Notes under the pieces: generated by a model
Told to the model about the DNA's origin: nothing
What the model saw: the letters and a program-made list of their open reading frames with translations, nothing else
Database searches by the model: none
Part shown: piece after piece, positions 1 through 64,000 of the stretch
How the letters are laid out: the number at the start of each line of letters is the position of its first letter
Position numbering within the stretch: position 1 is the first letter of the stretch
Assembly: GCA_050084515.1 (NCBI GenBank)
Contig: CM114271.1
Location: 4,464,001-4,528,000, forward strand
Reading direction: 5' to 3'
DNA from: Blasia pusilla
Taxonomy: Eukaryota
DNA length: 64,000 bases
Program-made: the position numbers and the translations under genes

Positions 1-2830
1 TCATATTCATCATTTCCAATATCTAAAAAAAATCTCTTTCACGAGTTAAAGGGAGCACATGACCATTACACGGATGCCACACTCCGGATTATTTATTTAT
101 TTTGTTTGTAGTATGGCATTATGTTCACCACTTGAAATTGAGGGATTAAATATTTATTTTAAAATATTTATAAATAGTTTTGACTATGTTATTGACCCCA
201 ATTAGAGACCTTTATTGACGAAAATATAGGTGGATAAATATCAGTCTTTTAGATAATTTTTTTCTGAATTTAAATTTACACTGAATGTGTATCGTTTCTC
301 CACCTTTATCAATTCATACCCTCGTATTAATACACACCCCACTATTTCTTTCCTATGACTTGTATGTATGGACACCTAAAACTAGTGGTGCTTGTAGAAG
401 CTTGGCATGAAAATATTCTTCATGGATGTTTGAAAAGTTTAGGGTATATATAAAGCATATATATTTGGCTCCTTAGCATAAAGAGAAATTTTTTTATTTT
501 ACAATAAAGTGGAAAACTTACAAGTGAAAAAAAAACTATTTTCTTCATTGATGCAAATAAATGTTTTGCTCTTGTTAAACGTGTCCCAATAGTGTAGCAT
601 TGCCAAGGCCTCCATTATTTAAACTATAGTTTTCTTTCCTTTTATATGTTCAAGAGTGATGGTGTTATATGTCTCCTCACTTTATCCTCTCATGATATTG
701 TACTTTTGTCATTGGAAGAATCTTCTTGACTTTTTCTTGCATGGAGATTGTTCCAACACTCTTGAGTGTCTTCTAGTATGGGGTAAATGATTGATCTCTT
801 ACCATATTGATTCGTTTGCATACTTTGAATTTTTCTCATTCACTCACATTCTCACCTAATTTCTTTCTTTTCAAAGTGATTGGTAAATGGAGACTTTGAT
901 GAACTATAGAAACAATCTTGCCTCCATTCACCTTTCCCTTTGAGTCACTTCAACCGTTGCCCATTAGGGACTTATACTCACTTCTTCGGCACCAAATACT
1001 TTTGATTGCTATGTACATACATCCATAACCACTATTTAGTATTTATTGACAAGACCTATTTTGCTTTGATTTCTTTGCTCTCTTTGATAAGTTTTATGCA
1101 TTCATAAGGCCAGTTTGGGTGTTTTCTTGACTGAATTTTCTTTTCATTTATTTTTATCTCCTATCTTTAGTGGCTACATTGGGTGACACATGGCAAAGTG
1201 AACATTTGGTTGCAAGGACATATCACAAAAGGAGCAATGCTTTTTAATGATCCCAACAGAAATTCAATCTTTTAAAATTTTATTCGATTTTATTGAACCA
1301 CTGAGAATAATAAAGAACACGTAGTTAGCCCTCGATAAATATCTCCATGAGCTTTGTTGATTTATCTCAAGACCCATTATATAGTAGTGGAAGTGCATGC
1401 ATGCATGCTTGTGAATGAGGTCGGGTAATAAGCTCATGCATTCCCTTAGTGTAGGGAAGCTACATCTCTCTCCAATCATGCTCCCTAGAGTTCTCATACT
1501 AGGCTTGACCTTGCTTGCATAGGGTACAAGTCGGTATGTGTGGGCTTCAAGTCCCCCTTTTTTAAAACTTCTGATGGATTCCCCATCTTCAAGTTTTGTT
1601 TTGCAAGTTGAACTCTTCTTCAAGGCATGCTTCTATTTGAGTAAAACGGAGTGCAAACGTGGGGATGAGGTTGGGCGGTGGGCGTGTTTCTTGGCTACTT
1701 GGGAGAAATGGAATGTGATGGGAGATCAGCATGATCGAGGACTAAAATGACTTATGATATCTTATCCCTCATGGCACAAGGACCTATCTTTTTCGAGGAA
1801 GTGAATGAGTTTCCTACCCAAGGTGGCCATGACTCAAGGATGGATGGGTGCGAGGTACATAGGGAAGGCGAGGAAAATTTGTGGTTTAGAAATATTAGAT
1901 TGTTCACATGCTCACAACTTCTTAGAGGGGTTCTTTCTTTATTCCATCACTAACTTAATTGAGCTTAGTTTCAGCCTCGAAAAATAACTCCTATTTTTCC
2001 CCTTGTGCATCTAGCTTATCCACGTGGATTCTACTATCAATCGACCACTCACAATCTCTTCCCACCCGAATTTCTTCCCATGTCAAAGGGGCCGCACACT
2101 GATTTTAAGTATAGAGAAAAAAAACTAGAGCTCAACTACAAAATTCCTAGAAATTATGATGTCTAACAACTACCTTAAGGAGAAATATAATAAGAAAGGA
2201 AAGAGCAAAAGAAGAAACTTACCATAAATCCGAATTAGTGTAATGCCCGTGCTAGGCACACACGAGGAGAAAGGCATTCTAGGCCCTGCTAATTTAGTTA
2301 AATATAACACGTGTGAACACTGAAGGAGGGTTGAAAGGACATATGTCAACACCAAATGAGGGGTTGTCTAACCCCATCCTCTTTTAATTATACAAAAGAT
2401 AGATGAGTGTGCTTATTGAGTAAACCTATTAAACTTTCCACTTTGATGTTAGAGCCTTTCAATGGGCATCTTACTAACCAAGAGGGAAAGGATAAGTGGG
2501 CATATTCATTGGAATGGTTTTAATTGAAAGGACCATGTCCTCTTCTTAAGAGTTCTATAGACCTATTCCCTTCAGAGATGCAACCATGGGGTCGTTGGGC
2601 CTGCCCAATAGCAATCGGAAAAATTTCCGTCAAGATTTCTGTAGTTGCTATTTCCTCTTTGACTTCACGGGTTCCCCGATTCTTGACAGTCCGAAATGAG
2701 CGGTGGCAAAGTCGCAAAGGCTTGGGCCTTGCCTTATAGCTACCCATCCATTAGATCTTTTAGATCTTGGGTGATGTGGAACCTTAAGCCGGGTACGGGC
2801 CACCTTAGCTGCAGGACCCCCTGGTCCTTG

Positions 2831-3053
2831 GGACCCAGTCTCTTGCGGCTAGCTCCCTGCCTAGTCGCAATGGGGGTCGTTGCGACCGTCTTATAGTAAT
2901 GGTGCAATCTCCTTCTCGTTGGATGGAAATAGATGGTAACACAGTCGCAAAACTTGCGCGAATCGTGTCGCATGAATGCCATCCGTAGGATCAACAAAGA
3001 TCCGGAACGCTCCGGCCGGGTCATGCCGACCTCGGCCTCATGGGGCCGGGTCC
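2831..3053. mobile_element. Tourist/PIF-Harbinger-like MITE (degenerate copy)
   Basis: Left end GGACCCAGTCTCTTG and right end CATGGGGCCGGGTCC followed by TTA. The first ~60 bp align with the reverse complement of the right end of the MITE at 36713-36945. Confidence 0.6.
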
Positions 3054-3276
3054 TTAAGGAAGTCGCGCTTACACTTTCCACGACGTGAAAATTGAAAGCT
3101 CTGCATTCCCATCTCAACTTCGGAAGTTCTAGATAATTTGAAAAGTTGGAGGAAGTTGGGGCTGCTGGAACTCAGCGAGTCCATCCATTAATATATATCA
3201 ACGAGGAATCCCGTATGAGACAAGAGAGACGACTTTAAAAATTGGAGGGTAGTGCGTAGAGGAATCGAGTAATAGA

Positions 3277-3341
3277 GCTCTTTTCGTTACCTCATCCGTT
3301 CGTAGAGAACGAACGGACGAGGTAACGGACAGGAAAAGAGC
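3277..3341. other. Inverted repeat / stem-loop (19-bp upper stem, 5-nt loop, 8-bp lower stem)
   Basis: CGTTACCTCATCCGTTCGT-agaga-ACGAACGGACGAGGTAACG has one mismatch, which becomes a G:U pair on the minus strand. GCTCTTTT pairs with AAAAGAGC after a 6-nt bulge. Confidence 0.7.
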
Positions 3342-3717
3342 GGAGTTCAAAATGGTCGAGTGGAGTCGAAAATTGTATTGGAACGAGGAGATCCTGCGAG
3401 AGACAAAAGGGACCAGAGAGATATGGAGAGAGAGCGAGAGAGAGAGAGAGAGGGAAATCTCGTGCACTTTTCCTGATCTAGGGGAACGATGAACTCACTG
3501 CACATCATCTGTTGGAGCTCATTTGTTTAATGGCTTTCGTGCGACCCTCAGGCGCCACCATGTCGTGTTCTGGAGCGATTTTGTCATTTGGTGCCGATTG
3601 TGGACTCCCAGCACAAACTCACGATGCGCAGAATCGCAGATATGTTGCGTGGTGATCCAGCAATCGCGCTCGTTTTCTGCACAACCACTTGCGCGGAATG
3701 GGAAAAGCATGCAATCA

Positions 3718-3800
3718 TTGACTCTGGATCATTTAGGGATTGTGTGCAAATGTTTTTGACTCTGGATCATTTAGGGATTGTGTGCAAATGTTTTTGACTC
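3718..3800. repeat. Exact 38-bp tandem duplication
   Basis: ACTCTGGATCATTTAGGGATTGTGTGCAAATGTTTTTG starts at 3721 and again at 3759. Confidence 0.9.
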
Positions 3801-6504
3801 CATGTGATGTGTTCGTTTGATTGTGTGCGTCTTTGTATGTGCTTGAGCGCATCGCGGAATTTAAAATCCATGGTTCCGCTCTACTTCGCGTCATTTAAAA
3901 AGTCTATTTCAGGAAAGAGCCAAGCTAGCAGATGCTGTGCTGGGAGGTCGCTGCAAATGGAGACTACCTCGCGTACGACAGGCACAGTGCGAGGAGAACT
4001 GTAGCAATGAACAGTGGAGGAGCGGATCTGGTGATGAGGGAAAAGATGAAATGACTAGGGAGTAGGTTTAATTGCGGAAGCGCTGCGAGTCGTACCAAAA
4101 CATCTCGCGATGACTGCGGCGTTAGATTTTCTTGTGACCTTGGAAAGGAGAAATTGAAAGTGTCCACTACGGAATGGGAGACTCAGACGCTTCGCATGCC
4201 AGACATTGCGCAGAATGAGAGAGGAGATTGTTTATGCCTTCGAGTTGAGAATTTGGAAAACTGTCAAATACTCCTCACCATATGCACAGACAGCTAGCTA
4301 GCTATTTGGACTTCTTCACCGAAAGAATGCCTTCCTACTCCTTTTCGGCGAAGAAATACTCTCGCGCCGAGAGAAACCTGGAAAACAGTTCCAACAGTCG
4401 GGATTTGTTCTACTTCTTCTTCTTCTACGAACGACTGCTGAACGATTCCCTGCACAGTTTCGTGAAACAAATGCATTAGCCTTCTCCATGTGAGACATTT
4501 TCATCTAGGTTCACGTCTCAGGGCTATTGATGCCTGGAGAACCGGACGATCATATGTTACGCGCAGAGGTAAAACTGTTCGCCATGAATCGGTAGAAGAG
4601 CTGTCAAATGTCAAACAGTCCCGCAAGGTTGTCCACACGATGGCACGAGCCATTATTCTGCATCCATCATGGGCACTCACGAGTTCCCTTGTGTGAGCCT
4701 GTGAGGAGTTCCGCCTTCTCATATATTACGCAGGCGCAATGTCATAAATGACATTCAACTGTGTGTGAATGCATGAGGACATGCAGAGACGCGTGCAGAC
4801 GAAAGGCAATTTCGTCCTGCGCAGGAGTCACCAGCAAGACGTGTAAGACCTCGGGAGGAAAACGCAATACATACATACCGTGACTGCGTAATGCCAGTAG
4901 CAGGTGGTGAGAAGCACGGAATACAGTCCGGTGCCGCACCAGTAATGATCTAGAAGTCAACGGCCCTAGGCGACAGTGCATCGTTCTTCACTGTCTGCCG
5001 TGTGATTCGCTCGCTCGGGAGTGCAGGCATATCTCACAGGGACAGATTGATTATCCATGTGCTATTGTTCGAAAAGAGCATTTACAAAATGCGTCTGGAT
5101 GAGGAGTCGAGGACACATAATGCATCTGGAAATCGAATATTGCCTTCCTGCGATACGAGAGCAGAAGCTATTTATGTCGCGGTGAAAGTCAGGTTTACAC
5201 GAAGTGCCGATTTCCAATTGTCTGCAGGGCGTTATTGAATGAGGACCGGCACCGTCACAGTGCGTGCGGACAGGTGAACAGGGAAGGCACGACACGCAGA
5301 CATTTATGCGTGTTTGCAGAGACTTTCTCGACATTGCTGCGAATCTTTCCTCAAAGACGACGTCTCCGGCTCTAACAAATTACAAAAGCGGCATAGCCTC
5401 CTCCCGCTGCTCCCCACCCCCATATCCGGCCGATCCCGGCGTGCTGCAGCCGAGTCTGCAACTCAATCATCGTCGGCATCATACACACATGACGTAAGGA
5501 CGTCAGGAGATCATTGCCACGGCGGGAAAAAAAATTACGAAGTCATAACAGTCAGCGGTCTGAAACTCTGAATTGTGGAGCGATCACCAAACGGCAGTGC
5601 CTTGGAGCGGATTGCACGGATCGTACGCGGGGTGGCCTGAGCTTCCACGAAGTGAATGGCCGGCACTGCGTCTTCTAGCGAGGGCGGTTCCAGTTGATCA
5701 AAGTCGTCGTCTTCGTCTTAGGGTTGGCGTCCAGGACTTCAGGTCTGCTTGTGCTACACTACTACACTACAGTCGCCCAAGGCGCAACATGCGCATATGT
5801 TTCCATCCCAGAGCTCCTATTCTGTCATAATCATGTCCGGTCGCACGAAGCCACACATGAACGTGGCTGCCATCGCAAGAGGCAGGGAGTTCTCGTGATC
5901 ATCGACGTGGTCCAACACCTGACGAGCTGGGCAAAGGAGACTTCTAAAAACGCAATAGAACGCAAAAAAGTGCCCTGACCTGAGCTGACCACTTCCCAAA
6001 CTGCTGGGAAGAACATTGATCTATTTATCACAGAAGATAGTGAGCGATTCTCCCCACGACTCTTAAGATCACATACTACTTATACACAAGACTGACAGGC
6101 CAGGACCAGAAAATTTTATAATATGGGTTTTATTGGATACAAACTGATCTCTGAAGAGTATTTCATTGCTGTTCAGGACAGACATTAGGTGCACGACATG
6201 TGCACTCAATTTTTTGTTTGCCGACTCCAACAGGGCTTTAGAAAATGAATTAATTGTATACACAAAATGCCTACCAAAAGGCTGTCACAATTCTTGTAAC
6301 TAGTCTTCGTTGAAGCCAATGAAACACGTTCCACCATCCAGTAAGCCATTCTAGCTGCTGTTCAAGGGCTGGGACACGCCTTCCCAAACTATATCCTGCC
6401 TCTGGTCAGCCAAGTGCCTTACATGACCAGGTTAAGAGAGCGTTATGCAAGTAATCCCAGGAAAGGAACTTCTTTGTTACCAGAAGAATATCGGACCACT
6501 AAAT

Positions 6505-9500
6505 TCAGTCGTTTCTTACCAGCTTCACATTTTTGTACAATTGCCGTAACTCCTTCATAGCTTTCTCTTCTATCTGAATACAACGTATGGTGGAAGGGCC
6601 AGCTGCTTCTGGTTTAAACCACCGATTTGGTGTATCTGTTGAGCTGACCTCTGAGCTGGGCCCAGGAGCTGATAAAGGAGATCCCGTAATGGGGCTGCTT
6701 AGTTGGGGGCTTCCCCGAGGGTGAGAGGGTCGCTTTGACTTGACCTGCTCAGAATATTTCCAGAGAGTTAGTGCTCAGAAAACAATGTGGACAGACGTGA
6801 GTGGCTTTCCTGTCATTAAAGAGTTAAACAAGAACTTGCTCTGTCATGACAAAGAAACAAAAGTTTTGTATGAGTACCTGCTGCATCTGAATAGTTCGCA
6901 GTGAAGATGCAGTAGATCCAGAGGAGGCAGATGCCCACGGAGGGGGACTGTTATCTGGATTGTCTCCGATGACAACAGGGGAACCTCGGGTATGACTTAC
7001 AGCAATCGGAGAAGTGCGCACAAATTGACTCAGTGGCACACGCATCAAGGTGGTCTCTGCATCCTCAACTATAGCTGTACTCGCAGTTTCAACCTGCTTG
7101 ACGGCCGACACACTTTTCTCAATTGCCACATTTTTTCTTGGACCCCTCTTCAAGGCTTGGCCAAAGTCCAATTTTGGCTCTGACTTTTGCTGTGTCTGAA
7201 TTACTCGAAGAGAGGTTGATCCTTTAACAATATTCACTCCACCCCAAGCTGGCCCCTCAACCTTAGGTGTTACTGGAATTGGTGCTTGCACCACAGGCTT
7301 CTGGGGTTCATCGAGGGCACCACTCAGGAAGACAGAAAGGCCACCCTTAACAACCCTCTTGCCCAGGGTTGTCATCTTTCGTGGCAGAGGTGACTGCTCT
7401 AGTTGCTCACTAGGATCTCCAAACGAAATGCCTTTGGTGGGAGTATGTTTACTCTTACAAGAAGAGCCTGCGTGTGTGCCTGAGTCTTGCCCTGATCCCT
7501 CGGCAGTACCAGAAGTAAAACCCGAGATTGTTTTGAAACTCGTACTTGAGCTCAGTTTAGAATCTGTACTTGGGATGGAAAACCTTGGGCTTTCATGAAC
7601 TGAGGTTACAGGCTTCTGTGTGACTGTCGCTTCCTGCCAAATAAAGGAAACACAATAGATTTTTAACAAAAGTGTGAAAAAGCTAATTTCACAAAATCAA
7701 TCATTTGGTCCGAATCCATCAATGTATGCAAACTTCAGCACAGAAGAATTCAACGCATTCAGGCTTGAAGATACCACACAGGATCTGAAAGGAGCAAATA
7801 CAATATTTTAGCCATGTTAACCTAACTCACATACTCATTCTTCAGAATCCTGTTAAGCATCACACATGAGTGGGAGGGTATTATCAGAGTACCTTCTTAG
7901 AATGCAGATCCCCATTTGAACTCTGACCTTCGATCCTCTTTTTCTCCAGTTTCCGAGGCTGTTTAGAACCACCTGCCTTACCTCTAGCACTCTCTTCCAA
8001 TATATGAGACTTTTCTTTAGTACCCCTATTGCAGTCAACTTCTTCCTTGGATACTTCTTTCACTGCTTCAGGTAATACTCCCGCTTCAAGTGAACAAACC
8101 AACTCCTTGAGCTCCCACTTTGTCCGTAGCTTGGCAACCTGCTGGTCATCTAGAGTATGTCCCCTGGCCTGCTTGAGTTCAAGAGCTTCAATCTGCTGCA
8201 ATTTTTTCCTAACTGCTCTAAGTTGTTTCAATATTGCAGATCCATTTTCATCAGTAGTTTGTAGGAAACCTTCACTCAGGCTTCTGCCATTGAAGTTTTC
8301 AGAGAGGTCTACCTCTCGTGTAGAGCCCCTTGGGCGAGAGTCACTACCAAGCTCGTCCTCCTCTTCACTGTCAATAATTGCTGGCAGTGTTGCACTTGGA
8401 GTTGGTAATCTCCGATGGCTCCAAGGCTGTGTGGAGCTCTCATCCAAAGCTTTTTCCACTTCAGCCAAGAGAGTCGGTCTTACATTTCCAAATAAAACTG
8501 GAGCAATAGTGAGGATATAGTCCAGATTCCGTAGAACCAGCTCCTACACAGATACCACCCCGTATTTTCAAGGTCAACTACCACACAGTAAACAAGACGA
8601 CCAAAGCCACACCCAGTATTATATGAACATAAGTTCCACAGAAGAAGGTAGTCACGTTCTATTAAAACATTTCATTAAGTACCTGCAATGATACTTTTCA
8701 CTGGAAGTGTTGAAGGTGAAACCATTAGCTTACCTCACAATGTCGTCGGAGAAGATCAGCGCCCAGCGAATCTGCAAACTCAAGAAGTTGCAAGGCATTC
8801 TTGGGCTCTACAACCGATTGCGCAATCACTTTTTGGCATAAATCTTTCAAGCTCGGTACAGATTTACAAGCACCATCAGATTCCCCGAGGCCCTTATTTG
8901 GACCAGATAGTCTCAGAAATAATTCATCATCATCAGCTTCAGACTCCAATTCCATTTCCTCATTCCCCTTGCGTAAATTCTGGACAGATGCACCAATCCC
9001 TGTGTCGCTGCTCAAAGGATAGTCGGGAATGAAGAATGCAGCCACCACCACGGAATGATTCTCCCCGACAGACACATGTGTGGCATGTTTAATTCCATGC
9101 ACACGAATTGGTACTGGAACTGAGTCTACCTTACAATCTTCTCCATCCCATGAATATACATCTCCCTTCGATGTCACTACTCCTGTCCGATACTTGCCAG
9201 AAGACACATGCACAGCTTGATGTCCTGCTATAGATGTAAGCTGAACAAGAGAGCATCATGTCATTCAGAATTAAATCAATGCTAGGACTCCGTCTTCCAC
9301 AAATAGATGATGTGACAAGAATCAAGCCTGAGTGAACAATCATGATTAGTGCCTTGACTGTCTTTTGTACAAGTACAAAACATGGCTTGAGAGCAAAACT
9401 GAATCCAACCATGCCCACATTGAAAATCCAGAGAACTTCGATTTCTGAGAGGCTGACCTGGCGACATCGAAGCTGGGGATCAGCAGAGAACCAGTAAAAC

Positions 9501-12500
9501 ACGAGACCATCTTCAGATAGAGCTGTGCTATGAGTCATTCCTGCTGATATAGCTACCACATGTAAACGTTCTGACAAATGAAATTTGACAGGCTGAGATC
9601 CTGCTTTTCTGGTGTTTCGTGTGACAAGTATACGCCGTGGATTGACCATTTTGTAGCCCCAAGTGAATACCTGTAAGAGGGACCTCATTAGAAAGCTGAG
9701 AAATTAAAATGAACTAACAATCTCCAAGCACAGTTCTGTCAATTCCCATGGCCATATTGGCTTCCCATGGATAATAAATCACTTCATCCATTCACTCTCT
9801 CAAGTTTATCCTATCTCTCCCTTCTTCTCATACAATGCTGATTACGTCTAGACTAAGATCCCCACAGGTAAATGACTGATATACATAAAGAACAGTTCCT
9901 GAGCTAAGTATCAATCTCTCGACATTCTATGGTAATCCTGCACGAGGCCCCCACTTTCATCCAAACAGGAAAGACGAATTGGGTTGAATGGCCCAACTCA
10001 CCTCTCCTTCTGCTCCCAACACTACAGTGTGATATTTAGCTGTGGCCACAGACGTCAACTTTTTCCCCTTCAGACAATCAACACAACGTGGAATGTAATT
10101 TGAAGTGGAATTCGACGTCCCGTAGCCCAACTGGCCCTCAAGATTGCAACCCCAGGTGAAAACCTCCCCGGCTTCTGTTAAAACCGCATTGTGCTTGTTT
10201 GCTGCTGCCACTCTGACAACTTTGGCTTTCAAGATGTTTACACGGCGGGGAGTTGGTTGTGTATCAACTGAAGGATACCCAAGACGGCCCTCTGCAAATC
10301 CGAAAGAACATATCAGTAGGAAGCCAAACAGCATTATACCTCTTAAATGCCTGGAATTCCAAAATCAGCAATATCTGAAAAATAGAGAAAATATAATACT
10401 AGGTTCCTCTAAATGATGCAGATGTTCCAAAATCCAGTTGCTTGACCACAAGTTTGACACAATTGGCAGGAATAAGAAGAAAAACTGCACTGAATTTGGA
10501 ATCAGAAGATGAATATTCTTTATTTACTGCATGGAAATCATAATCTATAAATTCCTTGCCTCGATTTGAACCCCAAGTGTACACTTCTCCCCCATCTGTG
10601 GCCACAATGGTATGGTGTTTGGCAACAGCTATCACCTTCACAGCTCTGCATCCGAAACTATTTGTGATCTGGCGAGGAACAATGACTGCAACCTGACCAC
10701 TGCAGGAAAAATACGAGAGCTGTATTAGACTGTAATCCTGTGTGAATTGCAGAGAGAAGCGGACAGCCAATATCTTCTCAGGGAATTCCAGAGTTCTCTC
10801 ACTCGAAACATATGGTGCTTTGTTCTCATACAAAATGATCTTATATTTCCTTTTAAAGAGATGTATTGCTCTCGTACTAATTCTAACAGCCTGTTGAAAG
10901 GCAAGAAGTTGGAAAATCCATTTATCACAACAAGCTGTAAGGTCGTGAGTTGACCTATGAATGTCAAAGTCAGGATGTCCCAACCGACCGCCTCGTCCAA
11001 AACCCCAGGAGTACACTTCACCAGTAGCGGTGAGGGCCACACTGTGGAATTTAGCAGCTGCAACATCAATGACATCATTTCCTTGCAAGGCATCCACACG
11101 ACCTGGTACTCTTAAAATGCCTGTTGTCCCAATGCCTAGCTGATAATTGGACCCATTGCCCCAGCTGAACACTTCTTTGGAGCCTGCAGTCATAGAAATG
11201 AGTGTGAATTAAACCTGAAAGTTTCTCTTTCAATAAACACTAGCGAGAATCTTAAACAGAACCTCAAGATACGTGGATGAGCATAGCTAGAGATCAATCT
11301 ATCTCCTTGGACAGAATCACCAAGGAGGACTACGGAAAATTTCTCAGGTCCATGACACAGATGAGATGTGCAGCTGATATAGCAGCAGACAGTTTGACGG
11401 GTTGGGCTGGGGCTGGGCTGGGCTGGGCTGGGCTGAGCTGGGCTTGCGTTTAGCAATTGGAATTAGAATCTTGCCAGGGGTTATGATTTTTCTCCCATTC
11501 AAGGTGTTGATGGGAACATGTTGTGATTACTTAGATAGGAACAATAGCTCCTCACATTGGACCAGGGATGGCAGGTCATCCAGATGTTCTTATACTTTTC
11601 AAACTCATTTCTTCAACCCTGGTGAGAATAGCTTTCTCTTCTGCCCACCACGGTGAACACTTTCCTGAGACTATCTAAAGAGTTCAATTTCCATTTCCGG
11701 GTTTTAAGATCTGAATGGAAACTTTCGACAATTGCACATAAATCCTGAACTCCTGATGTGATCGTTATGTTGACATTAGTAGTCATGTCTTGATCTTAAA
11801 CAAGTGCATAACACTTACAGCAGTCTCGAAGGTGGACTCCTACACTTCTCATGGGTATGAGAATCACACCTGAATTGCTTGAGGTGAGCATTGACTGTTT
11901 CAGTGGACCCGATGTAAGGTCAACTGGTGTGCGGCCCTTTGAGTCCTCAAGAACCAAAGAGCCACCCGCTTCAATTAGCAGCCCAGCCACAGCAAGATGT
12001 CCAAAATGAAGGGCCTTGTGAAGGCTGCTCCATCCTGACTCTCCATCCTGAAAGAGCAGAAATCAATCAAAACTGAGTTTGTGATCAGGTTGCAAAGTCA
12101 GTTCAAAAAGCTTTTAGGATTAAAATTTTGAAACTCTCCGACTGCATGATGGCAATTGTGTGTACAATTCCTTTTATTCTATAATTCTACCTAATGTAAT
12201 ACGTTCAGCAGTATCACTCAAGTGCTAGGATATTCAACAAAAGAAGTAAAAACAACTTAATTGGTTGGCAAGATGATGGAGTACAGTGGTTTTTACCCGA
12301 GAATTAGGATCAGCTCCTGCAGCCAGAAGTCTCCTGACAACTGGAAGATGATTTCTCCAAGTTGCAACATGTAGAGCAGTGGAGCCAAAAGCAGTCTTGG
12401 CGTTGATATTCCCATTGGTTTTCTTCAGATGAGCTAGTGCCACCTCCACATCATGCACACTTCCATTTCGTGCTGCTGTCCAGAGATCTTTGGAAGTACC

Positions 12501-12572
12501 ACTGACAGAGATTTTGCGATGTGACACTGGCCTAGCAGATACACCTCCCAACGGAGCCCAAAAGCTATCCAT
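6505..12572 (-). CDS. Ankyrin-repeat / RCC1-repeat protein (IBTK-like, At3g03790-type), multi-exon
   Basis: N-terminal ankyrin repeats (GSTALHVATWRNHLPVVRRLLAAGADPN; GRTPVDL) and several RCC1 repeats (VFSWGNGSNYQLG, VYSWGFGRGGRLGH, VFTWGCNLEGQLG). A BACK-like helix (SLKDLCQK...LLEFADSLGADLLRRHCE) and LRAVRKKLQQIEALE follow. The last exon reads NRWFKPE...IQIEEKAMKELRQLYKNVKLVRND*, with the stop at 6505-6507. Exons are bounded by GT-AG introns. Confidence 0.92.
11403..11443. repeat. (GGGCT)n pentanucleotide microsatellite in an intron
   Basis: TGGGCTGGGGCTGGGCTGGGCTGGGCTGGGCTGAGCTGGGC. Confidence 0.85.
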
Positions 12573-15315
12573 GCTCCCACGTGGAAGTCACCAAAGTACC
12601 ACTGGTGATGTAGAAGGTGGTGACTAATTCTAGTTGCCCCTCAAAGTCTCTGGTTGGGTTGTCTTCAAAAAATTGTTGTCAGGTCCTCCAAAAGCCAAAA
12701 GTGTGAGATTCGTGCAAATTCAGCAGGATCTGGCCCTCATCCAGGAATGACTTCACCTGATTTATAATCCCCAATCCCTGGGGCAAGTCTTTGACCAATT
12801 GGAGGGTTTATTCCCCCGACTTCATATCCTTGGTTAGCATGTCCCACGACCATCATCATCCATGTTTTCACCAAAGTGGAAGGTGAGCACAAGTAACCAT
12901 TCACACACCCCCATAGTTCTTCGTGGGAAGAATTGGTTTCCCAAGAAGATCTGCTTCTTTCTGTTTCGGAAAGATAATATTAGCATCTAGTCCTTCGGTA
13001 CAGACTTCTGTGCTCACAAAAATCATGTCCAATTGCCTCCTCAAACCATATGTCCCGAGTTGGTTCATAAGCTCTCCACAACCATTTCCTGCAAAAAAAA
13101 CAAAAACGAGTACCTGACTCAGATACAGAAAGTCCAAAACCTATTCCGGTTACAGTTTTGTAGTTAGGTACACATGGGACTATGGTGAATCAACTGACTC
13201 CCTTATCAGGACAACTACCTGAAAATGTGGACAAGAGAGTACTCTGGGCATATCATTCTGGCAGAAAGTTTGAAAGACGGACAAAAATTATCAGACTCGT
13301 CAACAGAAGAGACTAAAACTGCAAACAATATCATCGAAGCTTCCACTTCCTGAGCTCATTCAACAAAGGTGGTCCCTCAGCAATTCGCCACAATTTCATT
13401 GGAATCCCGTGACATGAAATATTCTTAGGCAGCGAGCCACATTCGGAACCTCACAATCTAAAGCTCGGACAGTTGCTAAAATGTCTCGAAATGTATTCAG
13501 CTCTCCTCAGACAGGTGAAAACTGTCCCCCAACATCCTTTTATCGGGGTGGAAGGATTTTCTCAGGGGTCGTACAGATACTGCCAAGAGACACGTTCCTA
13601 CAAAGTTCACGAACGTTGAAGGATGCAGTAGGTCCCCAACAGGCACTAAATTTCATCTGTTTGTAAGCTGCGAACTTCAACAGGAAAGTATGTCTAGCTA
13701 GGCGCAGTTCAGACACAGATACGTGAAAGGAAGACTTCAAATCTCAAAAGACCTCCCAGACTCAACGTGCATATATTTGGTGGGTCAACTCACAGTCGCG
13801 GTATTACACAGATTGTGACTTCGAACTCACGGTATCCATCTCAACTTGTGAGTTAAGGTGCTTGGGCCTAACGTTTTGTATGCCACTAAACATTGGCACG
13901 AAACTTCCTCAGGACAATTACGTGTAGAGGTCATCCAGCTCTACTCTCGATTTCACACAAACACAGTTGGATCCACGTTCATTCGAATGTGTGCGTTTAG
14001 TTCATTACATGATGGTTTGCAATCGTTCATACCATTACGAGATACGTACTACTACACCATAGACGGCTTTTCAAGCAAAATTTACTTACAACCACAACAA
14101 CGTTCAATTTAATCAACGAGGAGGCCAATCAGCCCGAGAAACATTGTTGATCCTGCTCTCCAACTGAAATGTCTGTGGGACCTTGGGGATGAATTGATTG
14201 ACTACGCACAGCGCCGAGCAAGAGCTGGTAAGAATTTCATTTCGAACGAACGGCGACGCAGGTGTGACCTACGAACTTTGAGACAGTGTATGAAACCAGC
14301 GTGTTGAACGCAATTCTAATTCTGCATTCAATGATCCATCCAATAGTCCACTTAACTAGAATAAAGAAGAACTACACAAAAAGGATCGCAACGAGGATTA
14401 AACTTGTTTCCCGAGAGAGCGGCAATGCAATGTTCATCCACCCGAAAAACGACCACAGGCTAATGGACTCGTTCGTCCACTTGCAACACGTATGGTCAGA
14501 GCAGCTGTTCGATGCTAAATATGTTACACAAGCAGAGGACAATAAACCAGACTACGTCGGAGTACGAGAAAGGAAGGAAAAGAAGTCCTCGTTTGAAAAC
14601 ATCTCCTAAAACGTCTATGAAATAAGAAATACTCACAGAAACTTTTCATCCACTCGACCACCCTGTTCCAATACCCTACACAACTCAGCTCCTCAGCTGC
14701 TCAAGTCAATATCACATGTGCACCCGAGCCTGCAACACAGAAACGTGAACTACACTCCTCCTGTCCGTGAACCCTCGTATCCGGCTTCACGTCTCCGGTC
14801 CCCTCGGCTCTGCACTCTGATCGGTACCACCCCACCCCGTCGACAGAAACGGAGTCTTCAACCTTACATGACCGATCTCAATCCAACCACAGTCGCTCTT
14901 CCATCCTCCTCCCGCAGATTCTTCGTCCGGCAAGCCTCGTATTCTTTTAATAAACCTACAATGCCTTCCTTCATTCATGCGTCGCACGCACAGTGCTAGC
15001 ACCACCCCCGTCTCTCTCTCTCCCTCTTTGCGATGCCAAATTTTTTTTTTCGCTCAATCGACCACCGTGGGCCCCTACTACGCAGATTAACGTCATCACT
15101 CCACGAAAATCGCTCTGCCAGACCGTGAGAGCGACCAATTTCCCCGCTCACTCAACAATCAACAAGTGCCGGATGCAAAGGGCGAGGAGAGCGTTCACGG
15201 ATTGATTCACCGCTCGAGTATCTGTCAGCTCCGGGAGTCCAGGGAGAGCATCGAGGAGGAATCGGAACCCGAATATCTTCATAGCGCACTTCCCGAGGTC
15301 ACAACCTACGAGTTT

Positions 15316-15950
15316 ACTTAGCGTAGCACGTTTTATATTAACTGCGGACTAAGTCGAGCGTAGCGCGGTTCATACGAAGTCCGGACTAAGATAAGCGGAG
15401 CGCGGTTAATACTAAGTCTGGACTAAGTGAAGCGGAGCGCGGTCAAAACTAAGTCTGGACTAACTTAAGCGGAGCGCGGTTAAAACTAAGTCTGGAATAA
15501 CTTAAGCGGAGCGCGGTTAATACTAAGTCCAGACTAACTGAAGTGCAGCAGGGTTAGTATTAAGTCCGGACTAAGTTGAGCGTGGCGCGGTTAATACTAA
15601 GTCCGGAGTAGGTTAAGCCGAGCGCGGTTAATACTCGAGTAAGTTAAGCGGAGCGCGGTTAATACTAAGTCCGGACTAAGTTCCGCGTAGCAGGGTTAGT
15701 ACTAAGTCCGGACTCAGTTAAGCGTAGCGTGGTTACTACTTAGTCCGGAGTAGGTTAAGCGGAGCGCGGTTAACACCAAGTCCGGAGTAGGTTAAGAAAA
15801 GCGCGGTTAATACTGAGTCCGGAGTAAGTTAAGCGGATCGCGGTTACTACGAAGTCCGGACTAAGTTAAGCACAGTGCGGATAGTACTAAGTTGGGACTA
15901 AGTTACGCGGAGCGCGGTTTATACTCAGTCCGGACTGAGGTTAATACTCT
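15316..15950. repeat. 37-bp CpG-rich tandem repeat array (~17 copies)
   Basis: Consensus ACTAAGTCCGGACTAAGTTAAGCGGAGCGCGGTTAAT. GCGCGGT recurs at 15363, 15400, 15437 and 15474 (period 37). Each unit contains the palindrome AGTCCGGACT. Confidence 0.93.
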
Positions 15951-16555
15951 GACTAATAACTTAGTTGCGACCTGTGGCACACATAGCGCTGTGATTCTGT
16001 AGGCATCTGTAATAATATGCGCTTTACCTGGTGGTGCAGATGGAGTATCTATCTAGGCTGCAGGGAATCATTCTCCGTAGGTTACATTTATATTTGGCTG
16101 GCTTTTGCCATGTGGGCCCAGCTCCAAGCCTTCTGGGTGCCATGTTATAATTGCCGAACCTAAGGCGTGGAGATCTGTCGTTCGGTAAGTGATGTGGGCC
16201 CCGGCTCCCTGGCTGCTGGACGTCCACCTGGGTGACACGTTATCTTGTGCCGAACCTAAGCCATGGATATCATTCGTTCGGCAGCATTTACCTTCTCCTA
16301 TTTGGTATGTAGTTTTTCTCATTTTAAAGTTTTTTAACAATAGGGGGTGTCAAAGGTCCTCCTAATAGGGGATTCTTGGGCACCTTGAATTGTCCAAGTA
16401 GGGCTTTTGAGTGCTCGTAAATGGGTAGTTTCTCAACTTCTCGTTTTGGTACTTCCCAAGGTTCCGAATTCCCCGCTCCTCCTTTTTCCATCTAGTTTCT
16501 GGTCATAAGTGCGAGGGTGTGCGATTGAGAAGTATTTCTAGATTCTTCAATGTGT

Positions 16556-17198
16556 TGTCGTTGCGCATACACATCGTTACACAACTTATATCGTTGTCAT
16601 CGAACACACACATAAACACACACAATCCCATGTTAACTCATGGCATCCATACACAGAGGCGAGAAGTACCAAAATATCTCCAATTAAAGTAGGATCCAAT
16701 CTCTCTCTACATCATCTCACACCATAGTTCTCAAAGGTGTGCACTCTCTCTCATGTCAAACCAAACCGACTCTCCTAATGAAACGCTTGGCTTACACTCA
16801 CAAGGCAAGGGACCATAGCTCCGCCGCCTCATGCCAAGAGGTTCAACAAAGAGAGAATGAGCTCTCAAGCTCTCTCTCCTTGAGGTATACCCCTCCCCTC
16901 TCCCAAGCTCTCTCCATGGTAACCTATTCTCCCAAGTCACCTCCTTGGCTTTTGACCTGATGTAGGAGGTCAAGAATCAATTACCAAAAATAGAAAGTCG
17001 ATCATTTAATCAACATGATATTTACCTCAAATAGTAAGTTTCTCAATATGGCTCCAAATGAGCCGAAACCAAGGGGAAATCTGCTCTCTCAGGTTTCCCC
17101 GGGCCTCAACAAGTCATCCTCGACCTCTTGGGTCTGTCCTCCACTACTCGTGCAGACGCTCTACTAGATCCCACCGATCTATCCTAATATTTGTGATA
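16556..17198 (-). mobile_element. LTR-like sequence (~640 bp) of the PHD-bearing retrotransposon family
   Basis: Its reverse complement aligns over long blocks with 26589-27179 (e.g. CATTCTCTCTTTGTTGAACCTCTTGGCAT; TTTGGTTTGACATGAGAGAGAG). On the minus strand it starts TATCACA and ends ...GCAACGACA. Confidence 0.7.
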
Positions 17199-17200
17199 GC

Positions 17201-18055
17201 TGTCGTGCGCATACACATCGCTACACAACATACATCGTTGTCATCGAACACACACGATCCCATGTTAACTCACGGCATCCATACACAGAGGCGAGAAGTA
17301 CCAAAATATCTCCAATCACCCCCCTAGCTGGTGGTTAGGTCCCTCTAACTCCAGATAGCCATCTATCCCTACCTACCATGACATACATCTCTAGGGTGCT
17401 AAGAGCATAAAGGTCGGGTGCTCATGTGGCCCCATCGTTAGTCGCCTTCCTATCATCCATGTCACAGAAAAAGTCGGAATCAAAACCTACCTAGTATCTC
17501 CTCTATGTACATCTGGGACACATCCATCGTCCTCGAGGAACCTTAGTGAGAGGTGGCGTCATACATGCCATATGCCAACCTCTCAAACATCCATCATAGA
17601 CTAGCATCGTGGCCGCACCACGAGCAGAACCACACAACATATAACGCAAGCGTGCAGGAACTACTGTTGAGCTCGGATCTACTATACCATCAATGTTAGG
17701 AAGATGACATGACGCACAATTATGCTTATGGTCCTTCCATACCATACCATCGCGTCCCTCCAACAAGAGAACACCAGAGGGCAAAACGTCACACACTCTC
17801 AGAATAGTGCGCCCTACAGTCACATCCAACGTCGGTGTCGTATGCTACAAGTAGACATAATCTCCTTGATGAAACCTCCGGATAGTTGGTCGATAACCAC
17901 CACCCCGAATAGTCGCATACCTCAACGTATCCCGATGCTGCGCAATCGCCAAGTTCTCGAACGCCATGGGCATCACTCTCCAAAATAACTCAGCCCTCTG
18001 AGAACAAGCTCGCATCCATTCATTTGGGTCATCAAGGTCCATGACCTCACCAGCA
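17201..18055 (-). mobile_element. Truncated second copy of the retrotransposon: integrase C-terminus + PHD finger, PPT and partial LTR
   Basis: ORFs 17845..18042 and 17503..17829 are closely similar to ORF 24239..24793 (RVMPMAFENLAIAQHRDTLRYAT; RGWHMACMTPPL..VP.GRWMCPRC). A G-rich PPT-like tract lies at ~17318-17326, followed by the last ~115 bp of the LTR. Confidence 0.88.
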
Positions 18056-18488
18056 TATCGACGACCTCACCATTATCTCGGCTTTCTCTCATTCAAAATT
18101 AGTAAAAATTCTCATTATTTTTGGCTAATCTTGCAAACAAAAAAATGAAGGTTGTATATTGAGAGTGAGCTCTATTAACATGCAATAGAAGTAAAACCAA
18201 CTTTTGTTACTTTGAGTTTGTTTTGTGAATCCTCTAAGAATGTCAGAAAAAAAGACCCCATTTGGTTTGCAATAAAATTGTAGACTGTGAGTGAAGTACA
18301 ATATTTAGCAAGTTACCAGCTCTTAAATTTGTGAGTATCTTTCGTGTAATCTAAGAGTACTTGGAGAGTCTTGAGACTTGTGAAATGGGTACATTTCTAG
18401 TAGGGAATGCTATCATTATCTTCGTCACTATCATACACCATATATAGTCTAAGGGCATCTCTACTCCACTATACATAGTGAATAGTTG

Positions 18489-21400
18489 TGTCACATCTGA
18501 GTAGCCGATAGGTCAAGATCTATCATGGATAGGGCATAGGAGCCAGCGGACTATCTTGAGTGTAACTTTGTCCCGTAGTGTCGGATGAGGTTGAGGATAG
18601 GTCCGTTGTGTCAGGAACGTCGTTTCTGACAACTTTCCTCTTGGGGTCTTTCACAACCGGGTGACTTATTGAGCAAGTCACCCGCCCTTGGTAACCTATG
18701 GGCATAGGTTATCACAAGGATAGCTATTTTTTAGGGGAAGAGCCTTTTGGCTCTTCCCAACCCTATATAAGGAAGGAAGATGGCTTTCCCAAGCCATCTT
18801 TCTCATGTTGGGCCGTTGGAGTACCATTCTTGCTCGCGTGTGTGAGTTAGAACTAGGTGCTAGAGTCTGGATTCCTTGATAGCACATGGTGGACAAGGCT
18901 CGATATGCCGATGTAGATTGAGGAGTGGAGTTTTAGGTTGGGTGTGCCGGTTTTACTACTCTTTATTTTTACATGAGAAAGATGTCAGGGGACTTGTGGA
19001 AATTTGTTGTTTGCATGTAGGCAAGCGAGTTGCCTCGGTCGGGAGCTCCTAGAGATGCGTGTGTTGCGGCCGTTGGTCAATTTTATGTTCGGAAGGCCGT
19101 GGGCAGAAGTGCTATCCATTTTTCTCAGATTTTGCTGGTGGAGGTTTACGAGGGAGAACAACAAAGTGGGGGTCACGCAAGAGCGCTCGGGTGCAGCGCA
19201 GAATGTTGGAGCGTCGAGAGAACGGCGCACAGCGGGAGCGTAGAAAGAAGACAGTGAGAGCTTGTAGGCCAACCCCTTGGCCCCCTTTTTCCCTTACGTA
19301 GTTGCAAGCGCCGTGGTCGGCGCCTTCTCGCCGTGGAGGGGCGGATGTGGTAGGGGTAGGGCGGTGGACATAGTTGGATGACAAGTTAGAGGCGCGGGTG
19401 ACGTGATAGACGGTCTGACATGGTTGAGTTTGGCCGGGGTTGAGTTGAGGTTACAAGGTGCGTCTAGGGATGGGCGGAGAGATTTTCAAGACGTGATGTT
19501 TCTCGAGCGTGGCGGGGATTTGAGAGGATTCTAATGGAGACATACACGCCAATGCTGATGGGAGGTTTGACGTGTTGGTCGAGGAGAGTGTTGTGTTGCG
19601 GAGGTTGTCATATCACATGGAGGAGTGGATGTTGACGGTGCCGTAGGTTGGAGGGCACAATCAGGTTATCCATTCGAGTCCCTTTTCCCGCACTTATCTT
19701 ATGTGATTGAGAGGGCTGGATGTCGTGTAGTTGTTGGGGCTAGATGCGTGTAGCGATGGTGACAAGTCTAGTCTCCATGTATGTGTAGCATGTTGATATA
19801 CGGAGGTTGCCAAGTAGGGATCACGTGTATGACCCAAGAGTATCAGTGGTTTAGGTGAATTAGTTGGGAGGCTCATGGTGAGCCCGAGTGTTGAGTGTGA
19901 GTGAGGTCGGGTGTGTCGTCACGGGATTACCATTAGTGTCGGTGAGCTGGTGAGGAGTGTGGCAGACGGAGGAGTGTCACTTGGCATGAGATGGACGACA
20001 TGGGCCATCGGGGCATGCGTTGTTTCTTGGATACAGTGGGCACCATTAGCTTAGATGATTTTATCTATGAGTTCAAGACGTGGTGCGACTTCCAGAAGAT
20101 ACGGACCCCGACACGGTTCAACCCTTTCATAACATGGAAGGGGTTGTTCCAGCACTTGGAGGGTCCTCTGATGGATGACTATATGGATTTTTGATCATTG
20201 TATTTAGTAGAGATCGATGCTTGGAGGATGTATTGGGCTCTAGGGTATGTATCCACTAGTGGTCGCAAGGCATATGATGGGATCGTGAGAGGAGAGAGAC
20301 CCACACCATCAACCCGGAGACTAGATGGAGAGGAGGCCAATGAGACAAGTGATGTGGCAGAGACCTCTGGTGGTAAAGGGCCACCCAGCTTTAGTTCCAT
20401 AGTGGAGTTCTTCCGAAAGTTGGGGACGAGCTACCAGAGCGTATGCACCGACAAGATGAAGAGTCTACAAGATTTTCAGTGACGATCGGGTGAGATTCTG
20501 AGAGAGGCATTCACCCGCATGAGGAGGTTGATCATTGCTACTTATGGAGTGACTGAAGCGCAGTCAATCTAGTATTGGTACAGGGTTCTGAACCGAGAAC
20601 TACGGAGGAGAGTCCGAGATGCAGTGCTGACTCACATAGCAAAGCCCACATTGAAGGTGGTCTTCGAGTTGTCAGCGTGTATTGAGCTCAACATGAGTGA
20701 GGAGCATGTAGTGACCGCTGGATTTTCTCGAGAGTCAACAAGTCCACGAGCGACGGTGATCCCATAAGTGCCACAGCAAGCACCAGTACCACGGGAGCGG
20801 GCCAATGTGCCTAGAGAGCAGGGCGGGTACCGTGAGCCTATGAGGCAACGACCCGTACCTACATATGTTGCCCAACAGGGACCAATGTTGTCTTGTTGGA
20901 GGTGTGGAGGGGACCATAGGCAGAGAGACTGCACACAGCATGGGAGAGGACCACGAGCGCCTGTGATTGCTCGGGATCCACAGAGGATGGCCCCACCATA
21001 GTACCACTGTGACTATTGCCACAGATATGGTCACACTAGGGATAGATGTTTTGACCTTTGTGGAGAGGCACGTCTAGAGGTAGGCCGATGGCCTGGGGGC
21101 GGTCGTCTTGGAGGAAGTTGGGGAGTTGTTCCTGGACATGGTGGTAGAGGACCACCACCAGCCAGAGGAGATTCAGCATGAGCACCAGAGCCGGCACTTC
21201 TCTCACGCATCGATCAGTTGGAGCAGAGGATTTCTGCCATGACGATGATGCATCTCAGGGAAGGCACGGAGCCGCGAGCAACTAGTGTGGCTCCAGCTTC
21301 TACCTCTCACCCTGACTCGGGTGAGGATCTGCTAGTATGGGGTTTATGTGTAATGCAGCTTAGGTTGAGGCTGATGCAGTGGTGATTTCGAGTGTTACGA

Positions 21401-24400
21401 GAGGCAGTGAGCCATCGAGAGGTGGAGTTGAGATTGACCGAGCGAGGAGACCGATGGGCAGCAGGCCAGGGTTCCAAAGTCATTCACATTGTCGAAGGCA
21501 CTACACACACCGTCGATGGTGCCTTGACAACCACCGGTGCCTACAAGTGAGGCGGGTGCGTCAACGTCACAAGAAGTTTGAGTGATAACTCCTATGTGGG
21601 CTTGAGGGGAGTCAATGTCGACCACAGTGTTGGAGGTGGCCACCAGAGTGAGCCAGACTCCGATATTTTCTGCCATAGAATTGGCAACGTTGGGAGTTGG
21701 ACCAGTTGAGGTGTTCTAACTGGCCACCATGTTGTGTGATCGTGGAGAGATGACTGCCTCTTGTTCAGAGGTAGTTGAGGAGGTGGTGGACTTGCCCTTG
21801 AAGCAGGTACTCGAGACGTCCCCCACAGAGTCATGGCATGCGGCGGCGGCGGCGAAGTTGGTAGATATTCTAGCTTGACCGGCCATAGAGCGAGAAATGG
21901 TGACAACTAGCATAGTGTTATTGGATAACCGAGCTTGAGTATTTCGCTTAGTTAGTCCGACGGGGACAACTTACCACCTGCAGCGCGTCCTACTTGATTC
22001 GGGAGCGCAACCCTTGATGTTAGGGAAGGCAGCATGTTTAGCGTTGGGGTTACGGAAGGCCGACATTGAGCCTTGTCCCTTCCAAATACAGTCCTCGATT
22101 GGGGGCGTATCGCCCATGTAGTATATGACTCGACACGAGATAGTTGTCAGAGTCCAGCCAGAGCATATGACGGATAGTGCTATGGTGCGCACACGTGCGA
22201 TTACGACACCAGCTGAGTCGTACAATGTGTTGGTGTGGGAATACAGTGTTATATCCCCTAGGATTCATCCTTGACTTATAGGAGGAGACCGTTGCTTATT
22301 GGCCAGGGTGGCGGTCAGGTGATGGGCGGATGAGTCAGTTACCCGCGCAGTTTGCGGGACAAGATGGTCGATCACGAGACGAGTCCGTGACCACGTTGGC
22401 AACTTTCACATATATTGTTAGCTGGCCAGGAGAGTTGTTGGAGGGGAACGCACATACGGAGGATGTCCCAATAGCGGCTAGTCCCACGGAGAGACATGCC
22501 ATGGCGGGTGTCTCTTCCCATGTTGGCGAGACCTCTTCACCATTGTGGGGTACAACTCGAGAGCTACAGAGGAGTGTCGACGACCTTGTAACGCAGGCGT
22601 GGAGTCATGCCTTTATCCTAGAGTAGTGAGAGTCAGGTGGCAATCGGGCCCCTGGAGTGGAGATGTTGACCTCATTGGATACCACACCCATTGTGTGGCA
22701 GTGTCCAGACAAGGGTGTTAGATCTCTTCAGAGGGATTAGCACCGGATTGGCTGCGATATTGCAGGCAGGCATACAGGTGCATCGGTACCTTTATGTGGA
22801 GAGAGATGAGACCGCGTGGCGAGTATCAATATGTCACATGGCAAGATTGGTCCGAAGGTATCATGAGTTGTTGCTGGTATCAACGGTACGGGGATATCAG
22901 CATACACTACGCGCCAACATCTCTTTGGTGGGGACGCAAGATCTGGATAGAGTTGAGGCCATTCATTTGGTGATTTTTGGATGACCATGTCAGGGTCATT
23001 CACACTTATCACTGATCATCAACCGTTGAGGTGGTTGATGGAGTCGGACAAGCTTACGGGAAAGCTTGCCAGATGGGCTCTATTACTACATGAGTATGAG
23101 TTCAAGGTGGTTCACATGCGAGGTTGGCTGAACCAAGATGCGGATGGGTTGAGTCGTAACCCATGTCTGAGTCAGAGAGATGACATAGGAGCTCAATGGC
23201 ACGGAGAGAGTGATGAAGAGATGATGCCCGGTTGGCATATATGCATCTGCCTATCTTTGTTGGTTGACTATGGTATGTCAGCTACATGTGATGACTCTAG
23301 TGGTGGGGTCGGATGATGAGTCTTTGGATCCGGAGGTTAGTGAGAAGGCGACATGTGGTCATGATATCCATGACGATGTGGAGGTTGTGGAGTTCTTGCG
23401 CATTGGCATCATAGCGAGCATAGTGAGTGCTAGGGAACGGAATCGGATCCTAAAGAGAGCCAGGAGGTTCAGGTGGGAGGGGACTCACATTTTGCAGGTA
23501 TGGGGAGATGGTAGGATACAAGTGGTACCTCATCCTTCCTAGCGAGCACGTGTACTGCAACATGTCCATGAGGAGTTGGGGCATTTTGGAATAAAGCATA
23601 CTTACAGCTTACTCCAGGTTCAGTATCGATGGCGCGGTAGTATAGCAGTTTGTGGCCAAATGTATGGTATGTGATAGAGTTCGAGCATCCTTCAATGCTC
23701 CCACTCTGTAGTTACATCCTTTTTCAATTATGGGTTAGGTTATCGGTGGAGTTTAGACTTTGCGGGACCTTTGCCATTGACGGGGCGTCATCATAGATAC
23801 GTGTTGGTCATGGTAGAGCATTTCTCCAAGTGGATAGAGTTGGTGGCACTATCGGACAAGGCGAGCAAGGGAATAGCTTATGCGTTTCTAGATCGTGTGC
23901 TTAGTCACTTTGGTATATCGGCGGAGGTGTTGACTGACCAGGGTATTGAGTTCAGGGGAGATTTTCAGGCCTTGTGTGATTAGACGTTGATAGATCACCA
24001 CACCACGTCCATAGATCATCCTGAGGTGGATGGGTTGGTGGAGAGAGTAGTACAAACGGTGAAGGGAGGATTGCGCAAGTATGGCTTGCAGCAGGGACAA
24101 TTAAGGGAGTGAGACCTACAGTTACCATGGTTGGCTATGGGTTATCGCTTTAGTCGGTAGGCATCCTTGGCGTCATTTTCACCATACTTTTTGCTCTTTG
24201 GGAGAGAGCCAACTTTACCTACAACTATTTGAGGTGACATGGTGGAAGTGTTAGATCTTGATGATCCAGATGTGTGGGTACAAGCGTGTTCTCAAAGGGC
24301 GGAGATTTTTTGTAGAGTTATGCCTATGGCCTTTGAGAACTTAGCTATTGCTCAGCATAGAGATACATTGAGGTACGCGACCATTTGTGGAGGAGGTTAT

Positions 24401-25006
24401 CGTCCACGGATTAGGAGGTTTCATCTTGGAGATTACGTGTATTTACAGCAGGCGTTACCCACAACGCTAGATGTCACAACACGGCGTACGATCCTACGTG
24501 TGTGTGAGGTATTATTGACCGGAGTCCTCATGTTGGAGGGACGGGATTGTATGGTTTGGAAGGATCATGTGCGCAATTGTGCACCATATCATCTTTCGAA
24601 CATGGACAGAAGAGTGGAACCGAGCTTGGCAGTGATACTTGCAGGCTTGAGGTGTATGTTGTGGGGATCTACGAGGGGTGAAGCCACCATGTTGGTATGT
24701 GATGGTTCTTCTCGAGGATGGCATATGTCATGTCCGACCCCCCCTTTTGATGTAGTTCCCACAAGACGATGGATGTGTCCGAGATGTGTCTAGGGTAGTA
24801 GGTCATGTCAGGGAGATGTGATATTTTCTATTTGGAGTTAGGGGGATCCAACTACCGGCTAGGGGGGCGGTTGTGTGATCTCCATGTATATGTATGAGTT
24901 GATTTATGGACATGTGTAGATCTACCCGTGTGTGGGAAAGATCGATGTTGTGTGGTGTGGATGTGACCAGTGATGTATGTTGTGTAGCGATGTGTATGTG
25001 CACGAA
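18489..25006 (+). mobile_element. Decayed Ty3/Gypsy-order LTR retrotransposon: gag-protease-C5 DNA methyltransferase-[RT deleted]-RNase H-integrase-PHD
   Basis: Gag-like ORF pieces from ~19991 with two zinc knuckles (CWRCGGDHRQRDC; CDYCHRYGHTRDRC). Protease LLDSGA at 21990. DNMT motifs at 22715-23002. RNase H C-terminus FTLITDHQPLRWL...KLARWALLLHEYEFKVVH. Integrase HEELGHFG, YVLVMVEHFSKWIE and VLTDQGIEF. C-terminal PHD. PPT AGGGGGGCGG at ~24861. Many stops and frameshifts. The left boundary is uncertain. Confidence 0.9.
22715..23002 (+). pseudogene. C5 cytosine DNA methyltransferase domain fragment (motifs I-IV) within retrotransposon pol
   Basis: Motif I VLDLFRGISTG, motif II-like YLYVERD and motif III-like ANISL. 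In the same frame, HLVIFG-TGA-PCQGHS (GGA TGA CCA TGT CAG GGT CAT TCA) corresponds to the catalytic motif IV GxPCQxxS. Confidence 0.85.
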
Positions 25007-25029
25007 AATTGCCTTGTGTAATTGCTGGG

Positions 25030-25345
25030 AGATGAAATCTTTCCCACCAAAAATTCTAAAGGATTCTCTAACATATGGGTCCAGAAATTTTTTAAAGGTG
25101 ACTTACAAGTGTCTTTTGAGTAATCCAAGAGTACTTGGCGGCTCTAAGGACTTGTGAACTGAGTAAGTTTCTAGTGGTGAATGTTGTCATAATTAATATA
25201 CCATATATAACCTAAGGGCATCCCCAATCCACCATACAAAGAGGATGGCTAGCTTATCCAAACTATCGATAGATGAAATCTTTCCCATCAAGCACTCTAA
25301 AGGATTCTTTAACATAGAGGTTTGAAAGTTTTCAAAGGTGATGGA
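25030..25345. repeat. ~242-bp tandem repeat, with a further related unit at ~18300-18520
   Basis: GATGAAATCTTTCCCA..TCTAAAGGATTCT..AAAGGTGA occurs at ~25031 and ~25273. GTAATC[CT]AAGAGTACTTGG and ACCATATATA..CTAAGGGCATC are shared between ~18345-18475 and ~25120-25240. Confidence 0.7.
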
Positions 25346-26588
25346 AAAAAACATGCACATATACATGATCTAGTATTGGATATATGATGCACCATGGGAT
25401 CTAAAAACAATTCCATTTAAGTCCATATTCTACTTATTTACATAGTAGAATATGGATGACTCATAAATATCCAATCATCCACCTATGCATGTTGTATTAT
25501 TACTCCAACACAACCATTAAATTCAATGAGAGAGTGGAATTTTTGTTTTGGTGGGATAGGAGTGAAGACTATGTATTTCTATGGATTTTTCCAATGTGGG
25601 AACTCATTGCTAAATTTCGAGTCCCAATGTGGAGATGCCCTAATAACATTGTTTCTACTATTGTTGAAGTTAGGTTTTGAGGGGGACTCTTCTTCTTATG
25701 CCTTTTGGAGACCTTGGAGTTTATTTCTCTTTGAATACCCCCTATTTAAATTATTCATAGATTCTTTCATGCACATCACTTACATAATTTATATTTTTTC
25801 TTTCAACACGTCATAATATGATGCATATTCTATGATCATCATACAGTTCACATAGTATTAAAAGGTTACATTTACTAATTTAATGTACCCCTACAACGTA
25901 AACAAGGGCATTTTAATAATCTATACTATTAAGGGATTATAAGTTATTGATTTTCCAACATCTCTCTACTTGACATATGAAAATGAGGTTGCAAGAAAAT
26001 GATTTGGTAGCAGGGGCTGAATTTTAAAAAACAAAATTTTGGGTGTATGATTATTGGTCATGTGATGTGTTATAGTATTTCTTATTCAAGAACTTTCCCA
26101 ATAATCATCTACCTTACTTAATTCAAGGAGGGAGAAAAAAAAACTAGTGTATAGCCTATGCTATGCACAAGACTAAATATCATCTGTTTGATTTTTCTTG
26201 AAAAAAATGCCTTGAAACCAAAGTAGTAAAGTATTTTCTTGCTGCATGTTGCCATGTATTAAATAGAGAGGTGTTAGCAAATCAAACAATTATCCTACTA
26301 ATATAGATTCATACTTTTTTTAAAGCCTAGCCAACTCGTTGTTGTTGAGCAAGAGTAGCATTGTGTTCTACCTTCTACTAATGAACAATCCTTTGTCGAA
26401 AAGCTTTTGCATATCGAATTATGTGGTGGTTTTTGATCCGACAGGTTTTGACTTGGTGTGTAGGACTAGTCATACTAAAGGTTTCATGACCAATTTAATA
26501 GTGAGAAATGAGGATTTAAATTATGTGGTGAGACATCTGACCAATGGATTATTCTTTTTGTAATGGAAGTTTTTTCGGCACTCACATA

Positions 26589-26948
26589 TGTTACATCCTC
26601 TAGGATGGATCGACGGAGATAGTAGGTTTTCCCCTTCGGTTTGGCTCAATGGAAGTTATATAGAGAAACTTACTATTTTGGGTAAATTTTGATTAGAAGT
26701 ATAGTTGAATTTCCACTTTGGGAAGTGGTCCTTGACCCTAGAATAGGTTAAAAACCAAGAAGGTGACGTGCGAGCATAAGTTAATATGGAGAGAGTTTGG
26801 GAGAGAAAAGGGGGTATACCTAAAGGGAGGGAGTTTTGGAATTCATTCTCTCTTTGTTGAACCTCTTGGCATAAGACGGCAGAGCTATGATCCTCGTTGC
26901 CTTATGAGTAGCCCAAGCCTCTCACTAGGAGAGTGTGTTTGGTTTGAC

Positions 26949-27009
<61 letters not shown>

Positions 27010-27179
27010 AGATGGAGTTTGCATAAGAGCTTTTGATTGATCCTGATTTGATTGGAGACATCTTGGTATATAATCGTCTCGGCGTTCAGATGCCATGAGT
27101 GAGTATGGTTTCTTACATGTTTGTATTTATAGTCGATAACAACGATGTATGTTGTGTAGCGATGTATATGCCCACTTCA
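26589..27179 (+). mobile_element. Solo LTR (TG...CA) containing a (GA)n tract
   Basis: Starts TGTTACATC and ends GATGTATGTTGTGTAGCGATGTATATGCCCACTTCA, the same terminal block as at 24972-25006 and the minus-strand copies. CATA flanks both sides (possible TSD). (GA)n at ~26951-27006. Confidence 0.72.
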
Positions 27180-27754
27180 CATATCTTTTAGATACTTTCC
27201 TGAAAATAATTGCTCACCATTCCCTAGAGAATCATCAACTCGCCCCTTTGTGTATTCCTTCTCCCTTCGTTATCATTGCTTATTTTCATCAATGCATCTC
27301 AATAGCATCATAACGAGCACAAGCATTGATGTTGATATATCGAACTGAAGTGGTTGATGACCACTCACCTCGTTGTCCATTTATATCTGACTAACCTCTA
27401 GTGTTTGTGCCATATTTTATTTCAAGCTATTAATCTCGTAACTCGTTGAGTTAGTTTTTGAGTTGACTTGTTGTAGTCTTCTTTTTGCATTCCTTTTTAT
27501 GTTTCTTGCTTCCTTCTCTTCTTAGGATGTTAGTGTCTTTCTTTTGCCTTTTTTAAGGTAAAGTAAATTCTACTCAATATATCCAAACCATTTTCTAGAG
27601 GAGGATTGTCCACTTAGAGGCGGATCTCATGGATGATTGCATAGGTCACTGCCATCCATTTTTCAAAAGTTCAACGATGCCCATGTTGCGAGAACGCTCT
27701 ACCCTAGGATCCAACCCTTAGACCTTATATTTACAACCAACAATTTTATCCCTT

Positions 27755-28245
27755 GGAATTTCGAGGCACCTGCCCAGTCGGTCAAGTCTTCTTCCACCGA
27801 CAACTGTCCATTTACCACCTGAAATTCTGAGGCACCAGCCGAGTCTGTCAAGTCTTCTACCACGGACAACCATCCATTTACCACATGGAAGTTTGAGGCA
27901 CTGCCTAGTCGGTGGAGTCCGAAGCCCATAGATTGCCGCGGTATATCATTTAATGCGAGACCGGGCAACGTGGACGCGGGCATGCAATTGAGGGGGGAAT
28001 GCCATGACGATAAGTGCAGCAGGATTCGGACCTGGACCTTAGTGCTCGCACTCTATGACCCTATCCGCTATCCTACTAGCAAGTCATCGTGTTAAGCAGG
28101 GGCTTTGTTATTTAGCTCCAAAATTTTTTTTTAACTACCTGCCCGCTGTCTTCTACTATCGACAACTGTCCATATACCACGTGGAATTCCGAGGCACCTG
28201 CCCAGCCGGTCAAGTCTTCTACCACCGACAACTGTCCGTCCATTC
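27755..28245. repeat. 66-bp direct repeats upstream of the BCD1-like gene
   Basis: GAGGCAC occurs at 27763, 27829 and 27895 (period 66) and again at 28191. Unit approximately GAGGCACCTGCCCAGTCGGTCAAGTCTTCTACCACCGACAACTGTCCATTTACCACxTGGAATTC. Confidence 0.85.
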
Positions 28246-28946
28246 TTTTGTTATGAGTCGTACTATTAATGCTGGATAGGGCAACAGGCGAACCTGGCTC
28301 ACCGACCCTCACCTTCTGCGACGTCGCGTTGTTCCGATCGCGATCGTCGTGGAAAAACAGCGCGACGTCGCGACAGCGAAGTCTGGAGGACTAGGGCTTA
28401 CAAGTTTTCTCTGGAAGTTCGAACGTTTGAGGAGGCGAGGAGTTGTAGATTCGGACAATTTCACAGAACATGGGCTTCCCTTCTCCAATAGTGTAGCTCG
28501 GATGTTTGATATCGGCCGCCTCAAGGTTGAGAATAGCATTCCAGTTTCGCATCTCCGGTTCCTTAGCGCGTCGTAGGCATGGAACGCGAATCCAAAAATT
28601 TTATGTGGAGAGGTTGGCAACAAATTTGCGGTCCTTTTAGTCCCGCGGAAGTGTCGGGGGTATTTCTGCCATCTATCTAAATCGCTTCTGTGTATTGCGC
28701 TCGACTTTCAATTTGTGATCTTCCGAAATTAGTTTGGTCTTTGGCTTTCCTTCCAGCTACTGAATCTTGAATTTTTGTTCATTTCATATTTTGTTTACGC
28801 TTGCAGTGAGATTTCTGCTGATTAAGGCATCGCGAGGGAGCTGGTGATGCAAATTCGCGTGAGACAGAGCGAAGTGGCGGTGCTCGCGACCTTGGAGCGT
28901 AGCTACTGCTGAATTTTCAGAGCCGATCATCAGATTATCGGGTTAT

Positions 28947-30569
28947 ATGATGCCTTCGGCGGCGATTTTCAGTCCCGTTGAGGAGTCGTGTTCTGGAGAG
29001 GGCTCGGAGGAGATAGTAGCGGTGAAGGAGAGGTGCGAGGAATGTAGCGTTGAGGAAGCTAAGTATCGGTGCCCGGGCTGTGATTTGCGGTCCTGTGGTG
29101 TGCAGTGTGTGAAAGCGCACAAAGAGCGTACAAAGTGCAACGGAAAGCGGAAGCGCACCTCTTTTGTCAACATCAATCACTACGATGACAATTGGCTCAT
29201 TTCTGATTACAATCTCTTGGAGGAGACACTGAGACAAGCAGATGCTGCGAAGCGACTCAGAGAACCATTGGCTGCAAGCAAGAATGAGCTTCACCCCGCC
29301 CTCAAGGCATTGCAGAAGCAGGCGAAGAGTAGATCCACCACGCTTCTGTATGTTGCTCATGGGATGACAAGGAGAAAGACCAACACATCTTATTACGACA
29401 GAAAGTAAGTCCAGTTCCACTGATCGGTGTTATCTTAACCACAGTGTCCCATGAGCGATTTCTCGGTTTTAATTCTCAGACCCTTGAAAGTCTGAACAGT
29501 TAGAAGCCAGCGAGCTCAGCCACTTCCTGTGACCTAAACCCCTTCCTATCCCTTAGAGTGATGTGGAGCTTACTCTCTCCATCGGTTCCCCTTAAGATGC
29601 ACGTTTCGATTTTGGGTGAGAATCTTTACACAACCAGTCCGATTCTGATCTTGTGGTGGTCGATTCCCTGATTCTCCAAGGTTGATTTCTCGGTAGCCTT
29701 GTGCTCCACCCCATTTTAATTCATGCCTCTTCCTCAGGACCAAGCGCATATTCTGGAGAGTCGAGTGGGTCTTTGAAGGAACAGATCTCCGACTTGTGGA
29801 CGAAAGGTGAGTTTGTTCTCCCATTACCTCCTGTGATAAGCTGTGAGGGTGGGAGATGTGATGGGAATCTAGTTTTGGACGAATTTTTCCTTGAGTGAGT
29901 CGAATGTCGCAAGCAATTATTGCCACTTTGGGGAGCAGAGTTTGAACGCACGTCTCTTGTATTTGTGCGCAGAGTGGATGAGAATCTGAATCTAGGAGAT
30001 GTGCTTGCGAAGCACTTGACCCACGAAGGAGAAACCGCAATGGTAGGACATCGGTTGAGGAACTTTCGGTGGCAGCCATTAAGTGAACTCAAGTTGGTGT
30101 TGCCGAAAGAACAGTGCTCGGTATGAGTTCGAATCTCTGGTCTCAATAGTAGGAAGTTTGAACATTGCCTTAAATCCATCCGAACAAAACTGCAGAATTT
30201 TTTTCTTCTTGTGCGCATCTCAAGTACGCAATAAACTCCTCTTAGCATTTGTGTGACTCTCCTAATATCGTCGAGGATCATGCAATGCAGGCAGCAAATA
30301 AGGAATACTATGGCCTCAGTCTGACAGAAACACTCCGAGATCAGTTAGCAGACAAGTCCATCATAGAGTATCCTATCATCCATGTTCTTCTTCCTGCGGC
30401 TGCCGGGAAGTACGCACTTGTGGTGAAGCCACCTCCCAAAGTGCCCGATCAAGCACCGGAAGATGTGCCCTCCACTCCAACCCTTCAAGAACCTGAAGGG
30501 GTGCCCTTACGGGAGGAAGAGTTTGAGGAGGGTGAATGTGAAATTGAGGAAGGTGAAATTCTCCCCTAA
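28947..30569 (+). CDS. BCD1: zf-HIT box C/D snoRNA assembly protein (BCD1/ZNHIT6-like), 4 coding exons
   Basis: zf-HIT CEECSVEEAKYRCPGCDLRSCGVQCVKAHKERTKC, followed by LISDYNLLEE, GMTRRKTNTSYYD, IFWRVEWVF and TLRDQLADKSIIEYPIIHV. Exons 28947-29404, 29738-29806, 29973-30120 and 30291-30569 join in frame across GT-AG introns. Confidence 0.9.
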
Positions 30570-31077
30570 GAGGCGAGTTAGGTGATCTTTCGGTGAATGT
30601 GAAGTGAGCGAGTAGTCCGTCGTTGTGGGCACCAGTGATTGAATCCCTGTGTGTTAGGAGTGTCCTTTTTGGCTACCATTATATTGACCATGGACAGACA
30701 CATCAGGTCAAAGAGAGAAAGCGAGGAGAAGAGTAGAGGGAGCCGTGATAGTGCGGCTAGACAGCCAAACCTTTGCTGGCGGAGCAGAAAGTAAGTCGCA
30801 AGCAATTTGGCAAGGTACAAAGTCTTGGTCGAAGGTAGTATTAATGTAATTAATCATGAAATGTCGTCTAGTTGGATTCAAATGAATACTGTACAATAAA
30901 CAGCACTCACACATTGGGTTGCATCTGCTCCAAGCTAAATGACCATGATATATGTATGATTGTCAGAGTTTTATTATGCACTCAACAACCTTAGGTCATA
31001 ACTCTAATAGATCATAATGCTCTTAGACCCTTTTTGTGTGGATAATAAAGGTTTCAAACTGAATGCAAAAAATGAAT

Positions 31078-34000
31078 TTAAAACTTTGGGGATGGGGATT
31101 GACTGGCACAACCAAAAGCCTTGTCAAGAACAAGCAAGTTGAGCCACTTAAAGACTCTATTCACTACGTCTGCAGCAGCTGCATTGGATGCCAACAACGC
31201 AGCTTCTCTCCTAATACTTAGAAATCTCCCGTTGTCAAACAACCTTTGCATTATATCATATAAACCATCCTCGCCAGACACCTGCCAGAGTTCAATCAGA
31301 TTCCACAAGATTTAGGCAACTCACTCCAATAGCACTAAATCCAAATAGGCCAATAGTAAGGAAACTATGTGGTGAAGATCAGAGAGAAATAGTAAAGAAG
31401 ATGAAAGTTTATCGTGCAGCGGTTAAAAGCTGACCTGTTCAACAGCCAAGGCAGAATGCCTCTGCATCTCTGCTACCATTTCTTGAAAGTGCCCTACATG
31501 TTGTCCTGCAGGAAAGTAAGAATGGTGAGTGAAAACTAAAGCCGACGCACAGTAGTCACGAGAGGTATCATGTGACCAGCCTGATATCTTATCAGCCAAA
31601 AAAAATCCATGCCATGTTTTGTCTTTGATTCAACATGGCATGGATATTTTTGTATAGTGTAAGAAGTTTCAACATGGCATGGATATTTTTGTATAGTGTA
31701 AGAAGTTTAGAATGCCATTTTCCAAATGAAACCAAGAAAACGGTTTCAGCATACTTCTTTCTGGTTTCTTATAATGGCCATTACCTGTAATCACCGCACA
31801 TCCTGCGGAGGCTGGTTCTGCTATATTGTGGCCCTGTAGACCTTCAAAAAGAGATCCTCCCACAAATGCCATTGTCACTAAGTGATAGAATATTGCCAAT
31901 TCACCTGCATGGTCAATGATCTCTGGGTGAGGCAAAGAAGAAATCAAACTTTTTCAATCAATATAAACCAAGAGAATCCAAGAAATTGTGTCTTAATGAT
32001 AAACATGCATCACTGCAATTGCATTAAGCAGCGCACCCAATGTGTCTGCTATGTACACGTCTGTGGTTGATGTAATGGGTTCCTTGACTGATCGTCTGGA
32101 AACCTCAAGTGGATATTCCTCTCTTATTTCCTGGAAGAAAAGGGAGATGCAAATGAGAGTCTTTCTCCAGATTTGATGGACTTCCCTCCAAATAAATCCA
32201 AGAAAATGGAGAAGTAAGAACCATTTTCTAACTTGGACATACGAAATTTGAATTAATTCCGTTTTTGTACAAAACCCTCATAATTGAAACTCGATGCAGT
32301 ATGACACTAGGAAAATAGCTCCAAGTGCATGCATACAATCAAGAAGCCAGACTCCTTACCTATATGGTGCTTTATATGCTTAAAAAAGAGACATCCACTA
32401 TGAATTTTATTTTTGTATGATTTACACATGTCAGTGAAGAAAACGTCCACAATGCAACTGATGGTTTCACAAGTCAATCAGAAGTACAAGGCTCACATGT
32501 TTTATACTCAGCCCACGGTCTGGATGCCTAGGGGCAATTATGGTCAGGAGATTTGGGAACATCCTCTTCAATTTCTTGTGGATTGATACCACCACTTCAC
32601 AGAACCAATCCAACCACTTGAGCATCAGTATTTCCCTCAACTTCGAACAAAGTCCTAGCAGTTGTCACCACTGCCAAAGAACACTAACCTACTGCCATCC
32701 ACAAAGAACAGTTTTGCCTTGATCGTTAGAAACGAAATCAGTCCTAGTTTTCACTAATAATTAGACCCCTTTTTCTGACAGTTATTTCTAGGTTGCTTAC
32801 AACTATACACAGGCTTGAAATCCAGTTATGGCAATACTATAAGAATGCATTCCAAATCTTAGGTCAATTCCTCAAAGAGCCTATACAAGCCAATTTCAGC
32901 TCTTAATGAGAGCCAGGCAGTGAAATACAGTCATTAGGGCTGTGTTGTACCTTTCTCCTCTCCTGGATGCGTGGAAGCAGCCAGCCAGACACGGCGACCA
33001 AGCAGTTGTCTTCGTAATTCATGGTAAACGGGGCCATCTATACTAGCAAAATCCATTGCTCCTGAAGCTATACATCGATGTCACTGATCATAAGTGGTTA
33101 AAGTCTTCTTGACGCGCAAAAGGGTTTTTCTTGGGTCACCCCATAAATCATTATTCTATGTGAAAATGATTTATGGGGTGAAGAAATGAACGTTAATTAT
33201 TCAATGAAATAATGAAATGTATAAATATTCACTATAGGGTGAAGACATGAAGATTGCACGTCCTTGGCCTGTAGGACAAAGACAAGATTTTGTTCACGTT
33301 AACCTCAATGTAGCTTCCATGTAGACGTATCAATCATCTGCAGAAGCAAACACATGGCACTAGCACACTCACCGTACTTGAGATTTCCCCCGAAGTGCAC
33401 TTGCAGGGGCAGCACTCCCAAATTTTGGTACCGCATGGCCTCCTTGTTGTTCTGCTATAACAAAAAATTGTGTCAATCAAATGCAACCTTCATCTGAAAC
33501 AGGTTGACAAGGATGCCACACTGAATATATCTGTTTGCACACGCTTCCAGACGGGGGGCCTTGGAGACTTATCTGGTGAGTTAAAATGGCTATCCAATTC
33601 ATGTTGAAACCGTATAGGATGTTCATATCGTTGATTTCTTACAACTGTGACAAATTTGTGTTTGCAGTGGGAAATGAATGGTGTTCAAAACGAAATACAA
33701 ACTTACCATAGGCGCTATGAGAGAGAACTTGGACAAAAGCTCCTCTGCAAGGCCCCTTGCAGGAGACAATGACCACCTCCAAAATGATAGGGGAGACATT
33801 CGAGCATTCAGCAATGCCAAGAGTATCTAAAACATAGCACAGATCATCGTCTCATGATGTGTCGCGATATCCAGGGATCAAAGTCATGGCAAGACAAAGA
33901 AATTATTAAAGAGATACTATATAGGCCATTGAAATGACCCAGAAAGAGGAAAGAAGAGTTACACACCCCTCTCTTTGAAGATGCTAATATAAGATTGGGC

Positions 34001-35961
34001 CATAATTCACTCTCCATGAAAACCGCTGCCTGAGGCTGCCAATAAGCCAGGAATCTCTCCACAGCAGAGGGAGTGTCGACAGGTGCAAACTGTAGATATT
34101 CCATTGTAAGTGTTGAAGCTTACACATCTATCTACTAAATACTCCAAGAAGGAACTCACCTAGCCAGGGCAATATATGAAAACTGTTATGTCTGCTATGT
34201 TCGTATAACTACTAATCCAATGTGAGCAAATTTCAGGAGTGCAGCACAACACTATAGTAAGTCTCCGTTGAACTTGACCTAAATTAGTAACTGTCTAATA
34301 GTTTACTTACTTTTCTAACCAAACCACCACACAAATCTCAATAGCCTCCAGCATGACTATACTTGAGCTAAACCAGCATTGAACTGTTTTTGGAGGTATA
34401 CATAATTAGTAGCTTCTGATTCAATCTTGTCTCTTTGTGGAGAATGAGAGAAAACCAGAAAATCTAAATCTAATCACTTCTTGCACTCACTTCCAAAGGA
34501 ACCCGAGTGCGCGCCATTTGGTGACAGAGCCATCTGTGTCAGATGAACGACGTCTACCCTCTATTGAACTTTGAGTTGATACATATTTCACGTGTATACA
34601 CGGGAAGGAAGTTACTGACTGCCACATGATCTACATGCCATTTTTTGGAGAAGGGGAAACACCTGGCATAGCACCCCTTGTGGAAGAATCTTTTCAAGAA
34701 TTGAGCTGCACTGAGCCAAATCAGGCCAAGGTGTCAAAGGGCTGAAATAAAAAGAAAACTGAGCAGATCACATCACAGTTCAAAACAAATAGGAATAGAG
34801 AAAGCTTTGGACTTCACAAACCTCAGTCAACAAACATGTCTACTAATTCCTCATGTGTACAAAGAGGCTAGATTGTCTTATCAGTAGATCCGTGTCATTA
34901 AGACCATGAGATAAAATCAGAAGAATTTGACATTGCAATCAACTGGGGTTGGAAAAATGAACTGCTTATTATATCCAACCATGAGGATTTATTTGGTAGA
35001 AACTCACAACGCTGTGATAGTGGAGGTTGTCATCAATATGTTCAAACTGGGTCGAACTAGCAGGCATTTTTTGATCAAGGGAAGTGCTTCCATTCCCTCA
35101 CCTGACGAAGACAATTGCAAACGTTCCGTACATAAGCCATCTGTAACAAATCCTCGAGATTCCCTTAGAACAAGTTTTTGTCAATAAGAATATATTTCAG
35201 AAGTCCTGTATAATGCCCAGTTTCTACGTTGGAGACCAGCTCCATATAAGCTGATAACGTACTCCGCCTCTACTATGCAGACAAGGCAGATGGAACGGAC
35301 AACTGATCAATTACTCAGGACCGTTGCACTCTGTTACTACGAGCAGGGTTGAACATCATGGATTTTTTGCTTCAGAACCCTCATTTGATAACAACGAAAA
35401 TTTTACGGTAATTTACTTCATTCATGAGAACTCATACAACTATGCGGGATTGTTTGCCCAACCCTCAGCTGCAGTCTATCGTCACGTTTAGGTTGTATCC
35501 GGAACACCAGCACAGAAGATTGCCCCATGAAAACTCTGTCAGGTGTGTTCGTTCTCGGAATTCTTCTCGAGCTGATTTAAATATTTCACATAAGAAGAGA
35601 CTTTTGTACTCTGCAGAATCGCAACGAAGCATAGAAGTTGAAGAATCTCAGAATTCCAGCTACGCGAGTGCTGGCTGGGCAAGCGGTTTGAATAAGTTGG
35701 CAGCAAATCTATAATCTTGATATATCCTTACGTTCATTCTCTACATTTGAAAAAATCGCTGAAACCACGAAACTCACCTAAGGACACCGCGTGAAACCAA
35801 ACGAGAGGACCTATCGGCCTCATAGCAGATGCATAGCCTTGTCTTTCGGATCCATATTTGGCGGGCCCGATTCCACACATCCGGCGCCCATGTAAGTGTA
35901 GCATCACAAACGGTCCCAGCGCCGCTGTAATCAATGAATAAAGACTCGCCGCCTTCCCCAT
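31078..35961 (-). CDS. KDTA: 3-deoxy-D-manno-octulosonic acid (Kdo) transferase, WaaA/KdtA family, multi-exon
   Basis: Exon peptides LVWFHAVSLGE, NILMTTSTITA, FAPVDTPSAVERFLAYWQPQAAVFMESELWPNLI, ALLNARMS, GGNLKY, VWLAASTHPGEEK, IIAPRHP and AFVGGSL...GHNIAEPASAGCAVITG are hallmark WaaA motifs. Confidence 0.92.
31605..31706. repeat. 14-bp inverted repeat adjoining a 39-bp tandem duplication (intronic)
   Basis: ATCCATGCCATGTT pairs with AACATGGCATGGAT. TTCAACATGGCATGGATATTTTTGTATAGTGTAAGAAGT is present twice. Confidence 0.85.
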
Positions 35962-36712
35962 CTTTAATCCTCACCACTACTCCTTCCTTCCTAACCACGA
36001 CGCGACGTCTTTCCTGGTTCCGCTTGAAAACACAGCCTCCACACCATCACAGCACCTCCTTCGACATCTCCGCCGTGCTTTCAGGGCGGCAGACTTCTAC
36101 ATCAGCGGCTCTTCGTTTACTCACCGAGCAGGAGCCCGAAGAAATTACCTCAAGCGAGGCAGAAAGTAGACCTGCGCAAGTCATCCCCGGGGAAAAAATT
36201 AAAGACATTCAGGAAATTTTTTTTTCAAGATCTTCAAGTGTTTTCACAGATATCAACGAACTCTCCCGACAATCTCCACATCGCACGAAATCCAACGCAG
36301 AAAATTCCCGAACGTGGCATGCATTCACCTTGGCTCTGCTGCCACTCGTTTCTTCTCTCCACACGCCATTCCTCGCAACTCTCGCCGTGTACATGCTCCG
36401 ACGAATGCTGGGAAGTCGATTGATTTCCAAAGCCGCGCGGCCATTGACAGCAAATACAAATGAGAGCAACAGAATAAATGATTGATGAAAGCGAGAAACA
36501 GAGGAAAGAGAAAGAGAGAGAGAGACATGAATGAATGGTAAAATGATTCAGAGGACACGACTCGTGGAGGTGGCGAAACACAGGAGTGGAATAGCGTGAT
36601 GGTTAGTGAGGTTCCAAAGTGGCAAAACTGGCGAAACTCCGCGCTGATAAAGAAGAAAAAAAGCCTGCATAAAGGGTTATGGGAACCCATGGGAAATATA
36701 ACAAAGGGTTTA

Positions 36713-36945
36713 GGACCCGGTCCCATGCAGCCAAGTAGTCAGCACTTTCCGGATCTTGGCTAAACCGATGGATGAGATTCATGGCACTTAAGCAGAATTC
36801 ATGCCGTTAGAACATAGGGCGCAAATATCTGTGATTTTGTTAGACCCATCAAGATTTGGCTAGAAGAAAATAACAAAGGGTTGTACGAAGGTCGCAACGA
36901 CTCTATTGCCATTGGGCACGGAGCCGATCCCATGGGACCGGGTCC
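36713..36945. mobile_element. Tourist/PIF-Harbinger-like MITE, 233 bp
   Basis: Perfect 15-bp TIRs GGACCCGGTCCCATG / CATGGGACCGGGTCC, flanked on both sides by TTA (36710-36712 and 36946-36948). Confidence 0.85.
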
Positions 36946-39900
36946 TTAGGAAAGGTGAATGCCAAGAAGGGATTAAAGAATAAGGGGTGTGCCCTTATAA
37001 GATAAATTCACTTAGACACTAGACACCCTCACACGACATGAGTATTATGACATCACCTCTAGCGGTCGCATCTCCCATCGTCTGAGCCCGCTTAAAAAGT
37101 CCATTGGCTTGGGCATACTATGAAGATGCGGAGACCCATTGTTTATGAGGAGTGACTAAGAATAACTTATTTCTTGCATAGAGATGATGAGTGCAATATA
37201 TGAGGAACAAGTAAAACCTCTTCCCCATAGCCCTATACATGTTTATGGCTAGGGGAATGAATCAATGTCCTTTGTGAAGTTGAATATAAAGATTGGTCTT
37301 CTTTGCCGCCACTCCTTGTCGTTGGGTTTAGGCTAGTTTTACTTTGGGGAGTTCCCTTTCCCATATTTTATAGGGGTGATTTAATTAATTATACATTCCA
37401 TATGCAACAAATTTAATAACCTCGCCAGATTTTGTGCATGTGAATCTCTACATTTCTCTCTTGTTTTCAAAAGTTTTATGGATGATTCAAAGCCCATACA
37501 AGGATGCTACTAGGATGTATCTTCTCTTTACATTTTGTTCAACTTTGTCACACCTTCTATGTCACTTTCATTCCCCCTAGTCTACTTGGACGCTTCTTAT
37601 TAAATCCCATTCATTTCTCACCATCATAGAACTTTTACCTCTTTTGGAACTTAAAACCTCTCATTTTGTGGTGGTTTCTATAGATTATCTCTTTCTCTAT
37701 GGGGGCTACAAAAGGTCTTGCTCAATGATTAGTATGTTGTTATGCGCCTACTCTCTTGAACGTCGGTCTCATATGGTGCAAAAGCTTGCGTTCAGTAGGA
37801 CATGCTCACACTCTTGATCTGGACCCAAACACACCAGATTAGTCTCGGTTTGAGTCCATAAGCCTTACATTACCTCGAGTTCCTAACTCTTGGTATCCAT
37901 TAAGCTCAGCATTTGTGAACCCCTTACTTCCCAACACAGGCAAGTATTTTTAGACTAGGGACTCACTTCCTAGATAGTTGAGGCACCCTAAATGATGCTT
38001 ATGAGCTTGACGGTTCCAATTGTCCAATGAATCTAGAACGAGTCTCTAACCGATATCCAAATATGAGTTAACGCTCAAGATCAAAGATTGATATCCATAA
38101 TTTTCTCCCTTGGATTTGGCTTGGTGTCCACACCCCGAAGCCAACCTCCTGATCCATTCCATGCCCTTAGTTCACCCATCGGCTTCCCAAAGTAGAGTTG
38201 AGGTTCCAAGCACCCATTGGAGACCCTTCCCTTTGTATCTAGTTCTAGAGATCTCCAACCCCTCCCCACCATAGGGAAAATCCTCTTTGGTCGCTCCTTT
38301 TGGCCCTCAACCCAACTACCAATGTGATAGTTTAGAGGGAATCTCTCCATCTCCATTCATATGTTTGTTTGGATCTTTGGTGTGTTGGAATCGTCCTCAC
38401 CTAAGCTCTCCAACACCACCTTATTCATCCCAAAGGCACCTTGGGTCAGATTGTTATGACCTTAAAAACAAGGCAAAAACCTCAGACACTAGTCAAGTTC
38501 TAAATCCTCTTGGCGCCCAACTCTCATGGGACTTGATCTCTTCTCAAATCGTGTTTCGCGTTTGGTTTTGGTTTTGGTTTGTTGGGTTATGACCATCATC
38601 ACTTGGAACATCTAACCTTGCTCGCGTCTCACATCTCATATCTTATTCCAGAAATTTTGTCGAAACGTATCCGTCATACTCTAAGCCTACTAAAGTTATG
38701 ATGTTTGACATTGGCACACGTGTGGTCATGAGGTTCGCAACACATGTGGACTATATAAAATCAACGCTTTATCTTATGGCTATATAGAGTTCTAGATCTA
38801 GTTATCTTTCATTAACTTTGGCAATTACCAAAGATTGAGTAGGTGAATTCACTACACAAAATCTGCATAGAAACATGAAATAATTGTGCAAGGTTAAAAA
38901 ATAAATTGTGCAAGGTTGCATATCGACAAAGTCTATATCCGCATAGCTATGCCCTTCCCTAGGATGGATGGATCCGTGGGGGCCCAAGCTCCTACCACCC
39001 ACCTACAACATAAACATGGACTCGACCATCCGATATCCCGATCCAACCACTCCTTGTGACTGATTTAGTAGCCCAAACCTCACCCGAACTTGCCCGTATT
39101 AAGCCCGCATGTGGCCAGAATTAACCTACGCGGACCTACCGAGGGCACTAGACAAGCCATTCCAGACTTTGCTCCGACTTGCCATGGGCCGATGCTAACC
39201 AGGCATGCTTCATGCACATGGGCCACATGCATGCTTATCGCAAGAAAGAAGCGTGCTCGTAGCCTACACACCCGTTTGATCCATGTCTGCATCCCTTAAT
39301 ACAAACCTGCACCTGATCTCGTATCCCAAGCTCGCATGGACAACTAAGATCCCCAAAAAGAACCCGAGCAAGAAACCCATTGGACATGTCCAAACTCATT
39401 CACACATATCCATTCCAAAGATGAACAAGTCCATTTTTGGGCACTCTTTTACTTATGATGTAGGTTTCAAAGTGGATTACCGAATCTAAACAATTTCAAA
39501 TACATGGACTTGTGGAATGTTGGGCAAGTCTTTCTCATAGTAGACTCCCCTACAACCTAACCTCATGTAAAAATTACCAAAACATTGTATGGCAATGATT
39601 TCTAATCTCTTGGGCGAAGTCTCAAAAAGGATCCATCATTCAATTTGCAAAATTCCTGGTCTTCTGAGATCATGTGTGCTTGCCCTGCAAGGAGATAGCA
39701 ATTTCCAATCAGGGTGGATTGCCTATCTTTCACTTGTATATGCGCATTTTTCACCCGGACTGTAGTGCTGGAGTGTGAAAGTGACAGTGGACATTCAAGG
39801 ACTCACACTCATCCAAAGCATACATTAGAGCACTGCAACATTGAGCCTTAAAAGGTGGAGTTAGGGTATTGTGCCCAACACGAAATCCTCTGGAGCTGAT

Positions 39901-40038
39901 GGCAAATAATTCATTGCAGCAAAAAATCATCATAACCCTAAAGCCTAAAATTACAGATGGTGTTTACAGAAAGGAACATGAACCATATCAAGAGGTGAGA
40001 ATTTCACCTTAGAGAGTGATTTGCTTACTTCCTAAGGT

Positions 40039-40996
40039 TCATTTGAAAAGTCTCATCACCCGTTGACCATGGGAACTACTTCTTGCTTCCCCTATTGCCA
40101 ACTCTAGCTGTAAACATACAGCTTTCAATGTGGCATACTTTGCTTCCATGAAGAGTACCTTGGATTCTTCATCCAGGGCACCCTTCCCATCCCCAAGCTG
40201 TGAAACAGAGCTCAGGCGAGCCGGCCGTGTAGTCAGACTTAACAGGAAGGAGGGAACAGCTTGATGTCTTAAGCTCCTGCTGGACACCTGTAGAACCATG
40301 AAACAAGACTCTCAAAACTCCATCGAGAGGTTCTTTCCAGCACAAATCCAAGAAACCCACTGAAAATTGAAAGCACACCCTGAAGCAGAATCATCAGATG
40401 CCTTAGAATGTGGACAGCAACTACAAATGGAGTAGACTCATGTGTTAACTGATTATATATTCAAACTATATTCATTTGTCCTACTATAGATGCATTTGCA
40501 TCGCCCTATCTACATTAGAAGGGCTGAATCATCTGATTTACAGCAGGAGAAGGCATATGGGACATGATTTGGCAGGGATTCTTGGTTAACTCACCTGCAG
40601 GTCCAGGCGCCAGTCTAAGCTTTGGTACATGGGCATCTGCAGTATTGTTATTGAAATGACTTCCCTTATTTCTCCAACTCGTTCAACAAAGTAATCTGCC
40701 ATTGCCTGTCTCAAGGCCTCTCCAAATCCTTGAATCGACAAGAAGTCAAGCAGCTGCTGATGGGAAAGGTTTGCCCGTGCAGCTCTTGAATAGACATTAG
40801 AAACAGCAGACACTGCTTGGGCCACTGCGTCCACTGTTGTCTGCAACTGTTTTGCTGCCTTTGTAAAGCCTTTTGAACTAGGTTCACCCCTCAGAATTCC
40901 AGTTACTGCTACTTTTGCAAACTCGTAGACCACTTCACATAAAGAAACATGGCCAAAGAATTGTAAGAGAAGGAACCAGGAATTGTCATTACCCAT
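40039..40996 (-). CDS. COMMD2: COMM domain-containing protein, COMMD2-like (216 aa, 2 coding exons)
   Basis: Exons 40996-40595 and 40287-40039 join to give YQSLDWRLDLQ|VSSRSLRHQAVP...YATLKAVCLQLELAIGEARSSSHGQRVMRLFK. This matches the COMM domain pattern (WRLDVQLASRSLRQQ..P) and the COMMD2-type N-terminus (VVYEFAKVAV). Confidence 0.82.
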
Positions 40997-43859
40997 GCAT
41001 AAAAAATCCTTTCTAGAGCAGGGCGAAACTTAGAGAACTACTAGGCTGTTAAACGCACATGAATTTCTACTCAGACTAGATGGATCCAACAGTGAATCTA
41101 CACTAGGCTACAGGGAATTATGTGAATAGCCAGATCATCATGTAATCAAAACTAAAAAAGTCTGACACTCTTCTAAGTAAATTTTTTGAATTTCCGACAG
41201 ATGCGAAGGTCTTGCTGAACTCCTTAAAAAAGTCTTAAAACACTTCCAAATACAGATAAATCATTTTTTTAAATTTAGACAGATGCAACTGAGACACTAG
41301 AGTTGCACAGGTTTGAACTCCTTTTAACATGTTGGTAGTAAAGAATCATCATGACAGCAGAATCATTACCTATCAACCCTGCTACTCAACCATAAGGGTT
41401 CCAACTAACTTAAGGCCTATCACACAAGGAACAAGAATTGAGAAGGGACAATAATCCAGCGGAGTTTCAACAGGTTGATGCTATCATGGGTGATTTGAAA
41501 ACGTTCTAGATAAAAGTCTCATTCAACATACCTGTAGGCGGAACAGCAGATAAAAGCGGGGGAGGAGGCTGGACAGCAGCCGGTGGGTGTGCCATGATAG
41601 ACGCAGTGCCAGAATTGCCAACTACAGTGGCAACTGTAAGGCCAACCAGGAAGGCTACTTCATAAACAGGGCTACATCACCTGTTCAAATTTCACAATAT
41701 CCATTATATGAGGCATATGCACAATCTTTCTGGTTAGGTGAGCAGTTCATTGATACCTGGGTAACATAGGCATATTAGACTGTCCTCGACCCCTACCAAG
41801 GTTCCAAGTCCACCCACCACCTCTACTATTTGAGAGGTGTGAGGGCACCTAAGTAGACATTCTGTAATCACTAGCATTAATCTGAGAGCAACAGTTTTAA
41901 TGCGAAATCGTCTTGTCGATATCAGGTTAATTTATAAATGCAATTATAGAAATTAGCTCATGGTGATTCCAAAGAGTTAGTTTCCTGCAGCCATGATTGT
42001 TCATGTGGACTGTGAGGATTATTGGATGAGACTTGTATGAATTATCTAGTAGTACTCGAGTTTGATTACTGAGCTCCCACAGACTGAGTTCAATAAAATT
42101 TGGTTTTCTAAGGGGCTTGCCATCAGGAGTCATGACTGCCGTAGGATGGCAGTTTTGAAGTCTTAGAAGAGGTTCTTTGGTGTGTGTGAAAGTACGTAAC
42201 CTTGTAGACAAGATTCACATGGTACACAAAAGATTCCTGTATGTGTGCATCACATGGGTTCTTCAGTACATGTTGCTGAAAGATTGCATGTGGAATCGGT
42301 CAGGAATTTCCACCAAAAGATATTCACTGAAAATTAAACGATTTAGAAAACCCAGAAAACAGTCTTAATCTAGATTTAGGTCAGAAAACAGTCTTAATCT
42401 AGATTCTAAAATCCCACTATTAGAGAGAAAAGATGCTGGGAAAATTGCCATTGATTCTGAAAACAATTTAAGCAATTTGAGTTTGTCACTGCTATCTCTC
42501 TGATCAGAGCCTCATCTTGCTGATCGCAAACAAATAAGTCTTCTAAATAAATAAATAAATTCTCATAAGATGAGAATATGATGCCCAGGTAAGAGAACTA
42601 ATTATGGATTGAGTGATAGGTACCTCGTAGCCAAGCAAGGTCATTAATCCATGATGCACTACAACGGTCTGCCAGATCTGCACAAGTTTTTAAGAAAGGG
42701 AAGTGAGATGCGCAAAGACTAGCTCCAGAAGGTCAGATTTGCGTTGTAGATGGTGCCATACGACTTCAGTTCCTCACCCATTACAAAACCATTCAGTACT
42801 AAGTTAGTTTTGCTGGTAGATCTATCCATAATTGTCATCAAACCTCCCACCAGGTCGAGATTTGTCAGCGGCAATTCAAGGTTGTCGTTGTCAACCTTGA
42901 ATTGCCGCTGAGAACCTTGTTTGACAACGAGATCGTAGCAACGACTCTCTCATGCGGCAATTCTTACCGGGAGGCTATCAGCTTCTTGTAAAATAGTGCG
43001 TCTAGTGAACACACAGCGTAAATGTATCCATGTCTCCTGAGGCCAAGAAATAAGGAGACATCTTGTTAATTTTTTAAATATATCCAAGGGTAAACCTAAA
43101 ACCCCGAATAGGATTTCTACGCTGCAAATAGTTGTGGTTCGGATCCTAGTGCAAGCAATTCACTCTCCACTGTTTGCAGTAGTGCTGTTCAAAGCAATCC
43201 ATTCAAGGACTCCATCCTCGAATGAATCTCAAACCGGCGACGTTTCCAGGATCGTCTCTCTCTCACAAGAAAGCTGAACAGCAGCACGAGTTACAACACG
43301 ACTAAACGGGGAAGTCATTTCTCCGGCTGCTAAGCATGATTCTGAGCTCCAAAACAAGGCAAATCACCGGATCTTGCAGCAGGGATCCAAACTCCCGACC
43401 ACGAGAAGAAGAAAGAGGGTCGGTCAGTCCACAATCCGTTTTCACCGATCCCAGCAACTAGCGAGTACCTCGGCGTCACCATTGCTTCCGACTTCGCCAC
43501 ATGATGTCCCTGCCGCATGCCGCTAAAGGCACGACGGGCGATGCCCGAGGCGAGCAGCTTGCGCCATCGATTTTGCAAGCGCTTTGCCGCTTCCCATCGT
43601 CAAGAGATCCGTCCGTCGTCTCTTCCGACACTTCCTCTCGAGTTTCCACTCTTCTTCCCCTCCTCAGACTCCCGTGTGTTTGTCGACGTGTCCAGCCAGC
43701 TGGAGTTGCTTTCTTAACTTGCAGGTTCGGGAATCCCATATTATTTATCTAGCTATGTTTATGTTTTGATTAATACTCGAAATGAATTGTTTTAATTCTT
43801 TTATTTTGTAGAGAGTGGAATTCCACGGATTTGCATGCTTATGGGCTCATGTAGGGAAG

Positions 43860-44760
43860 AGCTCTAATAAAAAAATGGGATGATGGGTGAATCTATTGGG
43901 AGTACTAAAGGGGAGTAAAGACTCAAAGAGACGAGTACGCGATGGCTAGAATTGGCCCGGAAAAAAAAGTGCAATCCCTTACCAGCTAAACTTACCCACT
44001 TACCAATTGTAGGGAGAATATTAATAACATCTAGAGAGACATGAATAACACTAACTGGGCCTCTAGCCATGGCCTCTCCCATAGTCTAAGCCCATTAGTT
44101 TGGGCATACTCCAAAACTATGGAGATCTGTTGTTTACAATAAAGAATTAGAGTAGTTGAGGACAACCCATTTCTCTATATAGGATGAGTGTAATTCGTAC
44201 TAAACAAATCAAACCTCTCCCCCATAACCCCGTACATCTCTATGGTTAGGAGGCTTTCTAAAGAAAGAGCCAATCCATGCCAAACTTCCATGGGAATATC
44301 CCCGTCTGACATAGTGCCTCTAAAAAGTGCCTCAAAGTGGACTCCCATTAAACAAGATTGGAGCTCAGAAATGACCAAAGGTAACTGAGGAGGATAAAGT
44401 GGGAAGAACGGCTTTAGCCTTAACAAAAAGAAATCTCTATATACTCTAAGGGAAGACCATAGTGGGAGAAGGCCATCTTCGACCTGGGTTGAGTATTATA
44501 GGAGGAGTGGTATACCCGAAAACATAAATCTAGAACAAAGAAGGATGCTCCAGTGGCCCAACTCCCTAAAAAGGCTAAGTGCGCCACAAACTCAATCAAG
44601 AGAAGATCTACATCGCCAAAGGTAGTCAGCTTAGATTTCTGTCTATGAGATAACTTCCCCATGGGGCATTCTAAGGAGCCGGGTTCTAAAAGATCTCGTA
44701 AAATGTATAGAATCTTCCTACCAAAGGATCTATCGAGAGTAGAAAGGTGTCTAGACATCC
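43860..44760 (-). mobile_element. Highly decayed non-LTR retrotransposon fragment (tentative); related sequence at ~37000-37300
   Basis: Peptide ...FGDVDLL..E.VAHLAFLGSWA resembles the post-RT GG.GL...AAFL.SW block of non-LTR elements. TTGGGCATACT...GGAGA...TTGTTTA and CCCCATA.CCC..TACAT...TATGG.TAGG are shared with 37100-37260. Confidence 0.4.
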
Positions 44761-46947
44761 AAACATTTCCAATGAGATAACTAGGTCCTCAAGCAAATTA
44801 AGAGGAGCAAATGCTCACTATGAATTTCCATGATGGTGCGGATAATTATCAAGAAACAAGCCCTTGTTTAAACATCATCTTTCCAATAGAGAGATTCTCT
44901 TTGGGAGCTACTAGTATATTATCCCATGCACAGCATGTGTTTCTTGATTTAGTTTCATCAATTTTAACCTCTTTATTACGCGTGTCTTCACCATAGCATG
45001 CCACATTGTGTACATGTCATCACTAGAGGATGGGGTCATCATACCCCATCCTCTTTTAATTATACAGACAAAGTGAAAGGAGGTGAACATCTTTTGAAAG
45101 TGGAGAAACTGTTTTGCAGTTTTCCATGGGCTTAATAGCTTTAGACATCACTAGGGATCACAATACGCGTGTTGGTAACTAAAATTTCATATTGTCGAGT
45201 CACTGGAGATTGGTCTGAATCTCTCAAAAAGTCCACTTGGATGTGATCTTGGTTGTACAAGGACTGAGCCCAATGCCTTTTATATCACCAGTAAGTGCTG
45301 CAGTACAAACTTATGTAAGTAATTATTAGCATTATTGTAAAACAATTCACTTTGGTTTATTTGCTTAGTTTTGGCATGCAGTGGAACTTTCCCACAACTC
45401 CCACGCAGCAAAGAACAACTACTGGGCTTTCTAGAAGGACATAGTTTCATGAAGTGTGAAACTATGTCCTTTTCATGCTAGGGGGAGTTATTAACCAAAC
45501 ATGAATAACAAGTACTAGGGACATTGTCCAATGACATCATGCTTATTACTATGGGGCAGTAAAATACTTGGGACACATGAACATGTATCTAGAGAAGACA
45601 CATTCTCTCATCATGGAAGGCTCGCATGGTCAAGTGAGGAGTACACAATTGCAAGGTTGACAAACCTCATTACTTACCTAGTGCCCCAACCAATGGGCAA
45701 CCCCTGGGAAGAAAATGGACAAACACAAAAAAATTTCTTTTAGGATAAGAACCCTTCTGGAGAGGGAGACAACCAAGGCAAGGACCATGGGTTGGAGTTT
45801 CTATGGATTGAAAGGATACTTTTCTTAATATCCACAACTGCATGGACAACAGCAGTTCAAAAGGTTACCGATCACATCTCCTCATGAACAAGCAGGCAAG
45901 TTGATTGGGCATCATGCCAACAAAATACAATGGGGATTTCGGCAACAATACTCAATCCTCGATCTCAACCAGCATTTGCTAAACTGTCTTTTAAAATAAC
46001 AATTTAGCCTCCATTTGTCGTAAGTAAGGTGTTAATAGTTACTGGTTCAAAACTATTGACGACCAATGTCCTGATTTTAGTCATCTTAACTCCTCCCTTC
46101 TTCATGACCTACGCTCTCAATCTAATCCGTTCATTCCTCTTTTCTCACTTTGAGATTATGCCCTGGAGTATAATGCTCAAAGTATGAACCTGTTGGATGT
46201 AGATGTTGTCCAACCAGGTGTCATAGGCTAATTATGTGGAGCTGATTGTTCACACCATCTACTGATTCCAGAAATTTGAAACTAGAGTCTCATCTTTTTG
46301 AGTTCAGTAACCAAAAGTTATCAAGATGTGGATTGGTTCTGATAGCCTGAATGTGTGGGCTAAGGCCTACTACTTACCCAATAAACGAGTGCTCCCCTGA
46401 ATCTTGAAACAAAACTTGATCTCTCAATTTATGTAGTGATGTGCCAAGACTAACCACACAAGGCTCATAGATAACTGACCTCCATTCCCACAATAGAGAT
46501 ATTTCATAAAGGTTGTTGAGTGAAGCTATCAAGTGAAAAGTTGGGACCTCAAAACGACATCTCCGATGAGACAACACAACTCTGAGGACATGCACAAATT
46601 TTACATAATCAAATGCACTATTCTCACTGTGTTCCACTCTTCAATTCTCTTGGATGCTTTGAAATACCTGCAATCACTTCCCAACAAATGTGCTACAACC
46701 ACAAACTTCCAGCCCAAATACCTGTAAATCACAACACGAGTGTTTGCCTTGAGCTGTTCTGGTTCATCTACATCAAGCTTCCACATCCATTGATATAAGC
46801 GAAGTCCATGAGCATTCAGAATCTGACTGAGAATTAATACCAGGAGGCATCACATGTGTGATAACTGACCTATTACTCATGCATTATGGGTAGCCATGAC
46901 AGCTCAAGCTGTATGGGTTCCATAGGTGCTCTGATCACACACCCAGA

Positions 46948-47856
46948 TCAGGCAACTGCAATTGCAGCAGGTGCTGGCTTCCCAGGAGCTTTCACAGGGA
47001 CCTTCTTAGTGTTAGTCTTTTTCTCTAAGAAATCCTCCTGTAAAAAATTGGCATCGAATGTTGGTAAGGAAAAGAATAGGTCTGCCTGGGCCTAATCAAT
47101 GACATCACAGGTCTGCAAATGGGCAGTGGATACATAAAAAAGTACACCAAGTCACGCCAAGTTTAAAGTATCCCACTTCAATTGTCGAAAACAGTACAGA
47201 CAGCCACTTGCCAATCTGCTAAATAAGAACAGAGCAAATGAAACTTCTTCAATCACATGTGGGCACGTAAAAACAAGATTCGATGTGAGACTATTGGAGA
47301 CAAAGACACTCACAGGATTATAGATAACAGTGATGAACAAAGAGCAGCTTGGACAGCGAGCAATTTCTTCGCCTGCTCTTAGGTCAGCCTACAGTCAACG
47401 TAAACTGTGAATGAGTATCTAAAGAGTCCATTCTGAAGACGCTGGACGTAATAACTATGACATGGCCTAAACCTTCAAGAAACAAGCATCGAAGGGTGAA
47501 TTTAACCAATTCAAAACGACAGGCACACAATGTGAGACAAGTACTATCAAGCGCTATCTCTGTTTTCTTAAGGAAATAAAACACTACGACATCGAAGTCA
47601 GTACGACAATTCTACATCACATATAATCGGAAGGAATACAAGAGAAGGCTGAAACAACAACATCCACCAACACAGAAACTGGGAGTAGTTCCAATTTGAA
47701 CCATTTCTCAAAGCTAACTTTTGAGCTCACGAGATTCTAGTAAACCATTCTCACCTTGGTGATCTGGAAGAGGTCTCCACAGGGACAAGGATAGGTGAAC
47801 GCACCCAGTCCCTCACTCCACTCCATGTCCTCTATTTCCACATCATCGTACGACAT
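46948..47856 (-). CDS. DPH3: Diphthamide biosynthesis protein 3 (CSL zinc ribbon, KTI11), 88 aa, 3 coding exons
   Basis: Not in the ORF track. Exons 47856-47755, 47388-47314 and 47037-46948 give MSYDDVEIEDMEWSEGLGAFTYPCPCGDLFQITK|ADLRAGEEIARCPSCSLFITVIYNP|EDFLEKKTNTKKVPVKAPGKPAPAAIAVA*. Confidence 0.95.
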
Positions 47857-50800
47857 CCTGCGGGTGATTCACGCCAGAGAAATCATCAGAACCGCCTCAT
47901 CCGTAAATACGCATCACTCTATCAAATGGCAGCGAAAATGACAACTACCAACACTCTCCTCCTGGAATTCCCAACCAAAACCAACCCCAACTTCACGATA
48001 ATCCATACAATACTCAAGCAAATCTTCACTGAAACCGGCCGGCAACACAATCTACAAGCTCCAGGACAACACTAACATAGTCCATTCCAATCATTCCGGA
48101 ACACGCTCCAATTGACCCAAACACCAATCATGCACGCCATGGGCAAATCAAAAACCCTCCGACCCGCTCCCAACCACCCATACACAAAAAGAAGCAGTCA
48201 CAGCACAAAATTCACTCTGCCAACCTCAGAAGTCCGAGTTTCCTCCCATACAGACCAATCCAAATTAGGCCAGAATATGAAGCCTCAACCAGACAGGCAG
48301 ACCGGACCCAATACAGTGGGAGCACAGAGTTCAGAATTCACTGTGCAAGAACCTGTGAGTCGCCTACGCACCACCAGACAGCCTCTCTGGTCGACGAAAG
48401 AGAGCAGACATTCCCAGAAGGCATTAGAGAGCAGCACAAAAGGCAACGAAACCCTAATCCGTTAGTTTCCATGACCGTCGCGACGATACAGGCATGAGTC
48501 ATTGTGCATTATATTTTTCAGGGAGTTTCTTATTTCTCTTGGAAAATAAACCCCACCTAAAACTAATCTAGTTTATAATAGTAACCTAGTTTAACCTAGC
48601 AACCCATGCTCACACTAGTACTAGCACGGGTTGCACATTAGTACTTAGGTGGGGTGTTAATGTATAGACCCTGCCAGGAAGAAATATGCTGCACACAAAT
48701 TTAAAAAAGAAAACTTTGTTTGGCGATATGAAAAATATTTTGTTTCGTAAAAACATGTTTTGGAAACCATGAAGGTTCAATAATAATATAGATAGATGAT
48801 GCACATGAGAAATGTTTTTTAATACCTTTAATTCTTTGGTCTTCTTGTTAGTTTAATTACTTTTTAAATTTAACACACGTCGATATTATAGGAGCTTTCA
48901 AAGAAAGATGTAAATATCAGAGGAGGATTTCTCTAATCCCATCCTCCGTTAAATAGTAAAAATGCAAGTGTAATTAAAAAATTTGAGAATTCCCCCATAT
49001 ATTAAGGTCATAAGGACTATAATAATAATAATTTAGTTGATGATAAACTTGCCCTCCTTAAGGGTTAGGTTCCAAGGGCTAACGTCAAGCACCAACGTTC
49101 ACCGTTACGCAAGATTAGCTTCATTCTACGGTGCGGAATGATTGGAAATTGTTGAGGAATTTTTGGTTGGAATCATTGATTTTTCTCGGGGTTGTTGGAT
49201 TTTTGGAGCCCAAAATTTTCAGGCGCAAGAAAAAGGTTGCATCCTTGTGCCCTTCCAAACTTTCAAGGTTGGTAGAAATTCAAATAAACCTACTCCTATG
49301 GCAAACCCCATGTTGTCTTCTGATGAACCATCCTTTGTTCCATCCATTGTCATCTAAGGGCGCCGAATAGTTTCTTGCACTACAGAAGTGTGCCGAGCTA
49401 CTATTTTTTGGTGTGTGGAGCTATTGTTTTTGGTGTGTCATTTTGCTATGTGTCAAGTTGTTATGTTTTTCTTGGTGTATGTGTCTCACAATCATAAAAA
49501 GAAAGAGAGACTTTGGGACTTGAAGCTTCAGATTTGAATCGGCCAATTGCATAGAGAAGCCAAGGTGAATGTGAAGCCCATGTGAAGGTGTAATCCATTT
49601 TCCTTCCATTCCTTGGCAAGTGTCTAGATTACAAGATTGCGCAAAAGGTTGATCCTTTTCACGTTCGGCGTCAAGATTATTGGATTATTCAACAAGAACT
49701 ATAATAGAACCTTCATATGCCTCCAAGATCGGAGTCCTTTCTCGGAGTTTAGTTGGTCGTTTGCACCCACCACTCTCAATTTGTTGCTCCCTCGAGAAAG
49801 GACTCCGAGATCTCCTTTTGTCCATCATTAAGTTACTCGACCCATAATTTGGGTGTAAGGAATCTAGTATGGCCCCTCCATAATTTCCTAGTCACTTGTA
49901 GTCATTGTGAGAAGGTCCAAATTGCACTCCTATAGAGGGATGGGTGATCTTCATCCACCAGCTCTAGAAGAGGCTCGAAAAATACTTTGGGCACAAGATT
50001 GTAGAAGACGGCCATGGACGTCCTTGTGATGCTATCATTGACAAATTTCTTCACACTCAACACTTTTGTATGTCCCATTGCTGAAAATCTACACATCAAG
50101 CACGTCTCCAAAAATCAAGCAATTACCAGACATAAGAGAAAAAAAAATGCAACAACATTAGATGAGGGAATTATCCAGCCCAAAGGAACACAACACAAGA
50201 ACTGAAAATCACATGATTGTAGACATCATGCAAAGGTGAGCAACAATTCTTGAGAAATGTGGACAACTTGAGGAGGTCGTTATATAGTGAAGTTGACATT
50301 GAGAGACCATTGGAGAACAAATCCGAACAAAAAGAAGAGTATGTAGTCAATTGCTTGCATTGTGGAAGATGAATGCGCAAATTAAATTGACATAAGGATT
50401 TACCTCAACCATGTTTGCCACGATGATGATGAGGGAACCCTTCAGACGCTTACAGTAATCCATATCCCCTTTTTGACCACTTGAAGACCTAGGACCTCAT
50501 TTTGGGCAGGAATCGTAGCTATGCCAAGGTTGGTATCAGAAGTTAGGCCAAGCACTTTCTCTAGTTGAGGTCATGGTAGGTAGACGTTCACTTTCACTAC
50601 GGCAAGAAGATTGCCCCATACGGCCTCTATTAGATGTTTGGGAGGAAGCGCTAAACAAGGTGGCCTATAGTTCCCTCACCAGCTTTTGATTTGCTTCCAT
50701 GAATTTGGACAATGTTTCTTTATGCAATATTTCCACCCCAAGTTATTGTGAAGCCCACAACCAATGCAACTCTAGTGCATACACACAAAGATGATCTAAT

Positions 50801-53194
50801 CATTGCAAGACATCCATAACCTTTTAGTCATACGAGACTTGTCTAAGAGTAATTCATGTCATACTTGCAAGATAGCAAAAACCCAACTCAAAGGTGACGA
50901 GAAATTGATTTTTCAATCATGAGATCTATGGACTCTTCATGCTCGAGGTATATAGGATACGTAACAACAAGGTGCTTTGGGAGAAACCCATTTTTTAAAA
51001 AGTTTGATATTATCTAACTTAATGACAAACATGGCAAAAAATGTTGCACTACTTCCACACCTATGTCTCCATTCCATATACTCAACTAAGTTATGCGGAC
51101 TCATGTCTATTCTTTGATATTTGGGTATGATAATTTAGCAATGGACAAAGGAGATCCCGTATTCCTTCCTCGAGGGAGCAAACGGTTGATTGAAATGTAA
51201 GTAGGCAATCATCCATGAGAAATTATGAGTAGGTCCATCCATGAGGAATCTGGGATGCAATCTTTGTAATATGATTTCTAATGCTATAACAAAAGATTAT
51301 ATGTAGACTCTAAAAAAGCCAAGTCATAAGTAGAAAAACCTGATCCAACTTATTTATAAGTCAAGTGCTTAATGAAGCTTCAAAAGAAGTTGGCTATGTA
51401 GCATGGATTCATACACATACATTTGTCTAGGGAGAAGTTTGGTTGCTGAGAGGGATTCTATTCCGAAGAAGATTATGAAAGGAGGTACCAAACATAAGAA
51501 AGTTTACTCTAAGACCCCACCTTGAACATCTCTCACTTGAACCCTAACCCCTTAGATTTCAAACACCATCTGAAATATTGTGAAAAACTAATCATGCACT
51601 TTCTAAGCAGAATTTTTTTTTCACTCCTCATAACCATAGCAAGTCAAGAGGTTTATTCATTATGATGAGGAAAATTAATGGGACCCAAAACTCATTTTCA
51701 TCAAATTTTACTAAATATTGTAAAATAAAGGAATAGTAAAAGTATCTAATGAAAATGAAAAGTTCACTAATACGTTTGTTTTGAACTTCTCACCCATTTT
51801 CCAATCCAATGTGTACTTCAGATTTTTAAGTCACACTTTGAATTGTCTTTGAACTCTCTTTGTCAAAGTAAATGTGTCTTCATGTCATTCATATATATAT
51901 ATATATGAGCCTTTCCTAGGTATGATGAGCCTTTCCTAGGTTGAATTCGAGGGATATCATTCTCATATGATTACTATTTAAATTTTTGTTGAATGAAAAG
52001 TTTACTAATATGTTTTTTTGTCACTCTAGGAAGGAAATACTTGACTCTCAAGTGCCAGTTCATAATGTCAAGTTGATTACATGGACGCCTTCGGAGATCA
52101 AAATTTTGATTGCAACAAAATAAGATGAGATGGAAAGACTAGAACTGAATAACACTACTCAATCTACTATGGTCACCTTAAAACATAAGTGGAAAAAAGT
52201 CGGCAACTTTTATTTCAAGAATGGGATGACACAACCCATTTGTGATGGGCAAGCATGATACAACCTATTCATGACGACAAGGTGCTGATGCGAAGTGTCA
52301 TGTTTTCATACTTCTATTCTCCTTGATCTTAGTAATGAGTTTCATAATTAAAGACATCCAATGGAGAAGGGAACTTCAAATGCAAACAAAACTCCACCCA
52401 TCACTTTCATACATTTAATCATAACTCGATATGAATGACAATGCCTATTTGTTGCTTAACATTACATATGATGAATATAAAGTTTGTTTCTAATTTTTTT
52501 AATATAAGGGTGGAGTTATTTGATATACTAAAATAATCACAGATATATGTTCGAGAATAATTTGAAAAAATAAATAAATTAAAAATTATGGATAAAAAAA
52601 TTCTGGTCACCAATAATTTTTTTAAATTAAACATTTCCTCCCCTATCAAATTCTCATCGAAAATTTCAAGTTTGGAAAAAGATCATCGGATGTTTCCGGT
52701 TGAGAAATATTTCACGTCATATCTATGGGATTATCTTCTAGGAATTATCCAATTAGAAAAAAAAAAAGTTTTCATATCAAATGGTAGGAAATACCCTAAC
52801 AAAAACATCCCATTGAAATTTAATGTCAATTTTTAGAATTCGTCACCCTCCATGCATAATTATTGCATACTCATCAAATTACTAGTCGCAATATAATGTT
52901 GTTATGTCATTTTGCAAACTTTTGAAATAAAATGTGGTTAAGAATTAAATGTCATAATGACACCTAGGCATCTTTAAAAAAACCCTTTCTAGTAGACCAG
53001 AAAGGGCTTCTCAATTTGTCATAGAAAATCCAAAAATCTTTCTCACATAAGAGGCCAAACTTGTGGCATAATAATTATAACTTAAAAAATAAGTGTTATG
53101 CATGTAAGAAGGATGGAAAGAGGCGATCCATGGGCTACGATCGAAACCCCCACAAGTGCTTGACAAGAAATTTTGTTTGTTAACATTCCTAAGA

Positions 53195-53323
53195 GGATGG
53201 GCTACTCTCCTAGATATGATGTTTAGACTTGCCATAAGGCCTTTACTAGTACGTTCATTAAAGGATGGGCTACTCTCCTAGATGTGATGTTTAGACTTGC
53301 CATAAGATCCTTACTAATACGTT
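53195..53323. repeat. 68-bp imperfect tandem duplication
   Basis: GGATGGGCTACTCTCCTAGAT[AG]TGATGTTTAGACTTGCCATAAG occurs at 53195 and 53263. Confidence 0.85.
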
Positions 53324-55627
53324 GCAAGGGTGATGGGAAAATTTTCTTACCACCCTCAACTTAACTGCCCCTCTTAGCATAACTACTCCTTAAATTGAAC
53401 ACGAGTCAAAATAAAAAAGCTTTGAAGGGACACTTGGAGAGCTTTGAGATTTCTCCCCTCGTTCCTACACTAGTATTATAGACTGAGGCATAATTAAAGA
53501 TTGAAATACGAATGATTTAGGAGAGGCTAATATTTGGCAGTCTCCGGCCCTCCATGCCTAAGGATTGGTTCCGAGAGCAGGTTTAGTTGCAAACATAGAC
53601 TCGGTTTGGAGCTCGCAACTACATTTGTGATGCAAATTATTGATGTAACTTCCGATGGGAAGGGGACTCCTATCCAAAGATTCTACGTTTAAATGGCTAG
53701 AATTGTTTCAAGTAGTTAAAATAGGCAATTGACCTGACCACAATAATGAGTGGAGTCTTCTTGGACAGGTTAGATGGGAAGAACTGAAACCATCAATTAC
53801 TGTAAGGGGTTTAGGGTGATATAAGTGAAAATAAGTGACCGAAAGTATTCATGTGAATCCTCTGTTCTTTTGAATTGACTGCATTCACCATTCCTGTCAA
53901 ACAATGTGAAGCATCACCCCTTCTCAATTGTTTTTCATTCATCACAAAATGAGTAGACACTGGCACAATAGTACAATTTGAGAGATACAAGATTCCGGAC
54001 ACCGCTGGTGTGATGGGGCATGTATAAAACCATTAACAAGCAAGGAGTGTACCATGCTACTCTACACAAACAGCAATTTTAGTAAGAAAGAATCTCAGTT
54101 ATTCTGCCTTATCAAGTAATTGCCTGAGCCAGTCTTCCAAAATCCAGTCAGGGTCACTCCAGAGAAAAGAATAGATTTCTCCTTGTTTCTGAGGATCTGA
54201 AACCAGCGATATTTTACACCAGTATAATGCAATGGCACACATGCACTCATATTTAAAGTGAGTTGATACAAGTAAATAAATAGATAATTCATAGTAGGGA
54301 CTTGGTCAAGGTTTCACTAACTAAGCCTGGACAATCCTGAGGATTTCTTCATTTGATTCAGACAACATTCCAGGCAGCATACCCTCCCCATAATCTGCCT
54401 GGGAAGCTACCATACTGTTACAAGGCTGACACCTAGGTAATGAATAAGCAAAGCCAAGTACACCTAGAAGAGGTTCACAAGCATGTGCAATCGGAATCCT
54501 AAAAGGGCTCTAGGCTGATGACTGGCTCCAGCCCTTCTTTCTAGGGTTGAGACACCGAGCCCTTGCAATTACTGCCAGCTGCCCAGAACTCATTCATGTA
54601 TCAGTTACCATCTCATGTCAAACCATTTTGACAGGAGTTGGAAGTTAGAAGAATGTATGTCAGCACTGTGTATCTCTGAACAGGAAAATGCTCAGAATTT
54701 GCATAATGCCTAGCAAAGGTTTTGGGATCTAAAAATGGCCCATACTGCAAAGCATGACCCCCAAAATTTGCATCAAAATTCCGTTGGGATAAAAGTATCG
54801 TGGTTAGGAAGAGCTACAAACGACCTCCTTGACATGAACAAAAGTGCGTAGGAGAAGGGGTAGTTTTGGATTGTAGGGTGAACAGAGAAACCCAGAGTAA
54901 AGTTGGATATGCTCTACCAACTTCCTGTGGGAGAACAAGACAAATAAAAGGAGACTGAGGGGGCAAGCCACAACTCCAATGTTTTGAGCTCATATCCCCT
55001 CCCTAGATCACTTGCCTTATCATCTGTAGTCAAGAACTGCTTGTGGGTATGGTTAAATAAGGTGCAATGGTACAAGAGAGGAACATGTACTTACTTGCTG
55101 GCGAGTACCTGGCACGAGTTGAGTCGAAAACCCGAGAATCTACACTCAGCTGCTTGACAGCTCAGTATTAGATGCTTCAGAATAACAGCTAAAACTATGG
55201 AGTCTCAAGGAATGAACACAACCACAAGCAACAAGAACAGGAGACTATTAAACCGTAGCTTAAACTTCCCAAGCCAGCCAGGTACAAATGTAAGGTGGGA
55301 ATCAAAACTTCAGCGTAAGGTCCACAAGGCGCATGCCTTTTCTGCCAAGCAATTCCTGCAAAGCCAAAATGTAGGCCTGTGTCAATGCTTGGAAGACCCA
55401 AATCGCTCCACCAATTAACTCGGTCTTAATAAATGATGTCAGACACAAACAAATGGTGAACAAGTAGGAAAAGGGAATTTTCCTCCAGAAAGACATGAAC
55501 TTACAAATATCTCCAGTTCAAGTAATGCTCTACTATGCCTTCCTAAGAAAGACTTCGCACTGTTTCCCCAATGCTATGAGTCAGATTACAGATAAGACCA
55601 CCACCATGAGTGGATCCGCCCACGTGA

Positions 55628-58600
55628 TCATAGTACAGAATACTTCCCAGGTTGAATTGTCACAGGAAGTGAAGTAGCTGCAGATGTAGACTCCTCCAAG
55701 AGGCGTTTCACTTCTGCTTTAGCCTTCTTAACAGATGCTTCAGTAGGACCCTCAATGAATAGAAAGAGTTTCCGCTCTCCAGGTGCAGGTACTTTTCCTG
55801 GAGGGAAAAACTGACCCCTAGTAGTGATAGCTGCACCAGTCCATTCACTGATTTGCCCCAAGGCATCTTTGTGAGTTACTTTCCAACGTGCATGCTGAGG
55901 GAAGTCATTGATTTCCAGTTCAGCCTCATAATGTTCAGGTATAGCCTCTGCTTGGATCTTTGCAAGATTATGTTGGAGATTCAGAGCAGCTGCAAAAGCT
56001 GAGGCCCTGGCTGCTCCATCTGCCATACCTGCTGGAGTAGCACCAGGTGTGAGACCCATTCCCAACAGGTTTAGGGAACCCATCCCTTGCATGCCTGTCA
56101 TTCCTGCCGCGGCCATATTTGCCATATTGGCCATATTTGCCATGTTAGCCATTCCGGCCATATTCATCATGTTCATGCCCATACCTGGCATGTTGGCAAG
56201 ATTGAGACCAGGAAAGTTCATTCCCATTGAGCCTGGGACTGTGAACTGTGAGGGTAAACCTTGGCTAGCAGCCGCAGCTTGTGCCATTGCCAAGGCAGCT
56301 TGAAGCTGTGGATTGGCAGCATTCATGGCAGCGTTCATGGCAGATACTCCCAAAGATGGCCCTGCCATGGAGGTGAGCCCTGCCTTTGCTGCTGCAGCAA
56401 TTGCAGCAGCATGTGCTGCAGCTGCTGCAGCTTGTGCCAGGTCTCCACCAGCCTTGCGAATTCCATCATCATCAGACTCGGAATCTGATTTCTCATCATC
56501 CTCTTCAAAACCATACTCCTTAGCTTGTGCTTTCTTGGCAGCTTTCCGGGCCTCGTCTTCCTCTTCATTGAATTTGAAACCACTGCCACCATAACCACTC
56601 CCATGTACTTGTTCACTGCCCTGCTTCACTTTAGCCATGAAGTCATCCGCCAGCTTTTTCAAGTCATCTGGTATAGGCTGTTCAGACAGCACAAGAGCTT
56701 TTACAAGGTCTGGGGCATATCTCTCTTCTTCAACGGAGATAAAAGTAACTGCGACCCCCTTGCGACCAGCCCTGCCTGTTCTTCCCACACGATGCACATA
56801 GTCCTCATAGTGGTTAGGGACATCATAGTTGACGACTAGTTCCAGCTCCTTGACATCGAGTCCTCGTGCTGCAACACTGGTAGCAATCATCAAGTTGCAC
56901 ACATTCGACTTGAAGTCTGCAAGAGTGGATTCTCTATCTGTTTGATCTTTGGCACCATGTAACGATAAGCATGGGTAGCCTGCCTTGAGAAGATCTTTGA
57001 ATAAGCTATCACATTTCTCTTGTGAATGGACAAAGATTAGTATCTTTCCCTTCTCATACCACTCTCCAAGAAGTTCCAAAAGTCGCAGAAACCTTTCACT
57101 GTCAGGGCGGACCTCTACTGTTTGAGTGATGTCCTTATTGGCCACACTCCTTCCACCAACTTGTATCTCCACCGGCTTACTGAGTACCTTCCTGGCAAGA
57201 ACCTCAACTTGCCTTGGAAAAGTAGCTGAAAAGAGCACAGTTTGCCGATCGGGTCGTGTGTTCTGCACAATCCTTGTAATTTGTGGTTCGAAACCCATGT
57301 CGAACATACGATCTGCTTCATCCATCACAAGGTAAGTCACTCTCCTCAGATTCATGATTTTTCCAGCACTCGTGCAAAGTATATCGATCATCCTGCCTGG
57401 AGTGCAGACTACAATCTCAGCACCTCGTTTGAGATCGCTGATCTGCTGGGCAACACCAGAACCACCGTAAACAGGCACGCAAGTCAAACCCATTACTTTA
57501 GAAAACTTCTTAATGTCGCTGTAGATTTGCTGAACAAGCTCTCTAGTCGGTGCCATGATCAGTCCGATAGGACCATCCCCTTGAGCCAAAGGGGGTTGGT
57601 CCATGATGTGCCTCAGCATAGGCAATACAAACGCCAAAGTTTTCCCTGACCCAGTTTTGGCAACACCAATACAGTCTCTGCCGCTCATGATAATAGGCAG
57701 CGCCTGCGCTTGAATGGACATGGGTTTCTCAAAACCTAATTTCTTAATTACATCCAAAATTTTAGCGCTTAGACCAGTTTGATTCCATGTCTTTATTGGC
57801 TGAGGTACGTCCTTCCCTCTCACCTTCAATTCTAACTGCCTCCGTAAGGCTATCACCTCCTCTGCTGGCATCCTGGAAATCTCTTTCACTTCAATGTAAA
57901 AATTCTTCCTAAAGGCCGAATACTGGACCTTTGAATGGTCCACGAGGGCTAGTTTCTCTGCCTTGCTTTTTTTCACCCTCTTCATGAAATCATCATCATC
58001 TTCTTCGCCCTCTAACTCTTCTCCGTCATCTCCATAGTCATTATCTGATGCTGAATCTTCACCAGCAATTATACGACCAGTCGAGATCTTCGATTCTCTT
58101 TTGACGGATTTGCCCATCTTGTCAAAAACCTTCACTAAAACCTTCGCCTCTGTAGGCGGTTTCATGAGACTTACCTTTTGACCACCACGGGGACCCGTTT
58201 CCATAGGACCACTCAACTTTTCCACTTCAGGAATGACCATGGCATTCATGAACGCATCGAGAGGATCCACTTCATCATCTGTTTGGTTCTCGTTCGATCC
58301 CCTTTCTTGACCTTCGTGATCTTGCTTCATTCTATCCTCCTCGTCTCGCAATCCCAGAAGATCCTCCTTGCTGTCTGCCATGACCACGTCTCCATTCTCG
58401 AAAGCCGTCACCTTTGTGGCAGCAGGAAAGCCATCCCTGAGACCATCATCATCATCCGAGTCGTCTCCTTCGAGAGTCCAAGTTTTGCCATTGGCAAGCT
58501 GCTCCATCGCACCCTCCGCATCACCCCTCCTCTTACGCTCATCGTCCTCTTTTCGGCGCCTCAACTCCTGCCATTCCTGTACCCTTCTCCGCCGCTTTTC

Positions 58601-59380
58601 CATTTCTTCGTCCAGCCTCCTTTGTTCCTCATCAAGATCATCTTCCTCACTCTCGCGTCGTAGACCCGGCTCTCCTTCCTCGTCCTTTCTCCTCTTCTTA
58701 CGATCCCTATCTTTATCTTCCTCGTCCACTTTCTCAAGCTTCTCGCGCTCTCTCTTATCTCGCTCTTTCTCTCTCTTTTCCTTCTCACGCTTCTTGTCCC
58801 TTTCCTTCAATAACTCCCGCTCCCTCTCCCTCCTCCTCTCCTCCTCTTTTTCCCTCTCCCTATAGAGACCTGATCTCTCTGGCTCTTCCCTGGATTTCTC
58901 CTTTTCCCTCTTCTCCCTTTCTTTCTCTCGTATCAACTCCTCTGTTTCCTCCCGTTCCCTGTGCCTCTCCTTCCTCTTAGCTTTCTCGCGTTCCTTTTCC
59001 TTCTCTCGTTCTCTTTCCCTCAACTTAGCAATCTCTCTCTCCTTGTCCCTATCTCGCTCCTTCTCTCGGGATTTCTCCTTCAACCTCTCTCGCTCTTTTT
59101 CTGTCCCCGCATCTTTATCCTTGCTGCGCTTCTCGTCTTTCTCTCGCGCTTTCTCCAGATCCTTATCCTTGACCCTGTCTCCATCCCTCTTCTCTCTTTC
59201 AGTCCTATCTTTCAGTTTGCTATCGTCTTTCCGTGAGCGATCTCCGTCTCTACTATACTGCTTCCCCTTGTCACTCTCATCCCCTTCGTCGTAGTGATCC
59301 CGCTTCCTCAGATGCCGCTCTCTAGAACCTTTCTTCGAGGCTCCAAGAGATTCCTCGTCCAATTTACCATTAGCACCCAT
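55628..59380 (-). CDS. RH42: DEAD-box RNA helicase PRP5/DDX46 (plant RH42-like), intronless CDS, ~1250 aa
   Basis: RE/RD-rich N-terminus and the PRP5-specific DPLDAFM motif. Helicase motifs AKTGSGKT, PTRELV, DEAD, SAT and HRVGRTGRAG. C-terminal KH-like ELEINDFPQHARWKVT. The first ATG is at 59380; the ORF track start is an upstream TTG. Confidence 0.96.
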   Translation of the reverse strand: MGANGKLDEESLGASKKGSRERHLRKRDHYDEGDESDKGKQYSRDGDRSRKDDSKLKDRTEREKRDGDRVKDKDLEKAREKDEKRSKDKDAGTEKERERLKEKSREKERDRDKEREIAKLREREREKEKEREKAKRKERHREREETEELIREKEREKREKEKSREEPERSGLYREREKEEERRRERERELLKERDKKREKEKREKERDKREREKLEKVDEEDKDRDRKKRRKDEEGEPGLRRESEEDDLDEEQRRLDEEMEKRRRRVQEWQELRRRKEDDERKRRGDAEGAMEQLANGKTWTLEGDDSDDDDGLRDGFPAATKVTAFENGDVVMADSKEDLLGLRDEEDRMKQDHEGQERGSNENQTDDEVDPLDAFMNAMVIPEVEKLSGPMETGPRGGQKVSLMKPPTEAKVLVKVFDKMGKSVKRESKISTGRIIAGEDSASDNDYGDDGEELEGEEDDDDFMKRVKKSKAEKLALVDHSKVQYSAFRKNFYIEVKEISRMPAEEVIALRRQLELKVRGKDVPQPIKTWNQTGLSAKILDVIKKLGFEKPMSIQAQALPIIMSGRDCIGVAKTGSGKTLAFVLPMLRHIMDQPPLAQGDGPIGLIMAPTRELVQQIYSDIKKFSKVMGLTCVPVYGGSGVAQQISDLKRGAEIVVCTPGRMIDILCTSAGKIMNLRRVTYLVMDEADRMFDMGFEPQITRIVQNTRPDRQTVLFSATFPRQVEVLARKVLSKPVEIQVGGRSVANKDITQTVEVRPDSERFLRLLELLGEWYEKGKILIFVHSQEKCDSLFKDLLKAGYPCLSLHGAKDQTDRESTLADFKSNVCNLMIATSVAARGLDVKELELVVNYDVPNHYEDYVHRVGRTGRAGRKGVAVTFISVEEERYAPDLVKALVLSEQPIPDDLKKLADDFMAKVKQGSEQVHGSGYGGSGFKFNEEEDEARKAAKKAQAKEYGFEEDDEKSDSESDDDGIRKAGGDLAQAAAAAAHAAAIAAAAKAGLTSMAGPSLGVSAMNAAMNAANPQLQAALAMAQAAAASQGLPSQFTVPGSMGMNFPGLNLANMPGMGMNMMNMAGMANMANMANMANMAAAGMTGMQGMGSLNLLGMGLTPGATPAGMADGAARASAFAAALNLQHNLAKIQAEAIPEHYEAELEINDFPQHARWKVTHKDALGQISEWTGAAITTRGQFFPPGKVPAPGERKLFLFIEGPTEASVKKAKAEVKRLLEESTSAATSLPVTIQPGKYSVL

Positions 59381-60329
59381 TCTGCACTGGCGTCGTCTCT
59401 GCCATACACTCAAAAATCGTCGATCGAAACTCCACAGACAACCTTCAACTCCTCCACTAATTCACCAGACGAAACACGAGTGCACCTCAGAACCAAACTT
59501 ATACAACGGCAGGAGCTAGCTAGAAACTATACCACCGAATCAACTCCCACAACTCAACCAAAAAAGCGCATACGCTGACGATTAGGTTTCTCTACGCCGT
59601 AACAGACTCCACAATCGGAGGCAAAAACAGTCACCAGACGAAACCAAAAACATTCACAACAACGCAGTGCCCTCGAAATTCACACACCTGAAAAAGCAGT
59701 TGGTTCACAACGAAACTACTCCCCCCGCCGGGAGAAAAACTTCCAATTCCTCCCGAATTCGCGGCGCTGCGTCACGGTAACCTCGACTACCCTTCCGGCG
59801 CCACACGACCGAGGGCCGGAGCCGAGAGAAGAGTCGAGGAAGAGAGGGCAGAGAAGCGAGCCACGACGAGCGGGAGCGAGAGCGGGAGAGGAGAGGAGGT
59901 CGGTGTGCGCTCGCGACACGGCGACGACGACGAAGTGTCCCCGCGCTGGCACAGGAGTATGTATGTACTGGCGCTGGTCGTGTTTGGCACAGGCTACAAC
60001 TCTGGCCACGTCACGAATGAACTGAACGCTCATGACCTAATAATAAGATTCCCCGGCGCGGACGTGTAAGGGAACGGTTCAAGCAAAGCCATACGCTCTG
60101 CATGCAAACTATATTTTTTTTCTTTTGTTTTAAGTGGTGTGGGTTGTTTATAATATATATTCAGCTAATTTATATTATTAAAAGAGGATGGGGTTTGAAA
60201 AATTTTTATATTTTTGTCTCCTCTTGTGATATTGAGTTTAGGCATAACATGTGATGCATCCTTTCACCTATGCATATCACCCGCAATATACTAATGTAAG
60301 AATAAGGTAAGAGTGAGATAGTGACTTTA

Positions 60330-60592
60330 ACTAGTTCCCCTTTAGATGTTGCAAGGTTGCAAGAACTGAATCGAGGACCTCTTCCTTCTTTCTTCCCCTC
60401 CTTTCCGTCGGTTCCCAATCACGGAGTAATTAGAAATGGCAAGTAGAAAAGTCGCAAAGACTTGCACCTTGCTTTCTCGTCGCACGAAACGTCGTCGACG
60501 TCCCATTGGCGTATTACTTTATCGGTTACATTCTACATGTATGGGATAGTGGGGCACGATCATTGCGAGCTCAGATGCATGGGACTAGGTCC
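60330..60592. mobile_element. Degenerate MITE-like element related to 2530-2830
   Basis: The right end CATGGGACTAGGTCC followed by TTA resembles the TIR of 36713-36945. The internal GGTTCCC...GAAATG...AAAGTCGCAAAG.CTTG is shared with 2670-2725. The left end is unclear. Confidence 0.4.
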
Positions 60593-62139
60593 TTAATAGT
60601 AGAAGAATCCACTTTATTAAAAAACCAAACCTCAAAAACGTGTAGGATCAACAACCACCACATAACCCAATAGACAAAAGCCACCTCGAGACATAACAAG
60701 ATTAAATCTTCAATGAGAGGTTACTCGTGTACTAGAATGTAGGATATATAGTTGCTCTTGCCCAGCCATCATAGAGTTCAACCTCTACTCCTCCTTGCTT
60801 CACCCCAAAACACTCTCAACCTTAAGCTTTGCAAGCGGAGGCCTTCACTTGAGTCTCAAAGACTCAACGAATTGCACATTCCGAAGATAATCAAAAAACC
60901 GCCTAGCACTAATGGGGTTGGAGTCTACCCAAGTGCGTATTGTCTCCCTAGAAGAGACAGAGATGTCAATAAAAAAAATACTCTTCCCAAGCTCCAACCA
61001 ATCTCCCCATGTTGTTTGCCTATATCAAATACGTCAATTACTTCCTCTATGTGTGTTGCTAATTAATTCCTTTGCTCAAACTTGAAACATGGTCAAACAC
61101 GTATTATAGTTAATCCCTTGTTATGCGGTTTTTCATGGGAACCCTACCTTCCCTATTTTCCACCTTGGGCTTTTGATTTTGGCCCACAATCCAAATGTGG
61201 TTCATGACCCTCTGACTCGCGTTTGATAAGTTATCCCCCAAGACGGCTTGGAGAAGACTTCCTACATATTTTGCTACTCCCAACTCCCCAAACCCATCTT
61301 GGATGTTGGCCTCATCTCAACTCCAACCCTTTGACGTCTCATGGTTATCTTACTACCCTTCTTGTTTCATGACTAGTCTCACAGCGTATCGCCATTTTTG
61401 ACTACTCATGTGATCCTTGCTTCTCACATTTAATTTGGAGCTTGGTTCTCTTGCCTTGCCCTTAACCTTGCACATAGCTATACCTTTGCTTGCTTTAGGT
61501 TAATCTCAAGTTGCAAGTCGTCTTGCTTAGTGTTAATCAAGAGGCCAGTTCCACTGCCGTTTCTAGTCTGACGACTAGCTAGTCTAGGTTTTAACTTTGA
61601 TAGGTCACACCAAGTTCTTTGCTCCTTGAACTTGCAATATTAACTTGCTCATTGAGTCCCCGTTAGCGTGAGCGCCACAACTTAGCTATTTGCAACGCCA
61701 ACGATATACCTACAATACAAGCCACTAAAATCACTGATGTGAGCCACCGAAGTCGAAACCTAGACTAGCTATTCAAAAGACTAGAGTGCGCGGCGGAACC
61801 TACCACATGACTAACTCTAGTCAAGATGGGTGTGCGCCTTGAGACCTCACTTGAGACTAGCCTTAGGAGAAAGGGGGCATAGCCACTCGTGGGGATAGAG
61901 GACTAGGAAGGATAAGTGAAAGATCCTTTGGGAAATTTTTGAGTCAAGAGCAAGAAGCAAGGAAGTCGGGAGTAATCGAGATGGGCAATATGTCAAAAGA
62001 CTAGCTTGTAGAGAAATACGAGGGTGGGCAAGATAACCATAAGACGCCAAATGGCAAGAGTCCAATCGAGCATTAGGTATGAAATGCACAAAATACAAGT
62101 TGGGTTCTAAGATGAGTTTAGAGAATTCAAGATGCATGG

Positions 62140-62355
62140 AATCTAAACATACGATACCATAATCATGGGTTTATACTTAAACGATTATATACCAAAAAGC
62201 CCATTGTAAAGAAATAAGAAATCAATAAACATAATCTCATAAAAAAACTCCTCAACTTCTTATTATTTAATCAACCCCACTTTCATGATAAGAGGTTTGG
62301 GTTACAAACACACAAGGCAAGGAGAACCATAACTCCTCCATCTTATGAAAGGTGG

Positions 62356-62410
<55 letters not shown>

Positions 62411-62731
62411 GTGATTATCTAATCCATCCCTTCTTCCCCAAGCTCTCCTACTCGTGACCTATGCACACTTGTGATCTAATATACAATAGTGTATTAAGTG
62501 TTTTCTCTAAAATAGGAAATAAACAAAACCCAAAAATGGGGAACTTACTTGACGTAGTAAGTTCCGAAAAATAGCTCCAAATGAGCCCAAAAAAAGGATT
62601 AACCTACTCACACGGGTGATCCTCCTCCCCAATAGGTTGTCGTAAACCTACCAAGACTGAAGTTTGATCTCCTCGAATTGATACGTTGCATGGATCCTCT
62701 ATTATAATACTCCAATCTAAAAGATGTGACA
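62140..62731 (-). mobile_element. Degenerate LTR copy with (GA)n tract
   Basis: Shares ACGATTATATACCAA, TAGTAAGTT...GCTCCAAATGAGCC and the terminal GATGTGACA with the reverse complement of 26589-27179 and/or with 16556-17198. (GA)n at ~62359-62406. Confidence 0.55.
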
Positions 62732-64000
62732 GGCAACTAAATATAGTCTAGGTTTTACTTTGGTGAGTCTCACTAAAGTCCATCCTCCTTGGACATGTGA
62801 TCATGATTAAATTCTTGGGTCTCCACTAGTTCGAGCACCATAGACTAAACTATTCACGACATATTGAAATATGTGTAAACATATGACGTGGACATTAGTA
62901 AGTCATTTCCTTCTCTTGGCGGATGTGAGGCCTCGTACCATCCCCTCATTGATGGAGATTCATGTATAGTCTCATATAGTGGTGGATCCAAGGTGAGAGT
63001 TAGTGCGGGCACAAGTGGTAGTACACGGGTAATTGCTACAAGGACTGTCGGGCGGTGGTGGGGAAGAAGAATTAACTTAATAGTTTTCTTCATGAAAGAC
63101 ATCCTTTTGTGGAGAATGCCCTTTCATTTTGCAAACTCCTCTTCTTATGATATTTGGCACTTTCAATCAATAAGATCAGTCATTACGGCCCTGCATATAT
63201 TCATAGTTTTTTTTCCCATCATCTAGCTTGTCCACGTGTCTTCACACGAGTTCAATAACTAATTTCTCCCTCCTCCTCTTAAAAGCCGCACACTGGTTTT
63301 ATAAGTCAATAAAAACGTTTAAAATTTATTTAAAATTAGATTTGATGATTAATTATCCATACCATAATGCGCAATCCCACAAGTAGAATAAGACAAGATA
63401 GAAACCATAATAGGACAAGATAGTAACATGTTACTAATTTTTTCTTTAATGGATTCGTTTTATAACTTGCTATGGGTTTGAAAAAAAATGAATTTTTTTG
63501 AATAATAATTATTGTAGTGAGGTTTAATTTGATTGGTGAGAGTTATTTTTACGGGAGAGTGGTTTAATGGTTATTTTATGCATGTGAAGAATTAATTAAA
63601 ACTTAATAATAATTATTATAAGAAAAAGTGTGATTTAATTTGATTGGAAAGGGTTAAAACTTGGATAATAATTATTGCAGGAAGTAATGAAATTTAATTT
63701 GATTGATGAAGATTATATTTATGAAGGGGTGATTTAATTATGATCTTTTTTATGTGAAAAAAAATCCATTCTTACATTTCATTTTTTAAGAATAAATTTA
63801 TATAATAGTTAGCATGGTAAATTAATTAAAACCCGTGTATTAAAATAATATTCAAATCAGTTTAATATACTTTTTCTATTTGTTAACCCATTGAACGCCG
63901 TTTTCACTTTTGATGGACCTTTCTTCGGTCCTTCCTTTTCGGGCTTTGTTTGAGGCGCTCCCAACAAAAGAGATTGTAGTGTCTTTAGGGAGGAGATCTT

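What the first reader, a model, noticed from the sequence alone, without database searches (positions are those of the whole stretch)
21900..24793. Land-plant LTR retrotransposon carrying its own C5 DNA methyltransferase inside pol
Seen: a DNMT domain lies between the protease (LLDSGA, 21990) and the RNase H/integrase. It shows motif I VLDLFRGISTG at 22715. Hidden behind a probable TGG>TGA stop that truncates the ORF track is the catalytic motif LVIFG*PCQGHS (PC at 22985-22990). Established: FxGxG-type motif I and GxPCQxxS motif IV define C5 cytosine methyltransferases. DNMT-carrying retrotransposons have been reported from Symbiodinium dinoflagellates and the charophyte Klebsormidium, but they are not a standard part of land-plant Ty3/Gypsy lineages. 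Inference: the family once encoded a methylation writer that could methylate its own cDNA or insertion site, and it may be a streptophyte lineage persisting in an embryophyte. This copy is dead.
Basis: partly seen in the sequence, partly recalled or inferred. Interest (0 to 1): 0.9.

Follow-up and report, generated by a model that had tools for sequence, protein, structure and literature searches.

The report
Dead liverwort retrotransposon carrying DNMT3-type methyltransferase
This is a decayed, internally deleted copy of a liverwort Ty3/gypsy retrotransposon whose family encodes its own DNMT3-like DNA cytosine methyltransferase between protease and reverse transcriptase, a kind so far described in print only for a charophyte alga and dinoflagellates.

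Summary
At 22715-23002 (+) the frame reads VLDLFRGISTG ... LVIFG-TGA-PCQGHS, and the TGA aligns to Trp in 5 of 5 relatives. Pfam does not recognise the 127-aa fragment. Its homologues (E 1e-29 to 1e-21, 54-67% identity) carry PF00145 in 11 of 18 cases. The family enzyme is DNMT3-like by sequence and by fold.

The domain is not a one-off capture. Marchantia, Calypogeia, Sphagnum, Closterium and Mesostigma proteins, and 80 metagenome loci, show gag-PR-DNMT-RT-RH-INT-PHD. PR lies upstream in 47 of 60 loci and RT downstream in 51 of 56. A host helicase places the window in a Marchantia-like liverwort.

The window copy is dead. It has 24 in-frame stops and five frame changes. A roughly 2.2-kb deletion at 22998-23002 removed DNMT motifs VI-X, RT and most of RNase H.

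The kind is known (KnitGypsy-Dnmt3, de Mendoza 2018). Nine literature searches found no report for bryophytes. Catalysis and self-methylation remain inferred.

The parts
18334..18524 (+). Candidate 5' LTR remnant
   Evidence: Direct repeat with 25108-25284: 73% over 145 nt by blastn, extended to about 190 nt by local alignment. Its position about 1.5 kb upstream of gag fits relatives L040 and L073, where gag starts about 1.2 kb after a roughly 340-nt LTR. The ends are not defined. No TSD, PBS or TG..CA was sought.
19991..21316 (+). gag remnant with a CCHC knuckle (CWRCGGDHRQRDC in ORF 20768-21001)
   Evidence: tblastn with Marchantia P0020 residues 1-425, 44.5% identity. Six in-frame stops. 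No Pfam hit on the X read-through.
21438..22235 (+). Protease region (LLDSGA at 21990-22007)
   Evidence: tblastn with P0020 462-718 and P0009 117-355, 40-44% identity. Seven in-frame stops. Relatives hit Asp_protease_2 / gag-asp_proteas weakly.
22237..22714 (+). PR-DNMT linker conserved in the family
   Evidence: tblastn with P0020 719-881 and P0005 152-315, 41-43% identity. Three stops.
22715..23002 (+). N-terminal third of the DNMT3-type methyltransferase domain (motifs I to IV), with TGA at 22982-22984 in place of Trp
   Evidence: It is 61-64% identical to Marchantia and Calypogeia copies. It sits inside a 100* liverwort clade of 11 rows.
22998..23002 (+). Deletion breakpoint: a median of 2225 nt present in relatives is missing here (DNMT motifs VI-X, RT, most of RNase H)
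   Evidence: DNA alignments to relatives start at 22998-23005 and DNMT protein alignments end at 22999-23011. Missing length has median 2225 nt, range 1869-3173, over 31 loci.
22999..23220 (+). C-terminal end of the RT-associated RNase H domain
   Evidence: PF17917 profile positions 71-105 of 105, E 2.4e-8. tblastn with P0027 1066-1139, 69% identity.
23264..24230 (+). Integrase (H2C2 zinc-binding domain and rve core), decayed
   Evidence: Integrase_H2C2 E 9.7e-7 and rve E 1.2e-12 on the X read-through. tblastn with P0066 995-1513. Seven stops between 23264 and 24787.
24233..24793 (+). Integrase C-terminal extension ending in a PHD finger (about 24650-24790); two zinc ligands are substituted relative to relatives
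   Evidence: PF00628 E 3.3e-6 and E 4.4e-5. The same C-terminal PHD occurs in relatives P0359, P0053 and P0066.
24973..25011 (+). Short block similar to the stretch just upstream of the 3' LTR of relative L040 (possible polypurine-tract region)
   Evidence: blastn, 82% over 39 nt, E 5e-5. Weak; a lead only.
25108..25284 (+). Candidate 3' LTR remnant
   Evidence: Pairs with 18334-18524. It lies about 315 nt after the PHD end, as in L040 and L073.
17509..18048 (-). Second, truncated copy of the same family (integrase C-terminus and PHD only), tail-to-tail with the main copy
   Evidence: 73% nt identity to 24254-24787. tblastn with P0066 1333-1513, 54% identity. PHD matches CHD4, PHF12 and KDM5 PHD fingers, E 2e-14 and weaker.

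Best explanation
Window about 18.3-25.3 kb (+) is an old, dead copy of a liverwort Ty3/gypsy-type LTR retrotransposon. Intact family members are about 9 kb and encode gag(CCHC)-protease-DNMT3-like C5 methyltransferase-RT-RNase H-integrase-PHD finger.

Shown:
- The 96 codons at 22715-23002 are the N-terminal third (motifs I-IV) of that methyltransferase.
- A roughly 2.2-kb internal deletion at 22998-23002 removed the rest of the enzyme, the RT and most of RNase H.
- The remainder carries 24 stops and several frameshifts, so this locus encodes nothing functional.
- The methyltransferase is an integral, positionally fixed module of the family in liverworts, a moss and streptophyte algae.
- It has a DNMT3A/B-like sequence and predicted fold. 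The catalytic Cys (PCQ) and Glu (ENV) are invariant across 51 aligned family proteins.

Inferred for intact copies:
- The enzyme is made as part of Gag-Pol, released by the protease, and acts as a de novo cytosine methyltransferase on the element's own cDNA or new insertion. I put about 0.5 on catalytic activity and about 0.3 on self-methylation being its role.
- The integrase-borne PHD finger tethers integration to a particular histone H3 tail state.
For: Motifs and stop.

Homologues: 18 hits at E <= 0.01, 17 of them E 1e-29 to 1e-21, and 11 of 18 with PF00145. With the intact relative P0004 there were 58 longer hits. Sixteen are named Marchantia polymorpha, and single hits are named Calypogeia fissa, Sphagnum fallax and Haematococcus, with eukprot labels Mesvir1 and Chrzof1. 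P0109 is named Closterium sp. NIES-68.

Family size: 4268 representatives at E <= 1e-3 and 269 at E <= 1e-30.

Domain order DNMT before RT: Marchantia P0027 and P0033. Single ORFs P0359 (2811 aa, PR-DNMT-RT-RH-INT-PHD) and P0362 (2327 aa, CCHC-PR-DNMT-RT-RH-INT). Of 220 database proteins, 56 have this order. In metagenome loci PR lies upstream in 47 of 60 and RT downstream in 51 of 56.

LTR pairs of about 340 nt, 86% and 91% identical, spaced about 9.1 kb apart in L040 and L073.

DNMT3 type: PDB phmmer best hit is the DNMT3A catalytic domain at E 6e-12, DNMT3B 1e-9, DRM 1e-8 to 1e-4, bacterial HaeIII/HhaI about 1e-3. AF2 model pLDDT 91.7. All 33 listed Foldseek rows are DNMT3A/B/C; best E 3.4e-18, target-normalised TM 0.83.

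Invariant C140 and E183; near-invariant R223 and R225.

DNMT dN/dS median 0.55 over 729 pairs of 39 copies, between gag (0.64) and PR (0.46).

Decay of the window copy.

Host is a liverwort.
Against: Pfam gives no PF00145 hit for the window fragment at E <= 1.

No whole genome was held, so other copies in the same genome were not examined.

All 80 metagenome loci are decayed. The longest + strand ORF is 508 aa, and DNMT is uninterrupted in only 2 of 80.

DNMT dN/dS (0.55) is higher than RT, RH and INT (0.34-0.39). The pairs are not independent and the copies are dead.

The window's LTRs are only about 190-nt remnants at about 73% identity, with no defined ends.

Activity is unproven. In the only published assay the K. 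nitens Gypsy-Dnmt3 domain gave no methylation in yeast, which the authors called inconclusive (PMC5890265, section 10).

No labelled host DNMT1, CMT, DRM or DNMT3 sequences, and no Klebsormidium sequence, were available for a rooted tree.
Confidence: 0.88

Rival explanations
1. One-off capture: a fragment of a host DNMT3 gene was inserted into, or assembled next to, a single ordinary gypsy copy.
For: Only one DNMT-bearing copy occurs in this 64-kb window. The fragment is short and Pfam-negative.
Against: The same PR-linker-DNMT arrangement, colinear with window 21438-23005, occurs in proteins from Marchantia, Calypogeia and Sphagnum and in unnamed sources. PR lies upstream in 47 of 60 loci and RT downstream in 51 of 56. 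Single ORFs span PR-DNMT-RT-RH-INT-PHD.
Confidence: 0.02
2. Chance resemblance: the FxGxS and PCQ strings arose by chance in decayed retrotransposon sequence.
For: No Pfam hit on the fragment.
Against: E 1e-29 over 76-78% of the 127-aa query against 5.8 billion proteins, 54-67% identity. The window row is 64% identical to P0004 over 100 aligned columns and falls within a 100* liverwort clade.
Confidence: 0.01
3. The family's DNMT module is retained but no longer catalytic. It would serve as a DNA- or chromatin-binding or structural part of the polyprotein (as DNMT3L is a non-catalytic partner in mammals; recalled).
For: The KnitGypsy-Dnmt3 domain gave no methylation in yeast (PMC5890265, section 10). 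DNMT dN/dS (0.55) is looser than RT, RH and INT. Marchantia copy P0023 lacks ten residues including the CQ of motif IV.
Against: The catalytic Cys and the ENV Glu are invariant, and the motif VIII arginines near-invariant, in 51 aligned family proteins down to 31% identity. All six motif blocks are visible in both architectures. The yeast negative was judged inconclusive because human DNMT3B also failed there.
Confidence: 0.2
4. The window copy belongs to a non-autonomous deletion-derivative subfamily that spread with the 2.2-kb deletion already in place, rather than being deleted after insertion.
For: The breakpoint is clean: left and right homology overlap by a few bases. Marchantia gene model P0031 also goes from DNMT almost directly to RNase H and INT. 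That may be a splicing artefact of the model, and its DNMT is complete.
Against: None of the 80 related loci shows DNMT followed directly by the RNase H end. Those loci come from other, unnamed sources, so this is weak evidence. It could not be tested in the host genome.
Confidence: 0.12

Closest known systems
KnitGypsy-Dnmt3 of Klebsormidium nitens (de Mendoza et al. 2018, PMC5890265; abstract and sections 9, 10 and 15 read)
   Same: A DNMT3-type, non-rearranged C5 methyltransferase inside the Pol ORF of an LTR Gypsy element in a streptophyte. The paper reports purifying selection on the domain (Ka/Ks < 0.2). Here dN/dS is below 1 (0.55).
   Different: The host here is an embryophyte (liverwort). 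Relatives occur in Marchantia, Calypogeia and Sphagnum, and a C-terminal PHD finger is present. The paper's legend says the K. nitens repeats are DIRS-like. Here two relatives have ordinary direct LTRs.
Green-algal RT-RH-DNMT-INT-PHD polyproteins (architecture B; named members Haematococcus lacustris and the eukprot label Chrzof1)
   Same: Homologous DNMT3-like domain, 31-43% identical to the liverwort type. Same gypsy-type RT/RH/INT and the same C-terminal PHD.
   Different: The DNMT lies between RNase H and integrase, not between protease and RT. In DNMT trees the two architectures are separated by one branch: 100* in FastTree with 178 rows and in IQ-TREE quick with 58 rows.
SymbioDIRS-Dnmt3 and SymbioLINE-DNMT of Symbiodinium (PMC5890265)
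   Same: A retrotransposon-encoded C5 DNMT. SymbioDIRS-Dnmt3 is also DNMT3-type and methylates CG de novo in yeast (section 10).
   Different: Other retrotransposon classes (DIRS, LINE), a dinoflagellate host, and independent acquisition according to the paper.
EpiLTRs (bioRxiv 10.64898/2026.05.21.726589; passages read)
   Same: Ty3/gypsy-like LTR elements that carry a cytosine DNMT plus a chromatin-reader domain.
   Different: EpiLTRs also carry a DAM adenine methyltransferase and a chromodomain. Their DNMT is sister to DNMT4, and in Cymbomonas it is appended at the 3' end of pol. No DAM or chromodomain was found here.
[quoted passage not shown]
   Same: A histone-tail reader domain fused to the integrase C-terminus, thought to steer integration.
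Host DNMT3A/B catalytic domain (PDB 6w89, 6f57, 6u8p and others)
   Same: Best sequence match (E 6e-12) and best fold match (E 3.4e-18, TMt 0.83). Motifs I, IV, VI, VIII, IX and X are in DNMT3 order, not DRM-rearranged.
   Different: 20-23% identity. No PWWP or ADD domain. It is embedded in a retrotransposon polyprotein. It has an extra insert of about 60-70 residues between motifs VIII and IX relative to DNMT3A (query 368 aa against a 285-aa target; TMq 0.66 against TMt 0.83).

Membership tests
C5 cytosine DNA methyltransferase (Pfam PF00145) | HMM match above the gathering score | tested here: not met
   Window fragment P0001: no PF00145 hit at E <= 1. The family does meet it: P0004 42.7, P0005 35.2, P0009 51.3, P0020 35.6 and P0362 48.2 bits, against a cut-off of 22.
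C5 cytosine DNA methyltransferase (Pfam PF00145) | Motif I (FxGxG-type AdoMet loop) and motif IV (PCQ with the catalytic Cys) | tested here: met
   The window has LFRGISTG and (TGA)PCQGHS. They align to LFGGISTG and GWPCQGH in relatives. The Cys is invariant in 51 family proteins. The motif names are recalled knowledge.
C5 cytosine DNA methyltransferase (Pfam PF00145) | Motifs VI (ENV), VIII (RxR), IX and X | tested here: not met
   Absent from the window copy because of the roughly 2.2-kb deletion. Present in relatives as ILENV, AHRxRxWW, ERERAMGF and LGQAMD.
DNMT3 subfamily | Closest solved relatives by sequence and fold are DNMT3 catalytic domains; motif order not rearranged as in DRM | tested here: met
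   Tested on family member P0004, not on the window fragment. DNMT3A E 6e-12 against DRM 1e-8 to 1e-4 and bacterial enzymes about 1e-3. All 33 listed Foldseek rows are DNMT3A/B/C. The motifs are colinear with DNMT3A (alignment).
DNMT3 subfamily | Phylogenetic placement within DNMT3 against labelled DNMT1, CMT, DRM, DNMT2, DNMT5 and bacterial outgroups | not tested
My trees hold only TE-type sequences and are unrooted.
Ty3/gypsy LTR retrotransposon | pol order PR-RT-RH-INT with gypsy-type RT/RNase H (RVT_1, RT_RNaseH) and rve integrase | tested here: met
   Met by the family: P0359, P0362, P0027 and P0033 and the loci. The window retains PR, the RNase H end and INT, but the RT is deleted.
Ty3/gypsy LTR retrotransposon | Flanking direct long terminal repeats | tested here: inconclusive
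   The window has only a 145-190-nt direct repeat at about 73% identity, 18334-18524 and 25108-25284. Clear 340-nt LTR pairs were found in 2 of the 10 long relatives examined, L040 and L073.
KnitGypsy-Dnmt3 (de Mendoza 2018) | DNMT3-type domain within the Pol ORF of an LTR Gypsy element of a streptophyte | tested here: met
KnitGypsy-Dnmt3 (de Mendoza 2018) | Sequence or phylogenetic kinship with the K. nitens elements, and the same domain order | not testable with these tools
   No K. nitens protein appeared among the named hits. Figures and supplements of PMC5890265 are not held.
Chromovirus | Chromodomain at the integrase C-terminus | tested here: not met
   A PHD finger (PF00628) is found instead. 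No chromodomain hit in the window or in P0359, P0362, P0053 or P0065.

The most novel reading that the evidence does not exclude
A single Ty3/gypsy lineage carrying a catalytically active DNMT3-type writer together with an H3-tail-reading PHD finger may have persisted vertically through streptophyte evolution, from Mesostigma and Zygnematophyceae to liverworts and mosses. It may have been transposing recently in the model liverwort Marchantia polymorpha. If so, part of the de novo methylation seen on young elements in bryophytes would be laid down by the transposon's own enzyme. Its algal sister lineage carries the same module at another place in pol (RT-RH-DNMT-INT), which would show that the writer moved within pol once.
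Probability: 0.3. Interest if true: 0.75.

Novelty: new member of a known kind. Interest (0 to 1): 0.6.

Why it matters
Retrotransposons that carry a DNA methylation writer overturn the usual picture of methylation as a purely host-side defence. The published cases are in algae that are hard to manipulate, and the streptophyte example gave no activity in the one assay done.

This family occurs in liverworts and a moss. Sixteen named Marchantia polymorpha proteins belong to it, and copies on two chromosomes are 93% identical. That would move the question into a genetically tractable land plant: is the enzyme active, what does it methylate, and does this help the element or the host?

It also matters for annotation. 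These polyproteins are filed as hypothetical proteins or as 'DNA (cytosine-5)-methyltransferase', so they could be miscounted as host DNMT genes.

The window copy itself is a fossil with no function.

Tried and rejected
- Pfam on the read-through fragment and on X read-throughs of gag and PR: no hits. This was uninformative because the fragment lacks motif VI onward.
- Whole-genome search: no genome is held.
- Search for intact elements among 80 metagenome loci: none. The longest + strand ORF is 508 aa (the first attempt, used a 600-aa threshold and listed nothing).
- Cross-species LTR matching from L040 and L073 to the window: only 35-68-nt blocks next to the LTR. No LTR body match.
- LTR search in 10 long loci: clear pairs in only 2.
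- One-off capture, chance resemblance and chromovirus membership were considered and rejected (see rivals and membership tests).
- ESM Atlas: it confirms only 'C5 methylase', with a mix of streptophyte and phage clusters. Nothing was added.
- Literature: nine full-text searches and passages of PMC12344493, 10.64898/2026.05.21.726589, PMC6673714 and PMC5784723 gave no report of a DNMT-carrying retrotransposon in a bryophyte or other land plant. Subscription journals and supplements are outside that search.
- Not used: RNA or read evidence (look-up of sequencing runs, read laying) and complex prediction. They could not bear on a dead copy.
Full report
**1. Observation**

- ORF 21939-22121 holds LLDSGA from 21990.
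- The frame opening at 22670 reads ...RVLDLFRGISTGLAAILQAGIQVHRYLYVERDE...LVIFG, then TGA (22982-22984), then PCQGHS.
- In alignments with five relatives the TGA stands opposite Trp of a conserved GWPCQG block. TGG>TGA is therefore the right reading.
- Immediately downstream, in another frame, come the last 35 positions of the RT-RNase H profile PF17917 (E 2.4e-8), then an rve integrase core and a PHD finger.

**2. Is it a methyltransferase?**

Pfam gives no PF00145 hit for the 127-aa read-through at E <= 1. That does not refute the reading.

The fragment finds 18 longer proteins at E <= 0.01, 17 of them at E 1e-29 to 1e-21 and 54-67% identity. Eleven of the 18 carry PF00145. In those relatives the Pfam match lies over profile positions 57-157, which is motif IV onward. 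That is exactly the part missing from the window.

The intact relative P0004 (368 aa) gives these results:
- It matches solved DNMT3A catalytic domains best (E 6e-12). DNMT3B follows at 1e-9, plant DRM at 1e-8 to 1e-4, and bacterial HaeIII/HhaI near 1e-3.
- An AlphaFold2 model built on 51 family sequences is confident (pLDDT 91.7, pTM 0.90).
- All 33 listed Foldseek PDB rows are DNMT3A/B/C. The best has E 3.4e-18 and a target-normalised TM of 0.83.
- In the 51-sequence alignment the catalytic Cys of PCQ and the Glu of ENV are invariant. The two motif VIII arginines are nearly so.
- Blocks for motifs I, IV, VI, VIII, IX and X are visible in DNMT3 order.

**3. Is the domain part of the retrotransposon family?**

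Yes. Relatives align colinearly with window 21438-23005 through gag end, protease, linker and DNMT.

With P0004 as query, 58 longer proteins were found. Sixteen are named Marchantia polymorpha. Single proteins are named Calypogeia fissa, Sphagnum fallax and Haematococcus lacustris, and two carry the eukprot labels Mesvir1 and Chrzof1. I read these labels as Mesostigma viride and Chromochloris zofingiensis, from recall. A further relative is named Closterium sp. NIES-68.

Evidence on domain order:
- Pfam puts DNMT before RVT_1 and RNase H in Marchantia P0027 and P0033.
- Two single ORFs span the whole set. P0359 (2811 aa) has PR-DNMT-RT-RH-INT(H2C2, rve)-PHD. P0362 (2327 aa) has CCHC-PR-DNMT-RT-RH-INT.
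- A scan of metagenome contigs found 160 stretches that encode a relative, and 80 loci were kept.
- In those loci a protease match lies within 1.2 kb upstream of the DNMT in 47 of the 60 loci with at least 900 nt upstream. An RT match lies within 1.8 kb downstream in 51 of the 56 loci with at least 1300 nt downstream. The misses are truncated copies and one rearranged group.
- Two loci show direct LTR pairs of about 340 nt (86% and 91% identical) spaced about 9.1 kb apart.
- An exhaustive phmmer run counts 4268 cluster representatives at E <= 1e-3 and 269 at E <= 1e-30. Many are polyproteins of 1000-3400 aa.

**4. Two architectures**

Among 220 retrieved proteins:
- 56 have DNMT after PR and/or before RT (type A, as in the window).
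- 75 have RT-RH before the DNMT, and 19 more have DNMT directly before INT (type B).
- 70 hold the DNMT alone.

In DNMT trees, type B is one side of a single strongly supported branch. This holds in FastTree with 178 rows (a 117-row clade, 100*) and in IQ-TREE quick with 58 rows (28 B against 30 others, 100*, one change). Both trees are unrooted and hold no host enzymes.

The named type A members are streptophytes: liverworts, Sphagnum, Closterium and Mesostigma. The named type B members are chlorophytes. The window's fragment falls in a 100* clade of 11 rows with the Marchantia and Calypogeia copies.

**5. State of the window copy**

- Along the homology path there are 24 in-frame stops, and the frame runs 2, 3, 1, 2, 1, 2.
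- Ten of the 25 stop positions tabulated stand where at least one relative has Arg, Trp or Gln.
- DNA alignments to more than 20 relatives begin sharply at 22998-23005, while the DNMT alignment ends at 22999-23011.
- Relative to 31 loci, a median of 2225 nt (range 1869-3173) is missing. The lost part is DNMT motifs VI-X, the RT and most of RNase H. The apparent PR-DNMT-RNase H order is therefore a deletion artefact.
- LTRs survive only as a repeat of about 190 nt at about 73% identity, at 18334-18524 and 25108-25284. Their positions fit the family layout.
- A second, truncated copy (integrase C-terminus and PHD) lies inverted at 17509-18048.

The host is a Marchantia-like liverwort. A 1277-codon DEAD-box helicase ORF in the window is 97% identical to M. 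paleacea, 94-95% to Calypogeia and Riccia, and 91% to Sphagnum.

**6. How it most likely works (intact family; inferred)**

The methyltransferase is translated within Gag-Pol between protease and RT. It would be released by the protease.

Conservation of the catalytic residues and dN/dS below 1 argue that the domain was kept for a function while the family was active. The median is 0.55 over 729 non-independent pairs of 39 decayed copies, against gag 0.64, PR 0.46, RT 0.39, RH 0.34 and INT 0.36.

The published idea is self-methylation of the retrotranscribed DNA (PMC5890265, abstract). In that paper a Symbiodinium DIRS-Dnmt3 domain methylated CG de novo in yeast. The K. nitens Gypsy-Dnmt3 domain did not, and the authors called that inconclusive (section 10). 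I put about 0.5 on catalytic activity and about 0.3 on self-methylation as the role.

The integrase PHD finger is most like CHD4, PHF12, KDM5, PHF21A, ATXR5 and AIRE fingers. From recall, those mostly read unmethylated H3K4. It may steer integration as chromodomains do in chromoviruses (PMC6673714, Discussion). None of this applies to the window copy, which is a fossil.

**7. Comparison with what is known, and novelty**

The kind is known. KnitGypsy-Dnmt3 is a DNMT3-type domain in the Pol of an LTR Gypsy element of the charophyte Klebsormidium nitens (PMC5890265, section 9). Later texts speak of 'streptophytes (Gypsy-DNMT3)' and cite only that paper.

Nine full-text searches, and passages of a Marchantia methylome paper, gave no report for a bryophyte or any land plant. 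Subscription journals, figures and supplements were not searchable. In particular the species list and Fig. 4b and 4c of PMC5890265 were not visible.

I could not compare with K. nitens sequences. Membership in the same family is therefore untested, although the defining description is met.

I rate this as a new member of a known kind: an embryophyte branch of the streptophyte Gypsy-DNMT3 elements, with a PHD finger and a fixed PR-DNMT-RT order.

**8. Limits**

- No host genome and no earlier notes.
- No rooted tree with host enzymes.
- Taxon names rest on the few database proteins that carry names.
- Some Marchantia proteins are gene models that may be mis-spliced.
- The dN/dS values come from dead copies and a simple Nei-Gojobori count.

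Noticed in passing
window 16555-17318 and 26628-27175: Downstream of the truncated minus-strand copy lies a block R1-X-R2. R1 (17201-17316) and R2 (16556-16684) are 86% identical direct repeats. X plus R recurs in inverted orientation at 26628-27175 (73-78% identity), about 1.8 kb beyond the main copy's PHD. R1 and R2 match the stretch just before the 3' LTR of relatives L040 and L073. This may be LTR or PPT debris of a second subfamily.
   Followed up: partly
window 15235-16008: Tandem array with a 37-nt period: at least 11 overlapping register copies, 62-78% identical.
   Followed up: no
window 55631-59461 (-): Uninterrupted 1277-codon ORF for a DEAD-box RNA helicase (RH42 / PRP5 / DDX46-like). 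It is 97% identical to Marchantia paleacea over residues 480-1000, and was used to place the window in a liverwort.
   Followed up: yes
window 18000-26000: G exceeds C on the element's sense strand: GC skew +0.17 to +0.26, and -0.18 over the inverted fragment. Of the 25 stop positions tabulated, 10 align to Arg, Trp or Gln in at least one relative. That is the pattern expected from C-to-T or G-to-A decay of methylated DNA.
   Followed up: partly
L055, L057, L058, L067, L068, L070, L071, L072: Eight loci, 42-48% identical to P0004, share one odd layout. A minus-strand PR-DNMT ... RT-RH-INT element has a plus-strand DNMT-RT segment in its middle. This looks like an internal inversion that was propagated, or the same locus sampled repeatedly.
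   Followed up: no
proteins P0050-P0068 and others (architecture B): A large clade of polyproteins up to 3456 aa has the order RT-RH-DNMT-INT-PHD: 75 of 220 proteins, plus 19 with DNMT directly before INT. It forms a 117-row 100* clade. Named members are Haematococcus lacustris and the eukprot label Chrzof1. I found no description of it in the papers searched.
   Followed up: partly
protein P0065 (eukprot label Chrzof1), residues 737-780: A G-patch domain (PF01585, E 5e-5) lies between the DNMT and the integrase of this algal polyprotein.
   Followed up: no
proteins P0020 (Mp_4g09160) and P0023 (Mp_6g11220): Two Marchantia polymorpha gag-PR-DNMT proteins from different chromosomes are 93% identical over 1279 columns. 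P0023 lacks ten residues that include the CQ of motif IV, and 21 residues in the gag zinc-knuckle region. This suggests fairly recent copies, not all with an intact active site.
   Followed up: partly
window 17503-17700 (-) and family PHD fingers: The integrase PHD finger is most like CHD4 PHD2, PHF12, KDM5A/B PHD1, PHF21A, ATXR5 and AIRE (E 2e-14 to 6e-9). From recall, these fingers mostly read unmethylated H3K4. That would parallel the ADD domain of host DNMT3.
   Followed up: partly
window 6824-11208 (-), 28863-29408 (+), 26925-27026: By eye, further host-like ORFs: RCC1-repeat-like exons (SWGNGSNYQLG...), a zinc-finger ORF (CEECS...YRCPGC), and a GA/CT microsatellite. None was tested.
   Followed up: no

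Follow-up and report, generated by a model that had tools for sequence, protein, structure and literature searches.

An open reading frame (ORF) at 24239-24793 on the forward strand of the window, the 64,000 nt stretch of DNA analysed here, ends in a zinc finger that appears to form the tail of a transposon integrase, and this raises the question of what a chromatin-reading domain would do there and whether it was ever paired with a DNA methyltransferase (DNMT) encoded by the same element, as was proposed in a preliminary description of the locus. The ORF probably encodes the integrase C-terminus of a Ty3/gypsy-type LTR retrotransposon that is now dead and belongs to the green-lineage 'Gypsy-DNMT3' clade, and its finger would have tethered the integrating element to histone H3 tails. 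Elements of this kind have already been described, and the window adds a member to them rather than a new type.

The window contains two copies of the finger, and both were compared with the PHD profile PF00628, for which the curated cut-off is 24 bits. The ORF of copy 1 scored 27.5 bits (E 3.3e-6) and that of copy 2 scored 33.7 bits (E 3.8e-8), and because both exceed the cut-off the PHD match is beyond chance. The finger peptides quoted in the preliminary description were found, that of copy 1 on the forward strand and that of copy 2 on the reverse strand, and its claim that the integrase ends in a PHD finger is borne out for both. From first to last ligand codon, the finger proper spans 24653..24787 (+) in copy 1 and 17509..17643 (-) in copy 2. 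The C4HC3 ligand columns were read from an alignment of both copies with 43 relatives, and give the string C-W-C-S-H-C-C-C for copy 1, where ligands 2 and 4 are lost (TGG at 24662 and TCT at 24707), and Y-C-Y-C-H-C-C-C for copy 2, which lacks ligands 1 and 3 (TAT at 17643-17641 and TAT at 17598-17596). The lesions are therefore complementary, as had been noticed. All eight ligands are intact in 35 of the 43 relatives, the other eight of which include truncated or decayed gene models, and they are invariant or nearly so among relatives down to about 40% identity. As each window copy retains only six of the eight, the window fingers are mutated members of the PHD family that are unable to fold around two zinc ions.

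The remainder of copy 1 can be followed upstream on the forward strand. A decayed gag-like region was located at 19979..21073 by tblastn with residues 64-437 of P0050, the ORF1 product of a nearly intact relative, L043 (E 6e-12), and it contains two CCHC-type knuckles at about 20894-20938 and 21008-21049, which were read from ORF translations (the Pfam zf-CCHC match is weak, E 0.36). An aspartic protease region follows at 21636..22235 (tblastn of P0050 residues 570-794), with the protease motif LLDSGAQ read in the translation of the ORF at 21939-22118; the Pfam search of this 60-aa ORF gave no match. A remnant of a DNMT3-like methyltransferase, comprising motifs I-IV only, lies at 22715..23002 and was detected with P0050 residues 941-1036 at 40.6% identity, and also matches residues 3-91 of P0023 (BLASTP E 2e-6). 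The DNMT survives for no more than its first 96 residues, which read ...LVIFG*PCQGHS, in which a stop inside motif IV replaces the W of the GWPCQ of the relatives. No significant Pfam match, DNA_methylase included, was obtained for the DNMT remnant, gag or protease ORFs of copy 1, and all three were identified by comparison with relatives only.

An RNase H tail begins directly at this point, at 22999..23262 (PF17917, 34.5 bits, profile positions 71-105 only), and in the tblastn comparison residues 446-533 of P0051 start immediately after residue 1036 of P0050. This marks an internal deletion of about 2.3 kb, or about 778 codons, with its junction near 23000, which has removed the rest of the DNMT, all of the reverse transcriptase (RT) and most of RNase H. 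The integrase can then be traced through the PHD finger in a single frame at 23321..24790 (tblastn of P0008 residues 534-1028), with an H2C2 zinc domain at 23543-23671 (PF17921) and an rve core at 23678-23980 (PF00665). The RNase H tail, H2C2 and rve domains all exceed their Pfam cut-offs, and give copy 1 the order protease, RNase H tail, H2C2, rve, with RT deleted. The integrase is interrupted by seven in-frame stops (23540, 23672, 23675, 23981, 24110, 24158 and 24230) and by no frameshift, and the last ORF, 24239-24793, comprises the integrase SH3-like C-terminal domain and the finger and closes with the stop codon at 24791-24793. The finger is thus in frame with the integrase in copy 1, where one tblastn segment covers both, as it is in intact relatives, where rve and PHD lie in one ORF.

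Copy 2 is a 5'-truncated fragment on the reverse strand (17506..18063) that holds the last 187 integrase codons, that is the SH3-like domain and the PHD finger. It shares 74% DNA identity with copy 1 and is interrupted once in frame, by the TAG at 17847, before its terminal stop codon at 17505-17503. Because point mutations and the deletion have decayed both copies, neither a reader nor a writer works here; nothing in the window is functional, and both copies are relics.

Both copies are followed by terminal repeats in the order B-A-B. Those of copy 2 occupy 16556..17316 (-), with B at 17316-17201, A at about 17200-16685 and B at 16684-16556, the B repeats forming a 129 nt direct repeat of 86% identity. 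Those of copy 1 were located at 24880..27185 (+) by a sensitive blastn comparison with the 3' end of copy 2, with the first B at about 24880-25008 and A plus the second B at 26616-27185; an unrelated insert of about 1.6 kb (25006-26615) interrupts them. The relationship between the two sets is also seen as an inverted self-match of 79% between 16744-17079 and 26959-26628. This is the same 3' layout as in the relative L029, which is arranged A-coding-B-A-B, with A at 1676-2017 repeated at 10350-10691 (92%) and B at 10238-10350 repeated at 10693-10805 (94%). A 5' A repeat of copy 1 was not located in the window, and no flanking LTR pair was detected within the window or in L043. KnitGypsy-Dnmt3, the element described from Klebsormidium, is reported to have the same DIRS-like terminal repeat layout, A-coding-B-A-B, as L029 and the window (PMC5890265, Fig. 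4c legend, section 9).

In intact relatives of the element the order is gag - protease - DNMT3-like methyltransferase - RT - RNase H - integrase, and the integrase tail consists of an SH3-like domain and, after it, a canonical C4HC3 PHD finger. In L043, ORF1 encodes gag, two CCHC knuckles, protease and DNMT (PF00145, 51 bits), and ORF2, in the same frame, encodes RT, RNase H, integrase and PHD (PF00628, 40.6 bits). Copies of the L043 type have one in-frame stop separating DNMT from RT, a candidate for programmed read-through. The full order of protease, RT, RNase H and integrase is present in L043, P0023 and P0008, and the full DNMT domain (PF00145) in L043 and P0023. Homologues of the 185-aa ORF include proteins from Marchantia polymorpha, Calypogeia fissa, Sphagnum fallax and Klebsormidium nitens, the last represented by the integrase protein P0044 (43% identity over 89% of the query); 42 of 49 carry PF00628, and most of these also carry rve or RT. 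A host-gene exon or a chance match was ruled out, since the integrase frame runs on into the finger and these 42 homologues have the same fusion. The site of the finger is, as stated in the preliminary description, where chromoviruses carry a chromodomain; Pfam detected no chromodomain in the window or the relatives, which have the PHD finger instead.

What the finger binds was approached by comparison with solved structures. The AlphaFold2 model of its C-terminus has a mean pLDDT of 80.8, with 85-92 over the finger, and supports the interleaved two-zinc fold, in this intact relative only. In Foldseek comparisons the L043 finger superimposes on the PHD fingers of BAZ2A/BAZ2B, BHC80, ATXR5 and UHRF1 at 0.9-1.4 A rmsd, with target-normalised TM scores of 0.78-0.83 and 36-49% identity over the domain. 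The best solved sequence matches are CHD4, KMT2C, PHF12, KDM5B PHD1 and DPF3, followed by PHF21A, ATXR5, KDM5A PHD1, UHRF1 and AIRE (E 2e-18 to 4e-9 for the whole set). The nearest solved PHD fingers read unmodified H3 tails, a preference that several PDB titles state as 'unmodified H3' and that for the others is what we take it to be. Fingers of the bryophyte type have basic residues ahead of the first Cys and between ligands 2 and 3 (e.g. ...GLRCMLCGSARDAA...), places that are acidic in many H3K4me0 readers, and the exact histone mark is therefore uncertain.

By analogy with the chromovirus chromodomain, the most likely role of the PHD finger would be integration-site tethering. In such a mechanism the finger would stay joined to the integrase and tether the pre-integration complex to nucleosomes through the N-terminal tail of histone H3, which, judging from similarity, would probably be bound when unmethylated at K4. 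New insertions would thereby be biased away from active promoters, the task that the chromodomain performs in chromoviruses, and the DNMT would be an accessory of the element in its own right, with possible methylation of the newly made DNA copy as its task. Chromodomain-guided integration is itself established for chromoviruses (Gao et al. 2008, via PMC6673714, 10.1101/2021.11.30.470311).

The association of the finger with the DNMT was examined both at individual loci and in proteins. DNMT and PHD occur together at 29 of 33 testable loci, the four exceptions being 5'-truncated copies and not DNMT-free elements; among 49 proteins that carry a DNMT and extend as far as the integrase C-terminus, 42 have a PHD finger, and PF00628 is present in 102 of the 120 best relatives of the P0031 DNMT region. 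A protein search at longer lengths with the DNMT region of P0023 returned the query alone among 8000 crowded candidates and was uninformative; an exhaustive HMMER search and the region search with P0031 took its place. The nearest solved structures to the DNMT are the catalytic domains of DNMT3B, DNMT3A and DNMT3C (E 1e-6). This co-occurrence is what would be predicted if the PHD finger read the histone state and directed or licensed the element's own DNMT3-like enzyme, leading to chromatin-dependent methylation of the new insertion or its surroundings. The ADD domain of animal DNMT3, which reads unmodified H3, would be the precedent for such coupling, and both the DNMT3 type of the enzyme and the kinship of the finger with unmodified-H3 readers fit it. 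Despite this, we consider true reader-writer coupling unlikely. The finger is fused to the integrase and is separated from the DNMT by RT, RNase H and integrase, or by integrase alone, and a Ty3/gypsy polyprotein would normally be cut by its protease. Furthermore, in a quick, midpoint-rooted tree with SH-aLRT support, PHD is present in all 20 of the relatives placed, whereas the DNMT lies before RT in some and after RNase H in others, and is absent from P0032; because PHD is constant while the DNMT moves or is missing, it is the integrase, and not the DNMT, that the finger accompanies. The sole bench test of a DNMT of this kind, that of KnitGypsy-Dnmt3, also counts against coupling, as no methylation was obtained in yeast, a result that its authors consider inconclusive (PMC5890265, section 10). 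The reader-writer module of the preliminary description consequently holds in that relatives encode a DNMT3-like enzyme in the same polyprotein, but not for the window copies, which are dead, nor in its linkage of the finger to the DNMT; a coupled function is unproven.

The evidence for tethering through an H3 tail unmethylated at K4 also has to be weighed against a different specificity, in which the finger would read methylated H3K4 or another modified tail and steer integration to active or special chromatin. H3K4me3 readers do exist as a class among PHD fingers, one of the fold matches is the Ehd3 PHD-H3K4me1 complex, and a PYGO-like PHD is reported to have been captured by cnidarian retrotransposons (10.1101/2021.11.30.470311). 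However, no H3K4me3 reader of the ING, BPTF or TAF3 type is named among the best 60 sequence matches, and no H3K4me3-reader complex appears among the listed fold matches. In addition, cage-type readers generally have Trp two residues before the ligand His, whereas the family motif is R-G-W-H and this position is therefore Gly, and we regard a different mark as quite improbable. That the finger does not read histones, and is instead a zinc module for binding a nucleic acid or a host protein or merely for stabilising the integrase C-terminus, is very hard to credit. Specificity is not readable from sequence, and basic residues such as those near ligands 1-3 are atypical, but in both fold and sequence the nearest matches are bona fide H3-tail-binding fingers (at the identities given above) and the signature ...CL-PPL---P-G-W-CP-C, common to the solved members of that group, is conserved.

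The element can be placed among known systems. Gypsy-DNMT3 was described in 2018 in Klebsormidium (de Mendoza et al., PMC5890265), and KnitGypsy-Dnmt3 resembles the window family in that it is of the Ty3/gypsy type and its pol polyprotein includes a DNMT3-type methyltransferase (PMC5890265). It differs in that its acquisition was placed in the K. nitens lineage (PMC5890265), whereas the host here appears to be a bryophyte, and in that the copy in the window is a relic, decayed and with an internal deletion. The word 'PHD' is absent from the main text of that paper, the figure and supplements of which may show the domain. Chromoviruses such as MAGGY likewise carry a histone-tail reader after the integrase SH3-like domain, with chromatin-guided integration as the presumed shared role (PMC6673714, 10.1101/2021.11.30.470311), but their reader is a chromodomain for H3K9me and not a PHD finger, for which the probable mark is the H3 tail unmethylated at K4; because of this difference in reader, the window element is an analogue of the chromoviruses and not a member of them.

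PHD fingers in transposable elements of green algae and other organisms are cited for REM1 (Perez-Alegre 2005), CR1 (Kapitonov & Jurka 2003) and Craig 2021 (via PMC6673714, PMC8557442), and as here the PHD finger is an accessory domain of a retrotransposon polyprotein, one that is described as common in Chlamydomonas elements (PMC6673714, PMC8557442). EpiLTRs also combine a chromatin reader with DNA methyltransferases in one LTR retrotransposon, as an 'epigenetic toolkit', but those of Cymbomonas and Euglena have a chromodomain with two enzymes, an adenine methyltransferase and one that is DNMT4-like, in place of PHD and a DNMT3-like enzyme; Gypsy-DNMT3 is handled in that preprint as a distinct case known from earlier work (10.64898/2026.05.21.726589). 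CopiaMBD is comparable as a host epigenetic reader captured by a retrotransposon and proposed to guide insertion, and differs in being a Copia element of arthropods with a methyl-CpG binding domain (PMC6673714). Gypsy-DNMT3, retrotransposon PHD fingers and retrotransposons with both a reader and a DNA methyltransferase are therefore already in print or preprint (PMC5890265; PMC6673714; 10.1101/2021.11.30.470311; 10.64898/2026.05.21.726589). The literature search found no paper on the pairing of PHD and DNMT in Gypsy elements, with the same proviso for the figure and supplements of PMC5890265, and none on Gypsy-DNMT3-like elements in Marchantia or bryophytes.

As both copies are dead relics, the window itself is of little weight, and the interest lies in the family, in which relatives of the Gypsy-DNMT3 type nearly always carry PHD on the integrase. 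It is possible, though on balance improbable, that the PHD-bearing integrase and the DNMT3-like enzyme are an ancient, co-retained functional pair, extending from chlorophytes (Scenedesmus, Haematococcus) via Klebsormidium to bryophytes. If so, the finger would bring the pre-integration complex to H3K4-unmethylated nucleosomes, where the element's own DNMT would methylate the new copy, and a heterochromatin-like state set up by the element itself would serve it as camouflage or limit its own activity. The ADD-DNMT3 reader-writer logic of animals would then have an equivalent carried by a transposon. As a corollary, the DNMT capture would predate land plants and would not be specific to the Klebsormidium lineage. 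The family is a testable system for the joint use of a histone reader and a DNA methyltransferase by a retrotransposon, for which the nearly intact L043 supplies natural sequences.

The distribution of the relatives suggests a DNMT capture both older and wider than was initially reported. A scan of viral contigs gave 40 pattern matches, none of which was confirmed. First described in a single charophyte, DNMT3-carrying Gypsy elements are plentiful in bryophyte-type DNA, and 546 of 600 pattern matches in one metagenome scan encode relatives; relatives are also present in chlorophytes (Scenedesmus sp. and Haematococcus).

The finger that the preliminary description had placed at the end of both copies of the element is a PHD finger, matching PF00628 at 27.5 bits in copy 1 and 33.7 bits in copy 2 (Pfam, cut-off 24 bits). 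The terminal ORF of copy 1 runs from stop to stop at 24233-24793 (+, 186 codons) and ends in ...RCMLWGSTRGEATMLVCDGSSRGWHMSCPTPPFDVVPTRRWMCPRCV, and the coding part of copy 2, at 18063-17506 (-), ends in ...RYMLCGSARGAATMLVYDGCLRGWHMACMTPPLTKVPRGRWMCPRCT; the two are 74% identical across ~535 nt. In an alignment with 43 relatives, 35 of which have all eight zinc ligands (CCCCHCCC), copy 1 has CWCSHCCC at these positions and copy 2 has YCYCHCCC. The lesions are therefore complementary, as first observed, and correspond on codon reading to TGG 24662 and TCT 24707 in copy 1 (+) and to TAT 17643-17641 and TAT 17598-17596 in copy 2 (-). Copy 2 consists of the last 187 codons only, with one in-frame stop.

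In copy 1 the finger is in frame with the integrase, as residues 534-1028 of P0008, an intact related database protein, match 23321-24790 in a single frame and as one tblastn segment. The same frame holds the integrase H2C2 zinc domain (PF17921, 23543-23671, +) and, upstream of the finger, the integrase core (PF00665, 23678-23980, +; both Pfam). These 490 codons (1470 nt) contain seven in-frame stops and zero frameshifts, so decay here was by point mutation only. At least four of the stops align with Q, W or R in the relatives, as expected from C-to-T or G-to-A transitions, a pattern consistent with deamination of methylated DNA. The integrase is preceded by the last third of RNase H (PF17917, profile positions 71-105 only), directly abutted by a 96-codon C5 DNA methyltransferase (DNMT) remnant at 22715-23002 (+), which extends from motif I (VLDLFRGISTGLAA...) to motif IV; the latter reads ...LVIFG*PCQGHS, with a stop in place of the W of GWPCQ in relatives. 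The deletion between them, of ~778 codons, took the remaining DNMT, the entire RT and most of RNase H. Farther upstream, copy 1 retains a protease region and a gag-like stretch bearing two CCHC knuckles. Short B-A-B terminal repeats are found 3' of both copies, and in copy 1 this block is split by a ~1.6 kb insert. The insert (25006-26615) is AT-rich and lies between the first B and the A repeat.

The 185-aa ORF has 49 homologues, for which the named sources are Marchantia polymorpha (73% and 72% identity), Calypogeia fissa, Sphagnum fallax and Klebsormidium nitens. PF00628 is present in 42, usually with rve, RT and RNase H in the same protein, and PF00145 is annotated in two, P0023 (DNMT-RT-RH-INT-PHD) and P0031 (RT-RH-DNMT-INT-PHD). 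By BLAST, P0030, P0035, P0037 and P0045 share the DNMT, and the Marchantia gene model P0005 has DNMT remnants in the same layout as in the window. Scanning metagenome contigs yielded 600 pattern matches, 546 encoding relatives, from which 80 loci were retained. Thirty-three were testable (RT present and >1.7 kb of upstream sequence), and in 29 of these a DNMT lies immediately upstream of RT; the other four are 5'-truncated copies, three without any gag, protease or DNMT match and one with a C-terminal DNMT remnant. Most of the metagenome loci are decayed. The nearly intact locus L043 has a 1369-codon ORF1 (gag, two CCHC knuckles, protease and a DNMT with GWPCQ and ENV motifs; PF00145, 51 bits) and, after one in-frame stop, a 1047-codon ORF2 (RT, RNase H, integrase and PHD, 40.6 bits). 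The closest solved structures to the family DNMT are the DNMT3B, DNMT3A and DNMT3C catalytic domains (E ~1e-6), and the terminal repeats of another locus, L029, are arranged A...B-A-B, the DIRS-like layout given for KnitGypsy-Dnmt3 (de Mendoza et al. 2018, PMC5890265). Judged from the DNMT type, domain content and DIRS-like repeats of its relatives, the window element is a decayed member of the Gypsy-DNMT3 kind.

The lone in-frame stop of L043 (976-8229) falls exactly between DNMT and RT, with both ORFs in the same frame. Because independent database proteins of 1033-1171 aa (P0008, P0012, P0013, P0015, P0017 and others) start just upstream of RT, this stop could be a conserved read-through site and not a lesion; P0023 has no stop at this point.

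When the L043 DNMT was the query of an exhaustive HMMER search, 2852 cluster representatives matched at E <= 0.001 (264 at E <= 1e-30). Among the best 150 of the 2852, 65 have the DNMT only, many being short fragments, and the family PHD is present in 42 of the 49 that span the integrase C-terminal domain. PF00628 also occurs in 102 of the 120 proteins listed by a search with the P0031 DNMT region. The chlorophyte Haematococcus lacustris is a named source in that listing, and another chlorophyte, Scenedesmus sp., is named among the best DNMT relatives. A quick tree of 20 RT-to-PHD sequences has two main groups. One has the DNMT after RNase H, with the DNMT-free pair P0032/P0033 nested inside; the other joins the bryophyte-type clade, in which the DNMT precedes RT, to a sister trio that lacks a DNMT between RNase H and integrase. 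All 20 carry the PHD and the DNMT position varies; the PHD is therefore a constant integrase feature in this clade and the DNMT a frequent but movable accessory.

In the bryophyte type (P0023/L043) the DNMT follows protease and precedes RT; in the algal type (P0030, P0031, P0035, P0037, P0045) it follows RNase H and precedes integrase. The two types of domain share 35% identity. These two positions imply either a single capture followed by reshuffling or two captures. Six algal-type relatives (P0031, P0032, P0033, P0037, P0039, P0047) have ~100 additional residues beyond the PHD, with a shared pattern (...GTV-Y-G.....F-V-Y-DG....T--EV...L) and no Pfam match at E <= 0.01; this extension may represent one more small barrel or reader domain. 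P0316 (1974 aa), a eukaryote-type RT-RH-integrase-PHD polyprotein, is labelled as from a 'Minisyncoccia bacterium' MAG, a label most likely due to algal sequence contaminating the bin.

The last 200 residues of L043 ORF2 were modelled with AlphaFold2 from a 21-row alignment (mean pLDDT 80.8), and in the model a long helix and an SH3-like barrel accompany a finger that is well defined (pLDDT 85-92). Long Foldseek matches were to Tudor-PHD and tandem-Tudor-PHD proteins (PHF1, MTF2, UHRF1) with large rmsd, and mirror the barrel-plus-finger arrangement of the model. The finger alone matched those of BAZ2A, BAZ2B, BHC80, ATXR5, UHRF1, DPF2/DPF3 and MOZ at 0.9-1.4 A; entry titles include 'unmodified H3K4 histone peptide' (BAZ2A/BAZ2B), 'in complex with histone H3' (ATXR5) and 'unmodified H3 N-terminal tail' (UHRF1). 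The best solved sequence matches were CHD4, KMT2C, PHF12, KDM5B PHD1, DPF3, PHF21A, ATXR5, KDM5A PHD1, UHRF1 and AIRE, and no ING, BPTF or TAF3 type reader was named among the solved matches listed. Readers of those types typically have a cage Trp where the family finger has Gly. Bryophyte-type fingers do have atypical basic residues around ligands 1-3, which makes the exact mark less certain. On our best reading of these likenesses, the finger would bind H3 tails lacking K4 methylation, thereby hold the integrase at nucleosomes, and so steer insertions away from active promoters, as an analogue of chromodomain targeting in chromoviruses (PMC6673714; 10.1101/2021.11.30.470311).

The preliminary description had gone further, proposing that PHD and DNMT form a coupled reader-writer module. 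The pairing itself held, as the two co-occur strongly across relatives, and the parts fit the chromatin logic of animal ADD-DNMT3. Coupling nevertheless appears unlikely: a long stretch of polyprotein, normally subject to processing, separates the domains, the DNMT position varies whereas that of the PHD does not, and the one experiment on a family DNMT, done in yeast, gave a negative and inconclusive result (PMC5890265). The discussion in that paper proposes cDNA self-methylation and mentions no reader.

Gypsy-DNMT3 elements have been published (PMC5890265), and PHD fingers are described as widespread in retrotransposons (PMC6673714; PMC8557442; 10.1101/2021.11.30.470311). A 2026 preprint uses the term 'epigenetic toolkits' for LTR elements in which a chromodomain is combined with methyltransferases for adenine and cytosine, and counts 'streptophytes (Gypsy-DNMT3)' as known (10.64898/2026.05.21.726589); its elements have a chromodomain reader, whereas the present family has a PHD. 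No description of the PHD-DNMT3 pairing, or of the abundance of such elements in bryophytes, was found in the literature searched, and 'PHD' has no occurrences in the main text of PMC5890265, whose figures or supplements may show it. The window feature is thus genuine, but it is a dead copy of an element of known kind, and the main value lies in the family-wide PHD-DNMT pairing and its wide distribution, not in this locus.

Elsewhere in the window, 62269-62649 (-) aligns with the element's A repeat in two blastn segments at 67-70% identity and is probably another remnant of the family. Just past the 3' end of copy 2, 15320-15944 consists of 37-bp tandem units (17 copies, 79% matches). An open frame at 28863-29405 (+), 1.7 kb from the end of the copy 1 element, matches the HIT zinc finger (PF04438, 28 bits) and the start of the BCD1 domain (PF25790, 30.9 bits), and probably represents an exon from a BCD1/ZNHIT6-like gene of the host.
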